Below are positions 1 through 64,000 of a stretch of DNA of 64,000 nucleotides, in pieces. A model generated the notes under the pieces. The model saw only the letters and a program-made list of their open reading frames with translations, had not been told where the DNA came from and made no database searches. Origin of the DNA: Haliotis rubra. Taxonomy: Eukaryota. The translations under genes were made by a program, and so were the position numbers. How positions within the stretch are numbered: the first letter of the stretch is position 1; each line of letters opens with the position of its first letter. The stretch lies in the NCBI RefSeq assembly GCF_003918875.1, contig NW_025765333.1, positions 62,001-126,000 of the forward strand, read 5' to 3'.

Positions 1-389
1 GTTGCAGTATTCTCCTGTCCAAGTGTTCTGACATCCAAGGATACCCTGTCCGGTTTCTTTGTTACAGACTTGATCCTTGCAGTGTACACCAGTCAATCCT
101 CCGTCACAGTTTTCAGAACAAGCATATGTATAACGATCACAGATAGCAGGGGTCGTTGTGATGCTCCAACATCGTCTCGGACAGGATATATCACAGTCTC
201 GTCCATGATATCCTGGCTTGCATGTGAAACATTCCCCAGTGACTCTGTTACACCCATCTGTGTGACAGTTGTCATTACATGGGATGATGCAGTTTGCTCC
301 ATAGCAACCAACGTCGCATGACTGGCATCTTAGTCCACCGTTTCCATGTCGACATCCATCAGCTAAGCACGATGAGGAAGTGGCCCCAA
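1..389 (-). CDS. EGF-repeat surface protein, copy 1: 5' part of exon 2, continuing beyond the window start. Exon 1 not found, so possibly a pseudogene.
   Basis: Acceptor TTTCAG at 390-395. Open frame (V)GATSSSCLADGCRHGNGGLRCQSCDVGCYGANC...TWTGEYCN, homologous to copies 2-4. One conserved Cys is replaced by Gly (GQGILGC vs GQCILGC). Confidence 0.75.
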
Positions 390-791
390 CTGAAATGTGT
401 CATATTATATATGTGTTATAATGCATTACCAAACGTATAGAGAGTTTTATAACTCTGCGTATTTTAATATACCGACCCATTCTATCAATTGGAACTGTCG
501 TAAGGACCACTTAACTAGTATGTCAATCATAAGGCCGGGTACACTCTGCGGATGTGTCAGAGAAACCTCAAACGCTGCCAGGGACTTGTAACAATAATAG
601 ATATACCAAACACCAAGGTTGATCTCAGCACTGTGCACACGGGAAAGGTATGTAACAATGAATATACCCCCATAACACTATACACTCGTTTGAATAAGAA
701 AGACTTTTTCCAGTTTAATTTGTTTCCTATAATTGTATTTAATGCAAGTTAATTTATGGGACGTAATACAGATTTTCTGTTCATATATATA

Positions 792-2298
792 TACTCTCCC
801 CCCCAAAAAACGAATCATGAAAATAGCAATTTCATGTAGCAATGACTTAAAACGTGATTCATTTGACAAAAGGTTTTGCTCTGTTTATGAGTCCTATGGT
901 GTTTATGTTTTGAAACATCACAATAAAACGCACCATCCGTAAAATACCCGTATTTAACAGCATGATTTTCAATTTCGGCGTGTAGTGTCACAGTATACAC
1001 AATTCACATGCAATGCATGTGAAAGTTGGGGATCCGATAGTCTCAATGATGGGTGTAAAAGGTTGATCGCTGTCTGTGGATTATTCACTGTATTTGGAAT
1101 ATTGTTGACGAACGCAAAATGCCACGTCTAAGTGAAGCCAACCGTCATATCGCCATTGGTTTGCTTGAAGCTGGCCAGTCTCAACGTGCAGTTGCCCGAC
1201 GCATGAATGTTCACCAAAGCACCATTTCACGGCTCTGGGAGAGATATCGGCGGCAGAATGCGGTAGCAGATGCCCCTCGTAGTGGGCGACCTCGAGCGAC
1301 CACTGCGGCGCAGGATCGCTACATCCGGGTACATCACCTGCGTCATCGAACAGTTACGGCGACCAGTACCGCCCGACAAATACCCGGATTGAGGAGGCTT
1401 TCTGCACAGACCGTCAGGAACAGGTTGAGAGAGGCTGGTTTACGTGCCAGAAGACCTTATTTTGGCCCTGTGCTTCGACAACAACATCGAGTTCAATGGT
1501 GCACCAACGTTCAGGCCTGGAACCTACCGAATAGTCGTACAATCTGTTTCAGTGATGAATCACGATTTCTATTGGAACGACGCGATGGAAGAATGCGGGT
1601 GTACAGACGTCGACGTGAACGTTTCGTCGGCGCTTGCGTTCCCCAGGTGGACAGATTCGGCCGGGACAGTGTTATGATGTGGGGAGGTGATCACCTGCCG
1701 TAGGAGAAGTGATTTGATGATGATCCAGGGCAACCTGACAGCTCAACGGTACTGTGACGAAAACCTACGCCCACACCTCCTTCCAATCATTGATCGCCAG
1801 AGGGAGTTGTTTCGACAGGACAATGCCAGGCCCCACACAGCACGTCACACTAGAGACTTCCTCCAGAACCACAACATCAATGTGCTCCCCTGGCCCTCAA
1901 GATCACCGGACTAAAACCCGATCGAACATCTGTGGGATGCCCTGGACAGACGGGTGCGACGCCTTAACCCTCAGCCCCAGACACTTCAGCAACTCGCACA
2001 GGCACTACAGGCAGAGTGCGCTGCGATTCGTTCGACATATTCGTTCGATGCCGAGGGGATGCCGTTCAGTTCTGGATGCCCACGGTGGCCACACGAGGTA
2101 TTGACTTCAGCTCCACCTCACGTCTCTATGTGAAACTCAAACTGACTTTCCTCGAGTACGTGCCAAAGACGGATAAGTCTGTATTCCCAGTGTGCACTTT
2201 CGCTATATTTCATTGACTCATAAAGCCTACAAGATGTTTCAAAATAAACATAAAAATACAGTTGAAATTCCTATATGCGTTTCTTTTTTGGGAGAGTA
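792..2298 (+). mobile_element. Tc1-family (DD34E) DNA transposon, frameshifted transposase
   Basis: TIRs TACTCTCCC..AAAAAA / TTTTTTGGGAGAGTA in TA context. ORF pieces 1119-2104 carry a paired-like HTH, RSGRP, FSDESRF, QDNARPH and WPSRSPD. Confidence 0.95.
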
Positions 2299-2718
2299 TA
2301 TGTTTTTAGATAGTTCTCAAACGTGAAGCTTATATTGTGTAATTACTGATGCTTATCGACCTTTGATGTAAGCTACTTAAATACTTAAATATGAACTTAG
2401 ACTGTTGTGTATCGTCATTGTGGTAAAGATATGGCCGAGACTAGTTATTATGAGTGTGTTCCTGTTATGAGAAACCGATGGATTTCGTCCCAATATATGA
2501 TAATGTTCCTCACTTTTGATAATAGATAAATACAAATATCCTATATTGTTCCAAGTGTATACTCAGTGCCCAAAATTATTCATTTACTCATAGTTACCTT
2601 TCACAGATCACAGAGCTTTTATTTCTAAAATACAAACAAATGGGACAGAGACAGGAACTGTTGGTTATATATTCAAGAGCCCACTCTCCTTTAGACAACC
2701 GCAGTAAAAATCAGACAT

Positions 2719-2919
2719 CGCCAATGGAGAAGGTTCCGCCTCCACGATAAACAGCCAGGACACGTGCAATCAAATCCAAACACTTTATTGTCGAAGCCAA
2801 GGCGACACACAGACAGACCGAAGAACCGAACATAAAACTGGGAAAGCGAGTTTATGTTTAAGGGAGATAACTCTAAGAGTCATTGTGTTAACTCGCTAAT
2901 AACTAACTGCCAACTGGCG
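2719..2919 (-). repeat. 3' LTR (201 bp)
   Basis: Identical by eye to 8262-8462. Ends CGCCA...TGGCG; AATAAA on the minus strand. Confidence 0.95.
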
Positions 2920-3250
2920 TAACTTCTCCTTCTTTCGTCTTATAAAAAAATTATGGATGGGATCCACACATGTTTGCATATGAAAGGGGAATACCAAATA
3001 CAACGGGCCTATGTGGTAGAATATGATCACTAAAGTTAATAACAGTAAACAAATGGTAAATTGTCGTTTAGACTCTTTGGAACAAATATGTCCTGTAGAG
3101 GTGGATTATAACACTGACAAACTGAAAAGGAAATGAGAGACCATCACTGAGTAGACTGCCCTCCAGTCTCGGGGATTATTCTGCCCCATCACATACAAGC
3201 AACTGATATATGTAACACAGTATCACCAGAGGATGCTCACACACATTACT

Positions 3251-6200
3251 CTAGTAAAGGATATAGTCTGAGAGGTGGCATGGCATCTGACGATTGCGAC
3301 TGGACCGACGCAACTTTGGAGACATAGAAGGTTCTGATTGATCGATAGGGGAGTCTGTTGAAGTATCTTCTGGATAGTCAGTGTTACCAGTAGTGCGATA
3401 CGGGTATGAATTCATGTCAGCATAATAGGGGTCAGCTCTCTCTGCAGGTGTAGGGGGCTCCATGATGACATCTGGTATAGGAGGAGGTTGAGGAGGAGGA
3501 GGTAGAGACTTTGGGAATCTGTCATGTTCATCTCCCACTGGCAGATATTGAAGATCAGCCGACAAAGTGGATGCTTGTTGCAGTGAAGGTTTTGTAACAG
3601 AGTAACACTCCGACTTTTTCACTCTATAGGAAGTGTTTCGAAGTTGTGATCCGGTGAATTTACGAACGTTGCACCAGTCATTGTCAACTGCTGTGACAAT
3701 GTAACGATCACAGGCACGGGACTTGGAGCCATCGCTGTGAATGTAGACTATGCTTCCTACATCAATGTCAGGTGTCAGACCCTGCTTGAGGGTGGGAGTC
3801 TTAGACTTCTCACTTGATAAATGATTGGACACACGTTGGCCATGTTGACTAGAATTAGATCCATGTCATGTATAGGCAACTGAGAGTTTGTGTGCTGGTC
3901 GCGTTGTGTCCACATTTCCCTGGCGGAGAAACCTCTGGTTCTGATCCGTGAGTTCAGACGTGCAGTGGCAAGAGAAAGGTTGAGGGCGAGACGTAACTGC
4001 ACTGAGGGTCTTGACGCAGTAACTCAGTTATGAGTTCTTGAACAGCTCTTTCTGCAACTGGGTTCTTATTCTTGTTCTTGACTCGACCGATTTCAATAAC
4101 TACACCATTTTGTTTCATAAACCTGTCATTAACAAGGGCTACAAAACCGGGAGCTGGATCAGTTCGAATGACAGCAGGCGGTCCATCCATTGGGTGAACT
4201 TCACTGCACAAAGCAATAATTGAGCTGCGGAGTGTGTCGTGACGCTCGTCATCGAGTAGACAGGACAGTGTAAGAGATGTGACACATTCCCGGACTACAA
4301 GTATGAATTGCCGGTTGCGGCGAACAACGTCCGCTGCGAAACTGATTCCAATAGTATCAGGCGGGTCTCCAGTGGACTGTTGGATCACTGTATGTGGTAA
4401 ACTGCGAAGTGATTGACATCTATGGCAACTGGCAGTGGTGTCTTCAATAGTCTTGTCAAGATCCAAGGCATAGAAGTAGCGCTGTATGACCTGTTTCATC
4501 TGGTGATTGGTCGGATGATTGAGTTGAATGTGCAGGGCAGTCAGTAATCCGCTGACAATTTCACGCGGTACAATGATCCGTTCTCTGTTAGGCGTGAAAG
4601 GCTCCTCCTTGACAACAACAAGTAAGCCGTCCCGCGCAATGGAAGCGACCTGTAGGTAACGTTTAACGGCCCTGATGTTAGTCAACTTCTTGGACGGACG
4701 TGTACCTTGAGTGAGATGGGCATGTGTGCGTCGAAGATCACTGCACTCTGACTGGATGGATTTCCAGGCAGCTCTGCTTGTGAATGGTAATCTTGACTCT
4801 CCAGTGATAAAGTCCTGAATGGAAGTGATACGGACAACCGAATCTTCCGTACGAGCCACGAAAGAGCAAATTTGACAAGTAGGTTCATGGCAATCTGGTG
4901 CATTTCTGCTCGCAAAATCCGAAGGCAGGTTTGCGGCACCTGCAAGGTGACGAATAGATGCTTGATGGTGGCTCACAATGGAGAGGAATGTGTACACTCG
5001 TGGACTGGCAGAAAATTCTCCCCTGCACAATTTCTCAAAGGCTTGCACACAAGGCTTACTGTCAGTGAGAACACAAGTCTTATGCTTTGACTGGATCATG
5101 TAAGGGCTGAAGTGTTTGACAGCTAAAGCGATGGAAAGTGCTTCTATTTCACATGGTAACCACTTCACTTGATGACCTCGGAGCTTGGAGCTGAAGAAAC
5201 TAGCAAGGAGAGGCTTGTTGTTTCGAGTAACATAGAGGGTAGCACCAACACCCTGTCTCTTAACTGAACCATCGGTGACAACCCATAACTGGTCACCAGT
5301 ACGTGGAAGAGTGAGTACACGACAAGTTGAGAGAGCCCTCTGAGAATCCCTGAACAGTTGGATGAGATCTTCAGTCCAATGTATTCGATCAGTTGACTGC
5401 TTTCCGGCAATAGCATCATCAAGGGGTGCCAGGATAGATGAACAGTTGGGAATAACTCGTGCCAGCACTTTGTATGTCCCTACATAGGACCGGAGTCCTT
5501 TCACTTTCTCAGGAGGAGCACAAGCAGACAATGTAGAGATCCGGTGAGGGCTTGCAGAGATCGTACCGTTTCTCCAGATCCAACCGAGGATGGTTGTGGA
5601 TGTGGGTGCAATAATGGTCTTCGATGCAGAGAGATTGAGACTGTTCTTGTGAAGAGTCTCCAGTAGACGTTTCCAGTTGCTGTATAGATCATCAAGCGAA
5701 TTACCACCACAATACAGGTCATCAGCAAGTTTTACTACCACCCCTTCTTCAAGTAGGTCGCCAAGTACACGGCACATCAACTCCTCCAACGCAGTCTCGG
5801 ATCCAGGCATGCCCATTGCAGATCTTGCATACATTCGTACACCTCTGAAAGGGGTTGCTACACCACAGAACTTCATGGAGTCACGAGCTAAAGGTATCTG
5901 GTAGAAGGCATTGGTGAGATCCGTGGAAATGAGGAATCGCCACTGAGCAATCTGTCGTAGAGTGGAATCAACATCCGGGAGAAGTGATGGTTGGGGCTTT
6001 GAATATCGTCCGACATCTGCGAAAGCTGTAACTAAGCGAAAGCCGCCCTGAGGTTTCTTCACAAGAAAGGATGGGTTAAGGTACTCAGCAGTTACCCCAA
6101 CATCTTCGGGTCGAACAAACACTCCTTTAGCTTCAAGATCGTTGAACTTGGCTTGCAACTCTTCAAGTTTATCTCTGGCATACTGGGGTACTCTACCTTT

Positions 6201-7085
6201 CCTTTGAGGAGGCAACACAGGGCCCATGTTGACTGCAGCATATACAGGACCAGAAGCTCCATTATAACCTTTGAAGTTGGGATCAAAGACATCGTCATAC
6301 TCATCAAGTAAGGTTCTGAACTTCTGCAGCGTATCTGGGGGTAGGGCATGATCCGGATCCAACTTAACAGCTTGAGAGAAACCACTTTGCTGCTTCTTCT
6401 GGAGCGACACATTTTGGCTAGTGATGACAGAGTCTGTGGGTTGTACTTTGTCGGGGGCATCTACGACATGTCTCACCTGGCAGAAGTGTGCATGTTTCAA
6501 TGACAAAGGCTCATCCGTCAGGTTCGGGATGCGTATCCGTCCGCAGACACTGGGAACGATGTCAACCTCTGGCCAGTTTTGTTTCCCGATGGGAGAGTTT
6601 TCAACCCTAGGTTCCAGGGCGAGATGGTCATCATGTGTAGTGAACTCCGGTGGAACTTCCAGCTCGATGTAGTCTCCTGGCCAAATAGTGGTGGGACTGT
6701 GCGCAGCTCTGAGGACTTGAGCGCGTCTAACGGTGTGTTGATCAAGCTTTGACTCCTTCCCTGAATGGCTGTAATCTACGATGACACGTTCACCTCGAAA
6801 GATTTGTCGCCTAGCGGGTCTGGCATAAACATCATTCAATTCCATAAAGGGAATGCCTGCTAAAATGTCGACATCCAAATCCTCAACAACAAGACCCTCG
6901 AATGTGAATTCTTCCTGGCCACGAACGAAGACAGCACTAACTTCCCCCACAACTCTGAGGGGCGAAACACCATCTGCTTGCCTGGCTGACTGGGTGCTAA
7001 TCTTGACGTCAAGATCCAAGTTCTTTGCCACAGATAACTTCACCATGTTCCCGGTGGCACCACTGTCCAAGGTAATGCGTGCCAA
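3251..7085 (-). CDS. pol: Retrotransposon Pol (protease, reverse transcriptase, RNase H, integrase); frameshifts near 3960 and 3835
   Basis: 1043-aa ORF 3954-7085: LDSGAT (PR); DLTNAFYQIPL, MGMPGS, LADD (RT); VVTDGS, EIEAL, LTDSKP (RH); H-x4-H...CHRC, FAAD, RTD, VAERAV (INT). The C-terminal piece 3251-3832 ends RRSSRNRQMPCHLSDY. Confidence 0.9.
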
Positions 7086-8141
7086 GTGATGTTGGTAAAG
7101 GTATTGAGGCAGGGGACTGAGATACTTGGACTCTCATCACACCGACTGGTTCCTCATATTCTTTAACGTCGCAGTCATCATCAGGGGTTTGGTCATGACT
7201 ATCGTGGGAATCGTCCTCAAGGGCAAGTACGATCTGTCGAGCCTTAGCTAGATAACGTTTATCACTAGCCGGAAGGTAACTGCACTCACTCAGAAAATGG
7301 CGATCAGGTCTGTCAGCCAACTTGCACAAAGGACAAGACTTGTCAGTTTTCTTGTGGGAAACGGCTTGGCGAGAGAGTGTTGCCGTTTGTCCTGAGTAGG
7401 GAATGACGTTGCAGTTCTCATAACTTTCATGTCCTGATTAGTCATAATTTCATCTTGAAGGGAGGACATAGCTTGAGAGATTTCAGGCTTTATGGATGCA
7501 AGGGTACGAGAACGTAGTTCAGTGCCATAGCGTTGCTTAACCAATTTGGGTAAGTCCTTATGTATGAGGCTAAGCCACGTGAGCACAATAAAGTTCTCAA
7601 GAGATGGGGATAATTCTTCATCCTCAATGATTTCTTCTCCATGGTGTGTGATATTACCCCAGTCTTCATCAAGTTATCTTCAACGAAGGCAACCAGACGC
7701 TGGTAAAGGTCTTCAGGACGCTCATCTGGTAACAAAGAAATGTTGGCAAAGTCAGAAAATGTGATCCAGTTGACTGAAATCCGTAATGTAAACGTATTTC
7801 CTGCCAAATGTTGCTGAGAGAGGTTGACTTCTTGACAATGGTGCTTCTAGCAATAACAGGGCAATAATTGGCGATCTGGCCAAGCATAAGTTCAAGCATT
7901 GTCACTTTCTGTTCAGAAGTACGACGAATGGCTATATCAACATCATCGCCATCGTTTACAAAACCACGTCGAGGGTTATCACGAGTTTTCTTCGTCCAGG
8001 TCACACCATCCACCAAAAGTGTGCAAAATTCTGGTCTAGTGACAGAGTGTAATGGAGATTTTGTTTCCAGTTCTCAAAGGAATTAACTGTCTCAGATTTT
8101 GTAAGACACCATTGCTTCGGGGCTCTATGTGTATGCGCCAT
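7086..8141 (-). CDS. gag: Retrotransposon Gag, broken by several frameshifts
   Basis: ATG at 8141 ([18 protein letters not shown]...). Successive ORF fragments 7669-8016, 7490-7807, 7290-7586, 7009-7329. Zinc knuckle [18 protein letters not shown]. Confidence 0.75.
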
Positions 8142-8261
8142 TTTGGACAGTTACAACGATCACACGTGCTATCAACCAATATGCTGACTGACTGACCGTT
8201 TACGTTTTTAGTAGTTACCGGGAAGCGTAGGTCATGTAGTTAATCCATATCGCTGCCACCA

Positions 8262-8462
8262 CGCCAATGGAGAAGGTTCCGCCTCCACGATAAACAGCCA
8301 GGACACGTGCAATCAAATCCAAACACTTTATTGTCGAAGCCAAGGCGACACACAGACAGACCGAAGAACCGAACATAAAACTGGGAAAGCGAGTTTATGT
8401 TTAAGGGAGATAACTCTAAGAGTCATTGTGTTAACTCGCTAATAACTAACTGCCAACTGGCG
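8262..8462 (-). repeat. 5' LTR (201 bp)
   Basis: Identical to 2719-2919 and followed directly by the PBS. Confidence 0.95.
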
Positions 8463-8942
8463 AGAAAGTGAACACCCTTATTAATGATCGATAAAATCAA
8501 AGCAAAACATACAGTGTTTTTAAGTGATAGTACATTTAATGAAGCCAGCATGTGGGATAATGCACCCACAGTGTGTATGATAAACTTACAGATAAAGAGC
8601 ACGTGTCATGTAATAGACACTGGGGTAGGAAAAGCACAGTTCACAGATACAACAAGAGCCAATCATGGAATGACGTCATCATGTCAAGTCTCTGGTCACG
8701 CATAAACATCCTTAGTAACGAGTGTGACTACCTCTAACAGCAATGCACGCCCGACTCGCCGTGTCATCGATGTCGTCAGCCGCCGAATGACGTCATTCGG
8801 AATCCTATTCCACTTGTTCCCGAGAGCGTCTTCAAGTTTTTGTCGGTTTGCTGGGTGCCGTAGTCGTCTTCTCACAACTTTGGACAACTGTGCCAAAAAT
8901 TCAAAATAAAAAGTGTTTACTTTCTTTTGCCCATGAGTTTAT
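8463..8942 (-). mobile_element. Internally deleted Tc1-like element, left TIR cut by the LTR element
   Basis: Transposase C-terminal remnant (WNRIPNDVIRRLTTSMTRR). Homologous to 20577-21109, which retains both TIRs. Confidence 0.75.
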
Positions 8943-9466
8943 ATTCTAATAATCTGAATTGCTCATTGATGTTCGTACTCTACCAGAAAGTTGACGAACT
9001 ATCAGGCTATTACACATCACTAGAGTGCATTGTCGCCCACGATCACCGGAAGCACATTGACTGAGCTTACTGAGCTGCATCCCATGAGTGACGGAATCCC
9101 ATGATCACTGGTTGAAACATTCGCACTGTCCTCTTTCAAAATCCGAAATTCAAATCAGAAACAGAAAATTAAGATAAAAAAACCTGAATGACAAGAGTTT
9201 TTCATAGATCACATTTATATTGAAGGTAATCCAAGGGTTCATTGTGTGACTAAAACAGATTTCGGTCCAAAGATAAGTCGGGCACAATGGGTACAATGTG
9301 TGAAGCCCATTTCTGGTGTTCCCAGCCGTGATATTGCTGGAATATTGCTAAAAGTGGCGTAAAACCATACTGACTGACTCACTCACTACATCAGTGCTGT
9401 TCTTGTAAATGCTGTTCAGGGTAAATGTATACAGTATGGAATGTGTCTCATTTTTTTCAAACCCCT

Positions 9467-9620
9467 AAGGGAGGTGGGATAGTCTAGTGGTTACAACGTT
9501 TGCTCATCACACTGAGGACCCGTGTTCGATTCCCCACATGGGTACAATGTGTGAAGCCTATTTCTGGTGTCCCCGACCGTGATACTGATGGAAAATTGCT
9601 AAAAGGGGTGTAAAACCTAC
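9467..9620 (+). mobile_element. tRNA-derived SINE (short family; partial copy also at ~9285-9387)
   Basis: A/B boxes (TAGTCTAGTGG, GTTCGATTCC) and the shared core CCCCACATGGGTACAATGTGTGAAGCC. Confidence 0.8.
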
Positions 9621-10274
9621 ACGATCCATTTGTTTAAGATGACGTTATGTATACATATGTCGAACAATATATGTTGACAGCTTTGATATTGCTATTGCCA
9701 TGGAATTGCTGGAATATTGATAAAAGCTGCGTAAAACAATACTCACGTGCACTCACTCTTTCCAATTGTTGAATTGGCTTTGAATCGATTATATCGCCAA
9801 ATAGACATACCTGTAAAGATCCGGGTTAGAATTGGGACTTCACAGATCTTTAATTGTTGTTAAAAATGTGTCGCAATATATTCGGACTTTACTGTAGCGA
9901 GGAATACACGGGGACCCTGCGTCTCACTTATTGTTATTATTTATAGTAAATTATGTGTGTATATATTGTTGTGAGCGTGTAGGACATGTGCCACATTTGA
10001 GGCAGCATATCAAGAGATACAAATTAGAAGTCGTATTGACTGTATGAGAATTTAAATTCTTCATTTAAAATCGGACTAGACCCAGAACACCATAACATAT
10101 CTGTTAAATAGCAAAAGAATCCCATCAACAGCCAGTGTGGACGATATCATATGTAACATGTCATAGTTTGGGAATTACACTTTCCCAGTAAAGTATCCTA
10201 GTACTTTTGTTAGGTTTAGTCAGCTACATCACGGCAGGGGTAAATCGGATTCCAACACTGTGTTAACGTTGAAA

Positions 10275-10428
10275 GTGAGTGAGTATGGTTTTACGCTGCC
10301 TTTGGCAAAATTCCAGCAATATCAAGACGGGGGACACCAAAAATGGGCTTCACACATTGTACTCATGTGGGGAATCGAACGCGAGTCTCCGGCGTGACGT
10401 TTTAACCACTAGGCTACCCCACCGTCCC
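10275..10428 (-). mobile_element. tRNA-derived SINE (short family; paralogous copy ~23310-23465)
   Basis: Reverse complement of the same core with (ACTC)n tail. Confidence 0.8.
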
Positions 10429-11251
10429 GTCAACATTTAAAGCTCCAGACTATCCCAATTTGCGTCCCTAAGAATGAACAATTTCTGGACCGACGAATCT
10501 GAAGTACTTAGCAATATTACTAAATCAGTTCCAACAATATATCCCCCGCAAAGAGGATATACTAGTTTCATTTAATCAACTTATATCCTAAAAGTTATAA
10601 AATATTTAAAAACATAAGCGCTCTTCTTTTCCCTCATATTGACAGATCGGAAAATCCTTTATCTTTAATCAATCATTTATGTTGGACACAATTTAAACAA
10701 GAAAAAACCCGATACGAGTTTTTGATCTTAATCGATTTAGTGATAAAACCATGATACCTGTCTACTTGCCTTGTTTCAATGACAAGTGTACACGGGCTAG
10801 CCGTGTGGCCTCTGTATAGGAACAAAAATAGACATTGCATAGAAGTTCAATATAACTGTAACGCTGATCAGTGTGACCTGCACTTCCTGGTCCATGTGTA
10901 CGTAGGTATCAGTGGTATAGTATCACAGCATTTAGTTTGGTATTCTTGTACAATAAGCGATAAACAGAAATACCATGATCATTTCTTAGAATCGAGTGAA
11001 ATTCTAAATTAAAAGGAAGGAAGGTGCATTTAATAACGTGTTCATTATCGTTTTGTTATCTATTGAAGATCTGTTGTTTCTATTTCCATTATGTAATAAT
11101 AGATTTGATAATATATATTTTGCCTGAACTTGTACCGTTGTATGAAATCAGATAAAAATAAACATTGCATCTGTTTATGTGGGACGGTGGCCTGGAAATA
11201 GACTACTTTGAACGATGTAAATAAATATCGAGGAAATAACTGTTCATTACA

Positions 11252-11521
11252 GGAGACCCGTGAAAATCCGGGGTAGAATAGGTCTTCAGCAACCCATGCT
11301 TGCCACAAAAGGCGACTATGGTTGTCGTAAGAGGCGACTAACGGGATCGGGTGGTCAGGCTCGCTGACTTGGTTGTCTCATGTCATCGTATCCCATTTGT
11401 GCAGATCGATGCTTATGCTGTTGATCACTGGATTCTCTGGTCCAGGATCGATTATTTACAGACCACAGCCATATAGCTTGAATATTGCTGAGTGCGGCTT
11501 AAAACTAAACTCACTCACTCA
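11252..11521 (+). mobile_element. V-domain-type SINE, 5' truncated
   Basis: TGTCGTAAGAGGCGACTAA core and (ACTC)n tail. Other copies at 50605-50832 and 54470-54703. Confidence 0.75.
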
Positions 11522-13080
11522 TTACAGGACTATTTTCTCGAACACCAGTTGTCATCACTGACTCTCAGTGATCCATTCATTTTAACAGCCATTACTCCCT
11601 TTACACCAATCGGAATTGTATTTAGGGAAAGACGAGACTGGGTGTACTTTAATATTGACTTTCTTTTTTATGTACACTCGTTTTATTGTCTAAGGAAAAA
11701 TATAAATTTTTATTCAAGATCATTCTTCAGGCTTAGGTTCTTCCCTTTAAGTTCTATTTTCCCATTTTCATTAGTATATGGGTTGTTATTTGTTCTCACA
11801 GAAATAGATCCGTTTCATAAAAAACACCTTAACATATAGGTGACCGTAATTAGTTTGATTAAGTATTCCACTTTTAAGTTTTCTTCCGTGTTTTAGTTGG
11901 AATATAGTTGACTGGGGTTTTACAAAGCCTTCGCTTACATAAGGATAGGCAAGACTCTGCTTCCAAACTGGTACAGTGTGCACTCTGATATTGACACCAC
12001 CGGATTCGAAACACACACAGTTGCGCTGCAAACAGTATAACACAACAATGTGTGGCGCAGCCCATCAGTTACAACCAATAAGTCCCCAAGAACGGCTCTG
12101 TATCAGGTATTAAGGCTACCCGATCAGTGACAAAGTAACTAAAGCCCCGTGACAAATTGTGTCAGCTCTTACAAGTCTACTAACGTTTGTCCATGTTATA
12201 TTAGTTTACCGAGTGATGTATGGATATAAACATGTGATTTTGTTTTTCTATATTATTGCATTGCTGACAAACATCAGTTAGGTCCAGTGTGACTGTTCCA
12301 TGGACTCCATGTGACTAACCGGGAGAGTGAGTGAGTGAGTGAGCGAGTGAGTGAGTGAGTCAGTGAGCCATCACTGGTGAATGGAGGCTATGTGAGGCTA
12401 AGAGGCCAACTGTGTATTCCCAAGGAATGAAACATATTTCCCAAGAAGTGACATTTCTGTAGAAGTGTGTAGCGGGGCGTGCACATCAATGCAGGCTACA
12501 ACAATGAATGTTTTGAGTTGGGTGTTTCCTTGAATATGACTTGGAATGTAAGACTACTACTGTATATCATATGCAAGTTTTGTTTAACACCAATAAGCCT
12601 CGTTTCGATCTCCAGTAAACTGCGCGCAAGCCCACGTAATGCAGGTGGTAGTGTCACTGCGATATTGTTAATCATGGTTCACAATATAAACCACTAGTAT
12701 GACTGTTCCAGACTTGATTATATACAAGTCTATGTCATGTATGAAAATTATTCAGATGCTTATACATGTGTGGGTATATACTAGGTTTACATATGACCAT
12801 ATTCAACAAGTACATATAGTGATATAATTGGTCTAAGGTACCCTGCATGTCTACAGTTATTAAAACTGTTATTTTGCGGTCTTCTTCATAAACCACACAA
12901 CAGTTTCGGTTTTCCGCCAACAAGCTCCATCTATTACAACCGGTCATCTAATACAAAACACATACTAATAAGCGGAACCCAATATTCCGCATATCACAAT
13001 ATGCGACACGACAACCACGCCAAGAAATGAATGGACATTCTTATTGAAGGAAGATCTGTCTATTTAAAGATACATGTATA

Positions 13081-13205
13081 TATGTTACAGTCAATGTGTA
13101 AAATCAGTTAATTTGTAAATTGCCTGATTCACTCAGCAAATTTGTAAATTTGAACATTTCAGGCAATTTACAAATTGACTGATTTTACACATTGACTGTA
13201 ACATA
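13081..13205. repeat. Inverted repeat / hairpin (probable MITE remnant)
   Basis: ~47-bp arms TATGTTACAGTCAATGTGTAAAATCAGT...ACTGATTTTACACATTGACTGTAACATA. Collapsed version at 24904-24973. Confidence 0.7.
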
Positions 13206-13579
13206 CATAAAAAATATAATACATACTATAATGTATCTGTGTGTAAATATGATTATATATATGTGTGTATATGTGTGTCTGTAATAAATGTATTTTACGT
13301 GTGTTTGTGTATTTATCCTGAACATGTATTATTTACATAAATATATCAATATTATATACATGGGTGTTTTAAATCTAAAGTATATAAAAACACATACATG
13401 TAATACATATTTAATACCTCACTTGATGATATACAGGCTGCCTAGGCACAAAAAGGCAAAAGGAGAAGTGAAAACTAAAGTCGGCATTGTACCACTACAG
13501 CATATATAGCTGATGCATGCCTCAATGTTTACAACTTTTGCTAAATGTAGTCTTCCTCAGCTGACTGTATTATATATCA

Positions 13580-13860
13580 CAAATTGGAGCTAAATATCAT
13601 AGATAAGGAAGCTGCCTCTGATTGTGTAAACGATATCACAGTAGAACATGTACACTGTTGCTCTTTAAATATCATAGATAGAGAAGCTGATCTGATTGTG
13701 CAAACAAGGTCACAGTAGAATATATTCATAATAACTCTTTGACTATCATATACCTCTTTGACTATCATAGATAAGAATACTGTATCTGATTATGTAAACA
13801 ATATCACAGTAAAAGATATACACAGTTGCTGTTTAAATATCATAGATAAGGAAACCTTAA
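13580..13860. repeat. 75-bp minisatellite, ~3.5 units, downstream of EGF copy 2
   Basis: Unit ATCATAGATAAGGAAGCTG..TGATTGTGTAAAC..CACAGTAGAA. Confidence 0.75.
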
Positions 13861-14357
13861 CTGACTGCAAAACATTCCCTTGTAGAATCTGCAAAGAATA
13901 AGTTGATATCGCAGTAACAACCCAATGAATAGAACGCATTTTCACCTCTAGGAAATGTCGTGACCTCAAGAAACACCCACCTAAAGAAAACTGGAAGCTG
14001 GAAGCTGCTATGTACATATGGTATAATTCCATCAGGAAACACTTGTGCTACTGAAACGTTCTTTAAGTTCAAAAATAGAACATTGATGTTTTAATATATA
14101 ATTTAGTTATCGGGTGAAGAAATCCTTTCTGCAATCAATTTGGAACCTTAAGAAATAAAGCCACTGGACTAGATCACCTTAAAACGATTATTTAATTATT
14201 CAGCACATTTAATACCATTCCTAACTTATGAACCGCTAAAATATATAGAGTATTTCGTAACTTAGTAAAGAACATGTACCAGAGTGTACTGTTCTTAAAT
14301 CTTGGCATTTGGAAACGCTCACTAGAAAATTTCCTAAACTTGCATTCAACACCAAAC

Positions 14358-14787
14358 TATACTTCCCATCAAAAGTTTAGACTCACTTAAAACACTCACT
14401 ATACGTTATGCGCATATATATGGTTATATCGAGGATTGATTTCTCCACTAACTTGAGGGAACCAACTGTAAACCTCATGCAGATGAATTGCACACGGATC
14501 GCGCATCAAATTTCAAAAGTATCAGCAAATAGTGTGCATATGAACAGATGCATTTTGATGTAAAGCTGTGTGAAGAATTCGCCAATTTTCACTATTTTTT
14601 ATCGTTTATTGAACTCATCAAAATAACCTTTTTAACGTTACGAATTTGTTTTACAATACACCAGTTCACGTGTAAACAGTACCTTTAAACATTCTGGAAT
14701 ATTTTGCAAAATTTGGTTTAGAACCGTAAGCCTAAAGTAAGTTTCTATATTTACACTAGTGATTCTAAGCTTTTGATGGGAAGTATA
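14358..14787. mobile_element. Tc1/mariner-type MITE
   Basis: TIRs TATACTTCCCATCAAAAG.TTAGA / TCTAA.CTTTTGATGGGAAGTATA. Also at 26317-26710; empty site at ~42830. Confidence 0.8.
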
Positions 14788-14974
14788 TATTATTTATGGA
14801 AAAAATCAGATTGGAACCCCTCTATATAAAACATGTACAAGCGTATTATTCTATTCTGGCATAAAATGGCAAATCATAAGATACTCAAGAATAATCTCCT
14901 TATCATAACACCTGGTGTGCTGAAGCTAGACACCTAGCAAAGGGAACTTTACAAGCCAAGTTAACATGCCTCTG

Positions 14975-17900
14975 TTAATAACACTCGATTTGAGTCATGT
15001 GCATAACAAGAAGGAAGGAAAACAAAGTATATGTGTAGGTGTGTGAGCCGCTTGATCCTGATGATGTGTCTGTGTCACCAGCATTGTGTGAGTCGTCTGT
15101 AGGATCCGACACTCTCTTGGTAACACTGTTAGACATACAGACGCCATCATCATCACATGCGTGGCAGCCGCTGGGACATCGGAGTCCGCAATTCTCTCCT
15201 CTCCATCCGTCTTGACAAAATCTGCATCTCCCATACTGGTCACATTCACCATTTGTACAATTGATACATTTCCTGTGGCAGTGATTTCCATGGTAACCCC
15301 TTACACAGCCGTGGGTACACGAACCATCTTGACTGGCACACAGTGATTCCTTGCACGTTGTACTGCACGGTGTCAGACAGTGTTTGCCATGCCAACCAGA
15401 CTTACAGCCATCTAAACAGGCATCATCATGGCTGTAACAACGAGACGAGTTGCAGGAGGTGCTGCACCGAGTGGCGCAACGATGACCGTGCCATCCTACT
15501 ACACAACCCTCCAGACAGTTACCGGTATAACGATCGCAGTGCCTGTGCCCATCCCTGCCTCTGTAGCATGTTTCAGAACAGTTGTTGTTACAGTGTCTTC
15601 CATGATACCCTGGGCTACACTCTTCACATATACCTGATCCTCTGTCACAACCAGAGGTCCAACATCGAGGGCACGTTTTGTCGCACATGTTTCCATAGAA
15701 ACCCGGCTTGCAACCATGGAGACAGTATCCGGTCCAGCTGCATCTTGTATTGAGACAAGTATCACATGTTCTGTTGCAGTACTCTCCTGTCCAATTTTTC
15801 TGACATCCAAGGATACATTGGCCTGTTTCTTTGTTACAGACTTGATCCTTGCAGTGTTCACCAGTCAATCCTCCATCACAGGTTTCCGAACAGGCACCAG
15901 TATGGCGGTCACAGATAGTCGTGACCGTTGTGATGCTCGAACATCTTCTCGGACAAGCGACATTACAGTCTCGTCCATAATACCCTTGCTTGCATGTGAA
16001 ACATTCCCCAGTGACTCTGTTACACCCGTCTGTGTGACAGTTGTCATTACATGGGATGGTGCAGTTTGCTCCATAGCAACCAACGTCGCATGACTGACAT
16101 TTTAGTCCACCGTTTCCATGTCGACATCCATCAGCTAAGCACGATGAGGAAGTGGCCCCAACTGAAATGTGTCATATTATATATGTGTTATAATGCATTA
16201 CCAAACGTATAGAGAGTTTTATAACTCTGCGTATTTTAATAGACCTACCCATTCTATCAATTGGAACTGTCGTAAGCGCCACTTAACTGGTATGTCAATC
16301 ATAAGGCCGGGTACACTCTGCGGATTTGTCAGAGAAACCTCAAACGCGGCCAGGGACTTGTAACAATAATAGATATACCAAACACCAAGGTTGATCTCAG
16401 CACTGTGAACACGGAATAGGTATGTAACAATGTATATACCCCCATAACACTATACACTCGTTTGAATAAGAAAGACATTTTTCAGTTTAATTTGTTTCCT
16501 ATAATTGTATTTAATGCAAGTTAATTTATGGGACGTAATACAGATTGTCTGTTCATATATATATATATTCTCTCCCCAAAAAGAAACGAATCATGAAAAT
16601 AGCAATTTAATGTAGCAATGAATTAAAACGTGATTCATTTGACAAAAGGTTTTGCTCTGTTTATGAGTCCTATGGTGTTTATGTTTTGAAACATCACAAT
16701 AAAACGCACCATCCGTAAAATACCCGTATTTAACAGCATGATTTTCAATTTCGGCGTGTAGTGTCACAGTATACACAATTCACATGCAATGCATGTGACA
16801 GTTGGGGATCCGATAGTCTCAATGATGGGTATAAAAGGTTGATCGCTGTCTGTGGATTATTCACTGTATTTGGAATATTGTTGACGAACGCAAAATGCCA
16901 CGTCTAAGTGAAGCCAACCGTCATATCGCCATTGGTTTGCTTGAAGCTGGCCAGTCTCAACGTGCAGTTGCCCGACGCATGAATGTTCACCAAAGCACCA
17001 TTTCACGGCTCTGGGAGAGATATCGGCGGCAGAATGCGGTAGCAGATGCCCCTCGTAGTGGGCGACCTCGAGCGACCACTGCGGCGCAGGATCGCTACAT
17101 CCGGGTACATCACCTGCGTCATCGAACAGCTACGGCGACCAGTACCGCTCGACAAATACCCGGATTGAGACCGTCAGGAACAGGTTGAGAGAGGCTGGTT
17201 TACGTGCCAGAAGACCTTATTTTGGCCCTGTGCTTCGACAACAACATCGTCGACATCGAGTTCAATGGTGCACCAACGTTCAGGCCTGGAATCTACCGAA
17301 TTGGCGTAGAATCTGGTTCAGTGATGAATCACGACGGAAACGGAACGACGCGATGGAAGAATGCGGGTGTACAGACGTCGACGTGAACGTTTCGCCGACG
17401 CTTGCGTTCCCCAGGTGGACAGATTCGGCCGGGGCAGTGTTATGATGTGGGGAACGATCACCTGCCGTAGGAGAAGTGATTTGGTGATGATCCAGGGCAA
17501 CCTGACAGCTCAACGGTACTATGACGAAATCCTACGCCCACACCTCCTTCCAATGATTGATCGCCAGAGGGAGTTGTTTCAACAGGACAATGCCAGGCCC
17601 CACACAGCACGTCACACTAGAGACTTCCTCCAGAACCACAACATCAATGTGCTCCCCTGGCCCTCAAGATCACCGGACTTAAAGCCGATCGAACATCTGT
17701 GGGATGCCCTGGACAGACGGGTGCGACGCCGTAATCCTAAGCCCCAGACACTTCAGCAACTCGCACAGGCACTACAGGCAGAGTGGGCTGCGATTGGGCA
17801 ACACGAGATTCTGAGACTTATTCGTTCGATGCCGAGGCGATGCCGTGCAGTTCTGGATGCCCACGGTGGTCACACGAGGTATTGACTTCAGCGCCACCAC

Positions 17901-19391
17901 ACGTCTCCATGTGACACTCAAACTGAGTTTCCTCGAGTTGGTGCCAAAGACGGATAAGTCTGTATTCCCCGAGTGGAATTTCGCTATATTTCATTGACTC
18001 ATAAAGCCTACAAGATGTTTCAAAATAAACATAAAAATACAGTTGAAATTCCTATATGCGTTTCTTTTTTGGGAGAGTATATTTCTTCCGTTATTGGTGT
18101 CCCTTTTCATGAAAGATTGTTCCTATTGTTTAGCCGTGACCATGACAACGAACACTGGCTTTTCGGTTTGTCTAATATTCTGGAAGTGTGACCACAGATT
18201 TGTATCTAATTTTGGAATTCCAAACTAAGTGACCTTGACAAACAAATAGTTAAAACATGATTTGTTCAAACTTCCGAATTTTGCTCGTATACGCTCATTA
18301 AATGCCTACATTGTTTAGGATGGCAAATGTTAAAATGTAGAGGAGTGAGTTCTGCTTCTGATTTTAAGCTTATTATTAGCCATAGAGTAGTAAATTCCTG
18401 GTGAATTGCCGGATCTGATGTTCGTGATTCTTTTTATGAACTATTCTTTTATTTTTATTCATAAGGGTTTTTGGTCTAACTAGGAGAACCAGATATAAAA
18501 CGTAGACAATGTTGTAACTGTTAACTATTTCTGGATATTCAGATAATGTGAAACGTGAAAGTTTACATAAAGTTTACGGAAACTAAAGAACCCCACAATT
18601 TTATAACCCTGCATTAATATTTAGGAATACCAGGAGCTTTAACGTTCAAACACGTCCTACTGCCCTATTTTCATTGTATACCATTATTAAGGTGGTATTA
18701 TGTGGGAACCAAGCTGTGTGATTATTGGTGGATTTCGAAATGACTATTCCATTCACAACGTGATATGAATTTCTGTAGTTATCATACTGAAAGGATGTTA
18801 TCACGCATTACAAGATTGTATAGTTGTCACACAAGATGGTTTACTTTTAGTTATCCATACAGTAGAGATGTAATTACACAACATGCTTTACCTTTAGTTA
18901 TCATACAGTACGGATGTTATTACACAAGATGCTTTACCTTTAGTTATCATACAGTACGGATGTTATTACACATGATGGTTTACCTTTAGTTATCATACAG
19001 TACGGATGTTATTACACAAGATGCTTTACATTGAGTTATCATACAGTAGGGATGTTATTACACAAGATACTTTACCTTTAGTTATCCATACAGTAGGGAT
19101 GTTATTACACAAGATGCTTTACCTGTAGTTATCATACAGTAGGGATGTTATCAGGCATTACAAGATTGTATAGCTGTCACACAAGATGGTTACTTGTAGT
19201 TATCAATCAGAAAAGATGTTATCAGGAATTACAAGAATGTATAGCTGTCACACAAGATCATGTAAGTGAGACTAACAAGAGTGTCGTAAACGTTGCAGTA
19301 CAAAGGTAGCGTATACTGAGGATTTTGAATACTTACCAACACAACGGCTAAAACAAATAAGTAAGAGGATGAGGAGTCTTTCCACTGGCAT
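14975..19391 (-). CDS. EGF-repeat (MEGF/SCARF-like) secreted or GPI-anchored protein, copy 2, intact, ~413 aa
   Basis: Exon 1 19391-19337 encodes MPVERLLILLLICFSRCV followed by G|GTAAGT. Exon 2 16161-14975 follows TTTCAG, is phase-1 compatible and open throughout. ~10 G-x-x-G-x-x-C EGF-like repeats and a hydrophobic tail YTYTLFSFLLVM. Confidence 0.85.
16567..18079 (+). mobile_element. Tc1-family (DD34E) transposon in the intron of copy 2
   Basis: Same left junction as 792-2298. FSDES, QQDNARPH and SPDLKPIE, with 34 residues between the second D and E. Small deletions cause frameshifts. Confidence 0.95.
18775..19260. repeat. ~46-bp intronic minisatellite
   Basis: Unit TAGTTATCATACAGTA(C/G)GGATGTTATTACACAAGATGCTTTACCTT repeated ~9 times. 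Confidence 0.85.
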
Positions 19392-19539
19392 CACTGACTG
19401 CTGTATACTGCTTGTCTTGAGTCATGAATGATGTGCGCCAACCTGGGAATAACATAATGCGCAGGGTCTTTCGGTTTTACCACGTTTCAACATACATGAC
19501 AGTGAGACATTCAAACCGCACAAGGACACAATGGGCACT

Positions 19540-19770
19540 GAGGCATGCAGTGCAGGTATTTATGTGAAGTATTGTGCACTGATGTAGAGACACTGCTAGA
19601 TTGTTTAGTTTAGGTTTTTTGTTAGATGTTTTGAAATTAGACTGTGACACAGGATGCAACGGTCATGGGGTATTTTGGAACATGACTCAGTGAGCGAGAA
19701 TCGCGTTCAGCAAAGCAGGTTGTCAACGTCACATGTTGTAAACAGTGACACAACAGGCCTAGTCTTATAG
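19540..19770 (-). promoter_or_regulatory. Putative promoter block of EGF copy 2 (homolog ~45830-46035)
   Basis: Non-coding block conserved upstream of both intact exon 1 copies. Contains a TATA-like CATAAATA/TATAAATA, and TGACTCA at ~19683 in copy 2. Confidence 0.4.
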
Positions 19771-20576
19771 GACATGTCGCCGGATGTATTTCCCCATACA
19801 TTTGCGTATCTCTAACTTTATTCCTCTCTGCTCATTTACGAGCGCTTCTTCTATCACTCTTACTCTGGTTGTAATACCAGTAGTATCTCGTGCATTACCT
19901 GTTCCGTGACATCTCGTGCATTACCTGTTCCGTGACGTAGGCATCTTCATATTTGCCACTTCATGTCACGCCACGGCCATACGTCGTATTCTATTGATGT
20001 CCATATATGTATTTTACAGGTATGTACCTTTTCTGTCTACTTTCTTTGTCATCCTCTAAACGTATTATCATAAAGGTGCGCGATATCATAGTATTTATAA
20101 TATCTATTATATTTCTATTATAAGGCATCGCGTTGCACGAAATTACTAATTAAACACTGGCACCAGCACGTAAGTAAATGTGAGTGATGTCTGCTTCCTT
20201 TAATTTGCTCATAATATTCAAAGTGCAATATTACATAAAATGCTGTAAAGACCATTTTATAAATGGTAAAATGCGTGCAATCTCCATATTTGCCACTTCA
20301 TGTCACGCCACGGCGGAGGTGAGTTGATTCACCCCTAGGCCATACATCATATTCTATTGATGTCCATATATGTATTTTACAGAATAAACAGATTTTTATC
20401 AACTACGCCTCAGTCCGATTTATCAGCGGCCAGGACACGCGACAGACACAACAATTAACTGTGGATTTGTGCGTTCTTTGGGCAAGTCAGTACGTTTTAA
20501 ACATGGGTGGCATCCCGATTCTCCCCTTTTGTGTTTCTAGGTTCGACGGCACCATACACATGTTGTAAAACTATAC

Positions 20577-21109
20577 AAACTAGTGCGCAAAAGAAAGTGA
20601 ACACCTTCATTAATGATCGATAAAATCAAAGCAAAACATACAGTGTTTTTAAGTGATAGTACATTTAATGAAGCCAGCATGTGGGACAATGCACCCACAG
20701 TGTCTATGATAAACTCCTTACAGATAAAGAGCACGTGTCATTTAATGGACAGAGGGCTAGGAATAGCACAGTTCACAGACACAACAAGAGTCAATCATGG
20801 AATGTCTTCATCATGTCAAGTCTCTGGTCACGCATAAACATCCTTAGTAACGAGTGTGACTACCTCTAACAGCAATACACGCCCCGACTCGCTGTGTCAT
20901 CGATGTCGTCAGCCGCCGAATGACGTCATTCGGAATCCCACCATAAACCACTCGTTCCCGAGAGCGTCTTCAAGTTCTTGTCGGTTCGCTGGGGGCCGTA
21001 ATCGTCTTCTCACCTAGCCGTTTCAGCCTAAAAGAATTTTACTAACTTGGACAACTGTGCCAAAAATTCAAAATAAAAAGTGTTCACTTTCTTTTGCCCA
21101 TGACTTTAT
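20577..21109 (-). mobile_element. Internally deleted Tc1-like element
   Basis: TIRs GCAAAAGAAAGTGAACAC / GTGTTCACTTTCTTTTGC and a transposase C-terminal remnant. Absent at the homologous site ~46165. Confidence 0.8.
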
Positions 21110-21779
21110 ATTCTAATAATCTGAATGATTCATTGAAGTTTGTACTCTACCAGAAAGTTGACGAACTATCAGGCTATTACACAGCACTAGAGTGCAGTGT
21201 CGCCCATGATCACCGGAAGCACATTGACTGAGCTTACTGAGCTGCATCCCATGAGTGACGGAATCCCATGACCACTGGTTGAAACATTCGCACTGTGCTC
21301 TTTCAAAGTCCGAAATTCAAATCAGAAACAGAAAATTAAGATAAAGAAAACTGAATGACAAGAGTTTTCATAGATCACATTTATATTGAAGGTAATCCAA
21401 GGGTTCATTGTGTGACTAAAACAGATTTCGTTCCAAAGTCGGGTACAATGGGTACATAATGTGTGAAACCTATTTCTGGTGTTCCCAGCCGTGATATTGC
21501 TGGAATATTGCTAAAAGTGCGTAAAACCATACTCACTCACTCACTCACTCACTACATCAGTGCTGCTCTTGCCATCGTTCAGGGTAAATGTATACAGTAT
21601 CGAATGTGTGGAGTCTCTATTTTTCAAACCCCAGAGGGAGGTCGGGTAGTCTAGTGGTTACAGCGTTTGCTCATCACACTGAGGACCTGGGTTCGATTCC
21701 CCACATGGGTACAATGTGTGAAGCCCATTTCTAGTGTCCCCGGCCGTGATACTGATGGAATATTGCTAAAAGCGGTGTA

Positions 21780-22662
21780 CGAGGGGGTATCAAAAAGTTC
21801 CAATTATCCCCAAGAAGTTATTGCGCAATCAGGATAAAATTTTGACTGTAACATCAGTGATCCTTATCTAGTTAATGGACCAAGTCCTATCTACTTCCCT
21901 ACATTCAATCTTGTGCTAGTTGATCATACACACCAGTACCCCTAAGTATGGCGCAGATTAATTTAGTTCTTGCACTTGATGGGCTGCACTGCACGACAAA
22001 TTCACGATGAGATGAAATCTGTTTAAGGTGGTGATAACCCATCCTATGACACTGTTGTGACATTGAAAAGGAATTTTTCCAAACTGTCACATGTCCCTCA
22101 CAGATGAGCCAAGAAGTGGACGCCCCTCACTTACCGATGATATGGACACCCTGAACAAAGTCGAGGCGCTGGTTCAGGAAGATCGCCGTGTAACAATACA
22201 AATGGTTATGCATGTGACCGACTTGAGCTATGGCAGTGTATGGAACATCATTCATAACCAACTGCACATGTCCGAAGTGTCAGCACGTTGGGTTCCTCGC
22301 TTACTGACTCATCTTCAAAAACAGACTCGACGGGACATGCCACGACAGGCATTGGAGCTTCTGTAGCAGGGTGAAGAGGATTTCTTCAGATGTCTTGTAA
22401 CCATGGACGAATGTTGGGTCTATTTGTATGATCCTGACACAAAAGAGATGAGTAAAGAGTGGACACGTGCCACGTCACCACCTCCGGAAAGGGCCAAGGT
22501 GCATGAAATCAGGGGACCTCTATTCAGCCGGTCTGCGCAAGAAACGGGGGCAGAAATGTGTAACTCGGGATGGTGACTCTGAAAAGAACTCATAAGGACA
22601 TGACAGCAAAATAAAGTTTGAATAAGTCTTGGTGATAATTAGAGCTTTTTGATATCCCCTCG
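21780..22662 (+). mobile_element. Mariner-family transposon, internally deleted, inserted in a SINE tail
   Basis: TA TSD; TIRs CGAGGGG.TATCAAAAAG / CTTTTTGATATCCCCTCG; motifs EPRSGRP, ARWVPRLLT, VTMDECWV. Empty site at ~9610. Confidence 0.9.
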
Positions 22663-23724
22663 TAAAACGCAATCCACTCACTACTCACTACTGATCAATG
22701 CATTTAAGATGACGTTATGTATACATATGTCGCACAATATATTAAACAGCTTTGATATTGATATTGCCATGATATTGCTGGAATATTGATAAAAGCTGCG
22801 TAAAACCATACTCACTCACTCTTTCCAATTGCCGAATTGGCTTTGATGCGATTATGTCGCCAAATATACATAGCCGTAAAGATGCAGGTTAGAATTGGGA
22901 CTTCACAGATCTTTAATGGTTGTTCAAAATGTGTCGCTATATATTCGGACTTTACTGTAGCGTAATACACGGGGACCCTGCGTCTCACTTATTGTTATTT
23001 ATTTATAGTAAATTATGTGTGTATATGTAGTTGTGAGCGTGTAGGACATGTGACACATTTGAGGCAGCATATCAAAAGATCCAAATTAGAAGTCGTATTG
23101 CCTGTATGAGAATTTAAATTCTTGATTTAAAATCGGACTAGACCCTGAACAAAAGAATACTACAACAGCCAGTGTGGACGATATCATATGTAACATGTCA
23201 TAGGTTTCGAATTACACTTTCCTAGTAAAGTATTCTAGTACTTTTGTTAGGTTTAGTCAGCTACATCACGGCAGGGGTAAATCGGATTCACACACTGTGT
23301 CAACGATTAAGTGAGTGAGTATGGTTTTATGCTGCTTTTAGCAATATTCCAGCAATATAAAGTTGGGGGGACACCATAAATGGGCTTCACACATTGTACT
23401 CATGTGGGGAATCGAACGCGAGTCTTCGGTGTGACGTTTTAACCACTAGGCTACCCCACCGTCCCGTCAACGTTTATATCTCCAGATTATCCCATTTTGC
23501 ATCCCTAAGAATGATCAATTTCTGGACCCACAAATCTGAAGTACTTAGCAATATTACTAAATCAGTTCGTGTGGCCTCAGTATAGGAATAAAAATAGACA
23601 TTGCATAGACGTTCAATATAACTGTAACGCTGATCAGTGTGACCCTGCAGTTCCTGGTCCATGTGTACGTAGGTATCAGTGGTATAGTATCACAGCATTT
23701 AGTTTGGTATTCTTGTACAACAAG

Positions 23725-23889
23725 GGGCGGTGGGGTAGCCTAATGGTTAAAGCGTTGGCTCGTCACGCCGAAGACCCGGGTTCGAATCCCCACATGGGCA
23801 CAATGTGTGAAGCCCATTTCTGGTGTCCCCCGCCGTGATGTTGCTGGAATATTGCTAAAAGCGGCGTAAAACCAAACTCAGTCAGTCAG
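23725..23889 (+). mobile_element. Full-length young tRNA-derived SINE
   Basis: Intact A/B boxes. 14-bp TSD TCTTGTACAACAAG (23711-23724, 23890-23903). Empty site at ~10944. Confidence 0.92.
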
Positions 23890-24041
23890 TCTTGTACAAC
23901 AAGTGATAAACAGAAATACCATGATCATTTCTTAGATTCGAGTGAAGTTCTAAAATACGGAAGGAAGTTGCATTTATTAACGTGTTGATTATCGTTTTCT
24001 CACAGAAAAGGGTCCGTTTCATAAAAAACACCTTAACACAT

Positions 24042-24175
24042 NNNNNNNNNNNNNNNNNNNNNNNNNNNNNNNNNNNNNNNNNNNNNNNNNNNNNNNNNNN
24101 NNNNNNNNNNNNNNNNNNNNNNNNNNNNNNNNNNNNNNNNNNNNNNNNNNNNNNNNNNNNNNNNNNNNNNNNNNN
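24042..24175. other. Assembly gap
   Basis: Run of N. Confidence 1.
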
Positions 24176-25354
24176 GAGTCAGTAGGTGAGTGAGTCATCA
24201 CTGGTGAATGGAGGCTATGTGAGGCTAAGAGGACAACTGTGTATTCCCCAGGAATGATGAACATATTTCCCGAGAAGTGACATTACTGTCGCATTGTGTA
24301 GCGGGGCGTGCACATGAATGCAGGCCACAATAATGAATGTTTTGACTTGGGTATTTCCTGGAATGTGACTTGGAATGTAAGCCTACTGTATATCATATGT
24401 AAGTTTTGTCTAACAGCAATAAGCCTCGTTTCGATCTCCAGCAATCTGCGCGCAAGCCCACGTAATGCAGTTGGCAGTGTTACTGCGATATTGTTAATCA
24501 TGGTTCACAATATAAACCACTAGTATGACTGTTCCAGACTTGATTATATACAAGTCTATGTCATGTATGAATATTAATCAGATGCACATACATGTGTGGG
24601 TGTATACTAGGTTTACATATGACCATATTCGACAAATACATATAGTGATATAATTGGTCTGAGGTACTCTGCATGTCTACAGTTACAACTGTTATTTTGC
24701 AGTCTTCTTCATAAACCGCACAACAGTTTCGGTTTTCCGCCAACAGGCTCCATTTATTATAACCGGTCATCTAATACAAAACACATACCAATAAGCGGAA
24801 CCCAATATTCCGCATCTCACAATATGCGACACGACAACAACGTCAAGAAATGAATGGACGTTCTCATTGAAGGAAGGTCTGTCTATTTAAAGATACATGT
24901 ATATATGTTACAGTCAATGAGTGAAATCAGTTAATTTACAAATTGACTGATTTTACACATTGACTGTAACATACATAAAAAAATATAATACATACTATAA
25001 TGTATCTGTGTGTCAATATGTTTTTATATATATGTGTGTGTATATGTGTGTCTGTAATAAATGTATTTTACGTGTGTTTGTGTATTTATCCTGAACATGT
25101 ATTATTTACATAAATATATAACTATTATATACATGGGTGTTTTAAATCTAAAGTATATAAACACACACACATGTAATAGATATCTAATACCTTACTTGAT
25201 GAGATACAGGCTGTCTAGGCACAAAAAGGCAAAAGGAGAAGTGAAAACTAAACTCGGCATTGTACCACTACAGCATATATAGCTGATGCATGCCTCAATA
25301 TTTACAACTTTTGCTAAATGTAGTCTTCCTCAGCTGACTGTATTATATATCACA

Positions 25355-25830
25355 AACTGGAGCTAAATATCATAGATAAAGGAAGCTGCCTCTGACCGTG
25401 TAAAAAATATTCACAGTAGTATATGTACACAGTTGCTCTTTAGATATCATAGATAAGGAAGCTGATCTGATTGCGTAAAAAAATTCATAGTAGTATATGT
25501 ACACAGTTGCTCTTTGGATATCATAGAATGATAGACAAGCTGATCTGACTGTGTAAATAATTTCACAGTAGAATATGTACACAGTTGCTCTTTAAATATC
25601 ATAGATAAAGAAGCTGATCTGATTATGCAAACAAGTTCACAGTAGAATATGTACATAATAACTCTTTGACTATCATAGATAAGGAAACAGTAATATGTAA
25701 AGAATTCCACAATAGAATATGTACCTCTTTGACTATCATAGATAAGAATAATGTATCTGATTATGTAAACAATATCACAGTAGAAGATATACACAGTTGC
25801 TCTTTAAACATCATAGATAAGGAAACTTTA
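25355..25830. repeat. 75-bp minisatellite, ~6 units, downstream of EGF copy 3
   Basis: Same unit as 13580-13860 and 41605-42255. Confidence 0.8.
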
Positions 25831-26316
25831 ACTGACTGCAAAACATTCCGTTGTAGAAGCTGCAAAGAATAAGTTGATATCGCAGTAACGACCCATTGAA
25901 TAGAACGCATTATCACCTCTAGGAAATGTCGTGACCTCAAGAAACACCCACCTAAAGAAACCTGGAAGCTGGAAGCTGCTATGTACATATGGTATAATTT
26001 CATCAGGAAACACTTGTGCTTCGAAACGTTCTTAAAGTTAAATAATAGAACATTGATGTATTAATATATAATTTAGTTAACGATTAATCAATTTGGAACT
26101 TTAAAGAAATAAACCCACTGGACTAGATCGGCTAAAAACGATTATTTTATTATTCCACACATTTAATACCATTCCTAACTTATGAACTGCTAAACTATAT
26201 AGTGTATTTCGTAACTTAGTAAAGAACATGTACCAGAGTGTATGTACTGTTCTTAAATCTTGGCATTTGGAAACGCTCACTAGAAAATTTCCTAAACTTG
26301 CATTCAACACCAAACT

Positions 26317-26710
26317 ATACTTCCCATCAAAAGTTTAGACTCACTTAAAACACTCACTATACGTTATGCACATATATATGGTTATATCGAGGATTGATTT
26401 CTCCACTAACTTGAGGGAACCAACTGTAAACCTCATGCAGATGAATTGCACACGGATCGCGCCTCAAATTGCTCAAAAGTATGAGCAAATAGTGTGCATA
26501 TGAACAATTTTCACTATTTTTTTAACGTTTATTGACTTCATGACAATAATCTTTTCAACGTTACGAATTTGGTTTACAATACACCAGTTCAAGTGTAAAC
26601 AGTACCTTTAAACATTCTGGAATATTTTGCAAAATTTGGTTTAGAACCGTAAGCCTAAAGTAAGTTTCTATATTTACACTAGTGATTCTAACCTTTGGAT
26701 GGGAAGTATA
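26317..26710. mobile_element. Tc1/mariner-type MITE (paralog of 14358-14787)
   Basis: Same TIRs and insertion site. Confidence 0.8.
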
Positions 26711-27467
26711 TATTATTTATGGAAAACTCAGATTGGAACCCCTCTATATAAAACATGTGCAAACGTGTGATTCTATTATGGCATAAAATGGCAAATCATA
26801 ATGAAACAAATAACTCTTGTAAAAATAGAAAATACCATCAAACAACTGTGGAATCAGTGAAATATTTGTGTTCTTCATCAACCTAGCGTTAGCTTTAGCG
26901 AACAGTATGAAACATTTGTGACCAGTTCCTGCAGAACTGGCACAAGTTTAAGGGCAGCTTGAAGTGTGTGTACTATAAGATGGTTAAAGAAAACATAACA
27001 TTGAAAAAACCTTTATCTACCTAAAAACGTCAATCTCGATACAAGTTGAAAAAAATGTTTATCCAGTACGAGAGAAAAGATATGAAACACTTGTTTAAAT
27101 TCATAAAAACCATAAAACCACAGAAGTGTCGAAGCCGTTCAGAAGCCTGTATGAGATTCCTGTTACATTAATTCTGTCATATTTCATCGAACTCTCATCT
27201 TTATGTATGTATCTTGCCCAATACCCCTGTCATCTAGATTTAATTACTATATGTGAATTTATAATACAATTATAATTGAAAATCTACAAAGTGCTGAAAT
27301 CATTCGTCAAGAGATCACTGCAAAATCTATTTGCCTCGTCAAGGATCACAGAAGCAGCTTCAGGAAACTTTGCATACTTATAGAATAATCTCCTAATCAT
27401 AACACCTGGTGTGCTGAAGCTAAACACCTACATATGCAAAGAGAACTTGGCATCGTTTCAAGCCAAG

Positions 27468-28665
27468 TTACTATGCATTGATTAATAACACTCGATTTGA
27501 GTGCATAACAAGAAGGAAGGAACACAAAGTATATGTGTAGGTGTGTAAAGCTGCTTGAACCTGATGATATGTCGGTATGGCTATCTGTATGTGAGTCATC
27601 TGCTGGATCCGACACCCTCTTGGTCAAACTGTTAGACATACAGACGCCATCTTCATCACATGCATGGCAGCCACTGGGACATCGGAGTCTGCAATTCTCT
27701 CCCCTCCATCCGTCTTGACAATATCTGCATCTCCCATATCGGTCACATTCGTCATCTTTACAAGTGATACATTTCCGACAGTGAATTCTGTCCATGGTAA
27801 CCCCTTACACAGCCGTGGGTACAAGAACCATCTTGACTGGCACACAGTGATTCCGTGCACGTTGTACTGCACGGTGTCAGGCAGTATTTGCCATGCCAAC
27901 GGGGCTTACAGCCATCAACACAGGCACCATCATGGCTGTAACAACGAGAAGAGTTGCAGTTGGTGCTGCACCGGGTGGCACAACGATGACCGTGCCATCC
28001 TACTTCACAACCCTCCAGACAGTTACCGGTATAACGACCACAGTGCCTGTGCCCATCCCTGCCTCTGTAGCATGTTTAAGAACAGTTGTGGTTGCAGCGT
28101 CTTCTTCGGTAACCTGGACTACACTGTTCACAAATACCTGTTCCTCTGTCACAGCCAGTGGTCCAACATCGAGGGCACGTTTTGTCACACATGTTTCCAT
28201 AGAAACCCGGCTTGCAGCCATCAAGACAATATCCGGTCCAGCTGCATCTTCTGTTGAGGCAGGTATCACATGTTCTGTTGCAATACACTCCTGTCGAAGT
28301 TTCTTGACAGCCAAAGATACATCGACCTGTTTCTTTGTTACAGACTTGATCCTTGCAGTGTACACCAGTCAATCCTCCGTCACAGATTTCCGAACAAGCA
28401 CCTGTGTGGCGGTCACATATAGCAGAGATCACTATGATGATCGGGCATCTTCTCGGACAGAACACATTGCAGTCTCGTCCATAATATCCTGGCTTGCATG
28501 TGAAACATTCGCCAGTGATTCTGTTACACCCGTCTGTGTGACAGTTGTCATTACATGGGATGGTGCAGTTTGCTCCATAGCAACCAACGTAGCAAGACTG
28601 ACATCTTAGTCCACCGTTTCCATGTCGACATCCATCAGTGAAGCACGATGAGGAACTGGCCCCAA
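27468..28665 (-). pseudogene. EGF-repeat protein copy 3, pseudogene (exon 2 only)
   Basis: Acceptor at 28666-28668. Nonsense GAA>TAA at 28076-28078 and frameshifts near 27790 and 27548. No exon 1 seen upstream. Confidence 0.85.
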
Positions 28666-29397
28666 CTGAAATGAATCATATTACACGTGTTTTATTATCC
28701 ATCACCAAATGTATAGGGAGTTTATAACTGCACGTAGATTTTGATCATCAATTATCAAATAATACCTAGTGGCAACAGCTGCTATGTTAGAGGAGAGGTG
28801 CTGTTGGTGTGCGTGCATCTGTGTATGATTTATGAATGCGTTCTTTTTGGAGTCCTGGGGTTTTCTCAATCAAAATCTTGTCTCTTTCGAACAGTAATAG
28901 ACTGATCCAGTGTGTCAACTGAAACTGGCGTATGCCTCACTTTGAGCCACTCACAATACCAGGTATGTTTTGCGGATTTGTCAGTGACACATGGGTTTGT
29001 ACAGTAACATACATATATATGCAAATATGTGTTACATGTCCCTGTATCATATATACGTTACAGTGAATGCGTAAAACCAGCGATTATGTATAAACCCTGA
29101 CATGTTCAGTGAGTATATATAATGTCTGATTCCCTCAGTAATTATACATAATCACTGACATTTTCAGGGATTATACATTACTAGAATTTTAGACATATTT
29201 CCTTAAATCACTTCCTGTGTAGTTTGAAGAATATTTAATCTAAACAGGTGTGGAATCAGTTTCAGTTAGCATCTAGCTGAGATAAAATGGTCAATTAAGT
29301 AAGGAGGAAATCTGTTTGTTTGTTTTTTACTTCTGGTAACTGTATCTTAAAAAACCTTCTTACATATTATGAACTGAGTGAGATGGGACATTTTAAC

Positions 29398-29510
29398 AGC
29401 CTCGTTGTCTGACAGCATCACCACTGATTGGACCATGGGACTCAAGTATGTTCAGTTCCAGAAGAACCCCAGCTACCACAGCGGAATCAAGCAAACACCA
29501 TTTGCTACCT
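29398..29510 (+). mobile_element. Degenerate integrase-like fragment (Ginger/KRBA2-SCAND3 type)
   Basis: Translates to DWTMGLKYVQFQKN../YHSGIKQTPF with one frameshift. Confidence 0.5.
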
Positions 29511-30394
29511 TTACTGGATCAGATTGAATAACAACGCTGGAAAATCCATAGTGTGGAGACATTTTGGTTTTTGAAGCTTAAAGAAACTGGGAATGTGGAT
29601 GAGACACGCGTTGCTTGTAGAAATGACTTCAAATGAGACAATTCAAGGAGAAAAAATAGTATTTGAATAATTGGTCGCAATAGCATGTTGCAATAGACAT
29701 CACAATAGTCATTTCCCCTTCAATAGTCATCCCTACATTATGCAAAATCACTGAAAATTTCCGGGATTTTTGATAATCCCTCGTTTTACATATTCAGTGT
29801 AACATATATACCCCAAACATGAAGGTATATTTTAGCTAACGTGGTCGCTGCAATGTACAAACGACAAGAGTTGTAAATAGGGGATAACACAATAAACTCG
29901 TCTGAATATGAAAGAATAAATTTATTACAATTTGTTTTCTATTGTATTTCATTGCAAGTTACTTGATTGTTCATGTAATTCTGCTTTCCATGAAAGATCA
30001 TTCCCTTTGTTTGGCCATGACCATGACAACAACCATAGCTGGCGCTATCTTGGATCCCGTAATGCTTGCCACTGTTGCCACATGTCTGTCCCCAGCACTG
30101 GCTTTTCAGTTTGTCCAATATTTATGGAAGTGTGCCCAGAGCTTTGTATCTAAATTTGAAATTCCAAACTGAGTGACCTTGTCAAACAAATGGCTAAAAT
30201 GATTTGTTCAAGCTTCAGAAGTTTGAAGTTATACATTTTTAAAATTCCTATATTATTTAGGATGGCAATTGCTAAAATTATAAAGAAGGAAGGGTCATTG
30301 ACATTTGCTTCAGATTTGATGCTGAATATTAGCCTCAGTGTAGGTCTGGAAACGGTCCTGGTGAATTGCCGGATCTGATGTTCCATCTCTGTCT

Positions 30395-32780
30395 TTATTA
30401 ACTATTCGTTTATCTTTATTCATCAGTGTTGTTGGTTTATCAAGGAGAACAAGATATAGAATAACGACAGCGTTGAAACTGTTGACTATTTATGGGTATC
30501 CAGATAATGTACAACTTGAATGTGCTTTCTTTCACAGTATACATAAAGTTACAACGGAAACTAGAAACAACACAATTTTATAACTATGCATTAACCTTTG
30601 AGAAAGACAACAGTTATGTCTGTTAATTTGTCTTGTGTGTACTTATTTCTATAAAAGACCAAATAACCTAAACAAGGAAGTATTAGGTCGGAGGTGATGT
30701 TTACACCCCGTGACTGTCACAGCTGCCAGCACGCAGGTACAAACATATATAACTGCACTGACGTAAACCTCCTGAAATCCTGCTCGATTGTAACATATAT
30801 CAATAACATCCTATTCATTAAGTACTCCTTGCTTTGGTTCATCGCCACATGCATAGTACTCCGTTACACATACACCTAGATTATAATTCAGCGATAACTA
30901 AACGGTGTTTACTAATGGTGTATAGCTATTTACTGAGCTATTTCACAGGCACTCGGTGTCACTAAACGTTACCACACAATACTGACAATCATCTCAAATC
31001 CTCACCAGCAGAACCGAAGAAAAGGAGTAACTTTATAAGGTTCACGACGTCTCTATCCATTTCACAACTGGGTTGTGTTGAAATACAACCACGGGAAATC
31101 TCGAAGCTGTTATCGTAGTGATTATCATGACAGGTGATCACTCTGATGAACGTCATTATGACTGCATACTGAATATTTGGAACCAACTTTGGTATCCAGG
31201 CGTACAAACAAGTGATGATAACGAAATGGTCCTTGAAGTCTGGGCATGAGACATATCGCCAAGATCGTTTTGCCAAGAGGATGTTTTGGTGACACTCATT
31301 CCTAATAAGTCCTCTCTTACGTTAGTCAGGAATAATATTGCCCTTCCTTGAATGTACACGAGTTTCACCAAAATCACAAATTGTTAACAAATCGATACAC
31401 CACAAATACAACCGACGCGGTATATTACAATTAACGTACTTTGTGCGTTGTCGGTCGGCCACATACGTCGTGATTCTGTTTGTATATGACCGTCAGCAAC
31501 AAACATTTGTTGTAGGGGATTACCCCCACAAAGTCCAAGTGGAATCATTATAAATAGCATTGAATGCGTTATGACAACATTCATAGTTACACTTCAATCC
31601 ACGTTAGTGTTGAACGAGATAGATATTATAGACGTTAGACACCGTATCACCCGTTCCCATTGGTTATGACAATGTCTCACTGCAAAGTTCTTTTCATAGT
31701 GATTAAATGATTCGCTAATCACACCAAAGATCGATTCCCAAGTGTGTTTACATACAATATTTGAAAGGGGCGTAAAACCCATATACTATCATTGTGAGAA
31801 ATATTTAGATACATGTCAGTTAGAACTACCATTTAGTATTATTAGTATTATTATTAGCATCAGTAGATAATATATAAGATTCAGGACAATGGAAGCCCCA
31901 ATGTAATTTGGGAGATTTTGGCTATCTTTAATATCGATGAAAACCAAAGAGGGTCAACTTGGCCTCTGATAAATATCCTGTCTTCATGTTATATAACCTA
32001 AACAAATTGTTTCTGCTTCAAATGTTTCAAGTCTTGCACCGATTTCAATATGCTATCATGGTTTTGCTTCCTAAATGTATAAACCGCCTCCGTGGTGTAG
32101 TGGTTAGAGCGTCCGCCCGGAGAGCGGAAGGTCGCGGGTTCGATCCCCGACCGCGTCATACCAAAAGACGTTAAAATATGGTACTTGTTGGTCCCTGCCT
32201 GGCGCTCGGCATTAATGGGTACAACAAGGACTGGTCGGCTCGGAGTCAGTATAATGTGTCTGAGTGGGGTATTCATGCTTCACTGCGGCATGGTATCTCA
32301 GAGGGCTAGCACTATAAAACCAGCTTCAGTCTGGGCTAGTACAAGCAGCCGCACATACACATACACACGCATGCACGACGTCATATGAGCGAAATATTCT
32401 CAAGCACGACGTAAAACCCAATGCCACCTCACCTCACCTCCTAAATGTATAAATAGTCAGTGCCAAGAATAATAACTCTGCACCATCCTTGGGAAGAATT
32501 AGGGGCGGTGGAGTAGCCTAGTGGTTCAAGCGTTTGTTCGTCACGACGAAAACCTACTTTCGATCCTCCACATGGGTACAATATGTGAACCTCTTTTCTG
32601 TTGTCCAGAGGGTATCAATAGGACTTCAGTCCTGCTTCTCAACGAAGCACGTGTAACACATGTGGTCTCACATTAGGCAAGTGACATTGTTCACAAAGAC
32701 CTCTGTTCACCAAACAGTGAATGGGATGTGATGGCAATGACTGTTAACCCTGCAGGTTGATTTATAGAGTACACATAAGT
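30395..32780 (+). repeat. Left arm of diverged inverted duplication
   Basis: Multiple colinear reverse-complement blocks match 39325-41565, e.g. 30685-30880 vs 40920-41112 and 32475-32725 vs 39395-39718. Confidence 0.85.
32084..32438 (+). mobile_element. Full-length tRNA-derived SINE with Meta-type core
   Basis: tRNA-like head (GGTGTAGTGGT, GGTTCGATCCC), core GGACTGGTCGGCTCGGAGTCAGTATAATGTG, (ACCTC)n tail, 15-bp TSD TCCTAAATGTATAAA. Confidence 0.9.
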
Positions 32781-32788
32781 ACACACAT

Positions 32789-33495
32789 TATTATTATTAT
32801 TATTATGTTTTACAGATTAAAAATTGTATGCAGCAGAGAGGGTTCGGGTGATCCTGGCACTATTATTATTATTATTATTATTATTATGTTTTACAGATTA
32901 AGATAAAAATGCAGCAGAGAGGGTTCGGGTGATCGTCAGGCTGGTAAGGCTCATGATCAGCTCAGGGCCCTTGACCCCTTTACAGCTAAAGTGACTTCCA
33001 GTGGAGTACCAGGGCACTCTCCTGATCAAGGCCTCGTTTCACAAAGATCTCGTAAGCCTAAGATCTCGTACGTTTTCTCGTAGCATTCGTGCCTCCTACA
33101 CTGTAACATAGGAGACACGAATGCTACGAAAAAAGTTACGAGATCGTAGGCTTACGAGAGCTTTGTGAAACGGGGCCCTGGGCCAATAGAACAGGAGGTA
33201 CCAAACCAAGGGAACCGAGAACAATGGGGAGCCTGACGACAGTATACTGATGAAAGCGAGACATTACAAAGGCGAGGTCCGCATATTTAGCATGCTTTTC
33301 CTGAATCTTGCCAATCACGTTGCCGTCAAAGGGGACAGAAAATGCAATGTTATAAATAAATTCATTATCCTTATCGAAAAGGACAAGGTAAGGTTTGTTG
33401 GCTGGGAATCTTCTGAGGCTGTATATGGGCCTTAAGAAAAGAAGTTTAAAAACATCATTTTCCATGATGCTATTATTATTATTATTGTTATTATT
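32789..33495 (-). mobile_element. 5'-truncated R4/Dong-like non-LTR retrotransposon (restriction-like endonuclease end) in (TAA)n
   Basis: ENDVFKLL..ANKPYLVLFDK..FSVPFDGNV..QEKHAKYADL..PIVLGSLG; (TAA)n on both sides. Confidence 0.7.
33027..33180. mobile_element. Palindromic MITE (Harbinger-like termini)
   Basis: Near-perfect ~150-bp fold-back GGCCTCGTTTCACAAAG...CTTTGTGAAACGGGGCC. Related element at 56902-57022. Confidence 0.8.
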
Positions 33496-35569
33496 TTGTT
33501 CTTCGGTAATGCAATCAGTATACAATGGTATTCATTATGAAAGTTACCTGTTTCCTGATTATGTTCCCAATAAAATGTTCACGACTTCAGTTTGAAGAAA
33601 TCTGTCAAGGTTATAATCACACAATAGCCACAAGATCTGACAGTCTCCAAACGTTCCCACGGAGTTATATATAATACTTGAAAAACATCTCAAATACTGA
33701 CCTCCGTAACTTTCGAAGCAAAGGAACAATGGCAGCATAAGGATGACTCCATCCATTGCAATCGCTGACTGTAGGTCTAGTTGTCGTATAGAGAGTGAGA
33801 CCTTATCTTACTTACCATCTTTTTTTTAATCTTTAATCCTCGCGAAGACACGAGCTGTAAACATCCATCACTATTTTTGTTTGCACTTGTAGTCATCTTA
33901 CAAATGGGATTGTTTGCATTTATATGATGCACTGAGTATTCTATAATTTCATGGAAATCTACTGTTAGTATTTGACATGTTTAAACAATCTTTTTGCTGT
34001 CACGTCTGCAGTTGTATGGTGTGTTTTCAAATAAGTGTTCGGTTTATCTTAACTCACCTCATACATATTTTTGTGTCGCCTGATATACTGATACTGATTC
34101 AATACAGATGCCGACATTTAAGATCCAGTGACATGTTTTGAACCTTTCCATGTCAATATTTATCTGTTGTGTATAATAACGTATTTCCAAGTTTCAACAA
34201 GTAGTCACTTGTTATCACGCAAGCTGAAAATTAACTGACAGAGAAGATATATGAACGTTTATATCGAAAAATATCAGCTGTATCCAGTGCATATTGTGTG
34301 AGGTCCGATATCTTGCCGCAGTATATCAACTTATGGGTAGTATATCAAATCTGTGTGAAGGGTAGGGAAATCCCTTGATGACCCCTTACATATCATACGT
34401 TTGCAGTGAAGTGACGGATGAAGGATTTATTTTGAAAGGAGAGGTAATTGAAAAAAATAGCTATAACTAAACTTTATATCATCACAAATAACATTTCAAT
34501 TAGTTTCACATCAACAACTATCTTCAGTAACCAATTCTTGTCGTAAGAGGCGAAAACGGGATCGGATGGTCAGAATCGCTGACCTGGTTGACCAATGTCA
34601 TCTTATCCCATTCAACACCACTATCATGTAGCTGAAATGTCGCTGTTTACTTACATGCATGACACATTACAATGCCACCTAACAGTGATAGCTTGAAACT
34701 ACACAAGATCTTCATACTCGCCTATAACAAAATATATCTACATCATAAGTGACAATGACATTGAATGCCATGTCTGTAGCAATTGGCAGAGTCCCCCAGA
34801 GCATGAACTGCAGATGCTGTTGAAGCTCATGTAACTCTACCAAAACCCAGAAGTAAGGCATTGCATGTAAAGCTGGTCTAAATGGGAGAATTGCATAATG
34901 TCAGAGGCTGACCGTAATAAGAACATGGACAGGATAGCAACTTTTCTAAAAGTGACAAGTGACAAGGCATCTTTATCGTGACATGTTCGAACATTTTGTT
35001 AATTTAACATGTGAAAAGACTGTGTTTAACCTATATTCAGGGAATCTAAACTTGAAATCAGTCACAAGCCGTTTCAACAGGAGCATGTGACTAATGAAAG
35101 GGCGTTCTGTCAGGACATAACAGTAAACAGACTGAAAGTAACTGAAGTCTCATAGATAACATGGGCACAACAGTATCGGGCGGATTATTTCCAGTTATGC
35201 TGTTCGGCAATGAACTCCTATATTAGTGAAACATTCGTGATTTCCTACCTGTGACTATTTTGATAGTGTTCCTGTATTTACTAGCATGTTGACACACTTC
35301 CACATTTTGAGAGCTTTCATGGATTTCAGCACATGGCCCAATTAATAGGCTTTCCTTTTGTGGTTTTTAACAACTCACTATTTACACTATCAACGCAGAG
35401 CACATTCTGGATCATCAACAATATTAGAGGAAATCTGTCAAATAATGATAAACTGAACTGAAGAACTGAAGTAAATAATCTACCTTAGTCAAGGATATAC
35501 AGGTAGTTTAAACATGATTTGTGTACTGAATTCTACGTCACACTTACACGACCACTAAGATCAGTTGTC

Positions 35570-35850
35570 GCATCTCTGAGGTGTGTGCTCCCCTCCAATC
35601 CCAGTGGATGAACGTTACCGCAAACTATGCAACACTCTGTGTGTAGAAGACGTAAAACATTTTGTCACATGTTGTCCGCTCTACAGTGACATTAGATATG
35701 AACTTCACTCCCAATTATCCAAAGAAGTGCCTGAAGTTGATTATTTGGATCCCAATGGTATATTAATCTATTTAATGCAGAATATAGATATTATATAGCT
35801 CAACTAATCCTAAAAATGTTTTATAGAAGAAAAATGTTTACTTAGTAATA
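35570..35850 (+). mobile_element. LINE 3' fragment (C-terminal zinc-finger region)
   Basis: ERYRKLCNTLCVEDVKHFVTCCPLYSDIR. Confidence 0.6.
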
Positions 35851-36311
35851 TGCTTCAATCAGTCACTTTTTAATGTACCTATCTTATGTACAAATTGTGT
35901 ACGGTTGAATGTGTGTCAGTGCACAGTAAGTACAGTGTACATTTATGTACAGTGTTATGAATAGTGTGTTGTATGGTTTGAATTATGTACAGAGTGTGCT
36001 GAAATGAGTGAAGTATGTTATGTTCAGGGTGGTGTTATGTTATAGATCCTTACCTGTAGAATCCTGAATGGACAGATGTCATGATTTCTTTCAGCAGTGT
36101 AGATTTCTGGATACAGAACTGGTATGACATTGTGTAGCATGTAGGCAAGCATGTATATATGTTTGTGTGTGTACTTGTGTGTGAAATCTATTTCATATTT
36201 AAGTGGAAACATCTTTTGACATGTATTATGTACCTCTTCAGGGATGCTAGCTTGTGGATGCATGTTTGGCTGCCTTCGGTTTTATGCGTGCGTACGTACA
36301 TATGGATGTAT

Positions 36312-36754
36312 NNNNNNNNNNNNNNNNNNNNNNNNNNNNNNNNNNNNNNNNNNNNNNNNNNNNNNNNNNNNNNNNNNNNNNNNNNNNNNNNNNNNNNNNN
36401 NNNNNNNNNNNNNNNNNNNNNNNNNNNNNNNNNNNNNNNNNNNNNNNNNNNNNNNNNNNNNNNNNNNNNNNNNNNNNNNNNNNNNNNNNNNNNNNNNNNN
36501 NNNNNNNNNNNNNNNNNNNNNNNNNNNNNNNNNNNNNNNNNNNNNNNNNNNNNNNNNNNNNNNNNNNNNNNNNNNNNNNNNNNNNNNNNNNNNNNNNNNN
36601 NNNNNNNNNNNNNNNNNNNNNNNNNNNNNNNNNNNNNNNNNNNNNNNNNNNNNNNNNNNNNNNNNNNNNNNNNNNNNNNNNNNNNNNNNNNNNNNNNNNN
36701 NNNNNNNNNNNNNNNNNNNNNNNNNNNNNNNNNNNNNNNNNNNNNNNNNNNNNN
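36312..36754. other. Assembly gap
   Basis: Run of N. Confidence 1.
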
Positions 36755-38935
36755 ATGTATGCATGGCTGGCTGCATGCATGCATGGCTGCATGTATGCAT
36801 GGCTGTATGCATGCATGCATGGCTGGCTTGCTGGATGCATGCACGCATGGGTGGCTGGATACATGCATGGCTGGCTGCATGTATGCTGGCTGGCTGCATG
36901 CATGCATGGATGGGTGCATGTATGCATGGCAGGCTGGATGCATGTATGGCTGCATTGATGGCTTGCTGCACTGATGGCTTGCTGCATGCATGGCTGGCTG
37001 CATGCATGGCTGAGTGCACGGCTGGCTGCATGCATGCATGCATGCATTGCTGGCTGCATGCATGCATGCATGGCTGAATGCAAGCATGGATGGCTGCATG
37101 CATGCATGGCTGGCTGCATGCATGGATGGCTGGCTGCATGCATGGCTAGCTGCAAGCATGGCTGGCTGCATGCATGGCTGGCTGCATGTCTGGATGTATG
37201 GCTGGCTGCATGGCTGGCTGCATGCATGCATGCATGGCTGGCTGGCTGCATGCATGGCGGGCTGCATGCATGGCTGGCTGAGTGCTTTGCTGGCTGGATG
37301 CATGCATGCATTGCTGGCTGGATGCATGGTTGGCTGCATTCATGGCTGGCTGGCTGCATGCATGAATGGCTGCATTCATGGCAGGCTGGCTGCATGCATG
37401 CATGGCTGGCTGCATGCACGTATGGTTGGCTACATGCATGCATCTATGGCTGGCTGGCTGCATGTATGGATGGCTGTCTGGCTGCATGTATGCATCGTTG
37501 GCTGCATGCATGCACGGCAGCGGATGCATGCATGCATCGCTGGCTGGCTGGATGCGTGCATGGCTGGATGCATGCATGGCTGGTTGGCTGCATGCATGCA
37601 TCGCTGGCTGGCTGCATGGCTGGTTGGCTGCATGCATAGCTGGCTGCATGCATGGCTAGCTGCGAGCATGGCTGGCTGGCTGCATGCATGGCTGGCTGGC
37701 TGCGTGCACGTATGCATGGCTGGCTGCATGCATGGCTGGCTACATGCATGTGTGTGGCTGGCTGCATGCATGCATGCATGGCTTGCTGGCTCTATGCATG
37801 CATGCATGGAGGGCTTGCTGGATTCATGCACTTATGGCTGGCTGGCTGCATGCATGGCTGGCTGCATACATGGCTAGGTGCAAGCGTGGCTGGCTGCATG
37901 GATGGCTGGCTGCATGACTGGCTGGCTGCATACATGCATGGCTGGCTGCATGCATGCATGCATTGCTGGCTGGATGCACGCATGGCTGGCTGGCTGGATG
38001 CATGCATGGCTGGCTGCATCCATGCATGTGCTGGCTGCATGCACAGTTGGCTGCATGCATGGCTGGCTGCATGCATGAATGCATGCATGCATGGCTGGCT
38101 GGATGCATGCATGAATGCTTGCATGGGTGGATGGATGCATGCATGGCTGGCTGGCTGGCTGCATGGCTGGCTGCATGCATGGCTGGCTGGCTGCATGGCT
38201 GGCTGGCAGCATGCATGCATGGCTGGCAGCATGCATGCATGGCTGGCTTGATGAATGCATGGCTGGCTGGCTGGCTGCATGCATGCATGGTTGGCTGCTT
38301 GCTTGCATGCATGCATCACTGGCTGGTTGGATGCGTGCATGGCTGGATGCATCCATGCATGTGCTGGCTGCATGCACAGTTGGCTGCATGCATGGCTGGC
38401 TGCATGCATGCATGAATGCATGCATGCATGGCTGGCTGGATGCATGGATGAATGCTTGCATGGCTGGATGGATGCATGCATGGCTGGCTGGCTGGCTGCA
38501 TGGCTGGCTGCGTGCATGGCTGGCTGGCTGCATGACTGGCTGGCAGCATGCATGCATGGCTGGCTTGATGAATGCATGGCTGGCTGGCTGGCTGCATGCA
38601 TGCATGGTTGGCTGCTTGCTTGCATGCATGCATCACTGGCTGGTTGGATGCGTGCATGGCTGGATGCATGCAAGCATGGCTGGCTGGCTGCATTCATGGT
38701 TGGCTGCATGGCTGGCTGCATGCATGGCTGGCTTGCTGGATGGCTGCATGCATGGCTGGCTTGCTGGCTGGCTGCAAGGCTTGCTGCATGCATGGCTGGC
38801 TTGCTGGCTGGCTGCATTCATGGCTGGCATGCTGGCTGGCTGCATGCATGGCTGCATTCATGGCTGGTTGCATGGCTGCATGTCTGGCTGCATGGCTTGT
38901 GTAGATACGGTTGCATGCATGGTTGCATGCATGGT
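36755..38935. repeat. Compound tetranucleotide satellite (GCAT/GGCT) with ~320-330-bp higher-order repeat
   Basis: Almost entirely GCAT and GGCT units. Variant landmarks recur at ~38021/38354 and ~38246/38563. Confidence 0.95.
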
Positions 38936-40518
38936 TTGTGTAGGCACGGTTGTATATATGTGTGTGGAGTGTTGTATGTGATTATGGAAGTGTATGATTG
39001 TAAATGTATGTATATGTAGATATTTATGATGATATGTTTGGTGGTGGTGTGTGTATATGTGTGTTAATGTGTATGTATGGATGTAGGTATGGTTATATGT
39101 ATGGCTGTATGTATGTATGTGTGGTTTTATTTATGATGTGTATAGTATTTATACGCGTGTGTGTTGTGTATGGCTGCATGTGTTTTCATATTTTATTACT
39201 GATATATTGTGTATATACCATTGTATGCTGATTTCATTACGGTAAAGAGCAAAATAAATATAATGCGTGTACATATGTTGCGCAATATCAAAGCGCTTAA
39301 ATTATTACCCCATCAAAGGATCAGCATGTACTATAACCCAAGCTGTATGTGAGGAGCTAGAAAGTTAACAGTCATCATCATACCCCACCGGTTACCCATT
39401 CACTGCTGGATGAACAGAGGATATTGTGCACATAGTCACTTGCCTTAGGTGTGACCACAAGTGTTACATGTGCTTCGTTGTGCGGCAGGACTGAAGTCCC
39501 ATAGAAACCCTCTGAAATCAAGCTGCCAAACACGGTAACCCATAGAATGACTCATCAACGTTGCTTAATGCAACAACACGGTGGGGGACAACAGAAAAGA
39601 GGTTCTCATATTGTACCCATGTCGGGAATCGAAAGCAGGTGTTTGTCGAGACGAACGAACGCTTTAACCACTGGGCTACTCCACCGCCCCTAACTATTCC
39701 CGATTATGGTGCAGAGTTTGTACAGTAAGGAAACAAAACCATGATAGCGTAGTTATATCGATGCATAACATTAAGACTTGAAGCATGTAATGCAGCAACA
39801 ATGTTTAGGCTATCACAAGCTAAAGACAAGACAGGATGTATATTAGAGTCTTTTATTCTCTTTGGTTTTCTATCTACACATTATCAAACTGTTTTAAAAT
39901 CTTTTATATTAACTTCTGATACTAATATTAATACTAATAATTACTACTAAATGATAGTTATAACTGACACGTGTCTAAATATTTCTCATAACGATAATGT
40001 ATGTGCTATACGCCCCTTTCAAATATTGTATGTAAACCCACTTGGGAATCGATCCCGGGCCTTCGGTGCGACGAACGAATCCTTTAACCACTAAGCTGCT
40101 ATCGCCCCCATAAGAAATGAACTTGCAGTGCGTTGAGACATTGTCATAACTAACGTATATAATGTCTATCTCGTTCAACGCGGACATGGGCTGAAGTGTG
40201 ACAATGCATCTTGCCATAACACGTTCAATGCCATATAAAATGCCATGTGTAATTTGGAGGTAATCCCCTACAACACATGTATGTTGTTACCGGTCATATA
40301 CAAACATAGTCACTACGTCAGTGACTGATTTAGTGTATGGATAGCCCAATTACGTAAAAAGTACGTTGATTGTAATATACATTGTGGATTGTATTACACC
40401 CAAGTTCGTTCGGATCAATGAAGGCGGTACGTTTTTGTGGTGTATTGATTTGTTAAAAATTTGTCACTAATGTGATTTGGGTGAAAGTCGTGTTCATTCG
40501 AGGAAGGGCCATAGTTTC

Positions 40519-40695
40519 CCTGACTTATTAGGATGAGTGAAACCAAAGCATCCCGTCTTATCCAAACAATCCTGGCGAACTGGTTCATGCCCTGACGGGA
40601 AGGAACCTGACTCATTAGGATGAGTGTAACCAAAGTATCCCCTCTTATCCAAACAATCCTGGCGAACTGGTTCATGCCCTGACGGGAAGGAACAT
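40519..40695. repeat. 87-bp tandem duplication
   Basis: CCTGAC.TATTAGGATGAGTG...GACGGGAAGGAAC occurs twice. Confidence 0.85.
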
Positions 40696-41170
40696 TTGTT
40701 TTTATCACTTGTGTATACACTTGGACACCAAACTACAAATCAGACTACTCAATATGCAGCCATAATGCCTCTTATCCACGTGATACACTTGTCATTATAT
40801 TCACTACGATAACAGCTACGTGACTTGGATTACAGCCCACGAGATACCCCTTTGTATTTCAAACTTGAGTCACCCGACCCACCACCACCTGAACAGTGTT
40901 CAATCGTGTAATCAGTAGCTTAGGTGTATGTGTAACGGAGTAGCATGCATGTAACGATGAATATAAGCGAAAACCAAGGAGTACTAAATGAAAATAATGT
41001 TTTTGATAGATTGACCTTGATGTAAGGGTAATTATGTACAGTTATACACATGCTTGTACCTGCGTGCTGACAGCTGTGGCAGTCACGGGGTGTAAAGATC
41101 ACCTCCGACCTACTGTTTCCTCGAGTCTTTGAAGGGCATTTAGAAGTGTCAACTTCTTTATTATGAAGGG

Positions 41171-41212
41171 TCACGACGTTTCGAAGTATATTCTTACTCA
41201 TTCATCAGGTGA
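41171..41212 (-). ncRNA. Minimal type-I hammerhead ribozyme (Penelope-like element remnant)
   Basis: Minus strand UCAC-CUGAUGA-(stem II GAGUA/UACUU)-CGAAAC-GUC-GUGA, followed by AAUAAA. Confidence 0.6.
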
Positions 41213-41604
41213 ATGAAACAATTAGGAACACACAGCTATATATGTACATGTTAAAAGTTGACATCTATAAAATTCTTGCCTTTACTGTTTCCTCCTTTGG
41301 GATTTTAGGTCTTTAGTAGCAATAAGTACACACAGGAGCAATTAACAGACATAACTGTTGTTGTTCTCAAAAGTTCATGCATAGTTATAAAATTCTGTTG
41401 TTTTCTAGTTTCAGTCGAAACTTTTGTAAACTGTAAACGGAAGCACATTCTAGTTGCACAGCATCTGGCTCTCAATAAATATTCAACAGTTACACACTGC
41501 CTATGTTTCATATCTGATTCTCCTTGTTAAACCAACAATAAAGAATAAAAAAGTATAGGTTATAAGGAAAGTATTTTAATATCAAACAAAAGAAAACTAC
41601 ATCA

Positions 41605-42255
41605 AAAGTAGAACATGTAAACAACAGCTCATTGAGTATCATAGAAAAGGTACCTCATCTGTTTGTGTAAACAATTTCACAGTAGAATATGTACATAATA
41701 TATTAACTATTTGAATATTATAGATAAGAAAGCTGCGTCTGATTGTGTAAACAATTTCACAGTAGTATATGTACATAATAACTAGTTGAATATTATAGAT
41801 AAGAAAGCTGCGTCTGATTGTGTAAACAATTTCACAGTAGAATATGTACATAATAACTAGTTGAATATTATAGATAAGAAAGCTGCGTCTGATTGTGTAA
41901 ACAATTTTACAGTAGAATATGCAAACAATAGCTCTTTGAATATACTAGAAAAGGAAGCTGCCTTTGATTGTGTAAACAATTTCACAGTACAAAATGTAAA
42001 CAATAGCTCTTTGAATATACTAGAAAAGGAAGCTGCATCTGATTGTGCAAATAATTTCACAGTAGAATATTTGCATAATAACTTTTAATATTATAGATAA
42101 GGAAGTGGCACCTGATTGTGCAAATAATTTCACACTAAAATATGTAAACAATAGGTCTTTGAGTATAATAGATAAGTAAGTTGCTTCATATTATGGAAAC
42201 AATTTCACAGTAGAATATGTAAACAGCAGTCAATTGAGCATCATAGATAAAAACC
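41605..42255. repeat. 75-bp minisatellite, ~8.5 units, downstream of EGF copy 4
   Basis: GATTGTG landmarks at 41741, 41816, 41891, 41966, 42041. Confidence 0.9.
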
Positions 42256-43525
42256 TTTTAACTGACTGCAAAACATTCCACAGTAGAATTTGAAAAGAAT
42301 AACTTCCTTGATATCTCAGTAACACCCCATGAAATAGAACGGATTTTCATCAAACGTCAAGCGCAACTACGAAATGTCTTGACCTCAAGAAACACCCACC
42401 AAAAGAAAACTGGAAGCTGGTATATACATGTGGAATGACTTCATATGAATATGCTTGGGAGATTGATACATTCTTTGAGCTCTGTGACAGATTCTCAACA
42501 TTGATATTTTAAATAATTCAATTAGTTTCCGCAATTTAGAATCTTGCTAAAAATAAAGCCACTGGACTCGATCACGTTGACACGATTATTTTATCCAGCC
42601 CTAACTGATTTCATTAACTTCATACTTACTTCTGGATTTGTACCAGCCTGGTGACTGAAGGGTATAATCTGACCGATATGGAATGCTATGATATAAATTG
42701 CTAAATTAGGGTATATATGGTAAATTTCTTAATTTAGTAAAGAACATGTACCAGAGTGTACTGTTCTGATATCTTTGCATTTGGAAACGCTCACTACAAA
42801 ATTTCTTAAACTGGCATTCAAAACCAAACTGTATTATTTATGGAAAACTCAGATTGGAACCCCTCTATATAAAACATGTACAAACGTGTTATTCTATTCT
42901 GGCATAAAATGGCAAATCATACTAAAACTAAAAAACACTGAAAAAATACCATGTACAACATTTGTAAGACAATGTCAAACAACTGTGGAATCGGTGAAAT
43001 ATTTGTGTTCTTCATCATGGTTAGCGTTAAAAGATTAAACAATATTGAAAGACCAGTTCCTCTACAGACTGATTAACGTGTGTGTACTATAAGATGGTAC
43101 ATAAGGAAATGTCACTTTGAAAAATACCTTTATCTACCTAAAAACGGCAATCTCGATAAAAGTTGAAAAATGTTCATCCAGTACGTGAGTAAAAATATAA
43201 TTCATTCATATTTCATCGAAACTCTCATCTCTATTGTTTGCCCTATACCCCTGCCATCTTGATCTTATAATAATATGTGAATTGATAATCCACATTTTTC
43301 TCATGTACCACCGTTGATGTCCTTTTTTGAAAATCTACAAACTGCCAAAACATGCCAAGTAAGTTCCGCAATCATTCGTCAAAACATCACAGAAGGATTT
43401 GCTTCAGGAAGGATTAAACAACTCGCTCAACTTTGCATGCTTATAGAATAATCTCCTAATCATAACATCTGGTGTGCTGAAGTTAAAAACCTGGCAAAAG
43501 GAAAGTGGCATCGTTCCAAGCCAAG

Positions 43526-45707
43526 TTAACATGCATCTATTAATAACACCCGATTTGAGTGCATAGCAAGAAGAAGGGAACACAAAATATATGTGTAGGT
43601 GTGTAAGCAGCTTGAACCTGATGATATGTCGGTATGGCGATCTGTATGGGAGTCATCTCCTGAATCCGTCACTCGCTTGGTCAAACTGTTAGTCACACAG
43701 AGACCATTATCATCACATGTGTGGCAGCCACTGGGACATCGGAGTTGGCAATTCTCTCCTCTCCATCCTTCTGAACAATATCTGCATCTCCCATACTCGT
43801 CACATTCATCATCTTTACAGTTAGTACATTTCCTGTGGCAATGCTTTCCATGGTAACCCGTTACACAGTCGTGGGTACACGAACCATCTTGACTGGCACA
43901 CAGTGATTCCTTGCACGTTTTACTGCATGGCGTCAGACAGTGTTTGCCATGCCAACCAGACTTACAGCCATCTAAACAGGCACCATCATGACTGTAACAA
44001 CGAGACGAGTTGCAGGAGGTGCTGCACCGAGTGGCACAACGATGACCGTGCCATCCTACTTCACAACCCTCCAGACAGTTACCGGTATAACGATCACAGT
44101 GCCTGTGCCCATCCCTGCCTCTGTAGCACGTTTCAGGACAGTTGTGGTTGCACTGTCTTCCACGATAACCTGGACTACACTGTTCACATGTACCAGTTCC
44201 TCTGTCACAGCCAGTGGTATAACATTGAGGGCACGTTTTGTCACACATGTCTCCATAGAAACCCGACTTGCAGCCATGGAGACAATATCCGGTTGAGCTG
44301 CATCTAATACTAAGGCACGTATCACACGTTCTGTTGCAGTACTCTCCTGTCCAAGTTTCCTGACAGCCAAAGATACATCGACCGGTTTCTTTGTTACAGA
44401 CTTGATCCTTGCAGTGTACACCAGCCAATCCTCCGTCACAGGTTTCCGAACAAGCACCAGTATGGCGGTCACAGATATTCGTGACCGTTGTGATGCTCGA
44501 ACATCTTCTCGGACAGGCGACATTACAGTCTCGTCCATAATATCCTGGCTTGCATGTAAAACATTCCCCAGTGATTCTGTTACACCCGCCTGTGTGACAG
44601 TCATTACATGGGATGGTGCAGTTTGCTCCATAGCAACCAACGTCGCATGACTGACATCGTAGTCTACCGTTTCCATGTCGACATCCATCAGATAAGCATG
44701 AGACTGATCTAGCCAAACCTGCAATACCAAAATGTGAAGAAAGATATATATTTGCACGTATATATCTGAAGTTATAATGTTTTGAACAAAGTGAAGCTTT
44801 TATCGTCTAGTTACATTGATAGTCATCGACTTTGATATGAACATAGCTTATTGCCGTCGTCTTTGGAAGTAAAGCTACGCCCGAGACTTTGTATTGAAGT
44901 GTGAGTTGGCTCCTGTTCTTCATGTGAAAAACCGATTTCCATTTTGTCCCAATGTACGAACATTTTCCTAACATTCGAAAATAGCTGGATCCAATGATGC
45001 TATGTTTACACCTCGGGCATAGCAAACGTTCAATTGCTTTCAACGGCATTGCTTCATTGTATACTGTTAAAAAAGCAGAGACTATTCCATCCATAGGTGT
45101 TATTATTTAGGAACCAAGCTGTATGATTGTATGTGATTTAGAAAATGAATTTAGTGCAAAAACGTGTTTCATGGTGTGCACGCTAACATGGTTGGCGTAA
45201 ATCTACAACTTACTTTGGAACATGTCATTTTGTTGCTGTACATGTCAGTCATAAAAATCAAATTGAAAGTTGTTCTGACATTGTTTAAGTTCAATTTAAC
45301 GTTGTTTGTGAGGCGGCGTCTGTCACGTAAGGAACTGCTAGGGCAGCTGATGTGGTCGGAAATTGGAACAAGCATTTGGCAAGAGCTCTTACCGTTTCAT
45401 AGTCAGTAGTTTTCAGCTTAAAATCACAAAATCGATCTGGTCCAATCTTGGAAATGTAGATTCTGTCTTGGTTAATGATCAAGTCTGACAAGATACTTGT
45501 GATCCATGCATACCTATAGTAGGTCCTATACTATTGTTTGAGAAGGTTCGTACATGAGCAAACAAGGCTGGTTCAAGTATATGATATTACTGATCCACGA
45601 ACTGTAAGTGACACTAACACGAGTGGAATAGAGGATTTTAAATACATACCAACACAACGGCTAAGGTAAAGAAGTAGGAGGATGAGGAGTCTTTCCACTG
45701 ACATCAT
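43526..45707 (-). CDS. EGF-repeat (MEGF/SCARF-like) secreted or GPI-anchored protein, copy 4, intact, ~416 aa
   Basis: Exon 1 45707-45650 encodes MMSVERLLILLLLYLSRCV followed by G|GTATGT. Exon 2 44718-43526 follows TTGCAG and contains the 396-aa Cys-rich ORF. Hydrophobic C-terminus YTYILCSLLLAM. Confidence 0.88.
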
Positions 45708-46205
45708 TGACTGTTGTTTCCTGTCTTGTGTCTTGATTGATGACCGTCAGCCACTGGGTATACACTGTCCACGGGTTTTACAACTTCCCGGCCGACGTAG
45801 TAGTGAGCCATTCGAACGTCAAATAAACAACACACAGTATTTATATTTATGTGCAGAGTTCTGCATTGATGTAGACACACTGCTAGATTGTTCATTCGGT
45901 ATTTTGAAAATGTGCAGGTGACACAGGGTGAAACGGTACTTAGTAGATCATGGAACATGACTCCGTGAGCGACAAACGAGTACACATTGTCAAATTCACG
46001 TGTTTGCAAACAGCGCCACAACAGTCCTGGTCGTCTACGGTGAAGCATGTAAACTGGAGAATTGGGTTCTTAGTTCAACCACCAATGTTTAAACGTGTGA
46101 CGCATGTCGATCCTCCGCTTTTGTGTTTCTAGAAGTGTCGGCACCGTACACATGTTGTACAACTAGGTGTATTCTATTCATTTGAATAACTCACTGAAGT
46201 TTGTT

Positions 46206-49200
46206 GATAATGCTTCTAATGTTGATTGGCTACCGATATATTGTACAGCCCTGCTATCAAGTTATCCGAGTATGGAAGACCCGTCTGTGTATGTGTCAAC
46301 AAGTCACTGAGTAAAGCTTGTAAGTTGATAAAAACAGACATTGATAATTTTGTGTGTCTCAGTTTCACAACAGATATTTTCCTCACTCAAATATAAATTT
46401 ACTATGTACAAACATACCACCAGCGGGTTCGTCAAAATGTAACCTTGATCAAGTTGATAACTTTTTATTATTGTAATCTGGCGCAATTAAGTGATTCGCA
46501 TACATTGTTATATGGTGACATGAACGCTCGAACAGGTGTGAGCAATAACCCACAGGTTCCTGTCAATGATGATAGAAATATCAGCATTGGTGTTTTTGAA
46601 GATGATGATGATATCACAGTTGATAATCTAAAGTCACATGATACTCTCATTAATAAGTTCGGACAAAACCTGATAGACCTTTGTTATGCGTTTCAGCTAT
46701 TCATCGTTAATGGCTGAGTGTTCGGAGACGAACGAGGTGAATTTACTTTCATGTGACAACAAGGCAATAGTGTTCTAAAAATGCCACTCAAACAAGTTAA
46801 GGCATGGTGTTAATGACTATTTCATCTCTTCTCCTGACGTTTTTCAATATATCAGCAAGCTGAATAGAGGTGATCAATTAGAATCTGATCATTTGGCACT
46901 GGAACTAACCTGTAAATTTCCTTCCTTGAAAACGTCGAATCTTAATACATCGTTGGAAGGTTTACTTCATAAAATCATATGGAATGATGCTCTTTGTGAC
47001 AATATTTTGGAAAATCTAAAAACGAATTATGCTCGTGGAATTCAGACATTTTTAGATAAACTTGATGACGCAATTGATGATTTTAAATGCATGATTGTAG
47101 AGTCTGCTAGTTGCATGAAGAAACGTATAATGAAACATAGAAAACATCGTAGTGATTTAAACAGGAGACTCTACTGTAAGGAAAGAAATAGATACAAAAC
47201 CCTTTGTAGAAGATACAAATCAGACTTGCGTAAACGAAATGTTAATTAGAAAGACTTTGCAAATGAAATGGTTCACCACCAGCGTTTTGGAAACAAATAC
47301 GAAAATTCAAGAATAGACCAATCATTGGCAATAGAATTACTAAAACAGCATGGCTTGCTCATTTTAATTTTTTTTTTTAGAAATGATTCTGTCTTTAATG
47401 ATTCTTGCACAAGCACTGATATGCAAGATGATGCAATAAGTGTGACATTTGAAAATGATTCAGACCAAGAAGCACTTGTATTAGATTCAATCATTACAGA
47501 TCAGGAAATTTGTGAAGCGTTGGTGCACTTAAAAAACGGAACATCAGCTGGTTTGGACCAAGTTGTTGTAGAAATGTTGAAGTGTTCACAATCTGTCATT
47601 ATGCCGTTTAATAAGTTGTTCGAGACTGGTATATTTCCACGCAGTTGGGCAATGTCACTTATCATCCCTATGCATAAAAAGGGGGATTGTACAAACCCTG
47701 ATAATTACAGAGGTATTTCCCTCATGAGTACTCTTGGCAAATTTTTTAATACGGTTCTAAATAATCGACTATCAAAATGGGCAAATATGAAAGGTGTTAT
47801 TCCTAAATCGCAAGCAGGTTTTAGGAAAAAATACTCAACGCCAGATCATATATTTACACTACTGGCCCTAGTAGAAAATTGTTTATCTCGCCGTAAGCGG
47901 AAGTTATATGTTGCCTTTGTCGATTTTCGCAAAGCTTTCGATTCTGTTGATCGTTCAAAACTTTGGTACTGTTTACGTAATTCTGGCCTTACAGGGAGAA
48001 TGTACTTAGTTCTGAAAGCAATGTATGATAATGTGAAAGCATGCGTACGCTGCGGTGATGATTTAACTGAATTATTTGACTGCCCGATCGGCCTGAGACA
48101 AGGTTGTGTTCTCAGCCCCATCCTCTTTTCCTATAGTATTTTATCAATGAATTATACTACGAAATTATGGCAAACGGATAACATGGCGTCCAAATGTTTC
48201 CAGATCTAATAGAAATCTTAATACTATTATTTGCCGATGATCTTATTCTTCTATCAGAATCAGTTCTTGTTGACACAATTAAATATTTTAGAACGTTACA
48301 CAAAGACATGGAACCTATCCGTGAACCTTGATAAAACACATATAGTCATTTTCAGAAAAGGTGTCCCACTTGCGGTAAGAGAAAGATGGAGTTTCGATAA
48401 TCAACTTGTAACTGTAAGAAATCAGTATACATATCTTGGTTTTATGTTTAATACAATCATTAATTTGAAGAAAAAAAACCGGTTGCTGAACTAGCCCTGA
48501 GAGCAAAGAAAGCATCAATTAGTTTATTGTCAATTATGCCTAATTAAGCGTGTTGACGCCAAAAATATTTATTAAGTTATTTGATTCACAAATACAGCCT
48601 ATCTTACTCTACTCTATATGGGGATTCCAGCGTTTTGAAAGTATCGAAAATATACATCTATTAGCGTGTAAAACGTTTCTTTGTGTTGGTCAGTCAACAC
48701 CAACATGTATGGTATATGGCGAATGTGGGAGATATCCTTTGTATATCAATTCCTATATCGATACATAAAATACTGGCTGAAAATTATATGTATGCATGAA
48801 AATAGACTACCTAAAAAGGCTTACAATATGCTTGTTCATCTGCATGAGTTGGGTAAAGTAACATGGGCATCTCATGTAAGAAATCTCCTATTTTCTCATG
48901 GTTATGGTTTTGTGTGGCTAAATCAGTCATCTGGCAATGTGAATGTTTTTTGTACTAATTCCGAGAAACAGCTATCAATATATTTAATCAAGATTGGCAT
49001 TCAGTTTTAGATAATAGCTCACGATATGATCCCTATAGCATGTTTAAAACCCTTAACCAACGCGAAAAGTACCTATCACACTTAACATCCAAAAAGTTGA
49101 GAAATTCATTAATACGATTAAGATTAGGACTATCAAACTTAATGATTAATGAAGGAAGGCGTGTATCCATCGACAGATATACAAGAATTTGCTCATTGTG

Positions 49201-49505
49201 TAAATTATCCATTGAAAACGAAATTCATTGTTTTATTTGTCTGTCCATCTTAATAGATTTACGTAAATAATATATTCCTGAATGTTACCTCTCCAAGTCA
49301 CCTACTGGAGCATTTAAACAAATCCTGTCTACTTATGACACCTGTATTAACTTAAAACTATCACAATACAGCTACAATGCAATGTCCAAGCGTGATATCT
49401 GTCAAAATCATCTCTGTATTCAAATAGTCTGTGATTGTATAATGCATGCAACTCTAATGCATATGGGCCGGAGGCCTGAAATACAATAAACATCTTTGAC
49501 TTTTT
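46206..49505 (+). mobile_element. Degenerate LINE (APE + RT), RTE-X-like
   Basis: GDMNART (APE); NYRGISL, QAGFRK, FVDFRKAFDSV, GLRQGCVLSP, LFADD (RT); QPILLY, GECGRYP, C-terminal Cys/His finger; AATAAA near the 3' end. Flanks rejoin the sequence seen uninterrupted at ~21135-21150. Confidence 0.9.
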
Positions 49506-50604
49506 TGCACTCTACCAAATGGTGGCGAACTATCAGGGTTATTACACAAAACAAACGGGCATTGCCGGCCACGATCACCGGAAGCACATTGACTGTACAC
49601 AGTCGCATTCTATAAGTGGCAGATATCCATGACCATTGGTTCAACACATTCGCCCTATGCTCTTTCAAAATTTCAAAAATTAAGCCAAAAACAACAAAAT
49701 GACAAGGATTTTCATACCACCTAAGGTAAACATCGCCTTCATTATGAAAATGACCCAAGGGTTAATATGATAAAGACAGATTTTAGTCCAAAGAATTTGT
49801 TATCACCTACGGGTCCAAAACAAGCTTTGAGCTAATAGAAAATCCTGCACATTGCAGTATATTGTCAGTATATTATATTTCTACCGACCAAACCAAATCA
49901 CCTATCACACTGCACGTCTCAGTCACTATCATGGTTAAAAACATATCTGGTAGCATGTAACAACAATAAACATATTACATATACTGACTAAGTAAGGATG
50001 ACTAAGTAAGGTTTACTGAAAGATACCAGATAAACTATATAACAGAAAGGGTCAACGCCAGAGAATATTTTTTCGATTATCTTCCAAAAGGGATGCCTTC
50101 TGCCACAAAAGGGGAAAATGTGTGAATACCAAATGAATGGATCACTGGAAATAAGTAACTGTAACACTACAGTATATAGCGTCCTGTACAGCGTGCTGTA
50201 CGTAAAATGAACTTACAATTTATGCAAATCTTCCTCAGGTGACAAACTTACAATTTATGCAAATCTTCCTCAGGTGACAGTATTATATTATCATATGTTA
50301 TGAATCATGTATAGGAGCTAAATGTATTGCATAATCCGTCACGTCAAACAACGGTGTTCACTTTAACAATACAGCCTTCCCTGGTAAAAACGCCTAAATT
50401 TGTATAGGGAAGTTTGGGCATTTTTTACTCGGGTGGCGTGATAACCGGAGAGGACGCTCCACTCAGTCATATATGAATATATATACATTATTTGTTTCAT
50501 GTGGAGATCGTTGTCTATTTGTAACAGAAACAAACATGACATCCATGCTATTCGTGTAGTAATTTACAGCACGCTGTCAAACTGTCACTTCATTGTGGCT
50601 TAAA

Positions 50605-50832
50605 GAGTGAGTGAGTGAGTTTAGTTTTACGCCACACTCAGCAATATTCCAGCTATATGGTGGCGGTCTGTACACAATCCAGTGATCAACAGCATGAGCA
50701 TCGATCTGCGCAATTGAGAACCGGTGACATGTGTCAACCAAGTCAGCGAGCCTGACCACCCGATCCCGTTAGTCGCCTTTTACGACAAGCGTGGGTTACT
50801 GAAGGTACATTCTAACCCGGACCTTCACGGGT
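50605..50832 (-). mobile_element. V-domain-type SINE
   Basis: Reverse complement of the 11252-11521 family. Confidence 0.75.
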
Positions 50833-50986
50833 AGTGGCTTACAGAGGTTTGTTTGAATAGTATTAGAAAATGTTATAACAATTGCTTTATAGAGGGCAAT
50901 GTGTTTTTCAGTCATTTTGAGCCGGGCCCGTCAATTTTAAGAGGCAATAAATTTCCTACATCCGTTTGTGTTAGATCCGCCAAAGC

Positions 50987-51021
<35 letters not shown>

Positions 51022-51066
51022 CAATTATATAATATTCTATTTTATTCACAAACATATCACTATATC

Positions 51067-51944
51067 TACACTCTTCAAAAATAAGTTTTGAGAATATTGG
51101 ACTCATGTACCTGCCGCAAAGACAAAACAAATAATATACTATTTCCTTCCAAAACGCCTTGAAAAGAGGAAATCATCATGCCGCGACTGAGTGGCACCAA
51201 TCGAAACATCGCCATTGGCCGCCTTGAAGTTGGTGAGTCGCAGTCTATAGTTGCCCGACGTTTCTACGTTCATCAGAGCTTCATATCTCGCATTTGTGAA
51301 CGTTTCCTACAGACCAATTCCGCCCAAGATCACCCGATAACGATTTCGTCTTCACCAGCGAGACGGAAGACAGCGTGTTTACCGTCGGAGAAATTAAAGT
51401 TTTGTCCCTAATTGCATTCTACAGGTCGTCAAATTCGGTGGGGACAGTGTCATGATGTGGGGTGTGATATCCAGCACACAAAGATATGATTTAGTAGTAG
51501 TTCAGGGGAATTTGACAACAAATCGGTACATCAACGAAGTCCTTGCACTTCACATCCTTCTGATTATGGGTCGTCAGAAGGACCGTCAGAGGCTACTTCA
51601 CGTACAACACGCGTTACGGTCCGCTATCTTGCCAATTCCAGCGTCAGTGTCTTACCACGGCCTTCCTGATCACCAGACCTAAACCCGATAGAACACCTAT
51701 TGGATGATCTCAACCGACGTGTACATCAACGTCAAAACACGCCTGAGACTCTTCCACAATTTACTGGCCATCGCATTGCAGGAAGAGAGGGGAAGAACTA
51801 CGCAAGAGCGACTTCGTCAGCTTATGCAGTCCGTGCCAAGACGGTGCCGAGCAGTAATTGCTGCAAATGGTAAATAATGTCCCTTAAACTAACGCAATGA
51901 ATTCTTCTAAAAATGACATATGCGTTTCTATTTATGAGAGTGTA
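51067..51944 (+). mobile_element. Old, internally deleted Tc1-family element
   Basis: MPRLSGTNRNIAIG, VMMWG and PDLNPIEHL remnants. TIR-like ends TACACTCT..AAATA / TATTTATGAGAGTGTA. Confidence 0.85.
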
Positions 51945-51949
51945 TATAT

Positions 51950-52097
51950 NNNNNNNNNNNNNNNNNNNNNNNNNNNNNNNNNNNNNNNNNNNNNNNNNNN
52001 NNNNNNNNNNNNNNNNNNNNNNNNNNNNNNNNNNNNNNNNNNNNNNNNNNNNNNNNNNNNNNNNNNNNNNNNNNNNNNNNNNNNNNNNNNNNNNNNN
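51950..52097. other. Assembly gap
   Basis: Run of N. Confidence 1.
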
Positions 52098-52467
52098 TGC
52101 GACGAATATGTATAATATATATCCTTCCTGAAGCAGTTTGACAGTTAAAATAATCCTCAACAACCTTCTCCTTGCCAAAGAGAGGGGGTAATCAAATCGT
52201 CATCAGCACAATATATTTATTATATTGTTGATTTGGTATCTCCTTTCTATACTTTGTTATTTAATGTTTATTTCTTCCAACATACTAAAACTATATTGTA
52301 ACCTAATGAAATATCAACAAAATGTTCAGCCAGGTGGGAGCGCATCGTAATCAAACAAGAGTTTACAGCAAACAAAGCATCCATCGCGTATCCACCGATT
52401 AGGTTCCTTTAAATGTTACGAACGATAATTCAACCATTACGCTGCTAACAGCTGTATTTCCTGAAAA

Positions 52468-52635
52468 GGGGCGGTGGGGTAGCCTAGTGATTAAAGGGTT
52501 CGCTCGTCACGCCGAAGACCCGGGTACGATTTCCCACATGGGTACAATGTGTGAAGCCCATTTCAGGTGTCCCCCGCTGTGATATTGCTGGAATATTGCT
52601 AAAGCGGCGTAAACCTAAACTCACTCACTGCTCAC
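52468..52635 (+). mobile_element. Full-length tRNA-derived SINE
   Basis: Same family as 23725-23889; TSD TAT(T/A)TCCTGAAAA. Confidence 0.85.
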
Positions 52636-54074
52636 TATATCCTGAAAAATGCACGTATATTATTACACATCGTATTAGAAAACTGAAAATGTGAGAAGCG
52701 CCGATAAAATATAGATTTGTATTATGTTTCCTTTCAGAGAAAACTGCACGTGTGTTGAAGCAACGTTATTTTTGCACGTTCATCACAAGCTAAGGGTTTC
52801 CCTGTAAGTGCTTATTTTAAGGACAGCTAGGAATTGGTGAGAAAAATTGGAAATATATGACGCGAAGCTAAAATTAGAACTCCACAACAAAAGGACATTT
52901 TGTGTATAAGTACTGCCACGTCAAATGTCTATTGTATCAAAACGAAATTACCCATCTATTAATATCTACACATATACAAACCACGACCCTTAATAAGTAA
53001 CACGTCAGACAGGGACAAACAGCACAATAAAACAGTTGATTTAAAACAACACAGGATGCCAGTGTCAACACTGAGATATGCTGTATAGGTATGTATATGG
53101 TGTTGTAATAATAATAATACATGTAATTGATTTATAGAGCATTCTGGTACAGTGATGTAGACTGTGATAGATTGTTCTGATTATTAATAAGTTTTTCTTT
53201 GCTTTTGGTTGGATATTTTGAAAATGTGATTGGGACCCGACTTGAATCTGTAATGAGCGCATGTTGTTTTATTCCTCGATCGAGTCACAAGCAAACTGTA
53301 TCCTTTTGGCATTCAGTACACCTGGTTGTCGATTACATTATCAGTCTCGATTTAAGATGTTTGTTCACCATTCAGTTCCACGTTTACTACACTTGTGTGA
53401 TTACACAATATAATATATGCATAGGCACATGTATGTGCTTATACATACATATACATATATATATATACATCAACATACACATATATTTACTTACACGCTC
53501 ACACACACTCACCCACACTTACACGTATACACATATAAACAAGATACATTGTATATAGTTTGCTGCTAACCATATAAGTGTATGTTTGATACTTGTTTTG
53601 TAACTGATATCGATACAGATTAAGATTGTGCATTGGATAAGTGAGTGAATGTTGGTTTTCAGCATCATTTCAGCCATCTTGCCATAATGGAATAAACGAA
53701 TCCGGACCATAACTCCGTGAGTTAGGGTTCGTCCTCGTAACGTGTTGTAAACAGGGGCACGGCGCTGCCGTAGAAGGCATTGCCATTAGCCGTGCAGAGT
53801 TGTGTTCTTTGGCCACGCTGTAAGAATGGGACGGAGACCAGACAGTCACTTTGACCAAGCATAGTAACATGTGAAATAGCTATATCAAACGGGTTAAATT
53901 TGCCTCATTGTCCCATGTTGAAAGACGATCAGATTCAAAGTTCTATTTCGACAATACTTTTACGTTTCTAGTTTTGACGTTTATCATACGTCAGGAATAC
54001 TATTTCTCCAATTTTGTCAGAAAATATGTTTGAAGAATCTAAGTTTTCTAGATCTTTTCCTTGTTTCAGAGACG

Positions 54075-56665
54075 ATGATACAGGTGCACGTATTTACAGT
54101 ACTGCTGTGCGTGAGCGCAGCTTTCGGCGCAGCCTTCAACCCTGACTACTTCCGGTGTCACCTTGACCTCTGTAAACGAGGAGAACAGTACTGTGTGGAG
54201 GAGAGACAACGATGTTACCACTGCGCAGACTTAACTCACCTGTGCAATACAACTGAACTCTCGCGAGACTGTGACAGCTATTGCTATCGTAAGTACACAC
54301 ATACAGTAACTCATAACGGATAAATTCCATTCGTAGAATGTAAGCAATTGTCCGTATGAATTACAAGAAACGATCGTTTGTTTGGCTGATATTAGAATGT
54401 GATTTAATCGACAAATCAGTTGTGGTCTTGAAAGGAAATATGTAGTTCTTAAAAGTTAAGATGGTTTCGCTTGTTGTTTAACGCCGCACTCAGCAATATT
54501 CCATCTATATGGTGGCGGTCTGTAAATAATCGAGTCTGGACCAGACAATCCAGTGATCAACAGCATGAGCATCGATCTACGCAATTTGAATACGATGACA
54601 CATGTCAACCAAGCCAGTTAGCCTGACTACACGATCCCGTTAGTCGCCTTTTACGACAAGCATGGGTTACTGAAGACCAATTCAAACCCGGATCTTCACG
54701 GGTTTATAACTTAAAAAAGCAGTGGTCAAGAGGCCTGTCCCTTGAACATAACTGTCAGCGCTGTACATGTGACTTCAAGTTTCATTAATTTCGGGGATAA
54801 ACGTCAACGACGTGTGTCACCTTCGTTTCTCCAATATATGGATATCAAATTAGGATTAATATAATTCGTAACCACACAGATACAATGTATATGACCATGT
54901 GCATCAATCCTGGGTTATTCACCATCTTTAAAATATAACGATAAAATCGTCTTTGTTATACAACAATGTGATCTCTTTTCAGGGGTTCAATTACAGAACG
55001 TAGTGGAACTTGAAGCAAATAAAAGCGCGGAGTTGGCAGACAGGCAGGCACACCTCCAACAGGAACAACAGAAAAACGCTGATCTGAAACAGACAGTCAA
55101 ACAGCTGGAGAGTAACGTCAGCCGACTCACAACAGTAAACGAGAATCTGAACGCTGAAATAACCAAAGGTGAAAACCTGAAAACAGAACATAAAGGTGAG
55201 ATAGCTGAGTGCTAAATATTGTAACTGTAGGTAATACAATCATTGTTCGTGTGTTCGTGTTATACATCTAGTCACAACAGTCATTGTGGTTCATCATTGT
55301 GTTTCAAAAAAGATAAAACGTGAATATCAAGTCTCGATTATTCAATGAAACAGGTGGCATCAGGTGTTATCTTTAATAACGTATAAACGAATCACATTAT
55401 GAAAACATTGTTGATGAGAGGTTCAAATCAGAATAACCACTCAGGTTGAAAAAGCTAATTTGAACACTTGGGATTCAAATTCAGTTTAATCAACTCTTAA
55501 TTCAGCATTGCAAATATAGTATAACACATAAAAGCACATATTTGTACGATTTCATTAAACATCTCTGATATCTGTTTGTTACAGAGCTGGTGAAACAATT
55601 GAACCAGAGCAAGATCAACTTCATCGTATGTCTAGTGAGTGGAGTGTTCATTGTCATCATTCTGTCAGGGACCATTTGTTGTCTCTATTGTCGGAAAGAA
55701 CGCCATTCAAACTCTATCGGCATAACGCAGTCAGGTAGGAAGAAGTACTCGCTGTATTGAAACCTTGTGAGACCATTTCGAAAGGTTCCATAAATATGAA
55801 ATTAGATTAAATTGTTTGAAGAATTTAATATAAAATATCACGGAAATAATATTTTAAATACCAATCTATTATTGCTCAGAAAATAAAGAGTGATTTCTTG
55901 TCTGATAATGTTACTGAAACATCTTTGCAAAAAATATGTGTAATCGCTTTTTGTTCAGTTACATTTTTGTTGAGATAAAATGTGGTCAATGAATTCGCAT
56001 TACTTTGAACATTACTGCAAACTAAATGCATATTTTTCAAAACGCTTAATGCTTTCGGAAGATATCAGTGGAATTGCCATTAAGGAGACAAAACAAGTTC
56101 TGGTCTGTTCGGAATCAGAATTTTGTGTCTAAACGTTGTATCCTCGTGTAGCTGTTGGTTTGGATAGGACTCATCACAAGTACTCAAAGACACAAAGGCG
56201 TGAATGCACATCGCAATATAGGTGCGGTAATCTGGACGCTGAATCTAATTTTCCCTCCCATACACTTGAGCTTTACATGTCCTTATATTTACAGGGGAGA
56301 TTAAAGGAGAGAACCGTTCCGATCTCGTCCCTTTGATGGACAAATGTGCACACCTTCCCACAGTTTCTCCTGGCCTTACCATCAATGGTGACGTCACTGT
56401 AGAAAGATTGGAGGTTCAGTCACCTGACAAAAACATCGACGATATCAACAGCACTCCTCCGCCAGCATACCAATCGCGTCTTGAAGCGAAGAAGGATAGC
56501 ATAGACATAACCGTGGCAGACAAAAACGACATTAACAAAAGAGAAAATGAGAGAACACCCTCAGTTCTGAAAAATATTCAACCCACTGACAGTTATTCAG
56601 GTAAGAAATACCCCGTTGAGCTGCTGAATCAAATTCAGAATGTCGACAACACCTATCCTCAGTAA
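54075..56665 (+). CDS. Grindelwald/TNFR-like single-CRD type-I membrane receptor A, ~315 aa
   Basis: Exons 54075-54288, 54983-55195, 55585-55734, 56295-56665: all GT-AG, all phase 1, total 948 nt. Signal peptide MIQVHVFTVLLCVSAAFG; 8-Cys domain; coiled coil; TM FIVCLVSGVFIVIILSGTICCLYC; tail with PPPAY. Confidence 0.85.
54470..54703 (-). mobile_element. V-domain-type SINE in intron of receptor A
   Basis: Same family as 11252-11521. Confidence 0.75.
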
Positions 56666-56901
56666 AGGACGTTTGTCTTCTGTATCAAAGGACAAGTGAT
56701 TGTTGGAACTGTGAATTTGTGAAAACTATCATTAGGGAGACAGTATATAAGATCATGCCTACTTTCATATAAACTGACAATGTTCGATGGTTATTCCAGC
56801 AAGAATATGAGTGAGTGGGGTTGAACAGTATGTCAACTATATCGTGGCAGAGTAATGTGTATTAAAAGCCAAAAGTTATGTTGTACTTGGACGTTTACAA
56901 C

Positions 56902-57022
56902 CAGGGGCTCCTTTCACGAAGCATCCTTTACAAAGGTTAACCTTAACTCCCATTCTTTAACATTGCACTAAGGTTACCTTAGCGACTACGATCACCTTAG
57001 TGCTTTGTGAAAGGGGGCCCTG
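56902..57022. mobile_element. Palindromic MITE (Harbinger-like)
   Basis: CAGGGGCTCCTTTCACGAAGCA...TGCTTTGTGAAAGGGGGCCCTG. Confidence 0.7.
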
Positions 57023-59697
57023 GGGCATGTGGCCGACCATTGTGACCCTTTGAGTGTGTAGTCATGAGGACCAACTTACAGTATTCAGTAAGTTTATGAT
57101 ATTTTACATTTTGGTCACAACAGGTGATCCAAATCGCAGGCATGACCAATTTGGTGGAACCAACTGCCACTGATGGCCTGGGTGATGCTAGGATTCGAAC
57201 ATACGGCATAAGTTTCAGGCTATAAGATTAAAGCATCTCTACACAGGATTTGCTGCATTGTAGATGACAACAACAACGGTACCTCGGAGTCGAAAACCTA
57301 GTTACATGTTGTACCTATGTTGGTAAGCGAGTCCTGACTTTTGTGTACAAACCGAATCATCCGTTGTTATACCATGACAGGTTTTTGTGAAGATTTCATG
57401 TACTTTTGTATACGTATTTAACTGAGAATGAATGCTTATATTTACAACATTATGTACAAACGTTACAATAATTTTAATTGTAAGTATGTTTTTGTAGCCA
57501 AGTGGTAATTTATGTTTGATCCCAAATGTTATTCAGTGATTAGATGTTGTCATACATATCATGATTGCTTTAATTGTATGAGTGAGTGAGTGCCGCAGTC
57601 AGCAATATTCCATCTACATGGCGGCGGTCTGTAAATAATCGATTCTGGACAAAACAATCAAGTGGTCAACAGCATGAGTGTAATTGTATGAATGTGATCT
57701 CATTGATGTAGAACTTTGCATTATAGCTTTTAACGCGAATGTGTGCATATACGTGCATATATTGCTGTAATACCACTGACCAGACACTTGAACGCTTGAC
57801 CAATCACAGACCTGCATTAGGTTGTGTTGCACAATGGCGCACGTTCATACAGTAATATGTCCATATCATTCCCTGAACTGTAGCTATTGTTGCTTTCTGT
57901 TTCACCCGGTTGCTTAACATAAATACCTAATGACCGTTGTCGACATGATTTTCTTAAAAACTCCCAGGCTCACTGATAGAGAGTATTCACATTGTTGTTC
58001 ACTCACTAAAAGGATAATCCCTGTCTCCTTCTACAAAAATAAAGGTAATCATAGAGCAGTATTTTCCAAAGCAAGTGGAAATAGGGATAGTCTGTAAAGA
58101 TAGTTGGAATATCCTTTTTGTTTCCAGAGATGCTTTTCACTCAAGATGTGTTTTCCATTTTGATATATTTAAGGTCTTCCAGCCGTGTGGTATCAAGCGA
58201 TGATTACTTCCTCGTGGCCATTATCTTATTCTGTTCAGTTTGTACATTCCGAGATCTGAACAACTCTATGTGTGTGCCCATGTCTATGTCAAGTTCATTA
58301 CATACTGAATGGTTGTGATAAGTCCATGTGTATTTTTATTGATTATGTTATTGTTAATTTCCCTCGGCTTTCAGTTACATTTTCGATGGTTACAAATAAC
58401 TTATTTTTGAATTTGATTAAATATGAAAAGATATAACTACACCCTTTCACTACCGTCTATTTATTTGTTACTTCTGTGAGTAATCCCGGTTGGGTTCAAG
58501 GATGTGAGTCAAGGAACATCAGGCATCTGTGAAGAAAAAAAAGGACGATGATTCTCACGGCAAGGCATTTGTCTGAACGATCTGAATCACAGCTGCTTTA
58601 TTGAATAGTAGTATAGAGGCACTAGTCCTCGTTTGAAAGTGTTTTCTCGAAAGCGGCATTGGAATACGGTTATTATGTCTTCGTTATATGTACAACATGA
58701 AGAATATAAAGAAAAATATGATTTTTAGTATCACACTAGTTCCGTTATAGGATAGGGCAAACCTGGATGTTTCTACACGGCCCCAGCTGGGACTCAAACA
58801 TAGATACTACAGGGTTTACGTGTAGCAATGACGTCGTGCATACAGTTAAACAGTTGAAAAAATAATATCAAAATACGTAAGTGAATGAGTGAGTGTTGTT
58901 TTACGCCGCGTTTAGCAATATAACAGCAATATTAGAAATGGGTTTCACACATTGTACCCACACGGGGAATCGAACCAAGTCTGCTAATCATCTCGTGTGG
59001 ACCCGATCATGCAGTGACTGACATAAGCATCCATCATCCACTTGGGTTATCATGACATCCATCAAAGAAAGTCACCCAGCCTGAACAACCAGCCCCATTA
59101 ACCACCTCTTAAGACCAGCAGGGAATACCGATTCCAACCTGGATATTCACGGGAACCATGAGTGCAAATGAAAACGAACAAAGAAAAAAACATAGTTATC
59201 CAGAAAACACCACTAAAGCCATCTTTTTTAACTAAAGCCCATCGTTCTGCATGAAGGAAACGCTTTGTGAACAGCAGATGCATTAATTCCATGTACAGTC
59301 TTACCTATACAATGAGTAAGTAGAGCGAACGAAGTTTTTACACGACAACATTTCAGTTATATGATGGCTTGTCAGCGAGGTTAATCTGAGAGGAAATCTG
59401 AGGAAGGCCATTGTTCACCAGGAGCACTACCTTGGTGTAGACAAACCCTGATTACAAGTGCTTTGTGAGATTCGAACATACGATCATCAGGAAAAAATAT
59501 GCATTGCAATTATGGGTGTTTAGTCTCTTTAGTTTTAGAAACTTTTACTGATGCCATCAGGGACATTACTTTGTAGTTGTTCATACGTAGGCCACAGGAG
59601 CTGACATACAACTTGCGAAGAGGTCTGGCCTTACACTCAAAGATATGGATGTTTGAAGACAGGAGGAACGTGTTGTGAAATGAGGTTTAACGTCAAA

Positions 59698-59856
59698 TGA
59701 GTGAGTGAGTTTTACGCTGTTATTAGCAATATTCCGCTAAGAGCACGACGGTGGATACCAAAAATGAACTTCACACATTGTACCCATGTGGGGAATCGAA
59801 CCCGTGTTGTCGGCGTGGCGAGCGAACACATTAAGCACTAGGCTACCCCCATCGTC
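59698..59856 (-). mobile_element. tRNA-derived SINE (diverged; partial copy ~58880-58980)
   Basis: Reverse-complement core CACACATTGTACCCATGTGGGGAATCGAACCC. Confidence 0.75.
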
Positions 59857-61084
59857 TCACGACACGTACAAGGCACTGTATTCAAGAAATGTCTCCAGAT
59901 AAATCAATGATTTTCCACGTCATGATTGATTATGAACACTGTGGATATGTTAAGAGAAGGGTAATACCCTCCTCACTCACTCTTTATATCGGCGTTGCAC
60001 ACTAACCCTTAAATACAAAAGCATAGTAAAACAGCTGAAATTGCCATTTCTATGCGAAACAGATCCCCATTTTATCACAATACTAGATTCCTATCTCTCT
60101 ATGGTTAGCTTTGGGAAAAGTAATTGTCCTTTTGCGTCAGGTGAAGTCTCGGCCGATGTCTTGTTGTTATGGATGGGTGTCTTCCACCACTAATGGCGTC
60201 TTAACGTCAACAACAACATCAACAACAAAATAGTTTTTACTTTCTTAAAAAAGCATTTAAAGGTGGATATGATGAACAAGGTTGATAATTGTATTCATAT
60301 GTTGCATTAGTTTTCAAATATAAAACAAGTGAGGACGATATTATCAAAGTAATGATGTTTAATACATATCTCTTCATTATAGAAATAGTATTACTTTGCA
60401 CATGACGTAAAGGCCAGGACTGACGCAAGCTATACAGTCGCTGTTTATATATATCAATAAATATTCATAGTGGAGGATTCGTCAAGGCTAAAAATAGTTT
60501 GGAAAACCACCGCCGTCATGAGATGAGTTGTGGTTAAATTTATCCCGGGACATCTTTACAGACAGTGTATTAGATAAATCGATTGTTTATAAGTTCTCGC
60601 TGTCAGACATGTATCATAGTATAACCCTTATACATTAATATAATACATGTGTTAAAGCTGAAGACAAAATACACCAGTTCCATCATAACTTTCAACCACT
60701 GAATCATTGATCGTATGCATGCTCATGAGCTGGCCGAGCTTCTAAATTTAGTCTGATGTCATACACGGTAACAGATGTAAACACAGGATAAAATATACAG
60801 TACGTCAGGTGCTTGGTCAGTTTGAAATCCTTGCTGGAGGTAGTCAGCTGACTTCTTGGTAGGTTATATCAACTGTATGCAATAAGTTTTGTGAGAACTG
60901 CTATGTGTGTTCATTGATAGATATGCAGGGGAGATTGTGTGGCAATTCCATCCTGGAAGAAGTGGTACCCTTTCGCACACGATTGTTTCTTAATATTTTT
61001 TGTGTGTAATGGTTGTACATTGAATATCTTCATTTTAAATGCAACCCTGTTTTACTTGAATACCGAGAGGAAAAGTGGGATCTA

Positions 61085-61330
61085 ATTCGGTGCGAACACT
61101 ATTCTAGCCATTTCATATGCTGAATGGGAAAACATGTCTGACCAACGAAGTGACGTTGTGTCGTTGTCGACAACGTTTGAACAACGTCGTCACAACGATG
61201 CACGTTTGCAGCATTCTTATAGAACAACGTTTTGTATACGTTATATGATCGTGACAACCCTTTAGTGACATTGTGACATGTTTTCGAGACGTGTATATGG
61301 AGTGTGATATTGTTGTGAAAACGTCAACTT
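61085..61330 (+). repeat. CAACGTTG-rich repeat, direct copy at ~62425-62660
   Basis: GCTGAAT.GGAAAACATG...GATCGTGACAACCCTTTA.TGACATTGTGACATGTT present twice. Confidence 0.75.
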
Positions 61331-61651
61331 TTGATCTTCATTTATAATGCATTTAAATAGAATCAGCTTAAGATGAAATCATTCCTGACAGAAGTGGAGT
61401 GGTAAATAATAGCTAATTCTAGAATCGTTAATCGAAATCGGGCATTTGGAGTTTGCATTTTAAATAATAATTTTTCTGAATGATATGACCATTTGCATTG
61501 CATGGGATAATTTGTTATTGTGATACTTCATGCACACTATTCCATCACAGCTGGAACTGCAATATATAGACGTTTTACACAGACTAGCCAACATTGTTAC
61601 CTGTCGATTTGAGGTATTCCATCACGATTATATTGATCTGTTGTAGAGACA

Positions 61652-63900
61652 ATGTTGACTAAGGACACTGTTCTTTGGGTCATCATTGCTCTACACGTGG
61701 GTGTTGCTGTCGACACCAACTACTTCAAGTGTTACCGGGACTTGTGTCGTCGTGGAGAACAGTACTGTGTGGAGGAGAGACAACGATGTTACCACTGCGC
61801 TGACGTAGCTCACCTGTGCAACACAACTGAACTCTCGCGAGAGTGCGACAGCTATTGCAAACGTAGGTAAAAACTGAGTTAGTTTAATTCTTTTTGTAGG
61901 TGTGATTTGAAAATTTCAGGTGCTTTCAAAATGTTTGGGATTAAATGATAAAATATGTTTATTTTCTGGGTACTGGACAAATATCAACTAAATAGGTGGT
62001 ATCTGAGCATTTGCAAAAATATAATAAATGCAAAACTCTAAATCATTTGACATATGTAAATAAATAATTCTTATAATTTTAAGGAAAATTCGTTTGTTTC
62101 AAAAGGGATTGCACTGGAAGAAATGACAAAGGAGAAAGACAAGGCGTTTTCAGAGGTGAAAACAAAACTTCACAGTGAGCAACAAACATCAGCAAAAATG
62201 AAGATGAAGATCACAAAGTTGAACACGAAGCTGGACCAACTGAATGAATCAAGGAGAGCTCCAGTGGTTTTTGACAGGGGAAATACAAAACGCAAAGCTG
62301 ATCATGAAGGTAAAGTACCTTTTTGCACGCGATTGTATGTTTTAATATTTTTGTATTTCAGTATTTGTTAGACATTGAATATCTTAATGTTAATTGTAAT
62401 TCTGCTTGACTTGAATAGCGATGGGAAAATTCGGTGTTAACACTGTTTCAGCTATTTTATATGCTGAATTGGAAAACATGCCAGACCAACGTTGTAGCAA
62501 CATTGTGTCGTTGTCCACAACGTCTGAACAACGACGTCATAATGATTCACGTTTGCAGCGTTCTTTTTAGGCAACGTTATATGATCGTGACAACCCTTTA
62601 CTGACATTGTGACATGTTTAGAGAAGTTTATATGGAATGAATTATAGTTTTGAGTACGTTATTCAAAAAACTTTCCATGTTTGCCTTGGCGTGACAACAT
62701 TTATGGGACACTATATCATCTAAAAACATTTAATGTTTCCAGCGTATATGTTTTGCTTGTTGTTATGATTGGAATGACATGAACAGAAGACAATGAAATG
62801 TTACAGATGTTGCCAAACAGAATGAGTGGTTGAAGGCCACCCTCACCGGCGTGGGTGCAGCTTGTGGTGTGTTGGGGGTAGTGGTGATTATCCTCACTGG
62901 CGTCATTTGCTGCAAATGTACCCAGAAACAAGATCCTCCTGATGAAGGGAAATCTCCGCTCCCACCTGGTAGGCAGAACAAGCATTGCTGGAATTACACT
63001 CACAGAATCGTCATCGGCAGCAAGATCGAAGATGCAATATATATATAACCATACCTTAGGCTTAGGTGATCAGAGAAATGGCTGAAGTTTCAAAGCTGTT
63101 TTTGTGGATCATTTGAACTAGCGTACGGTAAGAAGTGTCATACTCGGGCCTTCAATAACTTCAGGGCCTCAATATATTTAATGCAAGGTCTATATGAACC
63201 TTGTAGTTGTGTAATTTCATTCGTCACCATCTCGTGTTATTAATGGACAAGCTGAATACCGATTCATGCTTCTCTGGAAGGATTTCACATTGTCGAAATG
63301 ACATCAGTTGGTCAAGAATGAGCTGGTATTGCCTCAGTTTACCGCGATGTATTAGCGCTGGTTAGAAACTTCACGCGTCAAGACGAACGGAAGTATGGTA
63401 AATTAGTTAGAAATAAACATTGCATGTGTTCATCATTGTTAAAGACAATAAATTTTAATGTTTTCATTGACAATGTTCCTATTAGACATCAAACATAACA
63501 TGAATGCAGACTGGTCCTCAAAACAGAACTATAGGTTTGCATGTACGTATAGAAATAGGGTTCAAGAGTGAGACATATGTTTGAAAAGACATGTGCATAG
63601 GGACAAATATCAAAGTATATCAACTCTCATGTGTAATTCCGAATTTCTGTATTCACAGTTCCAGAGAAGGAGAAACTGGTGCCATACCAACTGCTGGATC
63701 AACTTTCTCCCCCGTTGCAAGTTTCAGGAGACTATGTCACCATAGGCACGAAGTCTCATGTTGTCAATTCTGACGGCGTCCACATCTTCAGTGCAGCAAG
63801 ACCGAAGATGCAGTCATCTTGCATCAGCAACATGAACAGCAACAACGGCAATGCACCGCCGGAATATAAGACATATTTGGACAGTGGACATGCTTGTTGA
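61652..63900 (+). CDS. Grindelwald/TNFR-like single-CRD type-I membrane receptor B, ~272 aa
   Basis: Exons 61652-61862, 62106-62309, 62807-62968, 63659-63900: all GT-AG, phase 1, total 819 nt. Signal peptide, the same 8-Cys domain, coiled coil, TM GVGAACGVLGVVVIILTGVICC, tail with PPEY. Confidence 0.8.
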
Positions 63901-64000
63901 AATGCTGTGGAAAAGATGGAAATGGGAAAACGGACGAGGCTCAAAGAACGTCTACTGCCCTGGAACATATTTCTCTATAAGAGGAGATCATGCCATGGAA

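Follow-up and report, generated by a model that had tools for sequence, protein, structure and literature searches.

Tandem genes of Haliotis rubra encode candidate stalked membrane receptors with a predicted single-CRD TNF receptor fold

The described receptors closest to the proteins studied here are Drosophila Grindelwald (Grnd) and the human receptors BCMA (TNFRSF17) and TACI (TNFRSF13B). The single cysteine-rich domain (CRD) of Grnd contains eight cysteines paired in four disulfides, and in it a beta-hairpin module precedes a helix-loop-helix; its helices are part of the CRD itself, and a short linker with no coiled coil leads to the transmembrane (TM) helix (PMC8024323). The helical stalk that a first-pass annotation of the present locus attributed to Grnd is thus not a feature of that receptor, in which the CRD directly precedes the TM helix. 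According to the literature, Grnd itself also fails to match the TNFR_c6 profile. BCMA and TACI resemble the two abalone proteins described below, A and B, in being type I membrane proteins that carry a single small head and lack a death domain. Homologs of grnd have been reported in molluscs and annelids (bioRxiv 10.1101/2024.07.27.603686), and CxxCxxxC was given as the signature of Grnd-like CRDs in a 2026 preprint. The receptor kind itself is already known, and the presence of Grnd-like receptors in molluscs has previously been claimed (2026 preprint). Compared by description, the reported grnd homologs are likewise small receptors with a single CRD, of the BCMA/TACI/Grnd type, tandem-expanded and annotated as uncharacterized. 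A long coiled-coil stalk, near-identical heads and divergent tails distinguish A, B and close paralogues from these homologs, again by description only.

The window analyzed is a stretch of 64,000 nucleotides from Haliotis rubra. It carries two paralogous genes in tandem on the + strand, gene A (54075-56665, 315 aa) and gene B (61652-63900, 272 aa), each composed of four exons separated by GT-AG introns that are all in phase 1. Exon 1 encodes the signal peptide and the Cys domain, exon 2 the stalk, exon 3 the TM helix with a juxtamembrane Cys cluster (CCLYC in A, CCKC in B) and exon 4 the tail. The first-pass annotation had predicted exactly this arrangement of tandem paralogs with one module per phase-1 exon and a CC-x1/2-C motif next to the TM helix, and its guess of a probable mollusc was also right, given the 100% protein identity to H. 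rubra RefSeq. The features of the locus are the following:

54075..54288, + strand: gene A exon 1, with start codon, signal peptide (about residues 1-19) and 8-Cys domain
54156-54284, + strand: gene A 8-Cys domain (C28-C70), exact Cys pattern
54983..55195, + strand: gene A exon 2, encoding the extracellular helical stalk, which shows heptad periodicity and contains the N-glycosylation sequons NKS and NVS
55585..55734, + strand: gene A exon 3, end of stalk, TM helix, juxtamembrane CCLYC and start of tail
55620-55676, + strand: gene A TM helix (residues 155-173), 19 residues, mean Kyte-Doolittle hydropathy 2.73
56295..56665, + strand: gene A exon 4, encoding the cytoplasmic tail, with stop codon
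56601..61646, + strand: intron in the RefSeq fused model LOC124268654, holding the last 21 codons and stop of gene A and the A-B intergenic DNA
61652..61862, + strand: gene B exon 1, with start codon, signal peptide and 8-Cys domain
61730-61858, + strand: gene B 8-Cys domain (C27-C69), exact Cys pattern
62106..62309, + strand: gene B exon 2, encoding the helical stalk, its heptads weaker than in A and interrupted at RRAPVVFDRGN
62807..62968, + strand: gene B exon 3, encoding the TM helix (nt about 62845-62913), the juxtamembrane CCKC and the first part of the tail
63659..63900, + strand: gene B exon 4, encoding the tail, with stop codon; C-terminus YLDSGHAC

Exon 1 of gene A ends in phase 1, 1 1/3 codons past the last Cys, and its product is 100% identical to residues 1-72 of the RefSeq protein XP_046559583. 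The acceptor of gene A exon 4 at 56295 (tccttatatttacag followed by GG) is shared with the orthologues P0002 and P0014 and with RefSeq. An alternative AG at 56364 is weaker and also keeps the frame; it would give a protein of 292 aa, versus 315 aa with 56295. The reading frame of gene B exon 2 is backed by the orthologue P0003.

The locus had been presented as hidden and unannotated. This is not the case: it corresponds to RefSeq LOC124268654, and annotated orthologues are found in three other Haliotis species. The product XP_046559583 ("uncharacterized", 568 aa) is 100% identical to A(1-294)+"ET"+B(1-272), which means that A and B were already annotated, though fused and unnamed, and every splice junction predicted within A and within B is independently confirmed by this RefSeq entry. 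Taken at face value, the model describes one gene encoding a 568-aa protein that would have two heads and cross the membrane three times. In XP_046559583 and XP_046559584, a GTAAGA donor within exon 4 of gene A (exon end 56600) is joined in frame to an acceptor, the AG located 5 nt upstream of the ATG of gene B (exon start 61647). However, A-type and B-type proteins are encoded by separate gene models in H. asinina, H. cracherodii and H. rufescens, and the last 21 residues of A, encoded beyond that donor, are similar to the ends of P0002 and P0014. An AATAAA at 56861, about 200 nt past the stop codon of gene A, and the presence in gene B of its own Met and signal peptide also argue against a single gene, which we consider very improbable. 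LOC124268654 consists of two genes, wrongly fused in the RefSeq model.

The spacing C-x4-C-x6-C-x6-C-x2-C-x6-C-x8-C-x3-C that had been read after the signal peptide holds exactly in both genes. Across the family alignments the eight cysteines are invariant, except in a gene-called fragment (P0005), which lacks the second one. Over the Cys domain only, A and B share 78% amino acid and 86% nucleotide identity. Pfam, including TNFR_c6, BCMA-Tall_bind, TACI-CRD2 and BaffR-Tall_bind, gave no match at E<=10 with the window exons or 15 family members, and a search of the PDB, including 6ZSY and 6ZT0, with phmmer and a family profile gave no TNFR match at E<=10. Sequence methods therefore tie the Cys domain to no known family.

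The fold of the head was predicted without templates by AlphaFold2, in a model that also takes in the first part of the stalk, from an input alignment of 15 sequences (pLDDT 91.9, pTM 0.72). The model contains the elements E6-9, E12-15, E19-22, E27-30, H31-37 and H45-68, that is, two predicted beta-hairpins followed by a helix-loop-helix. Grnd, BCMA and TACI, the receptors with which the first-pass annotation had proposed a comparison, came out as the best PDB matches of the model with both structure aligners used. With Foldseek against 350,542 PDB chains, Grnd (6zsy, 6zt0), BCMA and TACI filled ranks 1-12, with Grnd on top; the BCMA matches had target-normalised TM-scores of 0.62-0.73 and rmsd of 1.7-2.5 A, and the best matches had E-values of 1.9-6, weak on an absolute scale. 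Independently of Foldseek, VIA was run on 48,161 chains and placed BCMA (Z 3.5 and 3.3) and TACI (Z 3.0) at ranks 1-3 and Grnd at rank 5 (Z 2.7, 43/48 residues, 23% identity). A second look with VIA gave Z 4.5 and 1.7 A over 39/39 residues for BCMA, and Z 3.8 and 2.8 A over 46/51 residues for Grnd (22-27% identity); all Z values lie between 2.7 and 4.5, and a VIA Z below 8 may mean merely a common arrangement. The chain 8qy9_A of BCMA was matched at 1.4 A over 35/35 residues, and TACI CRD2 at 2.3 A over 37/38 (Z 3.0). The model thus fits BCMA (1.4-1.8 A, whole chain) better than Grnd (2.8 A). A TNFR-type two-module CRD fold is supported by this predicted structure, with low absolute scores.

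The match to BCMA/TACI covers the abalone head from its second strand on. One further strand at the N-terminus, and with it one further Cys pair (eight cysteines in all), would thus be particular to the abalone head, in which three more residues also separate the fifth and sixth cysteines. Sequence or profile similarity to BCMA/TACI was not detectable. Grnd and the abalone heads both contain eight cysteines, with the same C-x2-C and C-x3-C ends and an equal overall span (PMC8024323), an N-glycosylation sequon adjoins the sixth Cys in both, and neither protein carries a death domain. In a putative ungapped alignment of the cysteines, the invariant Tyr39 of the abalone family would fall on the core Phe46 of Grnd. 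The two heads differ in the second module, which reads C57-x3-C61-x11-C73-x3-C77 in Grnd and C-x6-C-x8-C-x3-C in abalone, with the sixth Cys shifted by three residues, and in the number of beta-hairpins, two in the abalone model versus one described for Grnd. Moreover, the CxxC-x6-C spacing of the abalone proteins departs from the CxxCxxxC signature. The identification as a Grnd-like TNFR is consequently supported at the level of the fold only, given a confident AlphaFold model with these best PDB matches and no sequence link; membership of the Grnd family, with neither a sequence or profile link nor the signature, is not supported.

The predicted stalk helix (residues 45-68 of the model) is continuous with the last helix of the CRD, from the last Cys pair on. 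The whole stalk, of about 85 residues, stands where BCMA and TACI have a short linker. Pfam returned only weak coiled-coil matches on the stalk. In A, 52% of the a/d positions are hydrophobic, versus 20% elsewhere, and the heptad signal was reached by 48 of 2000 shuffled sequences; it was also significant for P0007 (0/2000) and P0009 (4/2000). For gene B the heptads are weak (279/2000, not significant) and a Pro/Gly break interrupts the stalk; among the paralogues, P0006 and P0013 show no such periodicity. The heptads first proposed for both genes, in a coiled coil of about 70 aa, are hence significant for A-type proteins and some paralogues and weak for B.

As the first-pass annotation had stated, the tails are devoid of a death domain, since no Pfam domain was detected in either of them; no PDB match was found either. 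The tail of A contains a PPAY motif at 56459-56470 and the conserved blocks TINGDVTV and ERTPSVLKNIQPTD, and that of B contains PEKEKL, a GDYVTIGTKSHV block and a PPEY motif at 63856-63867. The PPxY motif is conserved in the tails of both A and B orthologues, and none of the TRAF2/TRAF6 motifs searched ([PSAT]x[QE]E, PxQxxD, PxExx[Ar/Ac]) is conserved among them, leaving A and B with no recognised TRAF-binding motif, as opposed to BCMA/TACI. A counterpart of the Traf2-binding region of Grnd, or of its loosely defined Veli/Lin-7-binding region, was not recognised in the abalone tails.

The orthologues of A and B from H. asinina, H. cracherodii and H. rufescens form an A clade and a B clade that predate the species splits, and the H. 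rufescens genes have the same four-exon layout as in H. rubra. A partial Cys-domain exon interrupted by a stop sits between the two H. rufescens genes, which is evidence of birth and death within the cluster. This exon, together with the degenerate coiled coil of B, could suggest that one or both copies are non-functional relics. We regard this as extremely improbable, as the A and B reading frames are intact over four exons with consensus splice sites, and the eight cysteines and the tail motifs are kept among orthologues of four species. The family is indeed expanded within Haliotis. Its supposed lophotrochozoan-wide range is unsupported, because matches were limited to Haliotis and one ENA contig (phmmer against 1.84 billion representatives, and two profile searches).

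This narrow distribution is also compatible with orphan, genus-restricted membrane proteins, whose Cys domain would be merely a convergent hairpin-plus-helix knot, with a non-TNF ligand (e.g., microbial or matrix) or a role in adhesion. The absence of sequence or profile similarity to TNFRs, the weak Z scores and E-values and the lack of TRAF and death-domain signalling features are in line with such proteins, as is the extracellular coiled-coil stalk, a feature for which no description in TNFRs was found in the literature searched. On the other hand, two independent aligners, run on over 48,000 and over 350,000 chains, placed single-CRD TNFRs, and essentially no other Cys-rich proteins, at the top, the whole BCMA chain is covered at 1.4-1.8 A, and the Cys count and end spacings are those of Grnd. 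We consider the convergent origin unlikely, while giving it some weight, and favor as reasonably probable that A and B are separate intact genes for stalked, single-CRD type I membrane receptors with a TNFR fold.

As such receptors, A and B would present at their mature N-terminus one small disulfide-rich domain, with a presumed disulfide pairing and a predicted single-CRD TNF receptor fold closest to BCMA/TACI and Grnd. The last helix of the head would continue as the stalk, an N-glycosylated alpha-helix of about 85 residues showing a heptad pattern, and this continuity suggests that the heads are held off the membrane and probably pre-oligomerised, in a presumed oligomeric state. The Cys cluster after the TM helix (CCLYC/CCKC) is likely palmitoylated. 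The proteins would most likely serve as receptors, co-receptors or decoys for abalone TNF-family ligands, which they are presumed to bind. Since the heads are nearly identical, A and B may see the same or a very similar ligand, and since the tails differ, they may couple to different cytoplasmic partners; signalling could involve the conserved PPxY and WW-domain partners. A more specific and rather doubtful proposal is that a TNFR-type head and an extracellular coiled coil assembled beforehand, possibly as a trimer, are rigidly joined by one unbroken helix, giving a constitutively pre-assembled receptor that mirrors its stalked trimeric ligand. A and B, with heads near-identical even at synonymous sites and different tails, would then be a paired set converting one ligand into two outputs, for example through PPxY/WW and not TRAFs.

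The practical outcome of this analysis is the correction of the RefSeq gene model LOC124268654 to two genes. If A and B are true receptors of TNF ligands, the single-CRD (BCMA/TACI/Grnd) branch of TNFRs would gain through them a new form, combining an extracellular coiled-coil stalk with a tail lacking TRAF or death-domain features. They would also bear on the diversification of invertebrate TNF signalling, alongside the large expansions of TNF ligands in molluscs, and would provide concrete candidate receptors for abalone immunology.

Two neighbouring genes on the + strand, hereafter A and B, together span window positions 54075-63900 and encode small stalked membrane receptors. Pieces of both were visible in the ORF listing, and the flanks of these pieces show consensus splice sites. 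The resulting gene models are as follows.

Exons of genes A and B (window positions)
54075-54288, 54983-55195, 55585-55734 and 56295-56665, + strand: exons 1 to 4 of gene A, 315 aa
61652-61862, 62106-62309, 62807-62968 and 63659-63900, + strand: exons 1 to 4 of gene B, 272 aa

All introns of A and B are GT-AG and in phase 1. The first-pass annotation had proposed two tandem genes of four phase-1 exons each in this interval, and the consensus GT-AG sites bear this out. Exon 4 of A has two in-frame acceptors, at 56295 and 56364. The latter was used in the initial model of A and was dropped in favour of 56295, which has the better polypyrimidine tract and restores the block GEIKGENRSDLVPLMDKCAHLPT, aligning with the A orthologues P0002 and P0014. 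The length of 315 aa follows from the acceptor at 56295. A and B are thus confirmed as genuine genes that are conserved and encode single-pass receptors on a stalk.

The same annotation had regarded the genes as probably unannotated, but both are already present in RefSeq, as the single locus LOC124268654 of H. rubra. Its 568-aa products (XP_046559583/4) consist of residues 1-294 of A at 100% identity, the dipeptide ET, and then all 272 of the 272 residues of B at 100% identity. This identity marks the window as H. rubra DNA, and every junction predicted for A and B is also a RefSeq junction. RefSeq merges the two genes in frame, from a GTAAGA donor within the last exon of A (exon end 56600) to an AG acceptor located 5 nt before the ATG of B (exon start 61647). 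This fusion is probably an artefact of a mis-merged gene model or a minor read-through transcript, since A-type and B-type models are separate in H. asinina, H. cracherodii and H. rufescens, the C-terminus of A resembles those of its orthologues, an AATAAA (56861) lies downstream of the A stop codon, and B opens with a Met and signal peptide of its own. The 197-kb contig carries a third member of the family, LOC124268655 (proteins P0010/P0013), which lies beyond the window.

The window also contains other elements. On the - strand, three paralogous exons or genes in tandem (14975-15868, 27397-28465 and 43526-44716) are rich in EGF-like repeats. They show MEGF/teneurin-like Cys repeats with a sub-threshold Pfam match to EGF_TEN, and at the end of each are a Ser/Asp-rich segment, similar in all three, and a hydrophobic tail. 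Transposon remains occur at 1119-2104, 17361-17885, 3954-7085 (- strand) and 47268-48209, comprising Tc1/mariner-type transposase pieces (HTH, DDE_3), LTR-retrotransposon pol (protease-RT-RNaseH-integrase) and a non-LTR reverse transcriptase. A long low-complexity tract at about 36150-39020 is open in all frames (MHAC/WLAG-type repeats), has strong GC and AT skew and includes an N run. A short interspersed repeat of ~230-250 bp was detected at 54471-54703, 11255-11505, 50624-50832 and 57559-57711, in intron 1 of A, in the A-B intergenic DNA and at other places. H. rufescens has this repeat too (L002), at 73-87% identity.

Exon 1 encodes a signal peptide followed by the head, with a 43-residue core C-x4-C-x6-C-x6-C-x2-C-x6-C-x8-C-x3-C. 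The eight Cys, one Asp and one Tyr (Y39 in A) are invariant in family alignments; in the widest alignment, the second Cys is absent from P0005, a gene-called fragment. The stalk of ~85 residues is encoded by exon 2 together with the first part of exon 3, carries N-x-S/T sequons and a heptad pattern, and is nearly devoid of Pro and Gly in A. Hydrophobic residues occupy 52% of the a/d positions of the A stalk compared with 20% elsewhere, a bias matched by 48 of 2,000 shuffles. The corresponding figures are 0 of 2,000 for the paralogue P0007, 4 of 2,000 for P0009 and 279 of 2,000 for B, the stalk of which has a Pro/Gly break. A Pfam scan of all eight exon peptides gave sub-threshold coiled-coil matches on exon 2 and none on the heads or tails. 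Stalks are short and lack heptads in the paralogue groups P0006 and P0013, so the coiled coil is a feature of a subfamily. Exon 3 encodes the TM helix together with CCLYC in A or CCKC in B.

To define the breadth of the family, the A exon 1 head was compared by exhaustive phmmer with 1.84 billion representative proteins. Nine of the 10 matches were true, and those with names are all Haliotis entries described as “uncharacterized protein”; the tenth, P0008, was rejected as an LRR false positive. Two profile searches (full-length and head-only) found, outside Haliotis, only P0005/P0012 from the ENA assembly ERZ25071447. In contig ctg85278 of this assembly (L001), the head exon is located as follows.

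Head exon in ENA ERZ25071447
L001:10145-10282 (ctg85278): head exon, 40-49% identity, with a phase-1 intron shortly behind the last Cys as in Haliotis

L001 and Haliotis DNA have neither nucleotide similarity nor repeats in common. A possible TM exon or ORF lies downstream of the L001 head exon, at 19364-19558, and no convincing stalk exon was found there. Over all searches the family was seen only in four Haliotis species and this one ENA assembly, and the lophotrochozoan-wide family initially proposed is therefore not demonstrated.

Sequence comparison gave no link between the head and TNF receptors. Pfam returned no match at E<=10 for the heads of A, B or any of 15 family members, and neither phmmer nor the family profile found a TNFR or Grindelwald (Grnd) match among all PDB sequences, which include Drosophila Grnd (6ZSY/6ZT0) and the human single-CRD (cysteine-rich domain) receptors BCMA and TACI. 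AlphaFold modelled the head alone (50 aa) with a pLDDT of 73 and a poor C-terminus, and the best Foldseek matches of this model were still BCMA and Grnd. With 17 stalk residues added, pLDDT was 91.9 and pTM 0.72. In the extended model, two beta-hairpins precede a short helix, which a loop joins to a long one; this long helix bears the last two Cys and runs on as the stalk. In Foldseek (350,542 chains), Grnd held ranks 1-2 and BCMA and TACI ranks 3-12, with E-values of 1.9-6 and, for BCMA, target-normalised TM-scores of 0.62-0.73 at rmsd 1.7-2.5 A. VIA-align, which is independent of Foldseek and was run on 48,161 representatives, placed BCMA (Z 3.5), BCMA (3.3) and TACI (3.0) at ranks 1-3 and Grnd at rank 5 (Z 2.7, 43/48 residues, 23% identity), the remaining rows being helix-only matches to the stalk, and a second VIA comparison gave Z 4.5 for BCMA (1.7 A, 39/39 residues) and 3.8 for Grnd (2.8 A, 46/51), all values below 8, which by the tool's own caveat may reflect a common arrangement.

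The structural link to single-CRD TNF receptors suggested by these models is consistent and, being low in absolute scores, weak. For a domain of 40-50 residues, the meaningful signal is that a single receptor class is specifically enriched among the best matches in both of these independent rankings. We consider it likely that the head adopts a BCMA/TACI/Grnd-class fold; its homology to TNF receptors is unproven.

The relationship to Grnd itself can be examined at the level of Cys spacing. The Grnd ectodomain, as described in PMC8024323, combines a beta-hairpin X2 module (residues 35-54) with a helical C2 module of the spacing C57-x3-C61-x11-C73-x3-C77. Its eight Cys form four disulfides, Phe46 lies in the core, Asn63 is glycosylated, and the TM domain comes after the CRD. 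The abalone spacing, C-x2-C-x6-C-x8-C-x3-C, agrees with that of Grnd at both ends and in overall length, but its sixth Cys lies three residues later. This shift departs from CxxCxxxC, given as the signature of Grnd-like receptors in a 2026 preprint. A gap-free alignment of the Cys, based on the residue numbers in PMC8024323, would place the invariant Tyr39 onto Phe46 and bring the sequon that follows the sixth Cys close to Asn63, while the VIA ranges suggest gaps near the C-terminus. The earlier description of Grnd as having eight Cys of similar spacing is broadly right, but PMC8024323 does not describe the helical stalk it placed after the CRD. As for the proposal of a Grnd-like TNFR, a fold of this class is likely, with BCMA, TACI and Grnd as the best PDB matches of the model; membership of the Grnd family is not supported, there being no sequence link and no CxxCxxxC.

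In a tree of full-length proteins, A and B form separate clades. Each contains several species, so the A/B duplication is older than those species. P0004, P0007, P0009, P0006 and P0013/18/19 are paralogue groups at a greater distance. Nucleotide similarity between A and B was detected only in the head coding sequence (54145-54295 versus 61719-61869, 151 nt, 87%, with an identical run of 47 nt), and none was detectable outside it. Third-codon-position identity is 0.80 between A and B in H. rubra, as high as the 0.78 measured when the B gene of H. rubra is compared with its H. rufescens orthologue. This confinement and this identity suggest that the head alone has undergone gene conversion or is under unusual constraint. 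Residues specific to A or to B are retained across species at the head edges. Between the B-type and A-like genes of H. rufescens, L002:7986-8099 contains a partial, stop-interrupted Cys-domain exon, a relic of another cluster paralogue with an identity of about 50% across 27-38 residues.

The cytoplasmic tails encoded by exon 4 of A and B gave no Pfam match and no PDB sequence match, and no conserved TRAF2 or TRAF6 motif was found in them. A RHIM-like reading of the B tail was rejected, since it contains only VTIG and LTING and lacks the [IV]Q[IVL]G core. Both tails carry a PPxY motif, which is PPAY/PPVY in A orthologues and PPEY/PPAY in B orthologues.

PPxY motifs in the window
56459-56470, + strand: PPAY of A, conserved in other Haliotis orthologues
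63856-63867, + strand: PPEY of B, conserved in other Haliotis orthologues

In these otherwise unrelated tails, PPxY is a candidate docking site for WW domains. Unusual features of A and B are the coiled-coil stalk, which extends the head without a break, and the pairing of a common head with differing tails.

What the first reader, a model, noticed from the sequence alone, without database searches (positions are those of the whole stretch)
54180..61858. Ligand-binding domain homogenised, signalling half diverged: paired-receptor signature
Seen: 54180-54284 vs 61754-61858 differ at only 6 of 105 nt and include a 47-nt identical run. In contrast, the signal peptide in the same exon, the stalk, the TM helix, the tail and the introns are barely alignable. 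Inference: this is a gene-conversion tract confined to the CRD, giving two receptors that bind the same ligand but produce different outputs, as in paired immune receptors.
Basis: partly seen in the sequence, partly recalled or inferred. Interest (0 to 1): 0.75.

Follow-up and report, generated by a model that had tools for sequence, protein, structure and literature searches.

The report
Old gene-conversion patch in abalone receptors
Two neighbouring abalone genes for small TNF-receptor-like membrane proteins share a 105-base stretch of their binding domain because one copied it from the other long ago; this is a real but ordinary gene conversion, not an actively homogenised 'paired receptor' system.

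Summary
Observation confirmed. 54180-54284 and 61754-61858 differ at 6 of 105 nt, with the first 47 identical. Nothing else in the two genes aligns as DNA.

The window is Haliotis rubra. The genes are tandem four-exon paralogues, A and B, which NCBI fuses into one 'uncharacterized' model. Each encodes a signal peptide, one 8-Cys domain, a long helical stalk, a TM helix and a divergent tail. The domain's predicted fold matches almost only BCMA, TACI, Grindelwald and Fn14.

A-B silent divergence is 0.16 in the tract and saturated elsewhere. Orthologues show normal silent divergence in the tract, so constraint cannot explain it. The tract has a younger common ancestor, which means interlocus gene conversion. 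Contigs from independent runs break exactly at the repeat's edges, so it is not an assembly artefact.

The event is old. Five of the six A/B differences are shared with H. asinina orthologues, and three also with H. cracherodii. The tract groups by orthologue between rubra and asinina. In asinina and cracherodii the copies already differ at 18 and 16 of 105 nt. H. rubra simply changed least. No conserved ITIM/ITAM-type dichotomy exists.

Gene conversion is supported. Ongoing homogenisation and a 'paired receptor' reading are not.

The parts
54075..54288 (+). Gene A, first coding exon: signal peptide plus 8-Cys CRD. The exon probably begins at 54070, after an AG acceptor. The donor is C|GTAAGT, phase 1.
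   Evidence: Sequence and splice sites. Matches NCBI model P0012 residues 1-71.
54180..54284 (+). Conversion tract, copy in gene A. It covers 35 codons: the second beta-hairpin and the helix-loop-helix of the CRD.
   Evidence: 99/105 identical to 61754-61858. dS 0.16. Fold model.
54983..55195 (+). Gene A exon 2: helical (coiled-coil-like) extracellular stalk.
   Evidence: Weak coiled-coil Pfam hits. Continuous helix in the AF2 model.
55585..55734 (+). Gene A exon 3: end of the stalk, TM helix and juxtamembrane Cys-rich stretch.
56295..56665 (+). Gene A exon 4: cytoplasmic tail up to the stop. An internal GT at about 56600 is used by NCBI's fused model.
61652..61862 (+). Gene B, first coding exon: signal peptide plus CRD. 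The exon begins at 61647, after an AG acceptor. The donor is C|GTAGGT, phase 1.
   Evidence: The joint 61862>62106 (GT..AG) is present in run X8.
61754..61858 (+). Conversion tract, copy in gene B.
   Evidence: Independent contigs end at 61783 and start at 61771, as expected for k=31 at the edges of the shared 47-mer.
62106..62309 (+). Gene B exon 2: helical stalk.
62807..62968 (+). Gene B exon 3: TM helix and juxtamembrane part.
63659..63900 (+). Gene B exon 4: cytoplasmic tail up to the stop.

Best explanation
The window is Haliotis rubra. A and B are old tandem paralogues, 7.6 kb apart on the same strand, each with four coding exons and all introns in phase 1. They belong to a small abalone/vetigastropod family of type-I membrane proteins. 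Each protein has a signal peptide, a single 8-Cys domain with a BCMA/TACI/Grindelwald/Fn14-like fold, a roughly 75-residue helical stalk, a TM helix and a cytoplasmic tail. Before the sampled Haliotis lineages split, or around that time, a short non-reciprocal exchange (interlocus gene conversion of about 87-105 nt) overwrote the core of the CRD exon in one paralogue with the other's sequence. This core is the second hairpin plus the helix-loop-helix. Since then the two copies have evolved independently. Silent sites have drifted at the normal rate and replacement sites have been held by strong purifying selection (pN 0.01-0.08 in the tract against 0.13-0.22 elsewhere). The stalk, TM and tail evolve fast. 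The 94% identity seen here is high mainly because the H. rubra lineage changed least. Shown: the mosaic, its significance, the lack of silent-site constraint, its presence in independent data, trans-specific A/B markers, and the predicted fold. Inferred: the conversion mechanism, its direction (unknown), that the tract is the ligand-contacting part (by analogy with the BCMA/TACI hairpin), and any TNF-type ligand.
For: Identity of the window: locus L003 (H. rubra GCA_003918875.1) is 100% identical over 11 kb.

Mosaic: tract dS is 0.16 (3 of 20.8 silent sites). Outside the tract pS is 0.69. The adjacent 48 nt of the same domain have pS 0.60. Identical residues use the same codon in 29/32 cases in the tract and 26/67 outside, p=8.5e-7. 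Using only unambiguous anchors (the 5' CRD and the TM motif), the outside count is 6/16, p=2e-4.

No silent constraint: orthologue pS in the tract is 0.24-0.70, equal to or above the rest of the CDS at 0.19-0.44.

Control: the third paralogue rufC differs from A and B at 23-27 of 105 nt, with silent sites saturated.

Age: the A-type letters at tract positions 48, 90 and 93 are shared by rubA, asiA and craA, and the B-type letters by all B copies. The rubra/asinina quartet sums are 14 (orthologue) against 24 and 24. The A|B branch in the tract is 0.01-0.03 substitutions per site, against about 0.38 in the 5' 48 nt.

Not an artefact: Logan contigs of a second H. rubra sample and of organism C end at 61783, and one of organism B starts at 61771. 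These are exactly k-1 inside the edges of the shared 47-mer. The same mosaic appears in three other species' assemblies.

Fold: the CRD model has pLDDT 88. Only 6 of 48,161 chains reach Z>=2, and the top 5 are BCMA (two entries), TACI, Grindelwald and Fn14.
Against: Silent changes since the rubra/asinina split fall 0 on the rubra copies and 10 on the asinina copies, while introns predict about 36:64 (p about 0.01). This asymmetry is only partly explained by a slower rubra lineage.

Three silent sites (tract positions 31, 66, 99) carry clade-specific letters shared by A and B. About 1.5-2 such parallel hits are expected by chance, so later small conversions are not excluded. The AU test cannot separate the orthologue topology from the clade-wise topology.

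The tract is short, with about 21 silent sites, so all dates are rough. The fold evidence rests on a predicted model with low absolute Z (2.1-4.2).
Confidence: 0.75

Rival explanations
1. Ongoing or recurrent concerted evolution. Repeated recent conversions keep the ligand-binding core of A and B alike, as in vertebrate paired immune receptors. Under this reading the H. rubra identity, especially the 47-nt run, comes from a recent event.
For: Within H. rubra, paralogue dS in the tract (0.16) is lower than rubra-asinina orthologue dS (0.29-0.30). Silent changes split 0:10 between the rubra and asinina branches. Three clade-specific letters are shared by A and B. In organism C both contigs read T at 61822, and the right-hand contig starts at 61765 rather than 61771, so the A/B difference pattern there is not the same as in H. 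rubra.
Against: Five of the six rubra A/B differences are the same in H. asinina orthologues, and three are the same in H. cracherodii. An additive tree with no conversion fits all six rubra/asinina distances exactly. The four asiA-private letters in the first 47 nt are not shared by craA, so they are not lost A-markers. A and B differ at 18 and 16 of 105 nt in the other two species.
Confidence: 0.12
2. No conversion at all. The tract is alike because of constraint on the nucleotide sequence itself, for example an RNA structure, a splicing enhancer, an overlapping reading frame or extreme codon preference.
For: The QYCVEE.(Q/E)RCY.C core is conserved at protein level across the whole family, including distant paralogues and Gigantopelta.
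Against: Silent sites in the tract diverge between orthologues as fast as or faster than the rest of the CDS. The unconverted paralogue rufC has saturated silent sites in the same tract under the same protein constraint.
Confidence: 0.04
3. Assembly or polishing artefact. Reads of one paralogue were used to correct the other, creating a false identical block.
For: The assembly is contig-level, and a second, divergent contig (L004) exists for part of the region.
Against: Contigs of independent runs (a second sample, and organisms B and C) break exactly at the edges of the shared 47-mer. Depth doubles in that bin. The L004 copy has an identical CRD. Assemblies of three other species show the same mosaic.
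Confidence: 0.01

Closest known systems
Siglec-11/Siglec-16, CEACAM1-related and CD300A/C paired receptors (PMC5701461, PMC2832619, PMC5112662, PMC12447643)
   Same: Neighbouring paralogous receptor genes in which gene conversion is confined to the part that encodes the ligand-binding ectodomain, while the membrane and cytoplasmic parts differ.
   Different: In those systems conversion is repeated and recent, so binding domains cluster by species. The partners there carry opposing signalling devices (ITIM against a charged TM residue or ITAM adaptor). Here there is one old patch of about 105 nt covering two thirds of one small domain. Clustering between H. rubra and H. asinina is by orthologue. 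There is no charged TM residue and no conserved ITIM. The fold is not an Ig domain.
Drosophila Grindelwald (PMC8024323; PDB 6ZSY, 6ZT0)
   Same: Type-I membrane protein of about 250-320 aa. It has a single N-terminal domain with 8 cysteines, built of beta-hairpin(s) followed by two helices. It is among the few structural matches (Z 3.2, 43 residues aligned).
   Different: No sequence similarity is detectable by Pfam or a PDB sequence search. The cysteine spacing of the helical module differs: C-x6-C-x8-C-x3-C here against C-x3-C-x11-C-x3-C in Grnd. The abalone proteins have an extra long helical stalk. The ligand is unknown.
BCMA / TACI (TNFRSF17 / TNFRSF13B)
   Same: These are the best structural matches (Z 4.2-3.5, rmsd 1.6-2.3 A over 35-37 residues). 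From established knowledge, they are single-CRD-type receptors that share ligands (BAFF, APRIL) but have different tails.
   Different: There is no sequence relationship. It is not known whether the abalone proteins bind a TNF-family trimer. BCMA and TACI are not kept alike by gene conversion.

Membership tests
Interlocus gene-conversion tract between tandem paralogues | A sharply bounded block whose silent divergence is far below that of both flanks | tested here: met
   Tract pS is 0.14. The adjacent 48 nt have pS 0.60 and the rest of the gene 0.69. The introns are unalignable from 11 nt past the donor.
Interlocus gene-conversion tract between tandem paralogues | The block is not explained by constraint on silent sites | tested here: met
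   Orthologue pS in the tract is 0.24-0.70, equal to or above the rest of the CDS. Paralogue rufC is saturated in the tract.
Interlocus gene-conversion tract between tandem paralogues | The tree of the block conflicts with the tree of the flanks | tested here: met
   The A|B branch is 0.01-0.03 substitutions per site in the tract against about 0.38 in the 5' 48 nt. A and B form no separate supported clades in the tract.
Paired immune receptors | Binding domains kept alike by recurrent conversion, so they cluster by species | tested here: not met
   The rubra/asinina quartet gives an orthologue topology (14 against 24 and 24). Five of six differences are trans-specific. The deeper rubra/cracherodii quartet is ambiguous (22, 24, 29; AU test not decisive).
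Paired immune receptors | Near-identical whole ectodomains | tested here: not met
   Only 35 codons are alike. The first hairpin differs at 8 of 16 residues and the stalk is 27% identical.
Paired immune receptors | Opposing signalling devices (ITIM against a charged TM residue or ITAM adaptor) | tested here: not met
   No charged residue lies in either TM helix. One ITIM-like VPYQLL in rubB is not conserved in asiB, craB or rufB. The tails share PPxY and GD.VT motifs.
Paired immune receptors | Co-expression in the same cells | not testable with these tools
   Only a spliced B exon 1-2 joint was seen, in one RNA-like run.
TNF-receptor superfamily, single-CRD type (BCMA/TACI/Grindelwald/Fn14) | CRD fold: beta-hairpin plus disulfide-braced helix-loop-helix | tested here: met
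   The AF2 model has pLDDT 88. Of 48,161 chains, 6 reach Z>=2 and the top 5 are BCMA (two entries), TACI, Grnd and Fn14. The Foldseek top 12 and 17 of the first 19 rows are the same families, though with E>1. This rests on a predicted model and low absolute Z.
TNF-receptor superfamily, single-CRD type (BCMA/TACI/Grindelwald/Fn14) | Sequence-family membership (Pfam or PDB sequence match) | tested here: not met
   No Pfam family at E<=10 for either CRD exon. No TNFR chain in the PDB sequence search at E<=10.
TNF-receptor superfamily, single-CRD type (BCMA/TACI/Grindelwald/Fn14) | Eight cysteines in Grnd-like X2 + C2 module spacing | tested here: inconclusive
   Eight cysteines are present, and all but one are invariant across the aligned family members (one 82-aa fragment lacks the second). 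The spacing is C-x4-C-x6-C-x6-C-x2-C-x6-C-x8-C-x3-C, which differs from the Grnd C2 consensus quoted in PMC8024323. Disulfide pairing was not examined.
TNF-receptor superfamily, single-CRD type (BCMA/TACI/Grindelwald/Fn14) | Binds a trimeric TNF-family ligand and signals through TRAF-type adaptors | not testable with these tools
   No complex prediction or binding assay was available.

The most novel reading that the evidence does not exclude
The CRD core may be a recurrent recombination module in an abalone-specific family of Grindelwald/BCMA-like receptors that sit on coiled-coil stalks. Short exchanges inside exon 1 would repeatedly place the same ligand-binding head on different stalks and tails. 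Three observations point this way: the A/B patch; paralogue C of H. rufescens, which looks like a B-type leader and first hairpin joined to an A-type body; and the clade-specific letters shared by A and B. On this reading, low-rate concerted evolution still operates and yields receptors with one specificity and several outputs.
Probability: 0.15. Interest if true: 0.55.

Novelty: new member of a known kind. Interest (0 to 1): 0.33.

Why it matters
The work gives a name and an architecture to two abalone genes that public annotation fuses and calls 'uncharacterized'. They are a lineage-restricted pair of single-CRD, TNF-receptor-like proteins on a helical stalk.

It also shows a clean, datable example of a short gene-conversion patch in a mollusc immune-type receptor. 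For abalone immunology, a farmed animal with viral and bacterial disease problems, these are candidate TNF-pathway receptors worth testing.

As evolutionary biology it is a textbook mechanism. It also carries a caution: high paralogue identity in one slow-evolving species can mimic ongoing homogenisation.

Tried and rejected
- Pfam on all eight exon peptides gave nothing for the CRD or the tails, and only weak coiled-coil-like hits for the stalk.
- The PDB sequence search returned one chance hit.
- The word search with the exon-1 peptide was blank, as expected from its length window.
- The profile search of 1.84 billion proteins found 11 hits, of which I took 9 as family members (the two long multi-stretch hits were not examined). 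The nine are eight Haliotis proteins and one from Gigantopelta, one of them unnamed.
- Foldseek E-values were all above 1, so I relied on the specificity of the hit list and on VIA-align.
- Read laying on 56200-62199 was dominated by high-copy repeats. Most differences and joints were not listed. I therefore could not read the six diagnostic letters in organisms B and C, nor test the 56600>61647 read-through junction. Only contig ends, one variant (61822) and one splice joint were usable.
- The topology test on the tract cannot date the conversion relative to the North-Pacific split.
- No non-coding flank of rufC aligns to A or B, so its chimeric origin rests on coding similarity only.
- A recent rubra-specific conversion of the first 47 nt was considered and rejected. 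The asiA-private letters are not shared with craA, so the rubra 47-mer is the inferred ancestral state.
- I did not search for orthologues of paralogue C in other species. One protein search was left unused, because the answer would not change the verdict.
Full report
**1. The observation**

Window 54180-54284 and 61754-61858 align without gaps. They are identical at 99 of 105 positions, and the first 47 are identical. A self-BLAST of the window finds one gene-to-gene alignment only: 54145-54295 vs 61719-61869, at 86.8% over 151 nt. Every other hit near the two genes is a dispersed repeat.

I aligned the two genes codon by codon, exon by exon (714 columns, 405 identical) and shuffled the columns 20,000 times. 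No shuffle reached a 47-nt identical run (maximum 29) or 99/105 identity in a window (maximum 81).

**2. What the genes are**

Locus L003, from Haliotis rubra assembly GCA_003918875.1, is 100% identical to the window over 11 kb. The window is therefore blacklip abalone.

Reading the sequence gives two tandem genes on the + strand. Each has four coding exons, GT-AG introns and phase 1 throughout:

| Gene | Exon 1 | Exon 2 | Exon 3 | Exon 4 |
|---|---|---|---|---|
| A | 54075-54288 | 54983-55195 | 55585-55734 | 56295-56665 |
| B | 61652-61862 | 62106-62309 | 62807-62968 | 63659-63900 |

NCBI's model LOC124268654 (P0012, 568 aa, 'uncharacterized') uses exactly these exons. It fuses the two genes by splicing an internal GT at about 56600 to the acceptor at 61647. 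In H. asinina and H. cracherodii, A and B are annotated as separate genes in the same order, each behind a conserved minus-strand neighbour. Run X8 contains the joint 61862>62106 with GT..AG ends, so B's first intron is spliced in RNA of a close relative.

Each protein has the following parts:
- a signal peptide;
- one 8-Cys domain;
- a roughly 70-residue stalk;
- a TM helix with a Cys-rich juxtamembrane stretch;
- a tail.

**3. Family and fold**

The CRD exons hit no Pfam family and no PDB sequence. A profile of the two CRDs, searched against 1.84 billion proteins, returned 11 hits. I took 9 as family members and did not examine the two long multi-stretch hits. The nine are eight Haliotis proteins and one from Gigantopelta aegis; one Haliotis-like fragment carries no name and the rest are 'uncharacterized'. 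A second search added H. cracherodii and further H. rufescens members.

An AlphaFold2 model of the A CRD, built with 14 homologues, has mean pLDDT 88. It shows two beta-hairpins followed by two helices. In an all-against-all structural search of 48,161 chains, only six reach Z>=2. The first five are BCMA (two entries), TACI, Grindelwald and Fn14 (Z 4.2-2.1). The first twelve Foldseek rows, and 17 of the first 19, come from the same families, although their E-values are not significant.

Grindelwald is described as a hairpin plus two helices with eight cysteines in four disulfides (PMC8024323). That matches in kind, but the cysteine spacing differs.

A model of the ectodomain plus TM shows the last CRD helix running on as one 114-residue helix through the stalk and membrane. 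I therefore file the proteins as TNFR-like by predicted fold, not by sequence. The long helical stalk is an unusual addition.

**4. Is the tract a conversion patch?**

*Silent divergence.* A-B silent divergence in the tract is 3 of 20.8 sites (dS 0.16). In the adjacent 48 nt of the same domain it is 6 of 10. In the signal peptide and exons 2-4 it is saturated (pS 0.64-0.88).

*Codon use at identical residues.*

| Region | Same codon / identical residues |
|---|---|
| Tract | 29 / 32 |
| Outside tract | 26 / 67 (p=8.5e-7) |
| Outside, unambiguous anchors only | 6 / 16 (p=2e-4) |

The anchors are the conserved residues of the first hairpin and the TM motif. In the TM motif, 7 of 8 identical residues use different codons.

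*Constraint on silent sites is excluded.* Between orthologues, silent divergence in the tract is 0.24-0.70. That is equal to or above the rest of the CDS at 0.19-0.44.

*Internal control.* A third paralogue in H. rufescens (rufC, P0004) has the same protein constraint. It differs from A and B at 23-27 of 105 nt, with saturated silent sites.

The tract therefore shares a much younger ancestor than the rest of the genes. For a patch bounded on both sides inside one exon of tandem paralogues, that means interlocus gene conversion. The 5' edge is sharp, at 54179/54180. The A-type AAA CGA and the B-type CGT CGT just upstream of it are fixed in all species. The 3' edge lies between 54266 and 54285.

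**5. Not an artefact**

Logan contigs are built with 31-letter words, so they must break where a sequence becomes shared with another locus. Contigs of a second H. rubra sample (X3) and of organism C (X13) end at 61783, which is 61753+30. A contig of organism B (X4) starts at 61771, which is 61801-30. Depth doubles in that bin.

The second H. rubra contig (L004) has an identical A CRD. The assemblies of H. asinina, H. cracherodii and H. rufescens show the same mosaic.

**6. When did it happen?**

Differences in the 105-nt tract and in the 48 nt upstream of it:

| Species | A-B differences, 105-nt tract | A-B differences, 5' 48 nt |
|---|---|---|
| H. rubra | 6 | 17 |
| H. asinina | 18 | 19 |
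| H. cracherodii | 16 | 16 |

Five of the six rubra differences have the same A-type and B-type letters in H. asinina. Three of them (tract positions 48, 90, 93) also match in H. cracherodii.

For the rubra/asinina quartet, the orthologue sum of distances is 14 and the other two sums are 24 and 24. This is a perfectly additive tree with essentially zero-length rubra branches. In the first 47 nt no species shows a fixed A/B difference. Every change is private to one copy, and the rubra sequence equals the inferred ancestor. So the patch was laid down before the rubra/asinina split. At positions 48, 90 and 93 it has not been overwritten since the split from the North-Pacific species.

For the rubra/cracherodii quartet the signal is mixed (sums 22, 24, 29). 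Three silent sites carry clade-specific letters shared by A and B. About 1.5-2 such coincidences are expected from parallel hits at saturating silent sites, and the AU test cannot separate the two topologies.

Introns show that the rubra branch is about half as long as the asinina branch (0.06 against 0.115). This explains much of the 0:10 split of silent changes in the tract, but not all of it (p about 0.01). I leave that as a small unexplained excess.

**7. The functional reading**

The tract covers the second hairpin and the helix-loop-helix. In the structural alignments these correspond to the BCMA/TACI hairpin and helices (model residues 13-51). By analogy this is the likely ligand-contacting part.

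It is under strong purifying selection in every comparison (pN 0.012-0.08). The rest of the protein evolves fast (pN 0.13-0.22; dN/dS about 0.4-0.7). The core motif is conserved in distant family members too. Protein-level similarity of A and B therefore needs no conversion.

The tails differ in length and in their conserved motifs. The A/C type ends in a conserved ERTPS.LKNIQPTD block. The B type has GDYVTI.TKSH and a C-terminal PPxY..YLDSGHAC. The two types share PPxY and GD.VT elements. Neither TM helix carries a charged residue. The one ITIM-like match in rubB is not conserved.

'Two receptors for one ligand with different outputs' remains a reasonable hypothesis. BCMA and TACI work that way (established knowledge). 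However, the defining features of paired immune receptors were tested here and not met.

**8. Verdict**

Gene conversion confined to the CRD core is supported, but it is an old event followed by independent evolution, not active homogenisation. The paired-receptor reading is not supported.

The mechanism is well known (Siglec-11/16, CEACAM, CD300, KIR). The gene family is new to description. It is lineage-restricted and annotated only as 'uncharacterized'.

**Rule compliance**

All searches with window sequence were exon by exon and by reference. Where full-length proteins were needed I used the public NCBI models returned by the tools.

Noticed in passing
window 56595-56605 and 61645-61651: NCBI's H. 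rubra model LOC124268654 (P0012, 568 aa) fuses genes A and B in frame. It splices an internal GT in A's last exon to the acceptor 5 nt before B's ATG. In the other three species A and B are separate models, and A reads through to its own stop. This is either an annotation artefact or a real read-through isoform. The junction was not among the joints listed by read laying, where 211 were not shown.
   Followed up: partly
L004:1-11999 (H. rubra contig QXJH01002020.1) vs window 44400-56076: A second H. rubra contig is colinear with the window for about 12 kb at 90-96% identity. It then diverges inside A's intron 3. It carries only A exons 1-3, with a frameshift in exon 2 and a degraded exon 3, and no B within 9 kb. 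Its CRD is identical to A's. It is either a divergent haplotype with a structural variant or a partial duplicate pseudogene.
   Followed up: partly
L002:10001-12747 (rufC, P0004) and L002:8019-8129: H. rufescens has the order B1 - C - B2. Paralogue C looks chimeric. Its signal peptide and first hairpin are B-like (dN 0.39 to B, 0.64 to A). Its exons 2-4 are A-like (dN 0.375 to A, 1.03 to B). The switch lies in or near the conversion tract. A degraded CRD remnant lies 2 kb upstream of it.
   Followed up: partly
window 56737-58386: Run X8 (RNA-like, organism B) covers this stretch downstream of A's stop almost continuously at 98-99% identity. It shows no depth on A's last coding exon (56200-56599). 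The stretch could be an untranslated exon of B, an independent transcript or repeat-driven transcription.
   Followed up: no
window 61822 and 61765-61783: In organism C both contigs read T at 61822, where H. rubra B has C and A has T. Its right-hand contig starts at 61765 instead of 61771. The A/B difference pattern in that relative is therefore not the same as in H. rubra.
   Followed up: no
tract, all species; B exons 2-4: The H. rubra copies sit on nearly zero-length branches at silent sites, with 0 against 10 silent changes in the tract. In introns the rubra branch is about half the asinina branch. This excess asymmetry (p about 0.01) is unexplained.
   Followed up: partly
window 54068-54077 and 61645-61654: Both start codons are preceded by the same AG|AGAC(G/A)ATG arrangement. 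Each gene should therefore have at least one untranslated 5' exon upstream. These exons were not located.
   Followed up: no
window 43526-44716 (-) and 14975-15868 (-): These are long ORFs with sub-threshold matches to the teneurin EGF domain. The first belongs to the minus-strand gene (390-414 aa) that is the conserved upstream neighbour of gene A in H. rubra, H. asinina and H. cracherodii.
   Followed up: partly
window 3954-7085 (-), 47268-48209 (+), 1119-1805 / 16895-17885 / 51178-51582: Mobile elements: a Ty3/gypsy-type pol ORF (protease, RT, RNase H, integrase zinc finger), a second RT ORF, and three copies or fragments of a Tc1/mariner-type transposase (HTH plus DDE_3).
   Followed up: partly
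window 56800-57000, 57400-57800, 58800-59000, 59600-60000: These are very high-copy short repeats, with summed contig depth of 10^4 to 10^6 in all runs, including the RNA-like one. They are also found at 9287-9622, 21448-21779, 23310-23884, 52466-52641 and elsewhere in the window.
   Followed up: no
window 60965-61324 and 62315-62659: A 360-nt repeat (75% identity) lies both just upstream of B's first coding exon and inside B's intron 2.
   Followed up: no
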